The notes beneath the pieces are model-generated. The model had not been told where the DNA came from, searched no databases, and worked only from the letters and a program-made list of their open reading frames with translations. Positions 1 to 64,000 of a stretch of 64,000 bases of DNA are shown here, in pieces; position 1 is the first letter of the stretch; each line of letters starts with the position of its first letter. The stretch comes from Balanoglossus misakiensis. Lineage: Eukaryota; Animalia; Hemichordata. The position numbers and the translations under genes were made by a program. Location of the stretch: positions 2,511,344 to 2,575,343 of the forward strand of contig CM082584.2 in the NCBI GenBank assembly GCA_040954595.2. The letters run 5' to 3'.

Positions 1-2250
1 GTATCTGCTGTACATTCCAAGGCATGGGATAGTAGATCAAAGGTCATTGCCAAAATTATCAAAAGATTTGGGTTTTGTCCTGGCAGCAGTAGTACTCATG
101 TGAACAAAATCATGACTGCTGTGCTTTTTAACAAAAGGCATATCCACATAAAAGAAGTTCTGGAATAACTGGATCAAAGGACAAGCGAGAGTCGCAAATA
201 AATTGTTTAAATCAAGTTCTGTAAAAACTTGATCAAAGAACATGTGAAAGTAGTCTAATAATTGTGATATATTCTGGTCATATGGTGACTCATATCCATA
301 AAAAGAATTTGTGTGGTTTCAATGAGCAGGCTAGAAATAGGAAATATTAGTCTTTTATCGGAGATCAGAAAATCCAATTTGGCTCAATAAGGTTTACCCA
401 ATCACAATTTACTTGAAAACTTGATTAGAAAAAGATTTGTGAAATTTTTCATGAGATTTTTCAAAAATCCAATATGGCAACCAAAGTGACATGACCACTA
501 ATGATATTGTTGTCAAACATTGAACCGCACAGTAAATTAGAACTTGATTTGCCTTGTAGTTGTTGAAAAGATGTCAATTTTTAAGGGTTATCAGAATATC
601 CAATATGGCCACCATTAAGAAGAAATGGGACAGGCCCAAGCGGTTAGCATGGTTCCAACAGAAAGCAAAGGCTGTTTTGTTGTGGATGCCAAGAAATGGT
701 AAAGTAAGCCAGAGGTCACGCAAAATTGTGACACAAATTTTTGATCTTAAACTGATCAGTGTCCAACAAAAACCAGACTTGTAAGCTCCATTTGTTTACT
801 TGAAATAGCTTATGTACAAAATTATTGTGTTAAAGTTTAATACTTCATTAGTTGTTTCAGTCCTCCAAATTTGAAGACTGTATCTGCTGTGCATGCCAAC
901 TTATGGAAAAGTAGATCAAAGGTCATTGCCATAATTAGCAAAATATTTTGGTTATTTCCTGGCAGCAGCAGTACTCATGTGAACAAAATCATGACTGTTG
1001 TGCTTTTTAACAAGAGGCATATCCACATAAAATAAGTTCTGGAATTACTGGATCAAAGGGCATATCCACATAAAATAATTTCTGGAATTACTGGATCAAA
1101 GGACATGCGAGAGTCGCAAACAAATTGTTTATTCAAGTTTTATTATTGTCATTGAACCGCACAGTAAATTAGAACTTGATTTGCCTTGTAGTTGTTTTAT
1201 AAGATGTCAATTTTTAAAGGTTATACGAAAATCCAATATGGCCGCCATGAAGAAGACAATTAAAACTAAAAGCAGCATTGGAGGGACCAAAGCGGTTAGC
1301 ATGGTTCCAACAGAAAGCAAAGGCTTTATCTGTTATGGATGCTGAGAAATGGTAAGTAAGCCAGAGGTCACGCAAATTTTGGCCAACAAATTTTGATATC
1401 AAACTGAGCTGTGTCCAACAGAAAACAGACTTCTAAGCTCTTTTGGTTCACTTGAAATAGCTTATGTACATAATTATTGTTTTAAAGTTTAATACTTCAT
1501 TAGGTGTTCCAGCCAAAAAAATTTGAAGACTGTATTTGCTGTTTATTCCAAGTAATGGGATAGTAGATCAAAGGTCATTGCCAAAATTATCAAAAGATTT
1601 GGGTTATGTCCTGGCAGCAAAGGTCATTGCCAAAATTATCAAAAGATTTGGGTTATGTCCTGGCAGCAGTCGTACTCATGTGAACAAAATTATGACTGTT
1701 GTGCTTTTTAACAAGAGGCATATCCACATAAAATAAGTTCTGGAATTACTGGATCAAAGGACATGCGAGAGTCGCAAACACATTGTTTAATCAAGTTCTG
1801 TAAAAACTTGATCAAAGAACATGTGAAAGTAGTCTAATAATTGTGATATATTCTGGTCATATGGTGACTCATATCCATAAAAAGAATTTGTGTGGTTTCA
1901 ATGAGCAGGCTAGAAATAGGAAATTTTAGTCTTTTATTGGAGATCAGAAAATCCAATTTGGCTTCAATAAGGTTTACCCAATCACAATTTACTTGAAAAC
2001 TTGATTAGAAATAGATTTTTGAAATTTTTTAATGATATTTTTTCAAAAATCCAAAGCCACATGACCACTAATGATATTATTGTCAAACATTGAACTGCAC
2101 AGTAAATTAGAACTTGATTGGCCCTGTAGTTTTTGAAAAACTTTTAAAGGTTATCCGAAAATCCAATATGGCCGCCATGAAGAAGACAATTAAAACATTT
2201 ACTAAAAGCAGCATTTGAGGGACCAAAGCGATTAACATGGTTCCAACATA
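1..2250. repeat. Degenerate tandem array, ~880-bp unit, about 3 copies (second copy internally deleted)
   Basis: GTATCTGCTG...GTAGATCAAAGGTCATTGCC recurs at ~1, ~880 and ~1532; blocks 220-560 and 1795-2120 are near-identical. Confidence 0.9.
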
Positions 2251-2424
2251 AAAATGCAAGATTCACAGAAGATTACTTCTTTCAGTTTTACAGGAGATCA
2301 TCTAAACTTGTAAAAAAATCTCTCTATTTTTTGCATGGCACCATGGTAAGATATGAAAATTTGCAATGTTTGATGTTCCGTGTCTCAATCATGTTTTATC
2401 TAATTTTCACGAAATTTCCAGATT

Positions 2425-2866
2425 ATATTGAACACCTATTGCCTGGCCATGAGGGCCATAGCGGCCGTTTATTACACCGGAGGGGTTGTGAGTTACCAGA
2501 ATCATATGCTATTTCCCGAGGCCGCAGGCCGTGGGAAATAGCGTATGATTCTGGTAACTCACAGCCACGTGGGGGTAAAAACGGCTGCTATGGCCCGGAT
2601 ATAGGCCAGGCTATAGGTGTTTTATAATAAACCTCATGCTGACAGTTTTGGAAAATCATGCAATTTTCTCTTGAGGTTGGCAGACGACATCTTCAGCGGT
2701 GGCCATTGTGTCAGACGCGACGCTGATTGACGTGACCACGTTTGTCATGTGACCGGTTTATATTTTTTCTGCTATTTCCCTAACGGTTCATAGTCGATTC
2801 TATTTTCCTATCACGTGACGGATTCTGGCGAATCACGGCACAGTATTAGCATGAGGTATATTATAA
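2425..2866. mobile_element. ~435-bp double-hairpin non-autonomous element (possibly Crypton-like)
   Basis: Palindrome ~2425-2627 centred on GGCCGCAGGCC, then a second inverted pair TATAATAAACCTCATGCT / AGCATGAGGTATATTATA; absent from the paralogous site at ~4270. Confidence 0.8.
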
Positions 2867-3494
2867 TACAATATATGTGCAGATACAGATAGTGACTTAA
2901 GTTTTTGATATCTGGATTATAATTTAAATTCCCAGGCGCTCAAATATGGTAAACCTAGCATTTTACTATTGCAAATGGGCAGCCATATTGGGTTGACATT
3001 TCATTAGATGGCAATATTTTTTTATACACTGCAATTTGCTGAAAATCAGTTCAATCACTGTAGTAAGTGGAAATATTTAAAGTCTTGTGTATTTTAGCAA
3101 TCATAAAGCTGATATTACTACCAAAAACATTTTATACAGTTACTTCTGAACAGCAAAAATTGCCATCATTCAAGTCAAAGTCTCAGATCGGCCCTTTTGC
3201 TTGCCTGTGTCGAGTGGATATCAAAAGTGGAGAAAGTTGGATAGTTTAATTTCTACATGTTACCTGTACTATCCTTGTAGACTATTAACATTAACAAGAA
3301 TTTCATATTAAATTTTGGTATGATATGCATGGAAAGACTGGCTGGCTATAAATCATGAAAATGGACGCCGTTGCACCATACAGTTTTTACTGCACACACA
3401 TGTATTTTAAGCACACTGTGTCTTTCATGTATTCCACTTTTCTCCCTTCCTTGCTGGCTTTCTCTGTTTCTTTTCTGACTGTGTCTTTATGAAA

Positions 3495-3722
3495 TTACTG
3501 ATTTTTTTTTGGTAATTCAATTTCTGGCTCAAATAAATGTACTAGAGCTGGTAAGGTTTCCTGAACATTAATCCCTGTATCTTTAACGCAGGTGTGCAAG
3601 TTCATATAAAGTTCATTGGTTAAAGGAATATTATGAGCTGATAAATTTACTAAGCTCTTCTTTCCAGTTAGAAGCTCTGCTATATTATCAACTACTCTCA
3701 ATGCTACTTCAATAATGTTGCC
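3495..3722 (-). other. Possible orphan coding exon (duplicated at 4908-5135)
   Basis: Acceptor-like TTGCACAG, then open frame GNIIEVALRVVDNIAELL...; family not recognised. Confidence 0.3.
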
Positions 3723-5859
3723 TGTGCAAATTGACAATCAAAATATCCATTAGTAAGACAACATATTTGGTTGGGTAATTACAGAATAATTACTTTAATT
3801 CCATGCATACTCTACCTAAACTCAAATTAGAATATATAACTGAAATTATAATTATAAACAGGTCTATGAAATGCTAAGAAAATGTAAAATCTAGGAAAGA
3901 ACACCCATGGGCATTCAGCTCTTAGCAGATAACATCAGTCACTTTGAAGACATGTCACTTCCCAGACTTTACTAAAAAAACTTCAAACTCTGAAGTGAAA
4001 CGCATCTCCAAAAAATCCAATATGGCAACCATGAAGAAGACAATTAAAGCAACATGCTGCATTGCAGGGGCCAAAGTGGTTTGCATGGTTCCAACATAAA
4101 AATGCAAGATTCACAGAAGATTACTTCTTTCAGTTTTACAGGAGATCATCTAAACTTGTAAAAAAAATCTCTCTATTTTTTGCATGGCACCATGGTAAAA
4201 TATGAAAATTTGCAATGTTTGATCTTCTGTGTCTCGATCATGTTTGATCTAATTTTCACGAAATTTTCAGATTATATTACAATATATGTGCAGATACAGA
4301 TAGTGACTTAAGTTTTTGATATCTGGATTATAATTTAAATTCCCAGGCGCTCAAATATGGTAAACCTAGCATTTTACCATTGCAAATAGGCGGCCTTAAT
4401 TGGGTTGACATTTCATTAGATGGCAATATTTGTTTATACACTGCAATTTGCTGAAAATCAGTTCAATCACTGTAGTAAGTGGAAATATTTAAATTCTGAT
4501 GTATTTTTAGCAATCATAAAGCTGATATTACTACCAAATAAATGCTATACAGTTACTTCTGGACAGCAAAAATTGCCATCATTCAAGTCATAGTCTCAGA
4601 TCGGCCCTTTTGCTTGCCTGTGTCGAGCGGATATCAAAAGTGGAGAAAGTTTGATAGTTTAATTTCAACATGTTACCTGTACTATCCTTGTAGACTATTA
4701 ACATTAACAAGAATTTCATATTAAATTTTGGTATGATATGCATGGAAAGACTGGCTGGCTATAAATCATGAAAATTGACGCCGTTGCACCATACAGTTTT
4801 TACTGCACACACACGTATTTTAAGCAAACTGTGTCGTTCATGTATTCCACTTTTCTCCCTTCCTTGCTGGCTTTCTCTGTTTCTTTTCTGACTGTGTCTT
4901 TATGAAATTACTGATTTTTTTTTGGTAATTCAATTTCTGGCTCAAATAAATGTACTAGAGCTGGTAAGGTTTCCTGAACATTAATCCCTGTATCTTTAAC
5001 GCAGGTGTGCAAGTTCATATAAAGTTCATTGGTTAAAGGAATATTATGAGCTGATAAATTTACTAAGCTCTTCTTTCCAGTTAGAAGCTCTGCTATATTA
5101 TCAACTACTCTTAATGCTACTTCAATAATGTTGCCTGTGCAAATTGACAATCAAAATATCCATTAGTTAGACAACATATTTGGTTGGGTAATTACAGAAT
5201 AATTACTTTAATTCCATGCATACCCTTCCTAAACTCAAATTAGAATATATAACTGAAATTATAATTATACACAGGTCTATGAAATGCTAAGAAAATGTAA
5301 AATCTAGGAAAGAACACCCATGGGCATTCAGCTCTTAGCAGATAACATCAATCACTTTGAAGACATGTCACTTCCCAGACTTTACTAAAAAATACTTCCA
5401 ACTCTGAAGTAAAACGCATCTCCAAGTTGCATACACAATACTATAATATACTGTTAGAGATTTATAATGTTTTAAGTGAAAAAAATACAGAGATGTAAAT
5501 ACCCCTGCCATTTATTCAGTGACATGTAATGCTGCCATTATGCACTGATTGACTCTAGCCACTTTCCCAGTAGGAGGAAAAAGACCATATGCCGACTTCA
5601 GCATAAAAATCTCAGTTTACTCTGGCTAATTATATTGGAGTTCTTATCAGTGTTTCGGGACGCTTAGATGATAATCGTTGAAATGGACAACACCAACATA
5701 TGACGTTAACAAGCGGGAAGAAACAAAAGTTACTCAGTTTTTGGCATTTTATTTTTATTTGCAAGACCGAGAAATTAAAATATGACAAGTTTAGAAATCA
5801 ATCAGATTATACAGCATGTCCCACTTTGAATGGTGGCCATATTGGATTCTGAACTCCCT

Positions 5860-6370
5860 AGTAATATAAACATATAGTGTACTTAGTGAGTCTCAGTATA
5901 GGGTAATCAACACAATCAGACAAAACTTGGGTTACCCATTGGAATATTCCTATCAAATTTCAAAGCAATCCCATATGCAGTTTCAGAAAAATCAGTATTT
6001 TCTCCAAAATTGTATAATATCTTACTTCAATCGCTTCAGGGAACATGCCTACCAAAGCTCAAGGCGATCTGACATGCAGTTTGAAAGAAAATAATTTTTG
6101 ATGAAAAATTCCACAACTTTCACACAAAACGCAAATATGTAAATTTCAAGTATTTTTTTTAAACATCTCATTTAATTATCCCCAAGGAACAAGCCTACCA
6201 AATTTGAAAGCAATCTCACAAGCGGTTTTAGAGGAAACAATTTTTGACCAAAAATGGCAAAAATTGCTACAAAATTATAAATATGCACATTTTTCATCAA
6301 CCAGGTTTTCATCAACTGGGACCACACATACAAAAGTATGCTTCCAAGCAACACGACTCTAGGAGAAAAA
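5860..6370. repeat. Interspersed repeat with internal ~130-bp tandem units (related copies ~9430-10030 and ~45250-45960)
   Basis: Recurrent CAAATTTCAAAGCAATC and TTTTGACCAAAAATGGCAAAA motifs in all three blocks. Confidence 0.7.
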
Positions 6371-9300
6371 ATCCTTGTCGCCCTGGTCAAAAAATTGGCT
6401 TATACTAAAACATCAAATCGGTTATCTCTCAAAGCTAAAAGGGTTATCACCAAACAGATTACAATGCCTAAGTTAAAATGTTTAAGACATTTTCTTTAGT
6501 TGTGGTTTTGGTTTTATCGGTTTTCCCAATAAAAATTAGGATAATTTTTTAAGTATGCCAACGGAGAGGTGGAAATCTCACCAGAAAAGCGAAAATACAC
6601 CAACCACGTTTAAACCGTAAAATTAAAAAAAAAACACCTGCAAACACCGAGGTGACTCATATAAAAACCTCAAAGAACGTATGGAATTATGTATGGAAAA
6701 ATACCGTGGTTTCCTGACCTTCCGCTAAACAAAGACTATACGTATGGAACTATCGTTCCGTCCACCAGCAAAGAGACTTTCCAGAGAAAAACGTTCTACC
6801 CGTACCTTATGTCGCCATAGTGACGTGCCATTTTGCCACAACCGTTCGACAGTATGGTCGACTATTTTGACACTAAACATCCTGCAGCGCTGCCATCCTT
6901 TTCAATCTCACAAACTGGCCCTACGTGCGCTTAGGCAAGAGGCCTAGCAATAAAATTCTCACAAAATATAACCCTATAAATATGACTAGACTTTCTCGAT
7001 TATGACTTCCTGGTCTCCTGATTCGGGAGCCAGCGCAGCCATACCCAGAATAGCCGAGAGGCTAGCTGCACGCCCGTAGCTCGGAATTGTTTCTGGAATT
7101 AAACCTACTTCTGTTCAACTACAAGGTGTTGTACGGATAGCTGCAAGTCACCCAATACCAGACAAAACAATCGAGTGACGGTAACATAGCTAAATAGGCT
7201 ATTGTACTAAAAGCAATGATTCGATTATGAGCCTACCGAAAAGACGTCTTGATCCCGCGGCAAGTAGAAGGAAAGTGGTCGAAACCCGGCGTCGCACACC
7301 GGAAACGGATCAATGATCACCTGTTGTTATGGTGAGTAGAACGTGTTACCCAATCACAGACCAAAGTTAGCATTACGACACACTAATGAATATGCATACA
7401 TGCTACAGCTGCATATTTTATTTCTTTAGAACGCTCTGGAACATGCTCGCATTCGAAAGAATATCTCATTTGCTTTTTGAGTGTGAGTGCCTCATTGTCT
7501 ACACAATAAAATCGGGGGGGGGGGGGGCACAGTGGGTAATTTCTACCACAGCCACGCATTTCAAACCAGGCAAGCGAACTGCAAACTTCCGATGTCTGAG
7601 CAACGGGTTTGATGTGCCTTGTGTTGTGAACACTTATTCGACTTCGAGGAAACAGAGCTATAATACTTCCTAATGTGTTTCTCTTTCTGTGTCATTTTGG
7701 TCAGTCAGACCACGATACCCGAGATCGTAAACTGCTTGGGTTAGGTCGCTTAGGAGGCTGCAACTGCGGCCACAGGTCATGTCGGTGTGTGTTGTAAACA
7801 AACATGGTAAATGCCTCCCGCACAGCAACACGCTCGCTCTACCAGCAGTCACTGTGCTCTACCGTACTGTCGATCGTTTCCATGTCAGTTTCACGTTGGC
7901 TCGTTATAATGTCCCTATGCTTATCGTAATCTCGGGATCGTAATTATTATTTTATTATTATTATGATTATTATTTATCTTTATTTCAGACACAACCGTCC
8001 ATAGAAATAGGTTACAAAAACTGACAAAAACACTAGAAAAGTAATAAATAAAATAAATGTAAAAAATATAATAGTTTTAAGAATCAATGTAAAATGTCAA
8101 TCCAGTGGGTATGTAGTCCATAAAAGCGCATATCTCATGAGACAAGACGATTGATCAAAACATTGGGACTAGTACAGAGACGAACAGAAAAATTAAAAGC
8201 GACTTTTCTTCTCATGACGGAGAAGCAGTTTACGGCGTTTAGAACAAATATTTTAGAGGCACTTTCGTGTCCGGGTGACCAAGAAGTCTTCGAAGTGCAT
8301 TGTTGTGACATACGATGATATTCCGGATATTATAATCGCACCATAAATGAAAGTCATAAATGTTATTACAAAAAGCATTAAATAAACGCAATTTCACATC
8401 GACAGAACACGAATTGAACTTTCTCAGGAGAAAATTAGGCCTAGCCCTTCCACATGTTATGTATTCGTGTTATGATAGTCCCACTGATCTGACAACACGC
8501 TCGCTTTTATTGTGGCCTTTTGTCCCGTTCGCCAGCACTGTGTATAGGCCTGCGTTTTCCGTTAACAGACTATCCCGTTCGCCAACTTTACTGAACTGCA
8601 AATTGAAGAATCGGTTTGCAGCTAGGACGAAACGGCCGGGGTCGCGTACATTAAAGGCCGAACCAATAAGAATAAGTGCCGTAACGACTTGTTACCGACT
8701 GGGACGGCTACGAGCCAAGAGCATATTGCAGCTCAGTGTGGCAGGGCCGGTGGTGTGTCTTACGGGCGATGTCTCCACACACTGTACTGCTCTGTTTGAT
8801 AAGAGTGTCCAAGCTTCGGACCACGGTCATGTTCGGACTTATGTCTTAACTTTGCTTTGTAAACACATTACCAACGTACAACCCCTCCATGTTTGCAGAG
8901 AAATTAGATGAAGTCACATGGCGGAGTTCTCATCCTATCGGGATGCGTTTATCTCGGAATCGGCTGCTTTTCCATCGTCGAGTTTGATTTCATGTCCGAT
9001 TCATAGTCGAGTTTTATGATGATCCCTGATTGATATATATTTTTTTCGGGCGCGCCGGGGGGGGGGGGGGGGTTCCATGGGATTGATAATTCGAGGCAGG
9101 AGAAGAAATATGTCGACAGCGCAAATTGCCATTTTCTCGCTTTGTTTCGTCGATTTTGACAACTTCGCTCTGCATTGGTCGAGTGGTCTTAAATTTTACC
9201 CATCTAACAAAACAACTTTGTAGTCTATAAAGTGCTCCCAGCTGGAATAAACGTCGATTCAATTCGATTCATCATGAATTTGATCAAATTTTCTAAAAAA

Positions 9301-12300
9301 CTCACTTGCGGGCGCTGCTCTCAATGAAAGCAGGTAACGTAACACAAACTGGTCGTTTTTTCATACTTGTGCTATATTAAAGTAGGAAGCGTGGCCAACG
9401 TTTGGACTTAATTTGTTGTTATTGACCTAATACCACACGAGCTGATATGACCTAATTTCAAAAAACTGTCCCAAAACTGCCAAACTCAAATATTCAAACA
9501 TCACCATAATTGTACAATATCTTACAGCAATCAGTATAAGGAACATGCTTACCGAAGTTCAAAGCAATCTAACAAGTGGTTTCAAGGACAAAAACTTCTG
9601 ACGAAAAATTGCAACAGTTAGGCCCTACCTCAAGAACATAAATATGCACATTTCAGCAAAAATTTAACACAACTCACAATTGCTTAACCCTGAAAACATG
9701 CCTACCAATTTTCAAAGCAATCTGACAAGCGATTTCCGAGAAAACGAATTTTGACCAAAAATTGCAAAATTTGGCCCATAATTACAAATACGCAAACTTA
9801 GCAACAATTTGAAAAAAAAAACAAAGATCACCTATAGGAAGCTTTATAATTATACTGAATTTTTTTTAGAGAAATCGACCAATCACTTTCATAGAAGATG
9901 TGGAAAAAATGACAAAAGTCATAAAAAGTAGAAAATTCACGATATAAGGTCAAAACTTATAGAGCTCTGTGATGTTGGCAGAAGATATATGCATACCAAT
10001 TTTCAAAGAAATCTGACCAGTAGTTTTCAGCTAATGTGTCCGAGATCAGACAAAAACAGAGAACAGAACAGCCAAAGTGAGAGAACAGAATAGCCAAAAC
10101 TATCACCAGCGCTTAACTCCACATCTGAAAGCAAACCATTTGTTAGAGCGATATTCAGGTCCTAAGAAAACCCAAACTTCAATCAGACAGAACATACTGG
10201 TAATCACAATTGCCTTCTGATTGGAATCTGTGCAGGAAAAGCAACAACAAATACTGATCCTCACCTGAAATCAAAGAGACAGACAAAAGCACTCATTTTA
10301 TCAGAATATTTATTTTAAGTATGCAAAAATCCTAACATGATATATCTGTCTACTTATTTATCATGATAGGAAAATTGTTGGAATAAAAATATCAAAGATA
10401 TTCCTTCCTAATGCTGCATATAATATTTACATACTCTGGCAGTCTTGTAAATACAATGAAATGTTAGTCAAAAGCTCTTCTTAAGAACTGAGTAATTCTC
10501 AGTACAAAAAGCAATATGTGGAAAATACCAACTTAGCATCTTATGCAAAATCAACAAAATTGAGGAATGGTGTCCCCCCCTCCCCTTCAGCACTATACAT
10601 GATTCAACAGCCTCAGAGGGTCATTCTTCACACACACATAAAATGAATGGCTGATTACATGAAATATTTTCGAAAGTCAGTAAGTGGTCATGAAAGGCTC
10701 TTGTTTTTGTTAAAATAAAAAAATGTTAGGAAATTCAAGAAAAGTAAATGTATGTGAATATTGATATTAAAAACATGTGATTTTAATTGTTTGGCTACTA
10801 TGGTCACTGGATAGAAGAGATTAGGACTCGTTAATGACTTTATTTGCATTTGAATAGTGAACTTTCCTTTTGACGTTGAACCCCCTAGCTGGACGAGAAA
10901 ATGATCTAAATGTATCATGAACGTTTATTTTGTTGATACCATTCATTAATTTACCTTTTTAGGCATATATAAATGCATTATATCTCGATTGTAATTTGAG
11001 TGCATTTCGAGTCTATTAAAGTAGTTTTCGTCGTACGAGGTCTCCTTCACTCCAGTCACTTCCTTATAACAGACTATATTTCTTCACATGCATCTAATAG
11101 TTTGATTCTAACATACTTGTCACGGGTGTCGTCGTTCACCACAAAACACACCAACATGGTTTAAAGGTTTCACAAGACATAGGCCTATAACATTTCTTAA
11201 CTGAAATTGAACAGGGACATCATCAGTTCATATGTGTGGCCGGTCTGGCTACACAGGTGAACTGCTAAATTACGCACATGTATGGGAGTTCACCTACAGC
11301 AGAATACACAAAAATTCATGCAAGTGAAAAATACAGAAGTACAATTGAAGACTTGACGCAAGTTCAGACACCAATTACTTGTGCTAAAATGAGCCAGTAG
11401 AATGCACCTATATAAAAATGCTTCAAGCTACAGGTAAAGTACAAGGAAAACTAACCTGAAATTGAACATAGACATCTTCAGTTCATACATGTGGCCGGTC
11501 TGGATACAGAGGTGAACTGACTAAGTATATGCATGGTGTCCTTTTATATCAGCAATCTACACTATGGTGGCGCATTACCTTGAGTTCATTAGTCAAATGA
11601 AACATCCTGGTGGTTTGCATATAATTGAGATCATCAAATAGACTGTAAGTTCTATCATTACTAGAAAGGTGTTCTCATGAATAAATGATTAAATGATGAC
11701 TGCAAAGAATACAGGTGTTACATACATACATATATTACATATATATTCAAGTGAACGAATGGTTCGGTCCAAATCCATTGTTTCCTGCTGGAAAGTTGGA
11801 TGTCTACACAGGGAATTGGGTGAAAGGTGAGAGTGCTAAGAAAAAAGGCTGATGGTAATTTTCCATTTTTATCTAAATTGAATACATGTGTGGGCTTAAT
11901 CTTTCCCAATAATGCTGACACACAAAAAGTTCATTGTTTTACCAAACTTTCCTTGAGAGTCGAATGAAGGCACTTGATATTAGCACAGAGACTGATTTTT
12001 TCCACACACCACTTTTCTCTTTTCATAGAGCTCCATTCAAATTTTGTACACAACAATGTAATAACATTGTCACTACCCAAGCCTAACTTTCAAATTACAA
12101 TGTGACATTTCAAAACACTGTTAGACTCCCCAATGAACCATTAACTCTGGATCAGCATCCCTTCAAATTAGTGATAGCCCTGGGGTGAGTTTCGTTAATT
12201 TTGTTATAATGGTGTTATTTAATTGTTTGGCTGTAACACAAATTACTACATGGAAGTATAAACATGTTATGTCCACACATATGCTGTAGGTTCAGCTTCA

Positions 12301-12848
12301 ATTCAATTTTCAGCAATCAGATCATAACAAATTATTCCAAAAAAAATGAACATCAAGAGCTGGTGACTTTGTGGCTTTCACATGATAAATATAAACGTGT
12401 GAACATTGCCCCATGCTAGAGTGTGATATTAACACGTCTCAAACAACCTACAATTCTCTGTATATAATGAAACACATTCATTATAGCTGGATTAGTTGGT
12501 TCACAGGTAATCTGTAACCAGATAGGCTGACCTGAGCAATCCATGTTTTTGCAAGTGTTTTATTGTCACTGTCATAGTGTGACTTCTTTGGTGTAATGCT
12601 CCACTGAACACAAGAGTATTAAAATTGGACAGATAAATGACCAATAACACAAAGTCTGTGATTGGGTAATACAAATGATAAGTACACAACTGGAAGATCT
12701 GTCACTCAAAGTTTTGTCTATTGCTCTTTTCCCTGAGGGAGAAATAGAGAGCAATTTTAGAGATACGTTCTTCAGTTTAATGATCAGGCATTAATGAAAT
12801 ATTAGTCTAGTATATAGCTGTATTTTGTCAGCTTTGCTTCCAAAAACT

Positions 12849-13136
12849 ATGCATGCCACTGCCCCAATAAAGCACGATACCCCTTGCTGGGAATTGTGAT
12901 GTAATTAATATCACTTTGAAGTCAATCACAGACTTTTTTTTCCATTGATTGGTCAAAGGATACATGTGTTGTTAAGGATGAGTACCATTTTGACTTTAGA
13001 TTAGCCTTGCCTTCACTGTATCTTTACACACAATCACCATTGATCAGTTTATGTGCGTGACTTCGAGGGGGATGCTAGTTACATCACAATTCCCAGCAAG
13101 GGCTATCAGGTTTTATTGGGCCAGTGGCATGCATGA
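12849..13136. mobile_element. MITE with ~55-bp imperfect TIRs
   Basis: ATGCATGCCACTG...CCCTTGCTGGGAATTGTGATGTAA is mirrored by TTACATCACAATTCCCAGCAAGGG...CAGTGGCATGCAT. Confidence 0.75.
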
Positions 13137-13177
13137 CTCTAAATGTTCGTTTTGGAAGCAGAAAAAATGGGTATATA

Positions 13178-13385
13178 CTGTAAAACATGAAATTTTCCCA
13201 ACAGGAAATTTTCGCAATATCAAAAGTGGCGACTGTTATGTAATGATTAATTTTCGCATTCTCGAATTTCAATTCATCATTATTTCAGAAAAACATTTTT
13301 TTTGCGACTTTTTAGTTTTCAGGTTATTTTGGCTCTTGCATGATTCATGCAAATTTATCGCTCGTGAAAATTTCCTGTTTTACAG
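13178..13385. mobile_element. Tc1/mariner-type MITE (related copies ~15572 and ~42522)
   Basis: TA|CTGTAAAACATGAAATTTTC ... GAAAATTTCCTGTTTTACAG|TA: TIRs with TA TSD. Confidence 0.85.
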
Positions 13386-13673
13386 TACATCCTAAGTATC
13401 TTTTTTTCACACCAGAAGACAATGCATAGTTGCTTTGTGTATGGCAGACTTTGTATTACGATAGACACTGACAACCAGTTACATCTGTCTCGCATACAAA
13501 TATGGTCATATTGAAATAAGGTATTACGATGGAAACAAAGTAAAGCTAATGCAAGAATTAGTACAGAACAAGTCTATTCTGTTACTACACTGGAATAACC
13601 ATTCTGTGTTATTTGATCTGTTTAATTAAAGTCTACAGTCTCGTGTTCATTATAGTCAGTTTCCTGTATGAAT

Positions 13674-13958
13674 TTATTGATTCAGAATATCAAAAAGACT
13701 CATGTCATCAGCCAGCAGACTACTACTTGATTGTTGCTGTGTTTGTTGCATGCTGGGTGCCAAGCCCATCTGAGGTACCTGTGGTCGCGGCCGTGGCTGT
13801 TGTCCTAGTAACAGCTGTTGTTGTTGTTGTGATTGCTGTTGTTGTAAGAACTGCTGTTGTTGTTGCCATGTTTGTTGTGTTGCTGCTGGTTGTTGTTGTT
13901 GTGGTGGTGGTGGTGGAATGGTTGCTTGTGTACCGCTAGCTTGTTGTTTTTGTTGTTG
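13674..13958 (-). pseudogene. MED25: MED25-like terminal exon (Gln/Pro-rich C-terminus)
   Basis: Acceptor TTCAACAG, then open 95-codon frame ending LLLGQQPRPRPQVPQMGLAPSM...LLADDMSLFDILNQ*. It resembles the MED25 C-terminus as I recall it ([30 protein letters not shown]). Same strand as the clear MED25 VWA exons. Confidence 0.65.
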
Positions 13959-15103
13959 CTGTTGAATGCAAACAAAATGGTTTTCTTTTTAAAGTCACTT
14001 CACAGAAAGCGGCAATGTATCAGGAGACAGCTCTCTTTAACGTTCTTCACATTTGTCAATCAGACTGAAATTTAGGGAGGCATAAAGTAACTGTAATTTC
14101 GGGTATAGTCGTGTCGTGTCTACTATTTGATGGTTAATTTCAGGACCCCCATTGACCTAATTAATTATGTACACGCCTAATTCTAGGCTAACCAATAGAT
14201 CTAGAAGTTTGGATTTTGTAGGACATAAATCAGTTTAGGATCAAAACTTTTTGACAAAATTTCTGGTATCCACAGCAGATAATCCTTGGCATTCTGTAGA
14301 AACCCTGGGAATCGCTTGGGCCCAGTGAACACTGCTTTCAGCTTTAATTCACCATGTAATCAGATGCAGACATTTTGAAAACAATGTGATTTAAATTCTA
14401 AGCAGACTTTTGTTAAAGGGTTATGATCGTCTAATGCGCATGTGCCAAAGCAGAGATTCTGGTTACAAAAACTTTATCAATGACACAATTCTGTCTATAC
14501 AACAGACAAGATGGCGGCAACCATACTCTGTGTCGTAAATTAGGAAAAAAAACAGCAAATTGAGTGAAAAGAAGAGACAAAATGAAAGTCTTCTTTATAT
14601 ATATATATATATGGTGGGAAAGAAATATGAAAGGAAGTGAAGGCAGTCCACTATTTGAATGCATGCACATAAAATTTGCAGATATTTGGATTTGATCTTA
14701 TTTTGTACACACAAAATTACACATATGTGCATAAGAGTAAGACGATTGTCTGCATTTAAAACTGTCTGACGGAGGTTATCATCAGTGCTTCCACACTGAT
14801 ACCATGGAAAAACTAGAAGAATTGAAAATAAGAATGAGACAAGATTTGTTGTATTCCTCTGTCTGTAATTTAGGTCTGCTTTGGGCAAATAGTGCTTTGA
14901 ATTTATTCTGTGTGACTGTCAGGTCCCAAATACATTAAGATAATTTCGGGAATGGCACAGACCATGTTATTTGTAACATCAAGAAAGCTCCTTTTTTGAG
15001 AAAAATGATTTTATTTTTCCCCACATAACAATTCCCAGGAGTGACACGGGTATCAGTCTTGGTTTTCAAAATATTCACTGTTCACATTATTGTGACAACT
15101 TAC

Positions 15104-15322
15104 TTGAAAGTGGTGTCTTAGTTGTTGATTTGTTGATTGTATATTGGATGGCTGTGCTTGCACTGCTTGTTGTTGTTGTTGGGCTATCTTTGTAATTGCT
15201 TTTGTTGTTGTCTTTGTGTTATGAGTTGATTTTGTCGTGCATGTTGATCTTGCTGATTCTTCAATTCAAGTTCTTATTTTCTGTGCCATCTCTAGATTCT
15301 CCTGCAGTGCTTGAATATTCCT
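15104..15322 (-). pseudogene. MED25: MED25-like penultimate Gln-rich exon, disrupted
   Basis: TTTTAG acceptor and GTAAG donor; RNIQALQENLEMAQKIRT*...NQQLRHHFQ has an in-frame TGA and an apparent frameshift; the last motif resembles a decayed NPQLRSLL NR box. Confidence 0.55.
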
Positions 15323-15585
15323 CTAAAAGATCAAACAAAGAAAAGTGTAAACAGTCAATCATTGTCATGTGTCAATCTACCAACAGGTAACTGACTACAG
15401 GAGCTTCAGCCAATTTTCACTTGGGAGATTATTGAAATCAATTTAAAGCTCAGTAACTCCAACTTCGGGTTATTTTCTCAATATTTTTTTGGGGTATCAA
15501 CTGTGGTTTCTTGTCCCACTTATCATGGAATTAATCATATTCAAATATTTGAAGGGATTAAAAAGTACATACTGTAAAACACTTT

Positions 15586-15920
15586 AGTGCCTTTCACACG
15601 TGCCATCAACACCGCCCCAGCAGCGGCCCTAGGGCGGCGTTAATTTGTAAGTGCCACGTGTGAAAAGGTGAGAGCGGCTTTTTTGGGGACGGTGTTGAGG
15701 GGTGGGACCTGGGTCGGGGCGCTGCACTAAACAGCGACTCAAATCACGTGTGAACATTGTGACCTTTAGTCACACTGCTGTGGACGCGCGTAGAGGGCGA
15801 TGACCCTGTCCCTTTTATACACATGTGCATGCAAAAGTATTTGAGTCACTGATAAGAAATGTTTACCAAATTTTATAATCCCAAAAAGGGCGCCCTAACA
15901 ATGGCACGTGTGCAAGCGGC
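15586..15920. mobile_element. Possible PIF/Harbinger-like MITE nested in a Tc1-type MITE
   Basis: Imperfect TIRs AGTGCCTTTCACACGTGCC / GGCACGTGTGCAAGCGGCT interrupt a TACTGTAAA...TTTTCGCG element. Confidence 0.5.
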
Positions 15921-16220
15921 TTTAATTTTTCGCGAGCAATACATTTTCGCCAAATACGCAAGTGCCAAAATAGTGTAAAAATAAAGTGTCACGTAAATTT
16001 TTTTGAAGATAACGATGCAGTGAATGAAATAAGTGAACGCGAAAATATATACTCGCGAAACAGTGGCCGCTCTCGATATAAGATCTGGAGTGCTGAGCAG
16101 TCTCTAACTATGTGTACTGATTGGTTGCAATAGAATACATATCAATAAGCAGGCCTTCTCCGCCCGTCAAATAGTGTTTACCCATCGTACAAATTGCCAA
16201 AATGAAGATATATCCCAATA

Positions 16221-16396
16221 CAGTAAAACTCCAATTATCCGAACTGACAGGGGGACATTGATTTTGTTCGGATATGCAGACAGTTCGGTTATTCGGATAG
16301 CGATCCTATACAAAAGAACTGTTTGGGGGACATGACAGCAGTTTGGATAACCAAACAGTTCGGATAATTGGAGTTCGGATAATTGGAGTTTTACTG
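16221..16396. mobile_element. pogo/Tigger-type MITE
   Basis: TA|CAGTAAAACTCCAATTATCCGAACT ... AGTTCGGATAATTGGAGTTTTACTG|TA: perfect TIRs with TA TSD. Confidence 0.9.
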
Positions 16397-18542
16397 TATA
16401 GGTAATTTAATGGCCTGGAAGGAACATTTTTAGTCAAAAAATAGTGCCATGCATGCAACAAGCAGGTGTGTAAAGTGTGTCACCCACCAAGCTCAAGGAC
16501 GCATGAAATAACAAAATAATAACAAAACCAAACAGATTACAGGTAATATTACATATTAAGTGACACGACTTGACAATAGCCAAGTCAGGTACAAAGTGCA
16601 GAAGTTTTAATGGAGGGTTCCCATACTGATTTTATGTTCTGTGCATACATCTGTAAGTGTTGCATCAACTGAATTTTGCATCAGCAGAATTGTTGGCATG
16701 GTATATTGTAAGAAGTAAAACAGACACTTTATTTCTTTCAGGGTATTTCAACAGGACTTTGTTATATGACATCACATTTTTAAGTGTTTGATTACCATAC
16801 TACATAAGGTTGAATGTATTTTGCAAACCTGATCAGTGAACACAGTGGGGTAAACCTCCATAGCTGCCAAAACGCACATTTTTTCATGAGTTTTCCTTTA
16901 AACTTGAATTAATGCATATAAATAGGCTTATCAAATTTGATTGTGACGGTACTTTGCAATTCGAAAGTCAGCTGGATTAAAACGGTTCTACCGTTTTTAT
17001 AGGGGTCCAGTTGACCTCCATGGTGAGTAAACAAGTATTGTGGTCATGATAGTTCCAGCAGTGCAAATGTTGTGTACACTTCATGATATTAAATATGTTG
17101 CTCGGTTGACATAAAAGATTTATCCTTTGACAACCATGCTGCCTTTCAGATGGCCAGCCCAATATAATAGTGGTGAATTTAAAATAGCTGCGAGAACTCC
17201 AAACATTTTCATACAAGTAATCCGTTTCCGGTGGACGACAAATTCATGCACATACAAGGTATGTCGCTTACAGGCATATAAGTTGAAACTTTAGGGATAA
17301 TTATCATTTTTTTTCAAACTTTACTAGTATTAGTCCATGCAGATGTAGGCACTGAACTGTATACAAGTATTTTTAACCCTAAATATGAGTGCATTTGCAA
17401 GTTTTAACCAGATAAATAATAAAGCTTTGCCATAAAGAAATATGGCTGCCACCGTGGGAAATGCAAGAAACAATGAAAATGTTGCATTTCTGACTATTGA
17501 ACTTCATAAACAAAACATGATCTCCTCCACTAGAACTCATGCAAGTAAATGTACACCGCTGAGACATTAGATTTTCATTTTTCATTGCAAAATTGCACTT
17601 TTTAAAAAATACAGGAATTTTAGATTTTCTTTCATTTTTGGCCTGTTTTGTCATACATAAGTGTTGATCTTGATATATTATGAAATGTCATTTAATAGAC
17701 ATAATTAAAATCATATATAAGATTATTTAAAGCTTAATTTAAATGAATATTTCCTTTTTATGAAAAACTGACAATCTCGAGCAGGCAAACACTGAGACTG
17801 ATTACAGTATGTAGAGGATGGGGGCGCAAATTGCATCTGCATAAAGCAAGAAGAATGCTTCAACATAACTGACACATCTGTTTAAACAGCCAATAAATGG
17901 AAGGGGATACTGCTCCCCCCCCTCTCTGAAGTCATATTACTTGATCAAGTTTCCGAAACTCTGAGTATACGAGTCAAAATGACAATTTGTGCTTAACGTT
18001 TGTTTTGGATCAGCATTTTTCTGGTATTGGAGATGGTTTCAATCACAGCCACTGGACAAAACTGGCCATGTTAATGTTTCCACAAAATCAACAGTCGATT
18101 CAAACTGAGAAAATTTGGTCACTGGGAAAAATGTTAGTGATGTCAAAATGTTATGTTTTAGCACCTATTATCGGACTGAATGAGCGTGCTGCGTTTCATG
18201 CATTTATGATGGTTGTCTGCAAAGACCATTGGAGCATGTTTGCCAACAGGACTGTGGTCGAATCTATACTGGTACGTGTTTGTGTAAATTGCCTATATAA
18301 CAGTTGACCAGCAGGGGTAGACACCCTTTGGACAGGAATTTTAATTTTAAAGGCACACAAGCTGCAAATTTTGGGATAGTTATAATAATTTTATCAAACA
18401 ATTGAAAATAAAATAAATGTTTGCGTGTTGGTTGTTTACCATAACTAAAATTTTTGACATTTTCCTACGCGCTAAACAAAACTCTTTTTTTGTCCTTATC
18501 AGTAGCAGTGTGGCACCATTTCCTAGATAGACAGAAGCTCAC

Positions 18543-18593
18543 CTCGTTGATAGCATTTGGGTGTATAACATTTCTCTGTTGTTGCTGGCTTAT
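18543..18593 (-). pseudogene. Candidate small MED25-like exon (ISQQQRNVIHPNAINE)
   Basis: GACAG acceptor, GTGAGC donor, 51 bp, phase 0, compatible with the 15322 exon. Confidence 0.4.
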
Positions 18594-21049
18594 CTGTCAA
18601 TAAGATAGGTTACATTTATCTTTAAGGGATTCATAAGTGACTTTGACATAAGACATCTTAACCATATGACCTTTCATACAATGAGCAGTTGCCAAATTAA
18701 CTTTCTCTCTGAACATTAATGTGACCAATCCGGACCGGGCACTGTTCCATTCTACTACGCAAAACAACTCATCGCAAAGAAACCCAGGAAGGGAAATGCT
18801 GACAAAATCTACACCTATCAGTAAATTTCAGACATCAAATCTTGTAACTGCATTTATACAATTTATTTGAATAATGCCTTTGTGGTTATCTGATGTCAAT
18901 TATTTAATTGAAGAGTTGTTGTGTTGGAGTTAACTTGTGTGAATTGCTTGCCTTTCATTCTGACAGTCAATTATATCTTGAGGAAGCAGCTCCCACTTCT
19001 AGATTGAAAATATGAATTATTTAAAATACATGTATATATATTTCTTTTCAATGTACAACACTATATCACAAGTCATCTTTTCACAAGAGGTGGGCCAAAC
19101 CATACAGGAAACTGTGAACAATCATTCAATGCTTTGATATTTGGACTGACAACACCACTCTTTGGCACAATATTCAATTTCAAACATTTTTGAATACTGT
19201 AAACGCATTGAATATCGCATGTATTAAATGTTGCTATTTTGCAATTGGGGCCAGTGAGTGAGCATTTAAATATAAGAATGCAAGGTTCTCAAAAGAAATA
19301 AAAGTCACTGTTTGTTCCTTTGATTTGTGTATCATTTGATAAACTGCAGCCATACACATTCATTGACGAGAAGTGTCAAAACATCCACAGGTCTATTCAT
19401 TGAATGTGAGGTGCAAAGCTAGAAATGGAGATGTTACTAGTAGTGTAATACAAAGACAGCAAATAGCAGCCGGACTTGTTTCCTACAAAAAAATCCAGCC
19501 ATGTCATGTTGCTGGAAAGTCTTTGTACTTCAATAACAATACAGTCCAATTATGAAAGGGAAAGCTATGGATATGTCCTGTTTTAAACATTTGTTTGTAC
19601 TATTTTGATATTCACCATGTTAATATCACCACAAGCTAATATCCAAACTACACACAACTGCAAGTTCACTGGCCTCAAGTCACTTGTGGATGTTGACACT
19701 AATACCCATTAAAACTTCCTATCTGGGAACATGTAAATGCACACTACAGGAAAACAAACCAATAATTCAGAACACTATTGTGACGGTCACAGAACTTGTG
19801 AATTTATTACAAAAGCAGTCATCCTGAAAATTGAAATACACAACCTGACGACCATCACTGATTTTAGTCAGCTACCATCACTGAATGAAGAACTCAAACA
19901 AAAAATTGCTTAATACGCTGTTAAAAATAACAATGCAACAAAAAACACAAATGATCGACTCCAGTCATATATGTACATCAAGCAACATCAACTGAAAGGC
20001 TACAGGCAGTATCGTCAATACACAGGTTGTTGTTGCTATGCTCAAGGCGTCAATGAATTGGTGGTCACATTTCATTGAACAATGAATGGGCAAGTGCTCA
20101 CTCACTTCTTCAGTGAATTTCACTGTTTGTTTATCTTATCATAAAAACTTGGGCACCACAGTCCTTTGGATAAAAATATTCATGTGTGGTGATTTAAAAT
20201 CATTGTTGCAAGAAACAGAATTAATCACAGGATTAATGGCTTCTGATTGAAAAATACTAAATGCTTAATATGCCATATGCCGCACACAGAGTGATCACAT
20301 TAGTCAATTGGACCGCTGTTCCGAAGGACTAAAATGATTGCAATGTTTTAATATTATATTTATTTTACAAAACCCTTACATCTGAGCTTTACTTTAAAGT
20401 ACTTCCATTTACAAGTAGTACAAGTACACATCAGTTAACATTGACAGCTAGGCATGACGTCATAGATGTAGGACTTCAAAACTGACATTCTGAACAGTGG
20501 GGGCGCTCTATCATAGTGGGTTTTAATGAACATGTGTATTTAATTTCATGAATCAGATATATCAATGAAAACTGTGTGTTTTAACATACGCTTATTGTTT
20601 ATGCATTTGCAGTATCTAGTCATATTACAGTAATACACCAGACATGTTCTTAACTCAATCAATGTGTGTGTGTAAGTTCAATTTCTGACCACACTCAGAT
20701 TACCCAAGTCCATGTGACCAACTCTACTGCAAGTATACAGACTTGAACTCCGGAAAACTAGTCACCTACAATACTTGAACTGGAGCCACATCCAAAACTT
20801 GACTTTGAGATATTTTATCAAATCAGTGCTCCTTTTAGAATTAGAACTCCCATGCAATTTTTGTGACAGAAGAAATAAAGAGATTCCCAGAAAGAACCTC
20901 CCAGTTCCCTTTTTAGAGGTCCAACCTTACCATAGAAAACAACGGGTTTGGACTGTACCATGGTGGTGAAATGGTTAAGCCAGAGCATGTATCAAAATAC
21001 AGTAAAACCTGTCTCAACCAAAACCTGTCTATTACAAGGACATTGTTCA

Positions 21050-22165
21050 AACTCCTAGGTTCACTTTTGTTTAATCGCAACACCTGGTCCAGAGCAGTGC
21101 AAACATTGGCTAATCAAGCCAGCAAGGTGTTGTCTCTACTCTCAGTTGCCAGGTGGAAACTAGGGTATATGCCATTTGAATGTCACTTCAAGGTGTTTGA
21201 TGCCATGATCTTACCCATTCTTTGTTATGGATCGGAGACTTGAGTTTTATGACATCATAGAAAAAGTGCAAAGAACATGGTGCAGAATTTTTCTAGGTGT
21301 GCCAAGGAGCACTACCAATGAAGCTGTTATTGGAGAATGTGGGCGGTTGCCAGTGTATGTTCACACAATGTTGTATTCGTTACTGGGTGAAACTTATAGA
21401 GATGCCACAGGAAAGACTCCCTAGACAAGCATATTTAATGCTACATACGTAATCTTGACTGTTTAGGCCGTCACACTTGGGCAACATCGGTGAAACACAT
21501 TTTATTTTCGCCTGGATTTCTCAGGAAAGAGGCGATAAGCGTTTGTTCCTTTCAGCATTTGAGACAAGAATTTCAGATATTTTGAAGCAACAATGGAAAT
21601 CACACTGTCCGTCCAAAACCAAACTCCGTACATACACACATTTTAAATAATTGTTACAGCCTGAAAAGTAGTTAATGTCAACTGTACACGTAATGTCAAA
21701 GACATTTTTGCATGTTTTCGCTGTTCTGCCCTTCCTCTTGCAATAGAGGAGGGAAGAGATCAGAATGTGGACGTTTCAGAGAGACACTGTAGGCTATGCT
21801 CTGGTGCACAAATAGAAGACGAGTATCACTTTTTACTTGTTTGCCCCTTATATGACAGTCTTAGAAAACAATATATTGGTTACACTAAAATTCCCCACAT
21901 TCAAATGTTTGTTAATATCATGAGCGCATCAGAATCCTCAAGTATTTATGTTTACAATGCCTTTAAACTTAGAGAAAATGTGTTAAAAAACTTAATCTGC
22001 TAAGTTCCTCACTTTGTATCCCGAGTACGTACTTCCACACAAGTGCTGCTTGATGTTGTCATTTATATTATTTGAGTACATGTATTATTTATTTCATTTT
22101 CGTACAATTTTCTGATTACCTTTATGCCCTCTTACCTATGGGCTGGAGGCCTTGACAATCAATTA
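21050..22165 (+). mobile_element. Decayed 3' fragment of a non-LTR retrotransposon, same clade as the LINE at 32607-36108
   Basis: Broken frames FKVFDAMILPILCYGSE, TTNEAVIGECGRLP and CRLC...EDEYHFLLVCPLY match the C-terminus of the 1064-aa ORF; 3' GGCTGGAGGCC stem-loop. Confidence 0.9.
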
Positions 22166-22204
22166 ACGTGCACTGTTGTGCACCTGAACAATGAACAACA
22201 AATC

Positions 22205-22535
22205 AATCACACATTCTCACTGAATCGAAAGCTGTATATGACACGAGCGCTGATTCAGATTGGATGACAAAGCTAAATGTTATCCTATGATACAGAAACT
22301 ACAACGTGCCAGATGACAGTTCAAGAGTCATTTATTTAATGTTTTAAAACGAATTTGGCTAATTTGTGGCCGTGTGAGAAATATAATCTCACACACCAAG
22401 GACCTGGGATCATATTTCTCACACTCGTCAGGGATGTTTTGTCCCACACTCGCCTGCAGCTTGTTTGGGACAGAAAATCCTCAACACATGTGAGAAATAT
22501 GATCCCAAGTCCTTGGGAGTGTGAGATTCTATTAG
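22205..22535 (-). mobile_element. Hairpin non-autonomous element; inverted copy of 47345-47705
   Basis: ~145-bp palindrome AATCTCACAC...GTGTGAGATT, and reverse-complement identity to 47345-47705. Confidence 0.8.
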
Positions 22536-23051
22536 TCTTACAACCTTAGGACCTGGTAAAAGATTTCTCAGACGAGTTGGGGATATTTTTAGCTCGTGTT
22601 AGACAAGCCAAAATATCCCTGATGAGTGTAAGAAATTGCGTTAAGTACACGGTGGTCCCATTCACGGATAATACAAGAAAAAAGTCTACACCGGAGTACA
22701 TATACAGACAGACACACACACACACACACACACATCAAGAGATCAACAGGCAAACATTGGCTGACCCATAAGCTGCCAATGGCATGTGTACTGTACACAC
22801 ACCAAATAGAACAGCTGGTCTCTTTAACAGTTAGCCAGTTATGTAAACATGCAGTTACCAATCACTGTTATTATTGACAAATTGCATCCAAGTCCAGACC
22901 CAGGCTTGAATACAATGTTTACACATAACAACATTGCTTACCCATCGAGCTGAACAAGAAATGATGGTTGATAACCAGAAAAATACTGAATAAAAATTCA
23001 AAAGTTACAGATACTGGACCTTTCGTTGTCCACATAATGTGCTGGTCTTAC

Positions 23052-23159
23052 CTGTACACTCTCCATTGACCAATCAATATCCCACAGAACAAGTGCAATA
23101 AAAAGAGCCTGCTGTATTCACACACTGGCGTTCACAAAGATCTGCTCTCTTATTGACAT
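23052..23159 (-). pseudogene. Calcium-binding EGF-like exon, disrupted
   Basis: TTTCAG acceptor, GTAAG donor, phase 1-1; DVNKRADLCERQCVNTAGSFYCTCSVGY*LVNGECT has an in-frame TGA and lacks the first Cys. Confidence 0.85.
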
Positions 23160-23286
23160 CTGAAATCAAAGATAGTTTATTATTTTTAATTTTATTATTA
23201 TTTATTTCCTGACAAACGTAATACACATACATCTTAGTGCATTTTCTACTGAAAATAATAAAATTGGAAAACAAGTGAAAGCTTAA

Positions 23287-26022
23287 AGAGCATATCTTGC
23301 CTTTTTAAATCTTATCAGAAGGTTAAAAAATGATTGAAAGAAATCTAATATTTACCAAAAGTGACAATATTTTTCGGGTATCGATTTCTATAATATTTGT
23401 TTTGTTCTCATAAAATACTTCAAAATCCACCCTGTCCTGAAAATCTGAGTTCAGATTTGCTGCATTTCGGTCACGTGACGTGACGTCACAAGAGGAACCC
23501 TTCAGGTAGACCAGCTTTAGCGATGCTCACAGGTGTCATACGGTGTTTTCGTGCTTTTCTGTGTAATACCACAATGGGAAAAAGAGGTGGTTGCCGTGGT
23601 TGCAGCAACACATTACCTAGACGGAAGTCACCCGTGTGAATTCCCCGAAAACCAATGAAAGTCTATGCCACGATCATCGATATTGTACGGTGGATATGAA
23701 GCCATCCGGCGGCGGCGGCCGTAACTGTCAATGCATGACCGTTGAACGATAATCGGCCAGGTTTGAATCACGAGAAGACAATCCACACCCTTACAGGAAA
23801 ATAGAAGCCTGTCAGTAGGAGAGGTCGACCAGTGATCAATATTCAATTCAGAGCACAACTGATCGTTTATACCCGATATTGGTGTTCATTCAGTGTTCCA
23901 GCGACCGCGATTACACAGTAGAAGGTGAACTGGCAGGAGGCGTAAACACAATTTTGCGCTGGCCGACATCATGTCGAGATTGCTTATAATTATTCACTCT
24001 TTCGTCTGGCTACCCGGTACCCAGGGACCGCAAACTTCGATAATTAAGATTGACAGCAATCAATGTGAAAACTTGAACGTTCAAAATATTACTGTTACTA
24101 TTTCACATTTTTTTCAGTCATACCTTTGTATGGCTTCGGCTGAATGGTCGCCATCTTTCTTTTCTAATTTCTTTGTTTACAAGTTTTACGTCGCACTATG
24201 TCCGACTCATCGGCTCCAAAACACACTGTACAAATTTTGAAACAAAATGTGTTGAATAAATTTTGCCGCGTGTGAGTGAAAACCGTTTCCAAACTTGGAT
24301 ATTCGTGTGTATCAATGAAAATGTTTCATGCTTTGTGAGCGTGAGTGGGTCGGCCCGGCACGATCGCCTGTTGCTGTTGGTTGTATGGTTTCATTTTGTT
24401 ATAATGCAGTATGAAGCATGTGAAGGAACTTTCATGATTACAGCGACAAGTCATAAATGTTTCTGTTTGTCATCACCAAAAAGGCATATAGCTTACATGT
24501 AATTCAGAAGACAGAATTTTAGTGCTGGCATGGTACATATACATCGCGGCGCGATATGTGTCATCGCTGCTGACTGCGTGTACACGCATCGGCGCTGATG
24601 GAGTTCCCTTGTAATAACACGCGCGTATTTTGTCTGTTGAGGCAGTGATCGAAAATCGACAAAAGACCACGATATATCAGTTGTCAATAAGTTGACATTG
24701 TCCAAGATAAGTAGATTGAGACCCAACACTCTAGTCCTAAACCTCTGGGCAATATTCCACGGTTTAAGATGGGTCCCCCGGATCTTTTTGCCCGTTGCTA
24801 TGGGCCTTTGCAAGACATTACACCCCGATTTGGACTAAGCCGTTTTCAGAGTCTAACAAGGGGCTGGTAACTAGTTGAAAATCTGCACGATTGTGAGCGC
24901 GCGCCCCCTGACGCCATTGATATGCAAATTAGCTAGGTCAAATTTCAAAAGCCTAAGGCTTTTTATTCCGTGACCTCAAAAACGAACTTGATACGTATTC
25001 ATTAGTTGCTTGAACCAGGGAAGATCGTGACGGATTTTGTTTTCGAATATTATCGTTGTATCCTACGATTTCAGCATACCCGTACCACAGCGGAAAAAGT
25101 CATCGATTTTAGGTGTTTTTGGACGCACTCTTCCACCGGTATCGCTTCTTAGCACGACGAAAACCGAAAAAACGATCCGTCACACTGTGAGGAAGTGCGT
25201 TCTCAACAAGCAGGTCAAATTTGACTGGCGTACGTGGCCTATGAAAAAAGCCTTAGGGATTTTCGTGAACGGTTCAAAATCTCTGTGTACAAAACATTGG
25301 ATTTTTAGCGTTCGATCCAGTTACTGTGGTTACAGGACGCGCATGCTATCGCTGACCGCTGCTTTACCGTATTAGCGTGGCGGCCTATGGCCGGGCGGTA
25401 GCTGCCGTAAACATACTCGGACAAGGGGTGTGCACACAATCGTGTGTATTTTTAACTAGTTACAAGCCCCTTGTCGGACGTTCATAACGGTTTCGATCAA
25501 AATTGAGTGTAGTGTCCTATAAAGGCCCATAGAAACGAGCAAAAAGATACGGGGGACCCATCTTAATCGAGGCAGCAATCATTGTATGTGTAAGGTGCCT
25601 ATACACATCCGCTGCCATTGCATGTTGTGTACTGCTTGCAATGCGTAGCCGTAGCCTAACCGGGCCGAGTAGTGTTATTTTTTTCATAATCGCATCTCCC
25701 CTAGATGAAAAGGTATATATGTACATTTATTTTGAATGGAACGGGGGATCCAGAGGCTGACCCAGCAAAGCTGTTTAGATCACAGACATGTATGATTGCA
25801 ATTCAACCACTGCAATGTACAGTCTTGCAAACGTAAATGGGTTCCTCTTGTGACGTCACAGAAATGGGCGTGGCCCAAACAGAAGTTTTTTCTCAGGCCC
25901 TGAACGTTTTTAAATTTAACATTTATTTATCCATATGAAATAAGTAAAAGGACACCAGCATTTAACACACAAGCCCAATTATTATTTATCCTCAAAGTGT
26001 GTTTCGAGCTAAGATATGCTCT
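23287..26022 (+). mobile_element. Kolobok-like non-autonomous DNA transposon with decayed THAP remnant
   Basis: TTAA|AGAGCATATCTT ... AAGATATGCTCT|TTAA; subterminal inverted GTGACGTCACAAGAGGAACCC; from 23573 MGKR..CRGCSNT..EFP resembles a frameshifted THAP start. Confidence 0.8.
24768..25562. mobile_element. TTAA-specific element with ~115-bp imperfect TIRs nested in the Kolobok-like element
   Basis: TTAA|GATGGGTCCCCCG ... CGGGGGACCCATC|TTAA; inverted similarity extends to GGGGCTxGTAACTAGTT. Confidence 0.85.
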
Positions 26023-26642
26023 TTAAAAGATAAAAAAATTACACTTAAAAACCCCAAAGAAACCAAAACAGTTCTGAAAGACATTCCCTTTAAACCAAAA
26101 AAAGCAATGGAATGAAATTGTGCAGAATAAAAAGACGAGTTTTTAAACCCCTTTTAAAACTGTCTATAGATCCAGCATTGCGGATAGAAGGTGAGGTTGA
26201 TGACACATATTCGTAACCACATATTAATTGATCAGTTGATTGTTTTTACACCAAAGTCCTCAATATCCATGGCAATCTCTTTCTAGGAATTTTAACACTC
26301 TCTATCATTCTCATTTTAACAAAATCCCCTGAAACTCGTGTACCCTGTCAGCAAAACTTTGTCTGATTTTTAAAACAACAGATTACTTTTTCACCCTTGC
26401 AAACAAATTTTCAATGCTAAGTTTTCACATTTGTTAATTTGTTTATATTATGCATAATTATAATTGGAAAATTTCTGAGATACAATTTCAACAAACATGT
26501 GTTCAGTACGAGTGTGCGGTTGATTTCAAATTTTAAAATGTGTGCAATGGACAGACAGGATGCATGTTTTATTGTAACCATAGCAATATACAATCCCCAA
26601 ACAGTGTAGCCACAGAAGAGATCAATATCCACAGTTACATAC

Positions 26643-26765
26643 CTGCACATGCATGGCCATCCTCCAGCACATTGAAGCCTTGTCTGCAAGCGCAGCAATA
26701 ACTACCATGGGTATTCTGACAATAGTGTTGACACGCATTTCCACAACTGTGACATTTATTCATAT
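26643..26765 (-). pseudogene. Calcium-binding EGF-like exon (open frame, probably part of a dead fragment)
   Basis: CCAG acceptor, GTATGT donor, 123 bp, phase 1-1; DMNKCHSCGNACQHYCQNTHGSYCCACRQGFNVLEDGHACA. Confidence 0.85.
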
Positions 26766-27249
26766 CTGGAGGGTAAGAAGAAATTCGAAATAATTTACAA
26801 GCATTACATTATTCAAGATAAGCCTACTCTTAACAACTGGAATCTCACACCAAAGACAACTGGGCTCAGATTATAACAAGATGGGGATAATTTTTCTCAA
26901 TTTCATCATTTGAGACAACATATCCCCAAACTTATGTAGTGTCGACGTAACATTATAACATAGTTATATCACTGTCAGGCATTTGTGTCCTACAGTCAAG
27001 GGGTTTTAGACACCTGCAGTCATTTTGATGGCGTTGGTTTGAATCCCACCAGTGCCAGAAGTGTCCCTTACGAAAAAGGTTCTATAGAACTCTATAGACC
27101 TCTATAGAAACGTGTAGAATTCAATAGAAAATCAATAGAAATTTATTTTCTATAGAATTCTACAGGTGACTTCTATTAATTTTCAACAGAAAATCAATAG
27201 AATATTATTTTCTATAGAATTATACAGATGATTTCCATTAAACTAGCCG

Positions 27250-28272
27250 TCAATAGATTTTCTATTGAAAATATTACCTAGCATGAAATAAGTGAAAAAT
27301 GATTTTTAATAGGTTTTAACATGATTATCATACAATGACGAAGCAATTTGTAAGATTTGCCCCCATTACACATATTTCACTGTGAACAAAGTATATTTTA
27401 ACAGAAATCCACAGACTCTATTGAATTCTATTGATGTCAATAGATTTTCTATTGAAAAATATTGTCAACCTTGAAATGGTTGAAAGAAATATTTTTCCCT
27501 AGTTTTTAGCAAATGTGTGCACATAATCAACACAAAACGACAAATGAATTTGTCAGGTTTGGCCCAACTACATATATTTCACTGTGAACAGTGTATTTTA
27601 ACAAAAATCCACTGACTCTATTGAATTCTATTGCCGTCAATAGATTTTCTATTGAAAAATATTGTCAACCTTGAAATGGTTGAAAGAAATATTTTTCCCT
27701 AGTTTTTAGCAAATGTGTGCACATAATCATCACAAAATGACAAAGGAATTTGTCAGGTTTGGCCCAACTACATACATTTCACTGTGAACAGTGTATTTTA
27801 ACAAAAATCCACTGTCTCTATTGAATTCTATTGCCGTCAATAGATTTTCTATTGAAAAATATTGCCAACCATGAAATAGGTGAAAGAAACATTTTCCCCT
27901 AGTTTTTAGCAAATGTGTGCACATAATCAACACAAAACGACAAATGAATTTGTCAGGTTTGGCCCAACTACATATATTTCACTGTGAACAGTGTATTTTA
28001 ACAAAAATCCACTGACTCTATTGAATTCTATTGCCGTCAATAGATTTTCTATTGAAAAATATTGCCAACCATGAAATAGGTGAAAGAAACATTTTCCCCT
28101 AGTTTTTAGCAAATGTGTGCACATAATCATCACAAAATGACAAAGAGTTTGTCAGGTTTGCCCCAACTACATACATTTCACTGTGAACAGTGTATTTTAA
28201 CAAAAATCCACTGTCTCTATTGAATTCTATTGCCGTCAATAGATTTTCTATTGAAAAATATTGCCAACCATG
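27250..28272. repeat. Left subterminal tandem array, 200-bp unit, 4-5 copies
   Basis: CCCAACTACATA recurs near 27563, 27763, 27963 and 28162; each unit has several TCTATTGA/TCAATAGA motifs. Confidence 0.95.
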
Positions 28273-28598
28273 AACGGACGCTAAGGATTTTGATTAAGGC
28301 GAAGATTGTATCGTTTGGCCATGGAAAGTAACCAGTTCACCCCGAGCAAACAGATACCAGTATACATTCAGCTCAAACACACAGCTATTCATTCTTAATC
28401 ATTCTATTTTATATTGTGAATGAATACTTGACAAATATGTCTCTGTAAATAATTCATTTATTACAATTTCAAAATGATATCTGCAAAACACTGGTACATA
28501 TACAAATCTGTATATAAATACAAATCAGAAGAAACGGACTCTCAACTATAGTACTGGGGTAAGTGTTTGCTACCTACAGACTTTTTTTGCAGCCCTTA

Positions 28599-31500
28599 TC
28601 AGTCCCTTTCAAAAGGGTTGGGGAGTGGTGAGAGGTAAATTGACTCACCCATTCCAAGAACTACACATTTACGTCTCAAAAACGACGGTCGCACAGCAAT
28701 TCTTTCATGTGAAATCTCACGCAGTGGTTTTACATGTGTACACTGTATGCCAATTTCATTGTCAACAAACATTGACCTCCCACTTAAACACCTACTGGCT
28801 ATCAGGAATGATCTTTCATTACAGTGACAATCACCTTGGCATATGCAACCTGGCCTAAGAATTACAAGGTTTCTTATTACATACAATTGCTCATCTTGTC
28901 CCTGAAAATAATGGTTCGTTCTCTTTGCTGCCCTAGTGTAGCTACTTGTTGTGAACACAGCACCTGATATAGTGAATCTCTTGTAATATTTGGCATTCAC
29001 ATTCAAGATAGGGTGGCCCACAGCCTCCTCTATAGCTAACCTGTCTGTCAATCTTATTTCCCGTTTGTCAGCAGCTCCCATGGCCACAACCCCTGAGCAG
29101 CTATGAAAGTCCCTCTTTAAATGCACAATTCCTCTAGACAATTTGTCAAATAGTGGCCTCAGATCACTATCCTGTGGTATTATTGTGGATCTTCTTGATA
29201 AATCTCTCCACAGACAGAATGTGTTTGATATCTGTGAAGGCACACTTTGAGTACCCTGAAATAGCTTCATGATTACACCATTGTGACTTTCAAACACAAA
29301 GGAAGATGTAGCCCAGAGAGGTGCCCATTCCCTAACACTACTAGACAAATGCAGTAGAATGTGCATATTAAATGACATCACTTCTTTCCCATAAAGGCAT
29401 TCAGTTTGAGTCACAAACTTTCTGATTGCCTGCTCTGCCAGATCAACAGAGCGGGCTGTTACTTTTTCCTGAAGTAACGTGTGGATTCCAAAAACCAGCA
29501 AAAACCAATGGTTCAGAAAAACTGCAGGTAACACACCTCTCAGAACAATTAAAGAATAGAAAAGGAGAAATGCCCTCCACTCCGAACCTTTCCAATACTT
29601 TCTGTAATCTAACGATCGTGGTGTCCTGGTTATTTCATTTGGAGGAAACTGCTGCACCAAACAGGAATTAATTACACGTTGTTTAGCAGGAGCTAAGTAC
29701 CAGGGTTTCTGCTTGTTTTCACTGTCAAGCCAAAGTGAGGTGATTTGCCTGACAACCCCTAATAAAACGCAATGCAAAAAATCAGGAACAAACCCTTTCA
29801 CAATGTCGAAATTGGGAAGCAACATACACACACTGGGTCCCTTCACACCCAATATTGGTCGGTCTCTTTCAACCGCCTGCCTACAACAATCCTCATACTG
29901 ATCGTTATTCCTCAACTCAGGATGAGGAAGATCCTGTACACTATATACACGTGCATGACCATTGCCCTTTGCTATGTATTCCCCTGGGTGCAGGCACCAG
30001 TCACATCCATACTGCCCATTATACTGTTTGCAATTGCGCATCAAAGGCCTGGCAGCTGAATCAGAAGAACACAATAACACATGGACACCAGAACTTTGAT
30101 TTCTCCAGGTAAAACCATCATTACCCAATTTCACACATTCTTCAACAAATGGTGCCAAAAAACAATCCATCTGTGGTTTGGATTGACCAAACCATAGGCC
30201 AGGCATGAGAATATTTTGTTTTTGACATTTTGGAGTCAGTTCTGTCACTACACACTGAATGGGCCATATTGAGAAACCAGAGGACTTAAAGGCAGGGACC
30301 CCATCACAATTCCAGAGAAGGGTTAAGTCATTATCTCTTATGATACCATTTTCAAGGAGATCTTGATAAATGGAGCCATCCAATAAATTTGAAACTGACA
30401 ATTCACTATTAATATTCTGATTTTCTAATAAATCTACAAGTTGGTCCTTGATTGGCATTACAATGAAAAAATTGTTATTTGCTACAGATATTTGCTCACT
30501 GAAAGGCTCATTACAGCTACCACAAGTGGCGTCAGTTTGAATTTCGCCCTCGGCACCAAGATATGCCATACAACTACAGCAATAGAAGTGCTTCTTACAC
30601 GACACAGCTGTCTCAGCAAAACAGTTCTTAAAAAAGTATGGTGTTGCTGGTACAGTTTCTGGTGCTATCAGGTTAATGACGTGCAACAAGTCTTTGAGAG
30701 CATCTTTCGTAAGTCGGTGTCTGAGGACAAAAGCCTGGAGAAGTAGACAAAGCTGTTCTGTTGTGACATTCATCTCTCCAGTTCCTTCTTCAGCTCCCTG
30801 AGAATTAGAAAAATAGTAGTACATTTAGAAAAATAGGACAACCAGAAATAACATGAACAATGCAATGGTCACACTCACAGGACTGACACATTTAATTGTG
30901 ATTTGACATTTGTGAAAACAGGTTCTGATCTCTTATGCATTGATCACCAGATTTTGAAAACAGGGGTCATGCTCTAAATAATAGGCCTCCTTGAGAATTA
31001 AAATAAATGCATTCACAACCATAGAGACACTAGCTTTCATACTTGTATTTTATAATAACGATGTGTATTAAGTTGCATTAACATATAAAACAGATTGATT
31101 AGTGGAATACTAAACGATGTTGTAATAGCTGTCATGTTTCTGTCAAGGAATCAATGTGTATATTGCACCATGTCCACTTTTTCAAGTTGTAAATGCACAA
31201 CCTTCAGTAAGTACACTTACTTTGAAAGTAAATCATCAAAATAATGTGAAAAGTCATAGATCATAAGTGATTAAGGTAAGTTACCGCACAAAATTCAAAT
31301 TGGCAACCATAAAATTTTTAAAGTCAAAAGCAGAACCTACCAATTCATCACCACTTTCTCCTGTGCCCGTCCCATTAGTGTTTTCGTTTGATATGCGTGT
31401 GTGTATAATTTCTTCACTTTCTTCAATCTCTCCACTTCCGCCACTCAGTAAGTTGACATGTGACGTTTCCTGAGCTGGTACTTGGTCATCTATGATGAAT

Positions 31501-32390
31501 GATGTCTGATCATCTGATGTTTCGTCGGCTGATAAATAGTCATCTGTGTCTGGTTCTGTAGTGCTGTATTCATCAATGTCTGTATCTCTGTGAGAGAAAG
31601 TTAGTCCACTTCGATAACTGTCATGAGAGGCGTTACCATCATATAAATATTCATCATTGCCACTTTCAGATTGGTAGTCACTATTTACAGAACAACTGTC
31701 AGTGTCGATGGCGATATCATCAGTCTGAAAGATATGAATAGAATGTGGTTAAGATATGTATTTCAGTATAGCGGGACTACATAATGCATATTACATCATT
31801 TGATTCTAAATCTCAGAGGAAAGTGCTAATGCTTTAATAGTTCTTATAAAGAAAAGTAGGCTGGTGTCAGTAATGACCTGTTTTTTTTTGTTTTTTTCCC
31901 TCAATATTCGTAGTACTAAATTATTTTTCAATTAAAAAAATACTGCATCGGCATAAATGCTGCTATATTTAGACAAAGAGTTGGAGATGTACAAGCTAGC
32001 CTTTTGGACTTTAATAAAACCAAAAAGAACAGAAATAAAATGCATACACTACCTATGACACCCTATAATTATAACAATCACCGAGAAATGACAGACAATG
32101 CCAGTTTTCGCCCGGCGCTTGCTGCAGTTCCGTAGCCAGCCACTTTCCTCGATGTGTGTGTTACGGAAGGGGCACCTTTCCGTAACACACACATCGAGGA
32201 ATGTTGCAGGCTACGGAACTGCAGCTGCAGCAAGCGCGGCGCATACTTCAGGCCGTGGTAAAAAAAGAGCTACACTTACCTCTAAACCATGTTTATCGCG
32301 AATTCGCCATCTAAACAAGGTTCTCTTTGGAATACTGACTTCGGTATCATTTAGGTAACGCTTGTATGGACCGCGCACGACCCTCGACAT
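28599..32390 (-). CDS. EnSpm/CACTA-type DDE transposase, ~897 aa; exons 32390-32280, 31724-31341, 30797-28599
   Basis: Motifs NCDGVPAFKSS..SIWPI, DSAARP..NCKQYNGQYGCDWC, DFLHCVLLGV, WKGSEWR, FNMHILLHL, FVFESHNG. Exon 1 is MSRVVRGPYKRYL..IPKRT; exon 2 is acidic. All introns are GT-AG phase 0, with no stops. Confidence 0.92.
32121..32225. repeat. ~105-bp hairpin in transposase intron 1
   Basis: GCTGCAGTTCCGTAGCC..TTCCTCGATGTGTGTGTTACGGAA is mirrored by TTCCGTAACACACACATCGAGGAA..GGCTACGGAACTGCAGC. Confidence 0.85.
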
Positions 32391-32416
32391 GTCTCTTCCG
32401 CGACCTGATGATCTAG

Positions 32417-32460
32417 TGAATCAGCTGTGCAAGCGTCGGTGACTGCGGTGCATGCTGGGT
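32417..32460 (-). promoter_or_regulatory. Putative transposase promoter: ZNF143/Staf-like site plus CAGCTG motif
   Basis: On the minus strand ACCCAGCATGCA then ACAGCTGATTCA precede the ATG; both 12-mers recur exactly before the BEN gene. Confidence 0.5.
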
Positions 32461-32606
32461 GATAGATATGGCATCATCTCAAGTACAAATTTTAACGTTC
32501 CGATCGATCTGTGGTACTACTTTAAGGTGAATTTTGGCGTTTCAAAATAAAGTGAATGATATCTTAACGTGTTTTTTTTTCAAATAACATCTCAGCTCTA
32601 AGAAAT

Positions 32607-35600
32607 TTAAATAAATAATAATGTTTTATTGTCTTTTAGGCCTCCGGCCAATATGACAATTGCATGGTAAGATATATTACAGAACGAAATACAGCAACTA
32701 CAAAAAAAGAAACATTAGGTCACCTTCAAGCTTTCATGAAAAATATTCTTTCCTCAAAATCATGGCTTTATGTACAAATTTGCCAAGATTTCTTAACACT
32801 GTTGGCGACTTCGACCTCATCAGTGTTAAAAATTTCTCTTCGTAAATAGACTCAGAGTTGTCATGTGGTAATAAATATCTTAAGCTTTGATACAATGGGC
32901 ATAAAAATATTACATGAAATTCATCCTCCACACCTCCTGTACATATTTCACAGATTCTGTCTTCAAAGTCAATGTTGGCATAGCTGCCTTCCTGGACTCT
33001 TAAACCAAGACATGAACATCTCAATCGTGCTAGTGCATGTCTATGTTTTGGCTCTGTAATTTCACAAAGATATTTTTCTGGTTCAAGCATGCTTTTAAAA
33101 TTACGATATGTACGAAGTCTGTCTTTTGTACATACTTCACTGTACCACTCTTGTTTGTTAACATCGGAAAGACGTTGTTTAAACTCACTTATAAAAGATG
33201 AAATATCTCCCACCCCTTGTGATAACCAGACAATGCCAAACCCATATGAATAAAGAATTTGCTTAACCTCTGTAGCCCATGATGTGTGTCCATTTTCATC
33301 CATTGTAAACAACAATTTGTACGCATGCGCAGCCATCCTGTCATCTGTGAGTTCAGTGAGACGCAACCAATATTTAACACATTTTATGACTGAATTTAAA
33401 TAAAGTGGATATCTACCACACTCGCCATATACTGCTTCGTTTGTAGTGCTCTGACCCACTCCCAGAAAGTGCTTGCAAAACCTTAAATGGACTCTTTCTA
33501 TCTCCATATGTTTTTTGTATCCCCAAATATCAGCTCCATACAATAAAATTGGCAGTATCAGTGTATCAAAAAGTTTAAAATATACATCTCTTTTTATCAT
33601 ACCAGCTTTACGTTCAAATTTAAAGATTAAAAACATAGCTTTCCGTGCTTGAGCAGCCAGATTACCTACAGCTTTGCTCCACGTGTTTCTACAGGATAAC
33701 AATAATCCAAGATACTTATATGAAGTCACAACCTCTAGAGTCTTTCCATTCATTTTCCACACTTCACTCTTTGCATTATGCCCCCCTTTACGGAATACTA
33801 CGATCTTGGTTTTATCTATGTTAACTTGAAGTTTCCATATGTTGCAAAAATCGTTGAGTATGTTAATTAACCTTTGTAACCCTATTACAGAGTCTGCAAA
33901 TATAACAATATCGTCGGCATAAAGTAAAAGAAATAAATCGTACATTTGTTGCGTCAGTTGGATGCCTCTGGCACCTGTGGAAATAATCATGTGGTACAAC
34001 TCATCAATGAAGAGGGAGAACAACACTGGGCTTAATACACTCCCTTGCCTTACACCTCTGTTACAGTTAAAATATTCTGAAACACCCCCATCTAGACGAA
34101 CACAAGATTTCACATCACTATACATAGATTTCACAATGTTATACATCTTGCCAGATAAGCCAATCGACTGCAGTTTGAAAAAAAGACATCTGTGATCCAC
34201 AGAATCAAATGCTTTTGCAAAATCTACAAAAAGACAGTAAAATTTCCCCTTCCTTCTTCTGATGTAATTTTGTATGATGGCATGTAAAGTAAATATATTA
34301 TCCATTGTTGAAAACCCTTTACGAAATCCCGCTTGTGCATTACAAATAGCATTGGTATTTTCAGCCCATCTATACAACCTTTCATTTAAAATACCACAAA
34401 ATATTTTACCAAATACATCTAAAAGCGTAATTCCCCTGTAATTATTTGGATCTGTTCTAGATCCCTTTTTGTACAATGGTATTATAATTCCCCGTGACCA
34501 CCCTGCTGGGAAGTTACCCGTATCAAAGATGTTGTTAAACAGCTTATTCATGATAGGTAGCATTGTGGGTATAGAGCATTTGAAAAATTCGGCTGGTATT
34601 CCATCTGGGCCCGGGGCTTTACCATTTTTCAGATCTAAAACTGCTTTCATTATTTCCCGGTCAGTAATATTTGAATTCATAAAATCTGAGATATCGACTT
34701 CGGCATTCCAGCCTACAACCTGTACATGTGTATCCCCGGGTAATACATTATGGGGATTATTTAATTGTGTGAAATATTCAACCCATTGTTTGCCAGAGAT
34801 GGGAAAGTAACTCTGGGTACAACTTTGACTGCTTCTAATAAAATGCCACATATCATTACTACCAGACACACAATCCCAACGGGATTTAAATTTTGCTGAA
34901 AGTGCATCCGTAAAATCCTTTTTCAGCTTCTGGCATGTATTTCTAAAAATATTACGACTACGTTTGTAGACTTGCAAAGACCCTTCTGAGTTATTCTTCC
35001 TGAATTCACGTAGATTTCTTTTAACTTCTTGCTTTTGTTGGAAACAAACAGAGTCAAACCATGGTGGTTGTTGCGGGCGTGCTTGGTTTCGTTTGCTGTT
35101 CTGGCATTTCATGCTGCTACCAGCCAGCTGGAAAGCTTTAACAATACAAGCTATTGCTTCATCATTATTAACACCAATGCTTACGTCACATTTCTCAAAC
35201 AAAGCAATCACATCACCTGAATTACATTTACATACAAATGTGTGTTCCTCATTAGCATTCCATCTGTACCTTGTATACTCATAAATATTCACATTACTAT
35301 CCACCTGTTGAGTTAATTTACATTGAAGAGTAGTTTCCAGAGGAAAGTGATCTGATTCGTCTCTTTCTGCCACCTTAAAATACACAAATGAATTGAAAAG
35401 GTTCGATGAAACAATGACATAATCAACCACACTCTTTCCGTTGTTAGAAGTACATGTAATGTGTCCATCTCTGTCCCCATCTACTCTGCCATTTAACACA
35501 TGCATTGAAAGTGTACAACATAAAGAAAGTAAACTTCTACCAAAAGTATTTGTTGTTTTGTCTTTTGATTTACGTGTCAGGCAAAAAGTGTCCCCATCGT

Positions 35601-36108
35601 AAATATCAGCTGGTATTGACAAGTAACTTGTATCATCATTTATAATATAATCATACCCATCCGCAATCCGTGCATTTAAATCCCCCAATATAATATTATC
35701 TACATGCTCAAAATTAGTGTTCAGTCGGACAAGTTCATTTTCTAAAATAGTAATCCCGTTATACTCGTTCGTATAAACATGTGACCCTTCGGGTGGAATA
35801 TACACAGCCCCTAGTAAAATATCTCTGACAGTGCCAAAATAATTTGCGTTCAACAGGAAAAACATTGCATCATTCATTTCTGTATCAATACGCTTAACAC
35901 CAGCCATTATATTCTTAGCAATGCCCACAGTAACACCTCCACTCGGTCTACCCTTTGTTCCTTCTCTTCTATCTCTTACAAAAGTAAATAAAACATGATC
36001 TGGAAAATAATTACTAACATCTTTACCGCTTGTAAGCCATGTTTCAAGCAGGCAAAATATGTGAAAACATGCACAATATTGTATGAAACTTTTATCCCAT
36101 AAATGACC
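32607..36108 (-). mobile_element. 5'-truncated LINE (L2/CR1 group, Crack/Daphne-like)
   Basis: 11-bp TSD CTCTAAGAAAT (32596-32606 and 36109-36119); 3' GGCCGGAGGCC stem-loop, AATAAA and a short (ATT/ATTT) tail. Confidence 0.93.
32734..36108 (-). CDS. LINE ORF2: APE endonuclease + reverse transcriptase + C-terminal CCHC motif; open up to the 5' truncation
   Basis: CLLETW, GGV, GDLNA, VVDY, SDHFP (APE); KAPGPDG, QAGFRKG, FVDFAKAFDSV, GVRQGSVLSP, YADD (RT); CEIC..EDEFHVIFLC. The frame continues ~60 codons upstream of the listed ORF. Confidence 0.95.
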   Translation of the reverse strand, partial: GHLWDKSFIQYCACFHIFCLLETWLTSGKDVSNYFPDHVLFTFVRDRREGTKGRPSGGVTVGIAKNIMAGVKRIDTEMNDAMFFLLNANYFGTVRDILLGAVYIPPEGSHVYTNEYNGITILENELVRLNTNFEHVDNIILGDLNARIADGYDYIINDDTSYLSIPADIYDGDTFCLTRKSKDKTTNTFGRSLLSLCCTLSMHVLNGRVDGDRDGHITCTSNNGKSVVDYVIVSSNLFNSFVYFKVAERDESDHFPLETTLQCKLTQQVDSNVNIYEYTRYRWNANEEHTFVCKCNSGDVIALFEKCDVSIGVNNDEAIACIVKAFQLAGSSMKCQNSKRNQARPQQPPWFDSVCFQQKQEVKRNLREFRKNNSEGSLQVYKRSRNIFRNTCQKLKKDFTDALSAKFKSRWDCVSGSNDMWHFIRSSQSCTQSYFPISGKQWVEYFTQLNNPHNVLPGDTHVQVVGWNAEVDISDFMNSNITDREIMKAVLDLKNGKAPGPDGIPAEFFKCSIPTMLPIMNKLFNNIFDTGNFPAGWSRGIIIPLYKKGSRTDPNNYRGITLLDVFGKIFCGILNERLYRWAENTNAICNAQAGFRKGFSTMDNIFTLHAIIQNYIRRRKGKFYCLFVDFAKAFDSVDHRCLFFKLQSIGLSGKMYNIVKSMYSDVKSCVRLDGGVSEYFNCNRGVRQGSVLSPVLFSLFIDELYHMIISTGARGIQLTQQMYDLFLLLYADDIVIFADSVIGLQRLINILNDFCNIWKLQVNIDKTKIVVFRKGGHNAKSEVWKMNGKTLEVVTSYKYLGLLLSCRNTWSKAVGNLAAQARKAMFLIFKFERKAGMIKRDVYFKLFDTLILPILLYGADIWGYKKHMEIERVHLRFCKHFLGVGQSTTNEAVYGECGRYPLYLNSVIKCVKYWLRLTELTDDRMAAHAYKLLFTMDENGHTSWATEVKQILYSYGFGIVWLSQGVGDISSFISEFKQRLSDVNKQEWYSEVCTKDRLRTYRNFKSMLEPEKYLCEITEPKHRHALARLRCSCLGLRVQEGSYANIDFEDRICEICTGGVEDEFHVIFLCPLYQSLRYLLPHDNSESIYEEKFLTLMRSKSPTVLRNLGKFVHKAMILRKEYFS

Positions 36109-36187
36109 CTCTAAGAAATGCTGTATTTTAAAATCACATGACCTACTGCATGACCTTTGACTCTTCTCATAAACGCCCGCATTTCTT

Positions 36188-36249
36188 ACCCAGCATGCAT
36201 CGAGGTAAATAAATAGTCGGCGAACTCCTGACCTTTTACAGCTGATTCA
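36188..36249 (+). promoter_or_regulatory. Putative BEN-gene promoter, mirror image of 32417-32460
   Basis: ACCCAGCATGCA at 36188 and ACAGCTGATTCA at 36238. Confidence 0.5.
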
Positions 36250-36332
36250 GTAACCACCGAAGACACACTACGCGTCACTCGCTACCAGCTCCGCTTAAGA
36301 TTTCGCTATTTACGAACGTCGATCTAGTCACC

Positions 36333-39300
36333 ATGAAGTACGCTTTATTTGATTTTTACGAAGAAAAGAGTGTTGAAGTTGGTGAGACGAATTGGATAGA
36401 AGATCTCGATGAAGACGACGTTATGTGTTTTGACTTCGACGAAGATTGTGCTGTCCAGTGGTCATCAAAGAAGGCAGGAAGAGATCCGGCGAGATATGTA
36501 GCAAAAGTTATCAAGTTTAGCGGTAAGAATTGTTTGGATTTTTTCAAAACTCAAAAAAAACGTGTCAGGTAGAAACATTACCCAATGTTGAAGACGTTCA
36601 TTGTAGAAAGTTACCTTTATCTCGATCCCAGGGTCTTGGGCTCCCTTGAACCAAACACAGCTTGTTTACTTCCTGTTCATTGTTATACTATTTGCATAAC
36701 AAAACGAGTTGCCAGGAAAGCCAGCAACCCCTTTGTTTTACTTTGTGACACAATTTTTTTACGTGGTTTGTGTTGTGCATTTTTGATCGTCAGCAAAAGT
36801 TTCTCATTCAGTTGTGTGTGTGTGTGTTTTTCACAACCAGGTCATAATGTTTATCTTTACAGATGACAGGCAGGAGCTGTTGCGACTAGCCAACGTCTAT
36901 GTCAAAAAAAGGGGTGAACACAAACATTAAGACTCCAGAATATGGACGGGGGAAACGTGAAAAGGCACCAAAGAGAATCTACACCGACAGCGAAGATGAT
37001 GAAGATGATTATGTACCGGTAAGTTGATATTTAACTACCATGTGGCTGATGCAGAATTCAATATGATTTATCTAGGTACAGATGATATTAATTTCTCGTT
37101 GTCAATATAAACACCCATTTTCAAAACTCCATGCCAAGTGTTCAGAAGTATCTCACAATAATCATTTCATTTCTTTTTTAGGAAAAAAATAACTTGAATA
37201 AAAAAAAGAAGATCAGCCAAAAGAATTCGTCTTTAAATTTGCTGAGAAAGTTAGAAAGCAAGAAGACATCTGAAGTTCGTAAAAAAATGGAGGAGGATGT
37301 CCAGTCACTTAAGTCTGTAAGTACTGGCAATGTCATACGCCACAATTTCTGCCCCTGAAGCATATACTTTTACTTCCAAACTTGCACAAAAGCTAAAATA
37401 ATGCTGACGTATAAGAGAGTGTTGTGAGCTTGTGTGGCTTAATTATGAAACAGGGATTGCACTAGTGTTTGCTCAGAATGAGTCCCTGTCACATGAAATT
37501 AAAGACAGGAAATTAAAATTTTTGTATTTATGTGAGAGATGGGACCCCTCTGTGTAAAAAGTAAGAGTCCCCCTGAAAAGTTCGGGAAGCAAAATATGGG
37601 GTTAACGCAACCCCTGCAAAATGTATCTTTAAAATGTGAGCAAAGTTATGCAATTATTGAAACTAATAATATTTCCATCAAAAAGTGACTGCAGTTCAGT
37701 GCTGTTGATGGGTAAATATCACAAGCATGTTGAAATCCATGTATGAACTGTGTTGTTATTGTTGACAACTGTGATTTTTAGTCTATTTCATTAATGTTCC
37801 TCTGCATTCTAGAGTTCATTCCGTGCTTCAACACCAGTGTCCAGTGGCTCAGAAGGCTATGATGAGGAAAAGCTACACCAAGAAATAAGGGAATTGAAGG
37901 AGGAAAATGCTGCACTACGCTATTCTCTTCGAGTGTTAAAAGGTAAAAGAATATTGATACACGCATTGAATAAAGTCAGTGGATTGTTTTAGTTCTTGTA
38001 TATTTTTAATGCAATGAGTAGGTTTTAGCTGAATCAAATTATTTTGTCAGTGTTTTTTTTGTTTTATTTTTAGAAATATCAAAAGTCAACAGCCAAAATA
38101 TGCCACAGAATGACTGTTTTTGAAAATACTCATGAATATCACAAAAGAACATCATTTTCGGCATTTTTTTGACGAGAAATTGAAGTATCAAGGACTCCAT
38201 ATATGTTTTGAAATACAAAGTAAAATGTTACCATAATTAATTTATAAATGAAAAACATTTAATTTATTCACTTGTACATGATGACTAAGCTGGGCAAGCT
38301 GTAACTTACCTTTTTCAGCACCAATGAAAGCCTTCATTTGTGACCAGCTTTCTCAAACTATGTGTTTTGTAGTTACTTGACAATAGTTTGATAATGCTGG
38401 TCAGTATGTAAACATCTCAGTTCACCACAATTAAAATAATTTTGTTTATGGATGATGGTCCACTGTCTTATTGGTTAACAATATTTTTTTGCCAGGATTG
38501 TCTCTTTTTTATTCCTTTTCCTATGAACTATTGGAGTTAAATCAATGAACATATGTCCTATACCTCTATTTTCTAATCTTTTCAAATGGTATAGAGTTAC
38601 CTGGCCTGCTTGGACAAATTGCTGATGTAAAAAGAACATTTGGTGTAAAGACTGGTGCACCTGCAGTCTCAAAGACAAATAACTCCAGTGGAACACATGA
38701 TGCCCAATTGAACAGTGAAGAGGTAACTGTTGACATCTATTTCAATTTATCATGAATGTCTGATTTCAGGAATCTGCATAGACATAGTCATAGTCATTCA
38801 AATAATACTTCTGCTTCTTAGGTTCAACCATATGGCCTAAGTAAGAAAATTCTTTGTTCTGCATGTGTATGTTTTGCGAGATTTCATGAAAAAAACTTTT
38901 CTGCCTGCAAATGTTTGTATACATGCTTTGGGAAATGTGATTGGAACACCTGCATGCTTGCAGAATGTCACATTTGAGTGCAACTTAACAGGGTGAAAAA
39001 TTAGTTTCTGCTGAGATTCTTGATAAGGTGCTTGTATTACATGGAAACTATCGAGTAAATATTAAATTTACCTGTTAAAAATTTCTGTGTTTCTGAACTT
39101 GTGCACTTACCTATCAAAATCTGAGTGGATGCAAAACAAAGAATTTAATTATTTTGGTCATAAAGTTTTTGTTTATTTATCTGCAGACCTGATGATTGCA
39201 ACTCTGTTTAGAACAGATCATGGCTCTGCAACTTTACTTCCATGGAAAATGTGGTTGTATTGTTAGAGCTGTTGATTTCATAGAAAATAGAAAGTATTGT

Positions 39301-40161
39301 AAGAACTCTGTGATAGAGTTTTTACTGTACTTTCTATTTTATCAGGTTTTCTATGACAGAAATCATATTTATTTTGTGTCTGCCTCTAGTGTTACCAATT
39401 ATTTTGGTCTTTTTCAGATTTTGGTCAATGATGAGATGATAGTAACTGCCAAGCAGCTGAGCCGCGTTGACAAATCAACAGCGAAGAAAATGACGTATGA
39501 TTTGATGGCAGTGGTGTTTGATAGGAAAACACTCAGGACTCATTCGTATAGTGGCAGAGTGTGCAACTCAGTCAAGGGTTCTTTACCCAAACCAGCGCTG
39601 GATGCCGACAAAATAAGAGCCATTAAAGGTATGTAGGTATTAAGTTACTTATCATCTCCAATTATTAATTTGCTATTTTAGGTCATAGGAATACACAAAG
39701 ATATATTGGCATTTTGTATATTTGGAGTGATCAGTGATGTATACCTCTTTAACATAGTGTAACCTGCTGTAGATAGGGTGCAAATTTTGCAGTGCTTTTG
39801 CAAAATCTGCTTTGGTCTGCTAATGGAGACCTGTATGTGGAATGAGATAGGCCATCTTTAAAAAGTTGTAAAAGCGTTTAAGGGACTGCAAATCAAATAT
39901 ACCATTCTCTCTACCGTAACCTTGATATATTTTCATTTAGTTTGTTCTTTGTTTCTGGCGGTTAGGTTTTAGAAAAAAAAAATATAGTATGGCAAACAAA
40001 GACATCTCTAAGGTTTGAGCTTTGGTTCAGTACAATTTCATTCAGCAATTATTTTTCTCTGTTTCCCCACAGATATTGTATGCAGCAAGTTTGACTGCAA
40101 GGTTGCTGAGGTAGAGCAGTACATTAAAATGAAAATTTACTCCGAAGCAAAACACAAGTAG
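36333..40161 (+). CDS. BEN-domain protein with central coiled coil; exons 36333-36522, 36863-37018, 37182-37316, 37813-37942, 38595-38722, 39418-39628, 40073-40161; one +1 frameshift in A7 at 36904-36910
   Basis: GT-AG introns are phase-consistent once one A is removed; coiled coil LHQEIRELKEENAALRYSLRVL; BEN-like KMTYDLMAVVFDRKTLRTHSYSG...KPALDADKIRAIKDIVCSKF; AATAAA at 40250. Confidence 0.82.
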
Positions 40162-40486
40162 TGTGGTTAACTGTTTCATTTATGTGTTTTGCTTATCTTT
40201 ATTTATTTAAACTCTATTTTTCATGTCACCTTTTTTATTGATTTATTGCAATAAAATGTTAAGTTTTAATTTGATGAGTATGTTGGTTTTTTCTCAAATA
40301 TTTCACTGAAAGCCAGCAGAAAACTAATTTGACTGAGGCAACACTGTATTTAGCACATTTATGTGTTAATATTAAACAACAGACTAAAAGAATATGCTGA
40401 GTATTCAGTGAAGTATTTTTTTTTATAAATATCAATCTTTTTGCCCCAATCCCACCCCTCTGTCTTTGGTAACCAGATAATACAGG

Positions 40487-41490
40487 ATCAATACACATCT
40501 ATAACTCTTCTATAGAAGTTCAATAGAAAATCAATTGAAATCTATATCTCTTCTATAGAAAATCAATACACATCTATAACTCTTTTATAGAAGTTCAATA
40601 GAAAATCAATTGAAATCTATATCTCTTCTATAGAAAATCAATAGCATATCAATGGAAATCTAGATCTCTTATATAGAAAATCAATACACATCGATAACTC
40701 TTCTATAGAAAATCAATAGAATATCAATTGAAATCTATATCTCTTCTATAGAAAATCAATACACATCGATAACTCTTCTATAGAAAATCAATAGAATATC
40801 AATTGAAATCTATATCTCTTCTATAGAAAATCAATACACATCGATAACTCTTCTATAGAAAATCAATAGAATATCAATTGAAATCTATATCTCTTCTATA
40901 GAAAATCAATACACATCGATAACTCTTCTATAGAAAATCAATAGAATATCAATTGAAATCTATATCTCTTCTATAGAAAATCAATACACATCGATAACTC
41001 TTCTATAGAAAATCAATAGAATATCAATTGAAATCTATATCTCTTCTATAGAAAATCAATACACATCTATAACGCTTTTATAGAAGTTCAATAGAAAATC
41101 AATTGAAATCTAGATCTCTTCTATAGAAAATCAATACACATCGATAACTCTTCTATAGAAAATCAATAGAATATCAATTGAAATCTATATCTCTTCTATA
41201 GAAAATCAATACACATCGATAACTCTTCTATAGAAAATCAATAGAATATCAATTGAAATCTATATCTCTTCTATAGAAAATCAATACACATCTATAACTC
41301 TTTTATAGAAGTTCAATAGAAAATCAATTGAAATCTATATCTCTTCTATAGAAAATCAATACACATCGATAACTCTTCTATAGAAAATCAATAGAATATC
41401 AATTGAAATCTATATCTCTTCTATAGAAAATCAATACACATCTATAACTCTTCTATAGAAGTTCAATAGAAAATCAATTGAAATCTATAT
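40487..41490. repeat. Right subterminal tandem array, 75-bp unit, ~13 copies
   Basis: TCGATAACTC recurs at 40691, 40766, 40841, 40916 and 40991; the unit is built from TTCTATAGAA, TCAATAGAA and TCAATTGAA motifs. Confidence 0.95.
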
Positions 41491-41796
41491 CTCTTCTATA
41501 GAAGTTTAATTGAAAAGTGGCCAAAAGTCCATAGAAGTCAATAGAATTTCCATAGAAATTCCATTGAGTTTCCATGGAATATCCATTGATTCTTAATAGA
41601 AATTTTTATTGAAAAGCAATAGAAGTTCTATAGAACTTTTTCGTAAGGGAATCAATCAAAGTGTATTATAAAACCAGATTCCAAGAAAATACAGCTGTTC
41701 AAAGGGGCTTAGGCTTTTTTCATCTTCCCTTGTCAGGTTGATGTGACTATTGTTAGTATGCAGTGTTGTATGAAATGTTTTACATCGCTTACTTAC

Positions 41797-41916
41797 CTCA
41801 CCCAACATGGCAGCCAATTGTTCTACAGTAAATCCACTGTAATTAATACTACCTTGACTTGGCAAAGGATATGGAGGAGAGTTCAGATCAATATACAATG
41901 TTTCTATATTGGTGCG
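41797..41916 (-). pseudogene. MED25: MED25 VWA-domain exon, disrupted
   Basis: API*KHCILI / NSPPYPLPSQGSINYSGFTVEQLAAMLGE matches MED25 (CLLICNSPPYLLPAVES..YSG.TTENL); premature TAG and a 1-bp frameshift; TACAG acceptor, GTAAG donor. Confidence 0.88.
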
Positions 41917-42373
41917 CTGTATACAAAGAGAAGATAAAACAATATTTTGTTATTGGCAGTATTGTCAGTCAGTGTTTTTTTTAACCCTTCCACCCCAATT
42001 TCCTCTTCAGTGCTCCAACCTTAACATAGAAAACAATGCAGTTGGACTGAACCATTGTGGTGATCAGGGTAATGTAACCAGGGTTCCCCAGTCATTTTGT
42101 TAACATTCCTTATGGTACCATAAATGCAGTCATATTAATGGTAAGACAGGTGTTACATGGGGTTTCAAAATCACTTATTGCTCCACCCCCCCCCCCCCCA
42201 ACAATAGCCAAAATACTGTCAGTGTTATCCAAATTCTTATTTCACACCTGTTACAACTAACAAGGTATCTGTCGCAGTCATTTTATGCTCTTTTAGTATC
42301 CAGGATCTATTGTCGATGATATAATCATCTCTGATCAGACTAGATTACATGTATAGCTCAACAGAATAATATT

Positions 42374-42521
42374 GAAGGTCAGAATGCTTTTGATGAGGAA
42401 ACAAAACACCAACTGCGAGAATATATCTTCTTCAGAAAATACCATCATTTTTATGTTAGTCAAGATACTTTGCAACTGGTGTATTGTTCTCTCATCAAAA
42501 GCATTCTGACCTTCAATATTA
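42374..42521. mobile_element. Small foldback/MITE
   Basis: TAATATTGAAGGTCAGAATGCTTTTGATGAG is mirrored by CTCATCAAAAGCATTCTGACCTTCAATATTA. Confidence 0.7.
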
Positions 42522-42837
42522 CTGTAAAACGGATTATTTTCGTGACAGGAAATGTTCGCGATATTAAAAGAGGCAACTGTTATGCGAGGATTAATTTTCA
42601 TGTTCTTGTATTTCATTGCATCTTTATCTCCGAAAAACATTTTACGCAACTTTTTCTTTTCACATTTTGTTGGCTCTCGCCTATTTCGCAAAAATTAATT
42701 GCTTGCGAAAATAACCCGTTTTACACACAGGTGCAAGCTTTCTCTTATGTGAGTATGGCAGAGAAAGTTTTGGCTGCTGTCAAAATTTTCTGACAAAGAC
42801 ATCCAGAAGGATTATGAAACTGAAAATGTTGATAATA

Positions 42838-43856
42838 CAGTGAAACCTGTCAATTAATACAGACATCTCTCTAATCAGGACACCTCTCTATTAAGGAAAG
42901 ATTGTTCAAGACAAGAGTAATGGTTTGAATAGAATATTACATGCACATTTCTGTTAAAGGGACAAAGTCTCTCTCTCGCTGCCCTTTTTAGGTCCCATTG
43001 GTATAGGCCTATATACCATGGGACCTTATGGGATTGGTTGCGTCTGTATGTATGTATGTATGGATGGATGGATGTATGGATGTATGTCCGTCCACATCAA
43101 AAACTTGAAAACCACTGTGTGTATCACCTTGATATTTGGTGTGCACATGCAGGCTGGGCTGTAGATGGGAGTTTGTTCAAATGAAGTTGTCGTTGCCAAA
43201 AATATGCAAATTAGCTGGAAAAATGTGAACTTAGTCAAAACTCAGTAACTCAAGAACTACTGGTCAGATTGCTTTGCGAAGTGGTGTGTATTTACTTTAT
43301 TGAGTTGTTTATATACACAGGAAATTCCTGAATGATTACATAACTGGCTAAGTTTTAAAGAGGCCAGCTGTTCTATTTAGTGTGTGTGTCTGTCAGTATA
43401 TCGCCATTTACTCCGGTGTAGACTTTTTCTTGTGTATTCCCTCAATGGGACCACTGTGTCCTTGACGCGATTTTTTCCATTATGTTTGATACAAGAGACA
43501 TTTTATATTAATGTACATGTGTATATGTAGTTAATGAACGTTCAACCATACACAATTTCCATCCCACTTGAATGATATGAGCATAAAAACTCGCATAAAA
43601 TGAATAAATGATAGAGACCGATTATTGGCGTGTGTTTTTTATCACTCTGGTGGCTACAAGCAGGGTTGAAGTTGTGTGTGGTGAAACATTGATTCACTAT
43701 ATATCCACATGTAGAATAACAGAAATGGTGCCCTGTAACAAACCTAATTCATGGAAAAGGGGCAGCGAGGGAGAGAATTTGTCCCTTTAAGGACACCTCT
43801 CTATTAAGGACACATTTTGTGGTCCCAGAGGTGTCCTTCCTAGGCAGGTTTCAATG
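42838..43856. mobile_element. Tigger-like MITE fragments interrupted by other repeats
   Basis: TA|CAGTGAAACCTG ... CAGGTTTCAATG|TA, with repeated AGGACACCTCTCTATTAAGGA. Confidence 0.6.
42985..43270 (+). mobile_element. DINE-1/Helentron-associated (HINE)-like element end; inverted relative at ~45955-46135
   Basis: TTTTTAGGTCCCA...TGGGACCT hairpin, then a (TATG/GATG)n tract; reverse-complement copy at 45955-46135. Confidence 0.55.
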
Positions 43857-44004
43857 TACTTCACATCTCAGTTGTACTCCACTGTCTGTATGGAATCATT
43901 TCCTGGTTGACATGGTGAACTTTACAAAAACAGATAAACCACCAAAAAAAGTCAGGGCCATATGTAGAGAATGATCTTGAAACTCAGAATTTTACCATAA
44001 TTAC

Positions 44005-44103
44005 CTTGAATATCGTAAACTCTTCATATCGTCAAATAACTGCAATGCAGTACTCAGACCTTCAGAAATCATACCATATTTCTCACCTGCTCCTGACAAC
44101 AAT
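44005..44103 (-). pseudogene. MED25: MED25 VWA-domain exon
   Basis: TTTCAG acceptor, GTAA donor, 99 bp, phase 2-2; [30 protein letters not shown] matches MED25 [30 protein letters not shown]. Confidence 0.9.
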
Positions 44104-44264
44104 CTGAAATACAACAACAATCATTTAACAAAAGGTATATGTAAACAATGTCTACTCTGATTGTAGACAGATTTGATTAAACATTTTATGAAACATTTAA
44201 AGGTAGGAACCTCTAATAAAAGCAAGTGAGTCAAAAGTCAAAAAGAGCGACTTTGTCCCTTTAA

Positions 44265-44349
44265 CCCTTTCACCCCAAGTTCCTTCTATACAGGTCAAAC
44301 CTTTTCATAGAAAACAATGGGTTTTGACTGAACCTTGGTTGTGAAAGGG
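44265..44349. mobile_element. 85-bp piggyBac-like MITE (related copies ~41985-42069 and ~20895-20975)
   Basis: TTAA|CCCTTTCAC ... GTGAAAGGG|TTAA; shared core CATAGAAAACAA. Confidence 0.8.
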
Positions 44350-46192
44350 TTAATGGGCTTCCAAAATTAGTGTTCTTTAAAATTAGAGGGTGGTACTTAG
44401 GGGTTATTACACTAAATTTGGTGAGAACAATAGAAAGTGGCAAATTCAGGCTCTGCATGTAAGATACTAATGACAATTAGCCTTCTGCTTTAGAATCATC
44501 ACCATTAAGCTATATTGATTGTATCCGCATCAGTTTATCATCTTTTGCTAATGCATAACACGACTGTTGTGTACTCTTTGAATGGAGGCTGATTAAATCG
44601 GTGTGACACCCATTTAAAATAACACTAAATAACACAAAACTACAATGTGTGCGCGCAAATATTTTGTCACAGTTGCGTGACATGCGCACACAAAAAATCC
44701 ATTGAAAGATAACAGCGGGCGAGGCTATCTGGGGCGCCTTGTCAAGGTTGGCCGGTCAGGCGCCCTGTACACATGTACGCGTATGCGCGCTTGTATGCTG
44801 TAGCAGGACGCACAATGATGTACGTGCGGTAACCTAGGCCACAAACTTGACACGTGTCGGGCTATAATTTATGCACACAGAAGCCATTAGATATAACAAA
44901 GCAAGTAGGGCTTCTGGGTCATTTTCCTTGATGATATAACACAAGAATTCCATACCTTGTCTGTACTTAATACGTATCGGGGGGGGGGGACCACTGTACA
45001 CAGTCTCTTTCATGATGTTTATGTACTTTATTCGCTACATTCTAAATGATATTTTTTGTGTTGGGCCATCTAGACATGAAGGGAGAACTCATTCAAGTAT
45101 GTTTATCTGAAAGCCTGCTTGTCTATCGCTATTTTGTTGCACGTAATTCAAATACAATTTCACGAAAAAAAAATTGGCTCTTTGCGTGCACTGCGCGTAA
45201 AAAATAAAATATCAAACGCAAGCCCAGTAGAAATTCCAAATTACCTATGATATGATTTCATAATAATTCTAAAGAAGCCAATCCCATTAACTTACAACTA
45301 AAATTTATAGAAATCAGCCATACAGTGTACACTTTCTGAGAAATATAATTTTTTATCAAAATTGGTAAATATACCCCCAAAATACAAGACATTGCCCCCA
45401 CAAAACATTGACACTTTCATCATAGGTTTTGTAAATCATCATGACAACTCACCATGGAACCTTCAAATCAAATTTCAAAGCAATGGGGTAGAGGGTTCTG
45501 AGAAAGAGTTTTGACCAAAAATGGCAAAATTCACCCCAAAAATATACTATTGAATTCTACAAATTGATTTGACAAACACACATCTCTATGCCTACCAAAT
45601 TTCAAAGCAATCTGACAAATGGTTTTACAGAAAAAAATTGATCAAAAAGGCAAAATTTGCACCAAAATTATAAATTTGCAAATTTTGCAGCAAATTTAAA
45701 CAAAACTTTGATAACTCACATCACCTATATGAAGCCCCATACTAAATTTCAAAGAAGTCAGGTCATCAATTCCAGAAAAGTAGATTTTTTACCAAAAATG
45801 TGGAAAAAGACAAAAAAATACATAAATTATAGAAAATTCAAACTATTAGTTCAAAACATACACAACTGTGTGAGGTTAATATAAGGTACATGCATACCAA
45901 TTTTCAAATCAATATGACCAGTGGTTGTTGAGTTTCTGAGTTTTGGCCAAATTTACGTTTTTCCCAACAACTTCATTTGAACAAACTCCCATCTACAGCC
46001 CTGCCTGCATCTGCACTCCAAATATCGAGGTTATATGCTCAGCGGTTTTCAAGTTTTTGATGTGAACGGACATACATCCATACAGACGCAACCGATCTCA
46101 TGAGGTACCACCAGTATATACAAATGGGACCTAAAGATATTTCGGTGCAACTTGTAGACTGCATCATATATATATATTGTGTTGTCGCCCAA

Positions 46193-46233
<41 letters not shown>

Positions 46234-46283
46234 GGGGGGGGGTCCCAATGTGCCCTTCCTATGATATCTGCAATAATTGTAGC

Positions 46284-46382
46284 CTAGATGGGATGATTGA
46301 TCAAGCCCATAAGCGATCAACCAGCCCACCAAAGCTACAATTATTGCCCCTATTCCTATGATAGCTGGATCCATAGGGTAAA
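46284..46382 (-). other. Possible orphan transmembrane-segment exon
   Basis: TTTTGTACAG acceptor, then VYPMDPAIIGIGAIIVALVGWLIAYGL (hydrophobic run); 3' boundary unclear. Confidence 0.3.
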
Positions 46383-47344
46383 CTGTACAAAACAAATAAG
46401 TGTCAGTATAAAATGTGGTAACTTTTTGCGTTTGTTTCTTCCCACTGAATTTCGACATCGCAAAGTGATTTCAGATGTCAGTTTATATTTATAATAACAT
46501 TACTGCCACTAAGAAATATGAATGAAGTTGCACAGTTCATATAAACATTACACCACTGGCAACTGTGCTATATCATGCCACTTTTATGACCGCTTTTGAC
46601 CTCTACATCCTGGCTTTTTGTCGGTGTGAGTATACAATTTCGAGTTTACCAACCATGCTATTGAATCAATGCATTTTTTCTCATCCTTGAACAAAACTGG
46701 TGAACATTGCCTGTTAGAAAAGGTTAGCTGTTCAACATTGAATGATGAATGATGTCAAACCAACAAATCACCAGGATGTAAGGTCACACAGGGGTCATGA
46801 AAGAGGCCTGTAAGATACTCTTGTTCTCTGCCCACTTTCTAACCCTGCTGTCACTACCAGCAGCAGGAATGGGACAGGGGACCAGGCTATATCTATAGGA
46901 CTGTTTGCTAACATTAAGTGTGTTTACTTGAGTAAGTTGGGTACTATAAAAAGAATTGTCACCATTACTGTAGGGGAGACATGAGTCTACCTGGTTGATT
47001 TATATTTTACATAATGTGCTTAGATTAATAGAAATAATTTATGCATAGTTACTTAGGAACACTTCCATAACTAGTCTGCATTTTGCCTCTGCCAAATAGT
47101 AAAGAAAAAACATCAGAAAATAGGCAGAGTAGAAACTAAACTGCACTCTCCTAAATATAAAATGGTTTACCCCTAAGTCTAATGTGATGCATAGTGTGAT
47201 TCAATTTGTGTCAATAAAATTGCAACCACATCAGTGTTCAGTGAAAACAGTATGTGACATACTTTTCCACCTGACCAAATCTATTAGAAACACATTTTTT
47301 AAAGAAATTGTTTTAAAGGGGCAGCTGCTATGACATTTGGGATT

Positions 47345-47800
47345 AATAGAATCTCACACTCCCAAGGACCTGGGATCATATTTCTCACACGAGTTGGGGA
47401 TTTTCTGTCACACACGAGCCGCAGGCGAGTGTGGGACAAAATATCCCTGACGAGTGTGAGAAATACGATCCCAGGTCCTTGGTGTGTGAGATTATTTTTC
47501 TCACACGGTCACAAATTAGCCAAATTCGTTAAAACATTGAATAAATGACTCTGGAACTGTCGTCTGGGGGCACGTAATAGTTCTGTGCCTGTAATACACA
47601 TCACGCCATTGGATAACATTTAGTGCGCGAAGAGAAAGAACTCTTTGTCAACCAATCAGCGCTCGCGTCATATACAGCTTTCGATTCAGTGAGAATGTGA
47701 GAATAATAGAATCTCACACTCCCAAGGACCTGAGATCGTATTTCTCACACTCGTCGGGGATATCCTATCCCACACTCCCAGCGGCCAGCAGTGTGAGAAA
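47345..47800 (+). mobile_element. Hairpin non-autonomous element (GCCGCAGGC loop) plus a partial tandem second copy
   Basis: Palindrome 47350-47495; the start is repeated at 47705; homologous to 22205-22535. Confidence 0.8.
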
Positions 47801-47807
47801 TTAAATA

Positions 47808-47984
47808 CAGTAAAACCTGTCTGAACCGAACACTGAAGGCACTGAAGAAATTGTTCAGTTTACAGACATTTCCAGTTTGTAAAGGTTCTTTTAACATGTG
47901 ATTCTATGTCGAAGGTACTGAAAAGGTGTTCAGTATAGACAGGTTTCCAGATTAGACAGGGTTTGGTTTTGACAGGTTTTACTG
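47808..47984. mobile_element. pogo/Tigger-type MITE
   Basis: TA|CAGTAAAACCTGTC ... GACAGGTTTTACTG. Confidence 0.8.
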
Positions 47985-49993
47985 AAGGTTGAAAATTAAT
48001 TCTATGTGGCCACTTAAGATTCTTGTGCTACTCCCAACAATATGTTGAAACCCACAATTGATGTATAAAATACCATCCACTAAATATTTAAATGTCACCA
48101 AAAACATTTTACTCTAAATAAATAAATATATTCTATAAAAACATATTTTTTAGACATGTTGCATATTTACGTAACAGTAGTAAAAAATGTGAATGATAAC
48201 ATTACACATTCACGGGCTATGTTGACAAGTGAAGTATAAATGGGTATATTAGCATGCTGTTTGGAGTAGAACAAGAAATTCCCATTGATACTCAGAACAA
48301 AAATATATGTACATCAATTAAAGCCAAAAGTTACAGCTAATGTCCCGTTAAGTGCATTGTAATTCAGAAAACTTCTGGAGCAGTGAATAAATCCTACTAT
48401 TCCTAGTATATCAGAAGTTTTTTTCATTTTAAAAATCAAGCTAGTTGCTTTAAAAAAAAATGAGACACTACTTTGTACAAAAGTTATGACAGCTTGCATT
48501 CACGCAGATTTGAGCCAGACATCTCAAAGCGTTAACAAAAAAACATAGAGCATACTGTTTTTGCGAAGGTAATTTAAATTGCTTGTTACGTGATAGTAGT
48601 GAAAACAATGGTGACATTGAAGTAACCGAAATGTTCTCCTATATCAAGCTTTCAGAGATAATTAACAGAGAAATGTTTATTTCAAAAAGTGAATGTCTTA
48701 TTTTTTAGCTTATACAGTCACAGTATGTAATAGAGGGACTGTGATATAGTGCACTGGTTTGGCTGTTGTTTCACTACAGATTTTTGTGGTGGGGGTCACG
48801 GGTGGGTCTATGATGGGGGAAACCAGCATAGAACCCCCCCCCCCCCCTCCACCCTCCCCCTAGCTGTGTTTCCATAGTAGTACTAAATGTGACATTATTA
48901 TATGACTCAGAAGGTCACATAGCTCTGCGTACAGGTCTGTGTGTTCCCGGCTGTATGCAGAGCTAATGGTCACACAGAGAAACCACACGACAGAGATCTC
49001 ACCATCTCAAAAAGCTGACTCTGAAAAGCATGTAAAAGAATTAAGACTGGCTTACCTGTAGGAGGACCTGTGTCACACATCTCTGCCCGCCAAGGTCTTG
49101 CCAACGACCCTGGCGATGTCTGTCATCTAGTCTTGCTCCAAGCGATGCTAATCACACTGGCGGCGCGTTGTACTGTTCCTTTCCTTTATCTACAGGCACA
49201 GCGACTGCCGTAAAGCCAAGTCATCACCGGACTCATCATATCTGATATACTTCCCTGGCCGGTCGGGGCAACACCGACGTCACGATAAAACGTCGTAGGT
49301 CCCGTGGCAACACCGTAGCTACACCCTAATGAGAGACAATGTCTAGTGATCTGAGTGACGGCAACTGATCCAGGATCTCAATCACTCACCCGGCTCTGTC
49401 AGTGTCATGGCTCTCTCTCTCAACTACGGTGCGACCTGTGATGACGACCACCTCGCAAAGTTCTGCCAAGCGCCGCCGCGTCCCATGTAGAAAGGTTGCG
49501 AAACCCTTTGAAAACACTGCCAAGAATGCTCCATTATCCGAAATATGTTCTTTCACTGACGTCTCCACTCATGAGAAATTTAAAAAAGGGGCGTAACACG
49601 CTGTTGTAAAAGATCAGCTGATTCGCGACCAAAACATTCACGATTGACCCTTGACCTAGGATAGTCTGTACCCTCGATCCAGCGCCAGCTAAGTTGGCGT
49701 TGTTAAAATAATTATTAGGTAAACAGCCATCACTATAAGCTATAGATGTAATTCAGTAAACCAAAATCTTTAAAAATATATGTTGTCAAGAACAATTTAT
49801 AGACCAAGGCCATGGCCAGAGGTACATCCGAAAAATACCAACTGTACATGGTTATTCTTGTATAACCTTTGACCCCGATTTGTAAACAGTGCTGCATGTT
49901 TGAAGTATCGCTCTTAAAAATTGAGATTCACCTGATGCAGTGGTTTTATATGAAAGCCAGTTGGGGACATGTACATACGCAATAAATAAAAAA

Positions 49994-50226
49994 TTATCTC
50001 GAGATCTCGAGATAATGCTATTCGTTTTCCTGACTTTTTATTTTTTTATCTCGAGATCTCGAGATAATTCCAATTCGTTTTCCCGACTTTTTATTTTTTT
50101 ATCTCGAGATCTCGAGATAATTCAAGTTCGTTTTCCCGACTTTTTATTTTTTTTATCTCGAGATCTCGAGATAATTCCAATTCGTTTTCCCGACTTTTTA
50201 TTTTTTTATCTCGAGATCTCGAGATA
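49994..50226. repeat. Left TIR array: 5 copies of a 22-bp palindrome, ~53-bp period
   Basis: TTATCTCGAGATCTCGAGATAA counted 5 times. Confidence 0.95.
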
Positions 50227-50660
50227 AATTTGTCTAAAGAGGGCGGGTGTATTGGTACGGAGACTGTCCAGAGAGGGCGGTGTATCGGTACAGAGAATAT
50301 GGCGTTCTTTTACTAGCTTGACCTAGTACCAGGACTTTTCGTCGGATTCTGCCTTACATGCTGCATCGTATCTTATCAGACTGACTGAGTGTTGGTAAGT
50401 TGAGATTTTACCTCCTTCTCATAACCGTTAGATTTGTCGTACACGTAACATGACCACACGATGCACAATTTGTACTGGTTTGTGATGTGGCAATCTATTG
50501 AGTCGCCTTGCACGTCAAGCGTCATCATGATCATGCCAAACACGATCGACGCGACGTTGACAATGTGCTGCATGCAATAGGTTGACTGAGACGTTCTTGT
50601 CAGTATCTCGTACTCAACTTAACTTGCTTGATTTTTGATTCATGATGTAACATATGCCAT

Positions 50661-50695
<35 letters not shown>

Positions 50696-51038
50696 ATCAC
50701 AACTTGAGGCTAACTCTGGCCTTATGCCACGCTGTTTGAAACATATATCATACATGATTCAACTTGTGTGTGGGGCGGATAGTTACATCGCCTAGGATCA
50801 AGTTGCCATAACTGGATTCTTCCAATAAATAAATGCACTTTAACTTGATCTTGAATATTAAACAATGCAATGTTAACATCAGTACAGCTGCTGTGATTTA
50901 TTTTACTTTGCTTCAGTCTGTGATTATGACACAGACAAATGTGAGTGTGTATGGTGACCTCAGTACATCCAAGGTCAAACGTCAACAACTCTTCAGTTGA
51001 TATGAAAGTTTCAAACAAAAAAATTAAAGCAAAATAGG

Positions 51039-51078
<40 letters not shown>

Positions 51079-51139
51079 CTGTCTCTATGTATTAATGAGT
51101 GTGTGTGTAATGTTTGTGCACATTGATTGACTTGATTTA

Positions 51140-51563
51140 CAGCCGAAATTATGAAAGGTCGCCGATTCAATATGTGATCTAGACGTCCTGTGTGCACTGA
51201 ACACACGATGTGTTTATCTAACACAAACAACAGAACCTCTCATAAAAGAGATGCGGTATCATTAGACTAATTACAGATGGTAGTCTGGAAACACGCTCCC
51301 CCTCAGAGAGAGTTGTTTACTTGGGTACGATGTCAAAGTTTAATCTCAAAGTGTATACGCTTTATGTTGAGAGTGTACCCAAGTAAACAACTCTCTCTGA
51401 GGGGGAGCGTGTTTCCAGACTACCATCTGTAATTAGTCTAATGATACCGCATCTCTTTTATGAGAGGTTCTGTTGTTTGTGTTAGATAAACACATCGTGT
51501 GTTCAGTGCACACAGGACGTCTAGATCACATATTGAATCGGCGACCTTTCATAATTTCGGCTG
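51140..51563. mobile_element. Foldback MITE: 189-bp arms, 46-bp spacer, TA TSD
   Basis: TA|CAGCCGAAATTATGAAAGGTCGCC...GGGTAC is mirrored by GTACCC...GGCGACCTTTCATAATTTCGGCTG|TA; no mismatches seen by eye. Confidence 0.92.
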
Positions 51564-51667
51564 TAATATTGAAGATTTAAGCACCGATGGCATTTATTAC
51601 AAAGAGTTATATTATTATCAATAGAGTCCAAGTTGAAGTCTTAATCACTCCCTAAATTATTTTAAAT

Positions 51668-52309
51668 TGTATGTATGTATGTATGTATGTATGTATGTAT
51701 GTATGTATGCATGTATGTATGTATACGAAGTATGCGGTTCGACTGTTCCGATCCAATGTATGTATGTATGTATGTATGTTGACAATTGAGAAGTTTCCTC
51801 ATCAAAAATTCTGAACAAAATTCTTGCTTCACTGTAATTTTTGGTGAAATATCAACTTTATTCAAGGTGAGAAAGTAGATAGTTTTTCCTTCTGAGATAA
51901 TATGCTCAACTTTCCCAAACTGTTCATAAAAATCAAGTTGATGCATTATTTCATGCTTGTCTTTAGGTACATCAGTTTTGATTTAACTGTTGTTGATTTT
52001 CCTTACAGAAAAATATTACTTAAGCAAACAGATCAGACAAAATGGCAGAAAAACTATATGAATTTCTTAGACGACGCAGAGTGCCTGAAGAGGAAATTGA
52101 CAGACTTGAACAGGAAAAGGTAAATTTTTTATTAGTTCTTGTTGCATATATGTAAATATGGCTAAATGAGCTTTAAGGCTAGTAGGTGGAAAAATATTCA
52201 TTGACAGTCTTTCCATCTTTGTTTGTTTGTTTGTTTGTATGTATGTACCCGTATGTATGTATGTATGTATGTATGTATGTATGTATGTATGTATGTCTGT
52301 ATGTATGTA
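51668..52309. repeat. (TATG)n microsatellites at 51668-51724, 51757-51779 and 52238-52309
   Basis: Direct reading. Other microsatellites: (CA)n ~22712, (TG)n ~46195 and ~51042, (TA)n ~50663. Confidence 0.95.
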
Positions 52310-54539
52310 TTTAGCGAGACCCCCCGCACCCTCTGCCCATATGCATGCACTAAGATTCCATGTGCTTTAAATTGATTTTCAGATTGATCCATCGGTGATC
52401 CTCTTAATGGATGATGAGATGTTATCTAAGTATTTGACATCTTATGGGGACAGAGTTGCTGCTGTGGACTTCTCTCGCAGATTATTTTGTACTGTTCCAG
52501 ACAGAGAGAGCAGGAAGTCAGAACTACTGAAAAAAATAAGACAAAAATTTAGCCTTCGAAATGGAAAGCAGAATAGTGTATCAGATGACAAGGGAGAATC
52601 AAGTAAAGGTAATCGTGGACAAGCCTCAACTAGACCAAGACCATTTGGTAATACACATGCAGCAAAAATAAAGCGGAAAATTGAAATAGGATGGCTTGAT
52701 TTTGATTTCATTGAAAAAGAATACAAGCAAGTTCGAGCCAGAAAAGGTGGTGGAACAAGGTGTATATCAGTAAGTAAGTCGAGCACGAAAGCTGATCTCC
52801 TGACTACAGGAAAAGATTTGTTTTTCCCCAACGGCGTATCACAGCGAGGAGACATGGACAGTTATCACGTTGACATAAGAGATTCAGGAGAAAGAACAAT
52901 TGATGAAACAAGCACCGTTGGCGAATTGTATGAAGTAACTGGATTTAGAATGCTCCGCTTCTACATTATGACAAAGAGAAAAGACTGTGAACAGGTAGTG
53001 AAACCTAAAAAGAAGAGCAGACAAACAAGTAAGCAGTCACAATTAGAATCAGTGTCATTGTCAGATGACAGCAGTGATGCTGATCTACCTGATCCAGGAC
53101 TTGATAGGCATGTGCCAGTTCCACCGGCAAAGACGAGACAAGCAAGCAAGGGACAGTCACAAGCTCTTCCACAGGAATCTATTGATATGTTGTCTGATGA
53201 GAGCAATGATGCAGGTGTACCAAGTGCAGGAAACCACAATAAGCATATCCTAGATACAGTTCACCATGATCATGGTATGCCCAGTTGTAGCAGATTCCAG
53301 TCTGAACCCATCCCTGACGTAGGTTCTGAAGTCACATTAGAGACAGTCGATTCTGATGCAGAACCACTGGTGATTAGTGATAATGATTCAAACATTGTTC
53401 AGTTTGGATCACGGGGTTCCAATAGTAACTCAGCAGAAAGCCTTGATTCTACATTGCCGTTCTTTGAAAATGATGAACCTGTTAGCCAATCCCAGCCCCA
53501 AGACACTACCAGTCATATCAGTGAAGATCAAGACCCAGTGGAGACTAGAACACTTGTAATACACAGGAGTGATGTTTTGAATGACATGATTTCAGAATTC
53601 TCAGATCCAAAGATTATGGCATGTCCTATCAATGTGGCCATGGTTATGCCAGGAGGTAATATTGAGCGTGGTAGTGGTAGTGGAGTTGTGAGAGACTGTT
53701 TTACAAGTTTTTGGTCCGAGTTCTATGAATGTTGCACAGTTGGAAAGAATTGCCGGGTGCCATTCATTAGGCATGATTACCCAAGAGAAAAATGGGAAGC
53801 TGTAGCAAGAATAATCATGAAGGGTTGGAAGGAAATGGATTACTTCCCTATTGAGTTTGCAAAGCCATTCATGGAAGAAGTAATGTTTGGAGACCAGAAG
53901 TGTGAAGAGGCAAGTCTACTTCAAGTGTATTATCACTTCCTGTCTGAATCGGACCGTGAAGTATTTGAAGCTGCAATGAAGAACTTCCAAGAAGTAGAAG
54001 AAGATGAGTTAATTGAAGTGTTAGACCGACATGACTGTAAAAGACTGCCAACCAAAGAAAACATTGGATCCATTCTGCACGAAATAGCGCATAAAGAGAT
54101 AGTACAAGAGCCAATGTTTGTCATTGATAGTTGGCGACCAATCTTACAGACATTAGGCAAACAAATTGGCAAAGAGAACTTGGATAGACTGTATAATGAC
54201 AAGAAACCAACAACAAAGAAAGTCCTACAACATCTTCAAATCGCGGAATGCTTGAATAATGATGAGAGGGCTGTTGCTAATCACTTAAAACGATACATCC
54301 GTGAACTTGAACAAAGTACTCTAAAGAAGTTCCTGAGATATTGCACTGGTTGTGACATAATGACAGCAGAGCCGATTCAAGTGTCATTTGTTAAACTTGA
54401 TGGTTTACAACGTCGTCCAGTTGCTCACACATGTGGCAATGTGCTTGAACTGCCATTGTCATATGCCAACTTCGTAAAATTCAGAAGTGAGTTCAATGCA
54501 GTTTTGAACAGTGGTTTTTGGGACATGGATATTATTTGA
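52042..54539 (+). CDS. HECT-domain E3 ubiquitin ligase (G2E3-like HECT), ~744 aa; exons 52042-52119 and 52383-54539
   Basis: HECT motifs ERGSGSGVVRDCFTSFW, LKKFLRYCTG and RRPVAHTCGNVLELPLSY (catalytic Cys present). Spliced N-terminus MAEKLYEFLRRRRVPEEEIDRLEQEK|IDPSVILLMDDEMLSKYLTSYGDR looks SAM-like. No stops. Confidence 0.9.
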
Positions 54540-54928
54540 GACCATTGATATTGTTTCCATTGGTAGAACAGCAATGGTGAGTTATTACATGAATTAAAGG
54601 GACAATATTGTTGTGTTTGGCTTACATTGATATAAAGAATACAGGGAATACTTGTGTAAAGTCACTTGGTATGCAAAGTAATGATTATGTCAATGATGAA
54701 CCTGACGTGTCAGAAGTCACCTCTTTGCTGCATGGAAGAGGTGAATTTATGTGGATTCATTATGGGATGCGCCTGTAACTTTGCACTATTTTCAGTGTTT
54801 TCTTTAAATGTTCATACAGTTGCCATTTACTGTCATATTTCCTACAAATTGTTTTATCATTGATTACGTTAAATGTTTACACATATTATCTAATATATGG
54901 AGAAGCTAAATACTTGATGTGTTATTGC

Positions 54929-55069
54929 AGCCTGTTGTGGGGAGTTATTCAGTTACTTATTCAGCCTGTTGTGGGGAGTTATTCAGTTACTTATTCAGCC
55001 TGTTGTGGGGAGTTATTCAGTTACTTATTCAGCCTGTTGTGGGGAGTTATTCAGTTACTTATTCAGTTA
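54929..55069. repeat. 34-bp minisatellite, 4 copies, between the convergent genes
   Basis: AGCCTGTTGTGGGGAGTTATTCAGTTACTTATTC at 54929, 54963, 54997 and 55031. Confidence 0.95.
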
Positions 55070-55590
55070 CTATGTGACACAGTGTGTGACATAATGGTTA
55101 AAGCACAGGATGACCAGGCTTGGTTATTGGTGTAGATATAATGTAAACAAACAACTAGGAGTAGTCTCTGTTCCACTCTACCAAAGAAGATCAGTGCTTT
55201 ACTTGTCACTTATCGTCTGTATACTTAGTTTCTTTATTAACATGTTTGTTTGTTTGTTTACATATTTACATCTACAACCAAGCCTGGGCATCATGTGGTT
55301 TTAAGGTGCAAACAGTTGAGCCACAAAGTTGTTGTATTTCAGCTTTTATTTGCGGTGACAGTATTATACTTTACAGAATTAGATCTAACATTAACACAAA
55401 GTCTGTACCATAGTTTCATATTACTTCAGTGTTGAAGATGAACAATATTGTCATTATGTTCTGAAAGTTAATAAAACTTTGTTGTGTTGACAAATATCTT
55501 GCTTTAATTCATCCAGTTCCTTGCATGGAAGTGACATTGTTGTTGTTGTTTGGGTGATGTATAATAATTTCCTTTTACAGTAAGGTCTTG

Positions 55591-57558
55591 CTAGTCCGAT
55601 AAGGATTCATATTTTATAGAATTTCGGAGATTCACGTACAATTCCACAGCAGAATATGGGTCAGAAGGTAAATGCATATTGTTGTCGACCATGTATGAGA
55701 CACAGTACTCGAATAAATCTTCATCACAGGGGCACGCTCCTTTGAACACACATTCCTCTCGGCATGTGTTAATCTGTTCCTGAGAAACAGTTGATCCGAA
55801 ATCATGACTTCCATACATCTCCGGGACAAAGAACATCATGTGAGGTCGCCCGATGGGAGAGACTGCGTTACGTGAACGACTGATCCTGTGACAATTCCAT
55901 TCCATTACAGCATCATCCAGTTCATCCTGAATTATAAAATGACAGGCACAAAATGTATGAGGAAGTTCAATGTTAGCAGTTTAATACATGCATCAGTTAA
56001 ACATAGTCCCTAGGTACTATAGGATATCTAAAAGATACATACATGGTGACACCTCATCTACATGAACTCTTCAGACGGGAAGGTACACCTAAAATTAATT
56101 TATTGTAGTGAAATATAACCAAACAAACGGAATAAAATTACAAATATTATAATTATAACAATTTACATATATTAGATTATCAATTGGTGTATAGACGGGT
56201 TTACCAGCTGGCGTGTAATTTATGATGAGGCTTATCACACCAACAGTATTCGATCCGAGATTAATAGTAAGGTATTTGTCGAAGGAGTGGAAAGTCTAAA
56301 ATGTTGTCCAACATATGCATGCAGGATAGAGGTGCATAAAATGGACAATTGGAATAAGTAGACAAGGACAGTCTTAAATCACACACACAATGCATTGCAG
56401 GTTGTGATTTTTGTTCATCATGATACATATCAACACATGTACAGCACATTTTAAGCCTTTTTTACTTTGTATTTGAAGGTTTAAACCAAAATATGTGAGC
56501 AGTCCTTTCTTTTCAATACATAAAAACGTTCTTTTTTATACTCCTCCCATTTGGAAGAGCGTAGGGTTATTGTTAGTCAGTTTATACATGGGACTTCTTA
56601 TATTTTATTGTATTGTACGTTTTCACTATATAATATCAATCCTAGCAATATTTTCTATATAAGTATTTAAAGTATATACAGTATAAGTGATAGTGTAACA
56701 GATTGAGGAAAGACAATTATTTTTTAAGTCCCAAATTCTTCTTCTTACCTGTATCATTTTCAGGAAGCAAAATCTGACCAGATCTTTATCAAGATAATCA
56801 CCACTGAAGACTCCATCATCCTTTAGTTTGTAGAAAAGATCCAACCAAAACTGTCCACAGTGTTGGCGAAATGTACCCCACCATCGTTCTATGCGTTGGT
56901 TGAGTTGACTGCTGCCATAATAAAAGCAGTTGTCATCATTTGTTAGAAACTTCTGGAACTGTTCAACATGTCCATTTTCTGTGCCTCTATCCGCTCGCAT
57001 GTTTTGGGGGCAAGATTTCAGACTTTCAACTTCTTTGATGAAGTACCCTGCTATAATCTTCGGATCACTGTTGGTGTGATAAGCTTGAGCCCAAATTACA
57101 CGCCTGGAAAACCCGTCTATACACCCATTGATTGCTATTCCGTAAGGGGAAAGTTTGTCATACGAATCTAGGTGCCACATATAGTTCGGCCCAGGAGACC
57201 CATACTGGCGACGGCGTAGACGACGTCTCTTTCTTAATTCCACACCTATGGGGTCAATGATCTGGAGTAACAACCGCACACTCTCCCTGTCGATAACCAA
57301 TCCTCTCTGGACACACTTTAAATGCATCCACCGATAGCCGTGGAGTCTTCCAGATTTGTCAACCTCTTCTCTCAGAAATGTTATTACCTCATTGATGTCT
57401 GAATGGTACTTCCGTCTGAAAAGTCCGAGTTTCTTCAGTAATCTTTTAAGATGACGCATACTAATGACAACGTTATGATTGACAGCTAAAGTAGCCAGGA
57501 TTTCACTGTAGTTGAAGCCCATGTTGAAATAGATACGGATTATATCATCTCTTTCCAT
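55591..57558 (-). CDS. Integrase-like (IS3/IS481-related) DDE transposase, ~381 aa; exons 57558-56749 and 55926-55591
   Basis: N-terminal HTH-like region (YF.MGFNYSEI..SMRHLKRLL; GYRWMH); triad WHLD / RADRGTEN / NQRIERWW; phase-0 GT-AG intron joins KMIQ|DELDDAVMEWNCH. Confidence 0.92.
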
Positions 57559-57997
57559 GGTGACGTTATCTGTTCGATAGAGGAGGAATGTTAATTGTCG
57601 CATTAGATAAAAGGAATTATCGTATAATGATAATGAATAAAGTATAATATTGAAACCAATTGTTTAGTAACTTTACCACTGAGTCAGTTTTCTTGCCAAC
57701 TTGGAAAGTAATCTCTGGCCAAGACTTCGGTAATTTGTCCCAGTACGTATAACTAGTAATTATAAATATTACGAAGTTGAAATGTCAACTAATTACCAAG
57801 ACTCATGCACTCAGTCTGATGATACGATGCAGCATGCAGCTCTGAAACCGACGATCACTCCTACCATTGAATACACTGAGTGCTTGCTTGCCAATTCTCC
57901 GTACCGATATCGATGCATGTCCCTCTCTGGACCGATATCGATGCATGGTCCTCTCTGGACAGTCCCCCTACCAACACACCGCCCTCTTTCGAGAGAA

Positions 57998-58490
57998 TTA
58001 TCTCGAGATCTCGAGATAAAAAAATAAAAAGTCGGGAAAACGAATAGCATTATCTCGAGATCTCGAGATAAAAAAATAAAAAGTCAGGAAAACGAACTTG
58101 AATTATCTCGAGATCTCGAGATAAAAAAATAAAAAGTCGGGAAAACGAATAGCATTATCTCGAGATCTCGAGATAAAAAAATAAAAAGTCAGGAAAACGA
58201 ACTTGAATTATCTCGAGATCTCGAGATAAAAAAATAAAAAGTCGGGAAAACGAATAGCATTATCTCGAGATCTCGAGATAAAAAAATAAAAAGTCAGGAA
58301 AACGAACTTGAATTATCTCGAGATCTCGAGATAAAAAAATAAAAGTCGGGAAAACGAATGGAATTATCTCGAGATCTCGAGATATAAAAATAAAAAGTCA
58401 GGAAAACGAACTTGAATTATCTCGAGATCTCGAGATAAAAAAATAAAAAGTCAGGAAAACGAATGGAATTATCTCGAGATCTCGAGATAA
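57998..58490. repeat. Right TIR array: 10 copies of the 22-bp palindrome
   Basis: TTATCTCGAGATCTCGAGATA counted 10 times; linkers mostly alternate ACGAATAGCA / ACGAACTTGA. Confidence 0.95.
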
Positions 58491-61400
58491 TTTTTTATTT
58501 ATTGCGTATGTACATGTCCCCAACTGGCTTTCATAGTTTTAAACCGATGGTGGCAAAGAAGTTTTCCGCGAACATGAAAACAACACAGCTGCAAAATGAA
58601 GGTATTGTTCTACTGATACATTAAACGCACAACTTAGAATATGTGCCGTTTTAGCCACATGCAGTTTGCAGGCACCATGTAGCTCTGCTTGGCATAGTAA
58701 AACACGTGTCACGTGTTGATCACATGACTTAAATGAAGGCGAACGTCCATGTTTGTATGGGAGGGTCACCAGTTTTACGGCGCTGCATTAACGACGTTTA
58801 CGATTCGGCGACAAACACGTCAAGTAGGTTCCCATTTGTGAAATTTTCGTTCGATCTTTATTTCTGACAACATTATGTACATGTTCATGTAGTTTATTGT
58901 TTGAAAATCGGTGCGTATCATTTTGCTCCGCACCCAACGGATTTTCCTATGGATGGCTCCATAGCTTTGGGGAGGGAGAGCAGCGTTGACCCAAACAGCG
59001 TATAAGTCCAGAGCTATGCTGGGCAGAGCTGTGTGTCTTTACGACGTCACTCCTGTATATGAGAGAGACGGTGGGCGATCTCTTTTACAGTTATTTTCAA
59101 AATATTGTTTTTAAAAAAATAATATTTATTATTATCATCATCATCATCATCATGATTCCAGCTATTAATTTGCAGTACACGTTGTTGTCTTTTGCCAGAA
59201 AGGAATGCATTTCTCATATCACCTTACAAACTGCCAGAAATCCAAACAACACCTTTATGATAAAGCCTACAATGAAATGGTGGATGGTACAAATCAAAGA
59301 TTATGTGACTGCATGATCCTCTCCACATGATACTTCTCAAAGGATATTAATTTGCTTGGAGGGTGAATGTCTGTTGCTAAGCAACCAATGATGTGGGAGT
59401 GATGTAGAAATCTTTGTGATTTCTCAAAATATAACCATTATTCTAAATTAATATTTCCGTCAATTGGTTTTCAAGCATAATATATACACAACACAACAAA
59501 TTATATTGATATACCATGCCTAAAATATGAAATGGAAAAAATGCAATCAAATGAGTGGCCAAGCAAATTTTTTCAAAATTTTCCATTTAATTAACATTTT
59601 GTAATAGTTTATATATTTGAGGCTGACTGTGGGTTGATTCTGTCTGTCTTAAACATTCAAGAAAAATTTGTTTGTAAAGTCATTTCAATGCCTGTCTATT
59701 AAAGCCTGTATAGCTGCCAAATTTCACATATAAAATACTTCAAATATATTCCCTATCCTCTAAATCCTCAACTTAAGCCATATTACTCGCATTTGCATCA
59801 GTTTGTCATCTTTTGGCAACGCAAACCACGATAGCTGCGTACTGTTTGTATGGAGGCTGATGAAATAGGTGCGGCACCGTTTTAATACAAAAGTGTTCAA
59901 ATTGCAACATGCAGTCATAATCGGGCATCGATAAGGTGTTCATCTATACCTAAGTAAGCTTATTTAGATGGACTAATTTAAGTTGGAAATTAATGCTAAA
60001 AAGTGGCAGCTCTAGAGACTTTCAATTCCACATTTTCTAATTCCACAATTGTTGGATGTAAATGTATTTGAAATATGTGCTTTGATTGGATTATATGACA
60101 TAGATTTATTTGAAGGGTGTGTTTGGATTAGATTATGTGACCATTGGATTTTGGATTTGTGTTCAAGAATTGTTTGGAAATATAGAAGGGATCTGATGAA
60201 AAATGTTCAGGCAATTATTTTACCTTGGTCTAGAGTTTTAAAAAAGGGTGCGTGATTTTCATGTTGTTTGGGTATTGATACTATGTTCACTTCCAGTTCT
60301 ATATTTGCAAATTGAGATATGCTTAAATGTCCAGTATTCAGCTTATCAACTCTACCAGTATTTTCATTAATAACAATAAAATTTATGCGTTTATTGTTTG
60401 TGTAATTTGGATTATTAAGTCAAATGAGGGACAGTTCTTAATGTACACCTTGGAATGAATCAATCAACAACATAATAGATAGGTGCATATTTTTCCTCTA
60501 TTTTGATGTGAACTTTGCTAAATCCTTTTTATCATTTAAACAATGACCTTTGGCTTTTCAGAGACGCGGTCAAGATGTCTCTCCTAATCCGTTTGAGCTC
60601 GCGCTCTGATTCGATAGTATCATGCAGATGTTGCTTCATGTGATTGGCTAACGTCCTTGTCACGTGACGTGGCATACGTGTGGAACATACGTTCGGAACA
60701 ACAAACGACACTTGTACGCGTAAATTATGATTACGTATAAAATAATTCGGATAATCTCAATTTTTGGCGATCGATCTATAAAAATGAAATTGTGAAGTAA
60801 GTAGGCAACCATGGTGATACTTCCGGTGGAACGCCATTCTCGTGTACGTTAAGGCGTGGGCGCCCTCTATCGACAGACTGAATACGTTAATCGAGCATAA
60901 TAAACAATTGTAACCACACCAGCCAATCAGTTGATGTAATTCATGTTCAAGACAAGCAAATAAAATGAGACATTTCCGAGAAAACCTCCAAAACTATTAT
61001 CATGTGACAAATAGTGGCATTTTGGGGGTCGAAAATGATATTCTTAAAAGAAGGCCAAAAATCCACCGCTAGATGCTCACAATCCCATTATTATTTTTTA
61101 GTTTCACCTTATGACCCGTCAACTTTCTCTGATAGGACTCATACTGTAGTGTATTTCGCTGCCATAATATTTTGACGATGTAGATTATCGACTACCCATT
61201 GACCGGCAGCCAAAATTCCACCATTTATAGGGTTATGCTGAATCATTAACTTCGTTTTCAAACACAGTATCGTAATCTTGAAATGGGCGAACATGTTAAC
61301 CTTCGATTACGACCAGAGGTGTCAGAAAATAAAGCTGTTTAGCGGTGGATTTTTCGTATTTTCCGCCTCATAAATTATCCTTACCCTGGGACGCTCGTCC

Positions 61401-61827
61401 AGGGGTGCCATTACGTAATGCCTTAGTTGGCGTGATGCATTGTGGGTAAAATCAGCTGATCGTATACGCGTATCCTAGCAACTGACATGGACGCTACCAT
61501 TAGCGCCCGCCCGCGTTCAAGATCATTTTAGTGTTGCTACAGTTCAGAAAATCGTGAACATACATAATTCCCAATCAGTTTGGGATGATTTTTAGCCACA
61601 AGTAGTAATTACTGTCACTCATTCACTTATTTAACAAGCCATGACAACATTATATGAGGGAAATAAACCTTTATTTCAACTTCAATCTGGTGAGTACATG
61701 GATTTCATTTTACCCCATCAAAATAGTGCGTCTTGAAAGGTCAAAGTTCAACTTTTCCTTTGTTCATGTAAAATTGGCGCCATATTCAAATTGCAGCCGA
61801 TGATCCCTTCAGCTGTTATTTGGAGGT

Positions 61828-64000
61828 ATGCACTTGTTCAGTTGGCATGTCATCATGGCATTTTGTGGTTATTTTATGGCCATAGCTGCAAGAGCAACAA
61901 AAGAGCTTTCTAATTCCGAAAAGTCTACTCAGGAAAAGGCTGAAAATACATCAAGATTTATGCCTGTTTACAACATATCCATTGGACAAAGGTATGCCAA
62001 ATATCAGGATATCATGGCTAACAGCAGAAATATGCAAGTTACCAGTTTAAATTTAAACTGCCACGATTTGAGAAAACACTAAGTGCTTCAGTTCAATGGT
62101 TGAATTCCAGGAAAAATGTCAGTATTTCTACAGTATTTTTCTGCAACTAGTTGGCAAAAACTGCCTTTATCAAGGCAAATCCTACACACAGCACTTGACT
62201 GTCAAGAGTGCCAAAGTAGCAATGTTGATGTTCTGCTTTTGAACAAGTACTATCAGAAACATATCAAAAGTCTTCCCTTCTCGACTGTTGAGGTAATTGA
62301 AGATGCAATGGGAGAGATGCAACAACTACAAAATCCACATGAGACAAAGCTGACTGTCCCTCTTAAATCTACCGTAAGAACTGCCGGACAGCTATATCAG
62401 CGAGTAGAGGAGTCATACAATAAAGTGTACTCAACACCTTTCAGTGAAGCGCTTCTCAAAGTTCCGGGGTTCAAGCTACAGACAAAAATCAGCAAAGAAC
62501 AGAAAAAGAAAGACAGACGAGCACTTTATACTAATGTCAAGCAAAGCATCGAAAAATCCCACGCTAAAAATGACGGAGATTTAAAAACAATCCTAGGATC
62601 CGGTCAGTCATTTGCTTGCTACGAATCATGTTGACGGTCTGTTGACTTTGAGTCTACCGATTCTGCCAAGAAGCGAGTAAATCGCCGTCTACAACTAGAA
62701 TCCCTCAACAAGCTGACACCAAAAGACCATGTTGTAAAAACAGAGTCTGTTGAATAGGACAAAAGCTCATTTGTAAGTGAACTTTCCAATTATGATGCTG
62801 GCAAGGTCAACTGGAGTAGCCTTGCGAGAAAGTACGGGCTAACAGCTGCAAATGGTGGCCAAATACTGAAAGAGTACGCAACCTCAGCTGGCATCGACAC
62901 TGACAAGTTCAATATCAATAAGAAGGTTCAAGGTCGAGATTTTGTCAGAAGAGTACACCGTAAAACATTGAAAGGTCTTGGGGGAGGTGTCACTTCCTCA
63001 ACACCGACCAGCAAGAGCCCTGCAAGAAATATTGAAAACAAAAATAAGAAGTGGCGAAATCGACATCGGTGAATTAATAGCACCAAAAGAGTTCCAAAAG
63101 ATGACCATTGGAAAAGATGGCAAATTAAAAGAAGAAACTTATACAATCTACGCTAGAAAAATAAACTTACAGACAATCCGAAAACGAGAGCTTGACAGAC
63201 AAATTAAGCTTGGTGTTCTGAGAAGCCATGTTTATGGGTATGACGACGGTCATTACCAAAACCTAGAAGAAAAAGAAATAAGGGATGAGCTACAAAGAAT
63301 ACACGAGTTGAAAGAAGGAGAAACCATCGATGAAATGCGCAGTAAATTAAAAAGACTACATCACTCACGGCACTTCAAAATATGGCATGACCACAGTACT
63401 GTAGGCAACCATTCCCACATTGTCTTCATGGTGAGCTGGATATACGACGCGGCAACATATCTGACAAATGAGGAGTACTTGGAGAAACACGGAAAAAAGT
63501 AAACGTTGACTCGCTTGTTGAGAAGCCACATCTATATATAATGGGACGATCCAACTCCAATGACGTTGATCAGCTGTCATATGTTGAAACCAGAGTAGAA
63601 GATCTAAAATGTTTAACAGGACCAATAACATCCGACGAAGGTTCCAGGGAATACACAGATGTCCACCGATTTTTTCATGGCGATGGACCGGCACAGGAGT
63701 TTGAGGATTAGCACCAGAAAGGAGGTCACTACCAGTGCATCTGTGGAATAGAGTCAAGAAGACATGATGATCTGTCTGCATGTTACCATCTGAAATATCT
63801 GTCAATAGATGAGAAACGTAACTTGTTAATCAAGGGCAGCCCAATATGGAGAGAAAAGTCACGGCAAACTCCCCATCCATTTGCCAACCTAACAGTGGCC
63901 GACCTTAGGAGAGAGCTTGATGCTAGGGGTGAAGAAACTGAAGGATTAAAGAAGCCAGACTTACAATCTAAACTCTCTGAAATTTTACATGGTATGCAGA
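61828..64000 (+). pseudogene. Decayed large DDE transposase (RAG1/Transib/Chapaev-like motif spacing) with SAP-like motif; runs off the window
   Basis: Joined broken frames give KIWHDHS, RFFHGDGPAQEFED*HQKGGHYQCIC and FANLTVADLRRELDARGEETEGLKKPDLQSKL; several stops and frameshifts. Confidence 0.6.

What the first reader, a model, noticed from the sequence alone, without database searches (positions are those of the whole stretch)
27065..41649. CACTA/EnSpm element with a divergent multi-exon BEN-domain partner gene
Seen: inside one pair of TIRs are an intact ~897-aa transposase and a head-to-head 7-exon gene encoding an N-terminal domain, a coiled coil and a BEN domain. Known: plant En/Spm needs a second DNA-binding protein (TnpA), and BEN domains are sequence-specific DNA-binding/chromatin modules with reported transposon links. 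Inference: the BEN protein is this animal element's TnpA equivalent, and such elements could be a source of host BEN-solo genes.
Basis: partly seen in the sequence, partly recalled or inferred. Interest (0 to 1): 0.8.

Follow-up and report, generated by a model that had tools for sequence, protein, structure and literature searches.

The report
Animal transposon with Tudor-BEN partner gene
A damaged copy of a young animal cut-and-paste transposon carries, head-to-head with its transposase, a spliced gene for a BEN-domain protein that recurs in the same position in many related transposons and likely binds the palindromic repeats lining the element's ends, a role known so far only from an unrelated plant protein.

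Summary
Real, with corrections. 27065-41649 is an animal EnSpm/CACTA-type (CMC) element with CCC termini and subterminal arrays of TC(A/T)AT(A/T)GA palindromes. The 897-codon transposase frame and the 7-exon divergent gene exist. Exon 6 scores above the Pfam BEN cut-off; five of six introns are joined in one RNA-like contig. There is also no target-site duplication. The pairing is family-wide: 22 of 80 related loci (18 of 53 clusters) hold a partner exon, all 25 hits upstream on the opposite strand, and 12 of 12 loci with enough sequence beyond transposase exon 1. Partner similarity tracks transposase similarity. The N-terminal domain is predicted Tudor-like. That the protein binds the end repeats like plant TnpA is inferred (about 55%), not shown; it is not a TnpA homologue. 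I found no paper describing the pairing in ten searches, but Repbase and three key BEN papers were unreadable. The scan had noted the same pairing in other genomes.

The parts
27065..27091 (+). Terminal inverted repeat, CCC start, at the transposase 3' side; no target-site duplication
27080..28274 (.). Subterminal repeats: short palindrome cluster, then 4.8 copies of a 200-bp unit (27319-28274); 26 matches to TC(A/T)AT(A/T)GA in 27065-28300, 0.28 expected
28599..30797 (-). Transposase exon 3 (DDE core with C(2)C and H(3)H motifs); lacks 18 nt at 30085 relative to sister copies
31341..31724 (-). Transposase exon 2, acidic linker (predicted from splice signals and frame; no RNA joint seen)
32280..32390 (-). 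Transposase exon 1 with start codon; conserved basic N-terminal motif shared with homologues
32596..36108 (-). Nested LINE (endonuclease plus reverse transcriptase frame, 5'-truncated), 11-bp target duplication; absent from the majority form in runs X1 and X2; splits the shared promoter region
36333..36522 (+). Partner exon 1: predicted Tudor-like domain
36863..37018 (+). Partner exon 2, with a +1 frameshift in the A run at 36904 in this copy
37182..37316 (+). Partner exon 3 (basic linker); the X3 spliced contig has one extra A at 37199
37813..37942 (+). Partner exon 4, predicted coiled coil
38595..38722 (+). Partner exon 5
39418..39628 (+). Partner exon 6, first two thirds of the BEN domain
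40073..40161 (+). Partner exon 7, end of BEN domain and stop; AATAAA at 40250
40508..41623 (.). Subterminal repeats: 13 copies of a 75-bp unit (40519-41503) plus short palindromes; 51 matches to TC(A/T)AT(A/T)GA in 40491-41649, 0.91 expected
41624..41649 (-). Terminal inverted repeat at the BEN gene 3' side

Best explanation
This is a damaged copy of an 11-kb animal EnSpm/CACTA-type DNA transposon whose divergent second gene encodes a BEN-domain protein with a predicted Tudor-like domain and coiled coil, which likely binds as a dimer to the palindromic repeats at both ends of the element and so would help the transposase pair the ends or keep them accessible. Shown: the anatomy, the splicing, the family-wide linkage, the three defects of this copy. 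Inferred: one short bidirectional promoter (about 430 bp, CpG-rich) drives both genes; the coiled coil dimerises two BEN domains; each dimer reads one palindrome; arrays of bound dimers bring the ends together or shield them; the transposase reads the terminal tip and cuts. The Tudor-like domain may read chromatin or DNA; which is open. This copy probably cannot supply either protein but keeps both ends, so it could be moved in trans.
For: Linkage: partner exon in 22 of 80 loci, 18 of 53 clusters; 25 of 25 hits upstream on the opposite strand although 136 kb downstream and both strands were searched; 0 hits in reversed loci. 12 of 12 loci (10 clusters) with transposase exon 1 found and 1.2 kb or more beyond it have a partner exon; gap between the first exons 311-471 bp in 7 of 9 loci with both. 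Both complete relatives delimited (L003, L076) enclose the BEN exon. Partner similarity tracks transposase identity: rho 0.32, p 0.012 (n=13, N-terminal domain); rho 0.43, p 0.005 (n=10, BEN). pN below pS in 13 of 13 pairs, pairs not independent. Ends are lined with palindromes here (77 matches in 2.4 kb, 0 in the 12-kb interior) and in 23 of 63 relatives (0 of 600 shuffles, 0 of 63 coding controls). Nearest solved structures are Insensitive, Bsg25A and BEND6. Insensitive binds the palindrome TCCAATTGGA as a homodimer (PMC4281564, passages); NACC BEN domains bind ACATGT (PMC8887127, passages). A BEN-like fold reads transposon ends in Tn3 transposase (PMC9579193, passage). L001 shares the first 13 terminal bases with this element but has a different subterminal palindrome, consistent with two different readers.
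Against: No binding was measured. Matches to the Insensitive consensus with up to 2 mismatches are only about twice background at the ends (5.7 and 7.8 per kb against about 3). L076, a complete element with a BEN exon, has no strong palindromic array. The other transposon in this window has dense TCTCGAGA palindromic arrays and no BEN hit, so such arrays do not need a BEN protein. No motif copies lie in the shared promoter. L068 and L069 (one cluster, 6.7-6.8 kb upstream) show no partner; 8 of 17 loci with 4 kb or more upstream are negative. The one spliced contig has an extra A in exon 3, so it may come from a frameshifted copy. All read evidence is one sample of one study.
Confidence: 0.55

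Rival explanations
1. The partner is a chromatin or transcription regulator of the element (anti-silencing factor, insulator or self-repressor) acting through other sites or through its Tudor-like domain, while the transposase's own DNA-binding domain reads the end repeats.
For: N-terminal model matches hybrid Tudor domains of KDM4C and ARID4B (Z 7.3 and 7.0, next unrelated row 4.1). BEN-solo proteins act as repressors and insulator factors (PMC4281564). The TnpA-type domain is typically fused to animal transposases. Palindromic arrays occur without BEN.
Against: No other repeated candidate site was seen inside the element. Z below 8 may reflect only a common fold. A regulator bound at the end arrays would fall under the best explanation.
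Confidence: 0.27
2. The partner is a targeting factor: it binds host chromatin or host DNA sites and steers the transposase to insertion sites, as proposed for the Myb/SANT partner of Harbinger elements (recalled).
For: Reader-like Tudor fold plus DNA-binding domain; conserved two-gene layout.
Against: No target preference was seen or tested; this reading leaves the palindromic end arrays unexplained.
Confidence: 0.12
3. The BEN gene is captured host cargo with no role in the element's life cycle.
For: Homologues are annotated as host genes (BEND6-like, insensitive-like). Some loci lack a detectable partner.
Against: Same side, strand and short gap across transposases only 35-45% identical; co-descent; purifying selection; shared phase-1 splice donor after the BEN exon in 5 of 9 loci checked, as in the window.
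Confidence: 0.06

Closest known systems
Animal CACTA-related TRC elements (SmTRC1 of Schistosoma mansoni; Tribolium and Aedes relatives), PMC1636069, passages; EnSpm within the CMC/CMCT clade, PMC12730594, passages
   Same: CCC termini, Transposase_21-type enzyme, C(2)C and H(3-4)H motifs, tandem repeats, 2-bp target duplication in relative L076.
   Different: The passages read describe no separate second gene; here a divergent spliced Tudor-like/coiled-coil/BEN gene shares the promoter region. This copy has no target duplication.
Maize En/Spm and Arabidopsis Spm with TnpD and TnpA (PMC1636069 passage; bioRxiv 10.64898/2026.08.24.746577, passages and section 6)
   Same: Two element-encoded proteins; dense short motifs near both ends; TnpA binds terminal motif clusters.
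   Different: TnpA has a tandem helix-turn-helix domain derived from the transposase, often by alternative splicing, and is restricted to flowering plants. Here the second protein is BEN-type, on the opposite strand, and the promoter is central and free of the motif.
BEN-solo factors: Drosophila Insensitive (PDB 4ix7), Bsg25A (4x0g), human BEND6 (7yul), mouse Bend5
   Same: One C-terminal BEN domain, closest in sequence to these; coiled coil before it, as stated for Bend5 (PMC9233729, passage).
   Different: Transposon-borne, and with a predicted Tudor-like N-terminal domain. Whether host BEND5 shares that N-terminal domain was not tested (I recall a similar region; no tool gave the sequence).
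Tn3-family transposase DBD1 (PMC9579193, passage)
   Same: A BEN-like fold recognises transposon end sequences.
   Different: Bacterial, fused to the transposase, structural likeness only.
PIF/Harbinger two-gene elements with a Myb/SANT or MADF partner (search listing; mechanism recalled)
   Same: Transposase plus a separate DNA-binding partner gene; source of domesticated host genes.
   Different: Different transposase superfamily and different DNA-binding fold.

Membership tests
EnSpm/CACTA (CMC clade), animal branch | DDE transposase with C(2)C and H(3-4)H motifs between second D and E | tested here: met
   Motifs in order at exon-3 residues 164, 244, 264, 479, 502, conserved in alignment A1; definition from PMC12730594; which acidic residues are catalytic is recalled.
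EnSpm/CACTA (CMC clade), animal branch | Pfam Transposase_21 (PF02992) | tested here: inconclusive
   E 1.1e-5, 25.1 bits, below the 28.6 cut-off; it is the only family hit. The closest homologue and many others carry PF02992.
EnSpm/CACTA (CMC clade), animal branch | Terminal inverted repeats with CCC core (animal TRC type) | tested here: met
   PMC1636069
EnSpm/CACTA (CMC clade), animal branch | 2-bp target-site duplication | tested here: inconclusive
   Absent in this copy, whose two flanks are not contiguous; present in L076, absent in L003: 1 of 3 complete elements.
EnSpm/CACTA (CMC clade), animal branch | Subterminal repeats at both ends | tested here: met
Plant CACTA with TnpA | CACTA/CACTG termini | tested here: not met
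   Termini begin CCCTT.
Plant CACTA with TnpA | Second protein with tandem helix-turn-helix TnpA domain | tested here: not met
   Second protein has BEN and a Tudor-like model; exons 1, 3, 4, 6, 7 and full-length homologues gave no TnpA-type Pfam hit; exons 2 and 5 were not scanned.
Plant CACTA with TnpA | Second protein binds subterminal motifs and is needed for transposition | not testable with these tools
   Needs binding and excision assays.
BEN-solo DNA-binding factors | Single BEN domain above the Pfam cut-off | tested here: met
   Exon 6, 30.9 bits; full-length homologue P0129, 45.6 bits, one stretch.
BEN-solo DNA-binding factors | No other recognisable domain | tested here: inconclusive
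   No Pfam family for the N-terminal domain, but its model is Tudor-like at Z 7.3.
BEN-solo DNA-binding factors | Sequence-specific binding of a palindrome as a homodimer | not testable with these tools
   Only motif resemblance, about twice background.

The most novel reading that the evidence does not exclude
A large clade of animal EnSpm transposons are two-component machines in which a Tudor-BEN protein, unrelated to plant TnpA, reads element-specific palindromes at the ends, each lineage with its own protein-palindrome pair; these partner genes account for many 'BEND6-like' and 'insensitive-like' genes in animal annotations and are the pool from which host BEN-solo factors such as BEND5, BEND6 and Insensitive were domesticated.
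Probability: 0.3. Interest if true: 0.85.

Novelty: new variant of a known kind. Interest (0 to 1): 0.6.

Why it matters
It would show that animal and plant EnSpm elements reached the same two-protein design with unrelated DNA-binding domains. It gives a ready set of natural protein-motif pairs (six different end palindromes) for testing how BEN domains change specificity. It suggests why animal EnSpm elements may need a second gene to be reconstituted. It warns that multi-copy 'BEND6-like' gene annotations may be transposon parts, and it makes the origin of BEN-solo repressors and insulator proteins a testable phylogenetic question.

Tried and rejected
No whole genome is held, so copy number and flanks of other copies rest on contigs only. 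No RNA holder was listed; X3 is recorded as 'DNA?' and I read it as RNA only from its GT..AG joints. Word-based protein search with exon 6 found nothing; the search with P0129 found only itself. Viral contigs hold no transposase relative. The single-sequence model of P0129 was unusable (mean pLDDT 36.6). Atlas search with exon 1 was below the recognition mark. Sequence search of the N-terminal profile against solved structures gave nothing, nor did the transposase profile. The complex prediction of transposase exon 3 with the N-terminal domain gave no answer (score 0.00). The left flank's usual continuation seen in contigs is not in the window, so I could not tell an adjacent deletion from recombination between copies or misassembly. 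The idea that the LINE is a standing part of the element was rejected. The idea that the ends match the Insensitive site beyond chance was downgraded to a hint. PMC3613608, PMC2477736 and DOI 10.1016/j.cub.2023.05.011 are not held. PMC10027918 has no occurrence of BEN, CACTA, EnSpm or CMC. A phylogeny against host BEND5, BEND6 and Insensitive was not run for lack of full-length sequences.
Full report
Anatomy. The element runs from 27065 to 41649. Its ends are inverted copies that begin CCC, identical for 13 bases and alike over about 26. The flanks give no 2- or 3-base duplication. The left flank is a high-copy repeat whose usual continuation, seen as a loose end in runs X1 and X2, is not the right flank and is not in the window; the flanks are therefore not one split target site. 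Inside the ends lie 4.8 copies of a 200-bp unit and 13 copies of a 75-bp unit. Both are built around TC(A/T)AT(A/T)GA: 26 and 51 matches against 0.28 and 0.91 expected from shuffles, none in the 12-kb interior, 5 in the 49 kb outside.

Transposase. Three minus-strand exons give 897 codons. Exon 3 hits only Pfam Transposase_21 (E 1.1e-5, below cut-off) and has the CMC motifs in order. The closest named homologue is from the hemichordate Glandiceps talaboti (64%); the rest are about 33-48% identical, from fishes, echinoderms, a coral, an oyster, a sea spider and unnamed contigs. The host is thus likely a marine deuterostome; this is not established. The frame is open but lacks 18 bases at 30085 relative to X1 and X2 contigs, just before the second conserved Asp; 18 of 19 homologues are longer there. 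The majority contigs have their own faults: single-base changes of length at 29516 and 29060, with 11 and 13 stops in the two shifted frames between them. So the commonest form in this sample seems to have a dead transposase. Contigs drop rare variants, so an intact master copy is not excluded. No splice joint of the transposase was seen.

Partner gene. Seven plus-strand exons run from 36333 to 40161. As they stand, translation stops at codon 86; exons 3-7 are in frame to a single stop. The break is an extra A at 36904 that X1 and X2 contigs lack; without it the product would be 345 residues. It may be a mutation or an assembly error. One 845-base contig of run X3 joins five of the six introns exactly at my GT..AG sites, joints that X1 and X2 do not show. 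X3 is recorded as 'DNA?', so reading it as RNA is my inference. That contig has an extra A at 37199, so it may come from a frameshifted copy. The tool showed only 12 of 25 length changes and 40 of 136 substitutions, so I cannot certify that the majority partner gene is free of other faults. Exon 6 passes the BEN cut-off. A full-length homologue, P0129 from Ptychodera flava, annotated BEND6-like, shares both the exon-1 domain (E 1.6e-16 among 32 proteins) and BEN. Of the 32 representatives returned, 4 are repeat-protein noise. Nearest solved structures are Insensitive, Bsg25A and BEND6. The exon-1 domain folds confidently (pLDDT 83) and matches hybrid Tudor domains of KDM4 and ARID4 (Foldseek E 0.12 at best, TM 0.71; Z 7.3, rmsd 1.7 over 55 residues). 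That is a moderate match and shows no function.

Nested LINE. A 1,170-codon stop-free frame (endonuclease, reverse transcriptase) lies between the genes. X1 and X2 contigs skip 3,513 bases from 32595 to 36109, with 11 letters fitting both sides, and the window has that 11-base duplication. The LINE is cut at its 5' end; the first 46 codons of the listed frame are element DNA. Without it the element is 11,072 bp and the start codons are 429 bp apart, in CpG-rich DNA (observed/expected 1.1-1.4 against 0.6 for the window). The window copy differs from the majority contig by about 1% (16 of 2,106, 10 of 1,467 and 8 of 651 bases), so the family is young. Element depth is 12-18 times that of one short related element with the same end, a rough hint of a dozen or more copies; depth is not a copy number.

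Linkage. A metagenome scan found 326 relatives and kept the best 80 loci, 53 clusters at 80% identity. With profiles seeded from library proteins and grown on the loci, 16 loci have the N-terminal exon and 9 the BEN exon, 22 loci and 18 clusters in all; reversed loci gave none. The BEN count was already 9 with the unexpanded profile, and 5 of 6 of these exons scanned pass Pfam's cut-off. All 25 hits lie upstream on the opposite strand. Most loci are short: positives are 20 of 43 with 1.5 kb upstream, 9 of 17 with 4 kb, 8 of 10 with 6.5 kb, and 12 of 12 where transposase exon 1 was found with 1.2 kb beyond it. L068 and L069 are clear negatives; L055 has an upstream minus-strand frame that looks like a divergent N-terminal exon but was not counted. 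Partner-bearing clusters are spread over most clades of the transposase tree (62 sequences; clusters whose best piece was under 380 residues left out). Two complete relatives enclose the BEN exon: L076 (6.5 kb, 2-bp duplication) and L003 (12.5 kb, none). Partner and transposase similarity correlate, and amino-acid change is well below silent change in 13 of 13 pairs. Only 3 loci show both partner domains, so that every N-terminal exon belongs to a BEN gene is inferred from those, the window and P0129.

End motifs. In 23 of 63 loci with 400 bases or more downstream, one palindromic 8-mer occurs four or more times: ACCATGGT 9, TCTATAGA 5, CATATATG 3, ACTATAGT 3, TGCATGCA 2, AGTATACT 1; 0 of 600 shuffles and 0 of 63 coding controls do so. 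Palindromes suit a dimer, and BEN proteins of this type bind palindromes as dimers (PMC4281564, PMC8887127; passages). But L076 lacks such an array, the unrelated element at 49949-58535 has one without a BEN hit, the motifs also follow transposase clades, and likeness to the Insensitive site is only twice background.

Mechanism. Within that, a role in pairing the ends and a role in keeping them free of silencing cannot be separated. Rivals are a regulator acting elsewhere (0.27), a targeting factor (0.12) and passive cargo (0.06).

Literature. Ten searches showed no paper linking BEN genes to EnSpm elements: BEN domain + EnSpm + transposon gave 0; three of EnSpm, BEN, transposon-encoded, Tudor gave 0; the one listed paper holding BEN domain, transposase and CACTA does not link them (PMC5704228, passages). 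Most listings were seen only in part. A 2026 preprint compared 962 Spm-encoded proteins, mentions unnamed accessory proteins, and has no 'BEN' in its main text; its supplements, which I could not see, may bear on novelty. Repbase and three BEN papers were not readable. Other papers seen as passages only: PMC9579193, PMC12730594, PMC11601247, PMC1636069, PMC11075544, PMC9233729, PMC6004678. Earlier notes of this scan report the same pairing in at least three other genomes; they are unchecked and not counted as support.

Verdict. A real, family-wide two-gene design in animal EnSpm elements, seen here in a broken copy; new variant of a known kind; interest 0.6.

Noticed in passing
window 49949-58535: A second complete DNA transposon: 52-bp perfect inverted ends, 6-bp flank repeat GTTTTA on both sides, 52/53-bp arrays of TCTCGAGA palindromes, a HECT-domain frame (52371-54539, +) and an integrase-core frame (56626-57663, -). 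Looks like IS3EU (name recalled).
   Followed up: partly
window 28599-30797 against runs X1, X2: The majority form in the reads has two single-base length changes that break the transposase while the BEN exon-2 frame is open, so the commonest copies may be non-autonomous but keep the partner.
   Followed up: partly
window 27064-27173 against runs X1, X2: A 400-base contig with the same end, 11% diverged and folding back on itself, suggests a short non-autonomous element of this family.
   Followed up: no
window 32121-32225 and 39284-39340: Near-perfect hairpins in transposase intron 1 (51-bp arms) and partner intron 5.
   Followed up: no
window 25600-27064: Left flank is high-copy repeat DNA (depth about 3-60 times the element's); 24764-25566 has 142-bp inverted arms.
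   Followed up: no
window 62104-63502: Two 176-codon frames, the first with a weak DDE_Tnp_ISAZ013 hit (E 0.0055); possibly another transposase remnant.
   Followed up: no
L001 about 9330-9360: A fish-clade relative ends in the same 13 terminal bases as this element but uses AGTATACT repeats.
   Followed up: partly
P0125, P0153-P0156, P0157, P0139: Partner-like proteins are annotated as 'early boundary activity protein-like' or 'insensitive-like' and occur as several near-identical loci in fishes and an ant, as expected of transposon genes.
   Followed up: no
L008:67-288 and L042:858-1073: BEN exon lies only 0.8-1.4 kb upstream of the main transposase exon, suggesting compact or internally deleted elements.
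   Followed up: no

Follow-up and report, generated by a model that had tools for sequence, protein, structure and literature searches.

An intact IS3EU/GingerRoot transposon with two convergent genes

We found an intact DNA transposon of 8.6 kb, of the IS3EU/GingerRoot type, at 49949-58535 of the window (the whole stretch of 64,000 nucleotides that was analysed). It carries two convergent genes, which encode a DDE transposase and a HECT-domain protein. The ends and non-coding parts of the element are as follows.

49943..49948 (no strand): left target-site duplication GTTTTA, directly outside the left end
49949..50016 (plus strand): left terminal inverted repeat (TIR), 68 bp, perfect, begins TAT
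49994..50227 (no strand): left subterminal array of 4.4 units of 53 bp, with a 22-bp palindrome in five exact copies
50233..50408 (plus strand): promoter-like or untranslated first-exon cassette, ends in a GT donor-like site
51140..51563 (no strand): inserted MITE-like hairpin of 424 bp, bordered by TA at each end and with 200-bp arms (99%), located upstream of the HECT start codon
54922..55066 (no strand): 4.2 tandem copies of a 34-bp unit, between the stop codons of the two convergent genes
57780..57992 (minus strand): mirror promoter-like or first-exon cassette at the right end
57995..58490 (no strand): right subterminal array of 9.5 units of 52/53 bp, with the 22-bp palindrome in nine exact copies
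58468..58535 (minus strand): right TIR, 68 bp, perfect
58536..58541 (no strand): right target-site duplication GTTTTA, directly outside the right end

The perfect outer TIRs and 6-bp target-site duplication (TSD) of the preliminary description are both present: the 68-bp repeats are inverted from 49949 and 58535, and GTTTTA flanks both ends. By our own arithmetic, a 6-bp match at fixed positions in AT-rich DNA has a chance of about 1 in 1,000. The termini, TAT..ATA, fit the TA..TA (TAY..RTA) pattern that defines IS3EU/GingerRoot together with TIRs and a 6-bp TSD, as set out in sections of PMC10045372 and PMC12730594. The length of the element falls within the 3.9-12.9 kb of GingerRoot. The window contains neither a second copy of the element nor a match to any Rfam family.

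The subterminal arrays are candidate, and probable, transposase-binding sites. The left and right cassettes are 75-79% alike and mirror-placed. Judging from its sequence, the left cassette is a putative promoter that probably drives the HECT gene, and the right one, also a putative promoter, probably drives the transposase. The MITE-like hairpin is a passenger in the element. The 53-bp subterminal arrays, the mirror cassettes and the MITE were not part of the preliminary description, nor were the ubiquitin-like domain and the Met at position -4 of the HECT protein, both described below.

The transposase

The transposase gene consists of two coding exons.

56749..57558 (minus strand): coding exon 1, 270 aa, with D131 (57168), D190 (56991) and E224 (56889)
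55591..55926 (minus strand): coding exon 2, 111 aa and the stop codon

Joining 57558-56749 to 55926-55591 across a GT-AG intron yields 381 amino acids without stops, which bears out the earlier claim of an intact spliced DDE transposase. The protein matches the Pfam family rva_4 (PF24764, E 5.6e-25), its residues D131, D190 and E224 are invariant in 29 of 29 aligned sequences, and exon 2 shows a 40-50% match to full-length homologues. Sequence inspection revealed no HHCC motif in the 130 residues ahead of D131. The protein is an IS3/IS481-like DDE transposase that lacks an N-terminal HHCC, and its first Asp falls between residues 100 and 300. Its core motifs match those of IS3EU-1_CGi, -2_SK, -1_DR and -1_TC by eye, in a supplement alignment. 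Known IS3EU/GingerRoot elements share with it the TA..TA termini, the 6-bp TSD, the lack of HHCC and, again by eye, the integrase-like DDE core motifs. The termini, the TSD and the transposase features thus support the membership in IS3EU that had been proposed.

The HECT gene and its product

The second gene has two coding exons as well.

52042..52119 (plus strand): HECT gene coding exon 1, 26 aa
52383..54539 (plus strand): HECT gene coding exon 2, with the Cys710 codon at 54432 and the C-terminus MDII

This gene had been described as convergent, intact and intron-containing, with a product of about 744 aa, and 52042-52119 plus 52383-54539 indeed encode 744 aa without stops. The predicted splice junction is supported by a sequence alignment to homologues that runs across it without gaps. 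The N-terminus of the protein, which spans exon 1 into exon 2, is helical and weakly SAM-like. It is followed by a predicted beta-grasp ubiquitin-like domain (about aa 120-228), a disordered linker (about aa 231-406) and the C-terminal HECT domain (about aa 415-744).

Whether this is a full HECT domain, as was claimed, depends on the method. Pfam HECT matches the C-lobe only (E 8.1e-7, above the cut-off; model positions 198-293 of 306), but the whole fold is recovered when the family profile is aligned with HUWE1 (315 positions, E 1.8e-5) and when an AlphaFold model is compared with the HUWE1 HECT domain (375 columns, Foldseek E 3.2e-12, TM 0.61 by target). Profile, Foldseek and Pfam together place a bilobal HECT domain of about 350 aa at the C-terminus. 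The catalytic Cys of the reported AHTC motif is Cys710, and it aligns with the AHTC of HUWE1. Identity to solved HECTs is only 11-17%, so E2 binding by the protein is not assured. At position -4 there is a Met, not the usual Phe.

The two-lobed C-terminal HECT domain with its Cys in the C-lobe is shared with HUWE1, UBR5, the NEDD4 family and the divergent class IV families G2E3 / GL-Metazoa of a HECT survey (PMC3673628). The element's protein differs from known HECTs in its low identity to solved structures, its Met at -4, its helical and ubiquitin-like N-terminus, and in being transposon-borne and multi-copy. In that survey, the string 'transpos' does not occur. No PHD or RING fingers were found in the protein, and no Pfam family corresponds to its N-terminal helical and ubiquitin-like module. 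Its best matches are uncharacterised proteins that are 29-47% identical, with no named host ligase among them; at the level of the family, this counts against a near-copy of a single-copy host gene.

Conservation of the catalytic and N-terminal parts

The catalytic Cys occurs in all 46 relatives of one set that cover the column, and in 105 of 107 distant relatives that cover it and are <50% identical to each other. The length of the HECT tail is fixed among relatives. Position -4 is Met in 45 of 58 relatives in a first set and in 90 of the 98 relatives reaching the tail in a second; four of these 98 have Phe, and all 98 have Met, Ile or Phe. The intron-rich relatives have Phe at -4. According to sections of PMC6463701, E6AP requires the -4 Phe to elongate chains and to be specific for K48. 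The residue is a common and functionally important feature of HECTs, and not the defining one.

We consider the HECT protein likely to be an active E3. By analogy with the E6AP tail mutants, the Met at -4 may mean that it produces mono-ubiquitin, or chains that are short or atypical, in place of long K48 chains. The same Met, along with the very low identity to active HECTs, could also point to a non-canonical ligase or scaffold that binds ubiquitin or E2, and maybe forms a thioester, but transfers little and serves as an adaptor or decoy, somewhat like G2E3. Divergent G2E3-like HECT families exist, and the mammalian G2E3 HECT is reported to be non-functional in parts of PMC3673628. The retention of the Cys in 105 of the 107 distant relatives, the fixed tail length, the uniformly hydrophobic -4 residue and the intron-rich relatives with Phe argue against such a protein, which we regard as improbable.

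The N-terminal module is conserved as much as the HECT domain and has invariant positions among relatives from fish, frog, scallop and beetle. At the sequence level, such conservation would be expected more of a protein with a conserved target than of one whose target is host-specific.

The HECT gene recurs in related transposons

At 23 of the 90 transposase loci, a HECT segment lies downstream on the opposite strand. No locus has one downstream in the orientation of the transposase, and upstream there was one weak match. The count depends on the search: because intron-rich, divergent HECT genes are missed, a strict search gave only 10 of the 90 loci, and tblastn gave 11. The figure of 23 comes from a relaxed search plus Pfam, and Pfam HECT confirmed eight of nine relaxed segments. 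Fifteen non-redundant loci have 7 kb or more of downstream flank, and nine of them have a convergent HECT gene. The other six do not, three of which carry a convergent kinase, and the ligase is therefore not needed by all relatives.

Genomic adjacency was also visible in protein clusters. Nine of the 12 members of transposase cluster P0073 are on contigs exactly equal in size to those of HECT cluster P0020; with a control cluster (P0013), no P0073 member shares such a match. Transposase and HECT relatives have consecutive RefSeq accessions in four cichlids and in Xenopus tropicalis. Accession or contig adjacency was found for three of six hand-picked cluster pairs, and not for the Photinus, Misgurnus and notothenioid pairs. 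No match resulted from a single-protein HECT scan of metagenome contigs or a transposase scan of viral contigs, and the stored proteins include no fused transposase-HECT form.

Over 10 pairs, transposase and HECT protein co-diverge (Mantel rho 0.37, p 0.006). When the C-lobe alone is compared, co-divergence is weak (rho 0.19, p 0.026 for 21 pairs; rho 0.04, p 0.34 for 14 pairs). In one clade, the transposases are 59-65% identical and their HECT partners only 21-46%, and these sequences suggest fast change or exchange of the partner.

The convergent HECT gene is almost certainly a standing component of this transposon group. The earlier proposal to this effect is upheld by the recurrence of the gene in related elements, the consecutive accessions and the co-divergence. 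At the level of the family, the HECT gene extends beyond this copy, and the strong conservation of its Cys argues against neutral evolution. Conversely, it might have been a recently captured host gene that is intact in this copy by chance. GingerRoot of Selaginella captures host gene fragments, as stated in part of PMC6839031, and two amino acids of the HECT domain in this copy differ from the majority sequence of its sample. Such a neutral passenger is largely refuted: many divergent elements keep the gene in the same position and orientation, co-occurrence is multi-copy elsewhere, and the family forms 1,315 clusters at 50% identity (E up to 1e-30) with the catalytic Cys conserved.

The available coding differences number four, and distant pairs are too diverged for dN/dS. 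Read depths of 1134-1238 could have indicated many dispersed copies, but we rejected this since the left-flank contigs are equally deep (1437-1743); in this one sample, the element contigs are not deeper than the left flank and give no sign of dispersed copies. Near-identical pieces in two runs of organism B (X3 and X4), at a depth of about 2, were not taken as horizontal transfer.

Possible roles of the ligase

We tentatively propose a role for the HECT protein as an accessory E3 that targets the transposition machinery of the element itself. Both genes would be transcribed inwards from the homologous cassettes inside the two ends, and would therefore be co-expressed. After binding to the terminal arrays, the transposase would excise the element and integrate it through cuts staggered by 6 bp. 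The HECT protein would borrow host E1 and E2 and take ubiquitin on Cys710. At the transposition complex, its N-terminal module would direct the marking of the transposase or of a host factor that is conserved, which would lead to release or turnover of the marked protein. Targets of this class are plausible, if short of probable. A complex prediction for transposase exon 1 (270 aa) and HECT exon 2 (718 aa) scored 0.00; it was run without alignments and without the transposase C-terminal exon, and speaks neither for nor against the proposal. Most DDE transposons work without any ligase, which counts against an accessory E3. Other transposons carry deubiquitinase or SUMO-protease domains that are thought to act in transposition, according to sections of PMC2836005.

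The main rival to this proposal is counter-defence, in which an active ligase marks host silencing or restriction factors (the piRNA pathway, chromatin repressors or DNA-methylation readers) for degradation and the element stays expressed. Parts of the literature offer precedents: fungal IS3EU families with TET/JBP genes, beside an alpha-kinase opposite the transposase, are proposed to evade methylation (PMC12730594), and in plants, anti-silencing proteins are encoded by VANDAL elements (PMC5735166). Divergence is faster in the HECT partner than in the transposase, and the partner is perhaps exchanged. In addition, the ubiquitin-like domain has Polycomb RAWUL/ULD domains among its best structural matches (Z 9.1 and 8.3), although they are nearly tied with other ubiquitin-like folds, and a shared fold shows no function. 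An ESM Atlas query with this domain matched only unnamed eukaryotic clusters. No silencing-factor-binding domain of a known type was found in the protein, and conservation of its N-terminal module over distant hosts would not be the pattern of a host-specific arms race. We consider counter-defence rather unlikely.

An accessory E3 overlaps with a further idea, namely that the targets of the ligase are host proteins of DNA repair or the cell cycle, outside the transposition complex, and that it thereby lessens the damage from excision breaks. This role has been proposed for the Ulp1 and OTU domains of Ginger1 and other transposons (in sections of PMC2836005), and the kinase in the same slot at other loci fits a signalling role. 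As a separate explanation, we judge it very unlikely.

Comparison with other transposons and significance

The sections of the IS3EU/GingerRoot literature at hand mention no HECT or ubiquitin gene (PMC10045372), and we found no published IS3EU and HECT pairing in a search of papers. Judging by names such as IS3EU-1_CGi_2p, some IS3EU families seem to have a second protein annotated in Repbase. Fungal IS3EU families resemble the element in their protein-modifying second gene opposite the transposase, 6-bp TSD and TAY..RTA termini, but their cargo is an alpha-kinase and TET/JBP, whereas the element has a HECT gene and neither TET/JBP nor a kinase (parts of PMC12730594). Enzymes of the ubiquitin/SUMO system are likewise encoded by those Ginger1, Mutator and Helitron transposons that have Ulp1 or OTU protease domains. 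However, these proteases take modifiers off, and those of Ginger1 form a fusion with the transposase (parts of PMC2836005), while the element's HECT protein would add ubiquitin and is encoded by a separate gene.

More speculatively, IS3EU elements could have a fixed slot opposite the transposase that holds a modular gene for protein modification. In its product, a conserved helical and ubiquitin-like adaptor would be joined to an exchangeable catalytic domain (HECT in most animal elements, a Ser/Thr kinase in others, such as P0057) and would modify the transposition complex or host silencing proteins. Beyond P0057, we found no adaptor-plus-kinase proteins.

A ubiquitin ligase in a transposon would tap host protein tagging in the adding direction; the published transposon-borne counterparts that we found remove tags, as far as the available parts of those sources go. 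The element makes it possible to test how this little-studied superfamily controls its own activity or escapes its host. This copy suits assays, as it is compact and nearly intron-free and both genes are intact. The find also bears on annotation, since fish, frog and beetle members of the HECT family are recorded as host proteins that are uncharacterised. If the modular slot is real, many of the genes annotated in animals as 'uncharacterised HECT' would belong to transposons rather than to the host, and the Met-tailed HECTs would be a large class of transposon-borne ligases with a chemistry of their own.

Structure and setting of the element

The element at 49949-58535 is a real, intact IS3EU transposon with a standing HECT-type partner gene. 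Its features are listed below.

49949-58535, bounded by perfect 68-bp terminal inverted repeats that start TAT
immediately outside both repeats, 6-bp target-site duplication GTTTTA
inside the left end, subterminal array of 52/53-bp units (4.4 copies)
inside the right end, subterminal array of 52/53-bp units (9.5 copies)
50233-50408 and 57780-57992, paired mirror stretches, 75-79% alike, each finishing in a donor-like GT
51140-51563, MITE-like hairpin of 424 bp within the element, 5' of the HECT start codon, with TA on both sides and arms 99% identical
52042-52119 + 52383-54539, plus strand, HECT gene CDS (744 aa)
57558-56749 + 55926-55591, minus strand, transposase CDS (381 aa)

The perfect outer repeats and 6-bp duplication noted in the preliminary description are borne out, with no mismatch over the repeats and GTTTTA flanking each end. 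Together with the two open frames, they point to a young insertion. IS3EU/GingerRoot elements are described as having TA..TA termini, duplications of usually 6 bp and no HHCC motif (accessible part of PMC10045372). A 22-bp palindrome underlies the array units, with five exact copies on the left and nine on the right. The mirror stretches are probably homologous cassettes, one per gene, each consisting of a promoter and an untranslated exon.

The transposase, previously described as an intact, spliced DDE enzyme of the IS3EU type, indeed has an open two-exon frame. It matches Pfam rva_4 (E 5.6e-25), and D131, D190 and E224 are invariant in all 29 aligned sequences. By eye, its core motifs agree with those of IS3EU-1_CGi, -2_SK, -1_DR and -1_TC in the alignment from the accessible supplement of PMC10045372. 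Judged by sequence, the element belongs to IS3EU. The transposase matches 547 database proteins; among the best 120, top identities are 51-61% and the named homologues come from fish, frogs, molluscs, echinoderms and one beetle.

Repeats are abundant in the window, whose DNA is of animal type (GC 0.28-0.45) and includes remnants of LINE, CACTA-like and MITE elements. A 741-aa CACTA/EnSpm-like ORF (28602-30824, minus strand; Transposase_21 weak, E 1.2e-5) and a BEN-domain ORF (39196-39633) have tandem arrays on both sides (27246-28274 and 40487-41579), and possibly form a large CACTA-type element. Between the two ORFs is an apparently intact LINE, with a 1170-aa open frame encoding endonuclease and reverse transcriptase (32737-36246, minus strand). 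A broken multi-frame ORF at 62104-64000 (plus strand; SAP domain E 4.5e-6, weak DDE match) is probably a decayed DNA transposon. Near the window start is a 1.15-kb direct duplication (2860-4011 and 4271-5425, 97% identity).

The HECT-type protein

The claim of a full HECT domain with an AHTC catalytic Cys holds, with one qualification. Pfam detects the C-lobe only, but profile and structure match the whole domain (definition from the accessible part of PMC9547173). A profile of 29 family sequences can be aligned to 315 positions of HUWE1, AHTC included. An AlphaFold prediction for exon 2 (mean pLDDT 73, folded regions mostly above 90, residues 205-380 a low-confidence linker) aligns to HECT structures across about 375 columns, with a best E of 3.2e-12 and 11-17% identity.

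The first 206 residues, modelled separately (pLDDT 86), contain a beta-grasp domain. Its highest-ranking Foldseek matches are almost exclusively ubiquitin-like folds, none with an E better than 1e-3. In VIA-align, this domain matches a Polycomb ULD with Z 9.1 and rmsd 2.5 over 80 residues, nearly tied with the USP11 UBL and ATG8/12. The helical N-terminus has a weak SAM-domain match (E 0.14).

We found 58 homologous proteins (29-47% identity), of which the named ones are annotated as uncharacterised and come from fish, frogs, a scallop and beetles; a family profile search gave 1,315 clusters at 50% identity (E up to 1e-30). The catalytic Cys is present in all 46 homologues that cover the column (12 of the 58 do not) and in 105 of 107 wider relatives (35 of 142 without coverage). 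The residue four from the C-terminal end (-4) is Met in 90 of 98 relatives, Ile in four and Phe in four. In E6AP, the thioester forms without the -4 Phe, but the elongation of chains and their K48 specificity depend on it (excerpts of PMC6463701). Catalysis therefore looks conserved, while the ubiquitination output of the Met-tailed protein may, by analogy, be atypical. Divergent G2E3-like HECT families have been described, with transposons unmentioned in the accessible part of that report (PMC3673628).

Recurrence of the pairing

The pairing is widespread, and not unique to the locus in the window. We considered 90 transposase loci, comprising the best 80 of 463 confirmed in a partial metagenome-contig scan plus 10 taken from genome contigs. 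Under strict search settings, HECT was detected at 10 of the 90. A relaxed search found it at 23, every one downstream on the opposite strand, and at none downstream on the same strand (over 286 kb) or upstream on the opposite strand (over 162 kb); a single weak match lay upstream of the transposase in those 162 kb. Pfam HECT confirms eight of the nine relaxed-search segments tested. With near-identical loci merged, HECT occurs at 20 of 80, or by length of downstream DNA at 13/31 (at least 3 kb), 9/18 (5 kb) and 9/15 (7 kb). At 7 kb, all eight metagenome loci have it versus one of seven genome-contig loci. In one locus (L006), inverted subterminal arrays enclose both genes, with the left end cut.

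In transposase cluster P0073, nine of the 12 members are on contigs of exactly the same size (0.1-1.3 Mb) as a member of HECT cluster P0020, and none was matched in this way to another HECT cluster. Consecutive or near-consecutive RefSeq numbers, a proxy for gene adjacency from accessions alone, link HECT and transposase proteins in five species:

Oreochromis niloticus, XP_019211278/79
Haplochromis burtoni, XP_042079684-86/87
Astatotilapia calliptera, XP_026017406-07/08-11
Maylandia zebra, XP_024656170/73
Xenopus tropicalis, XP_031750185/86-87

Three of six hand-picked cluster pairs have no such link. The convergent HECT at 23 loci and the cichlid and Xenopus accession pairs uphold the earlier proposal that the ligase is a standing part of the element.

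IS3EU-like elements carry at least two HECT subfamilies. Seven loci (L004, L017, L026, L031, L033, L037 and L040) have an intron-rich, more divergent HECT with Phe at -4 in the same slot. In three of the six long loci negative for HECT, the IS3EU-like transposase is instead followed by protein-kinase exons in convergent orientation:

L088:12125-12939, minus strand, kinase exons
L089:11676-12097, minus strand, kinase exons
L090:11593-12387, minus strand, kinase exons

These contigs are intron-bearing and probably animal, though filed in prokaryote MAGs. A 635-aa protein (P0057), a single example known from protein alone, fuses the HECT-type N-terminal helical and ubiquitin-like module to an intact-looking Ser/Thr kinase.

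Copies in the source sample

The element was found in two DNA runs, both from one sample. In one run (X1), contigs over the interior have depth 1134-1238, the left flank is as high (1437-1743), diverged paralogous contigs are near 33, and one contig spans 48922 into the inverted repeat unbroken. Contig depth is not copy number. The depths fit block amplification of the whole neighbourhood, or else the flank depth represents a single copy; under either reading the reads of X1 do not show dispersed copies. Positions 46400-57890 may form a block present in some tens of copies (depth 1100-1700 versus about 33). Nine positions separate the interior contigs from the window, and all fall within 54150-56657; HECT residues 616 and 725 are altered by two of them, and another two are silent changes. 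Their confinement to 2.5 kb of the 5.6 kb compared may reflect recombination or gene conversion between two copies.

Possible role of the ligase

Transposase and HECT distances are correlated (rho 0.37, p 0.006) in the 10 pairs that retain the greater part of the HECT domain. The correlation is driven by one clade, which contains this element, the cichlid, Xenopus and P0020/P0073 pairs and L006, in which identity to this element is 54-57% for transposase and 44-48% for HECT. The signal is weak on the 80-residue C-lobe, and in the other clade HECT partners diverge far more than their transposases, so HECT exchange or fast change is possible.

We tentatively rank first a ligase that targets the transposition machinery, because its adaptor-like N-terminal module is conserved between widely differing hosts and, in the driving clade, co-diverges with the transposase. 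Both genes would be co-expressed from the mirror cassettes, and the HECT protein would act as an E3 through Cys710. A role in counter-defence, the main rival, is somewhat less likely; in its favour, the ligase diverges faster than the transposase and fungal IS3EU elements carry TET/alpha-kinase cargo (excerpts of PMC12730594). That the protein is a scaffold or decoy seems less probable still.

We found no description of the IS3EU-HECT pairing in the openly searchable literature (IS3EU with HECT, HECT with transposons, transposon-encoded ligases). HECT and ubiquitin are absent from the accessible portions of the GingerRoot paper (PMC6839031; also "ligase") and of the PMC12730594 and PMC10045372 supplements. 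In available passages, PMC4455052 merely lists the superfamily and PMC11934779 terms its structure and function largely unexplored. The accessible part of PMC3520738 makes no statement on IS3EU with HECT; it reports a talk on DNA transposons with conserved host-derived proteins, and names ending in "_2p" suggest that Repbase annotates a further protein in some IS3EU families, so the pairing may be recorded in Repbase. As far as searchable print goes, this HECT-carrying variant of IS3EU is new, with a predicted function for its HECT protein.
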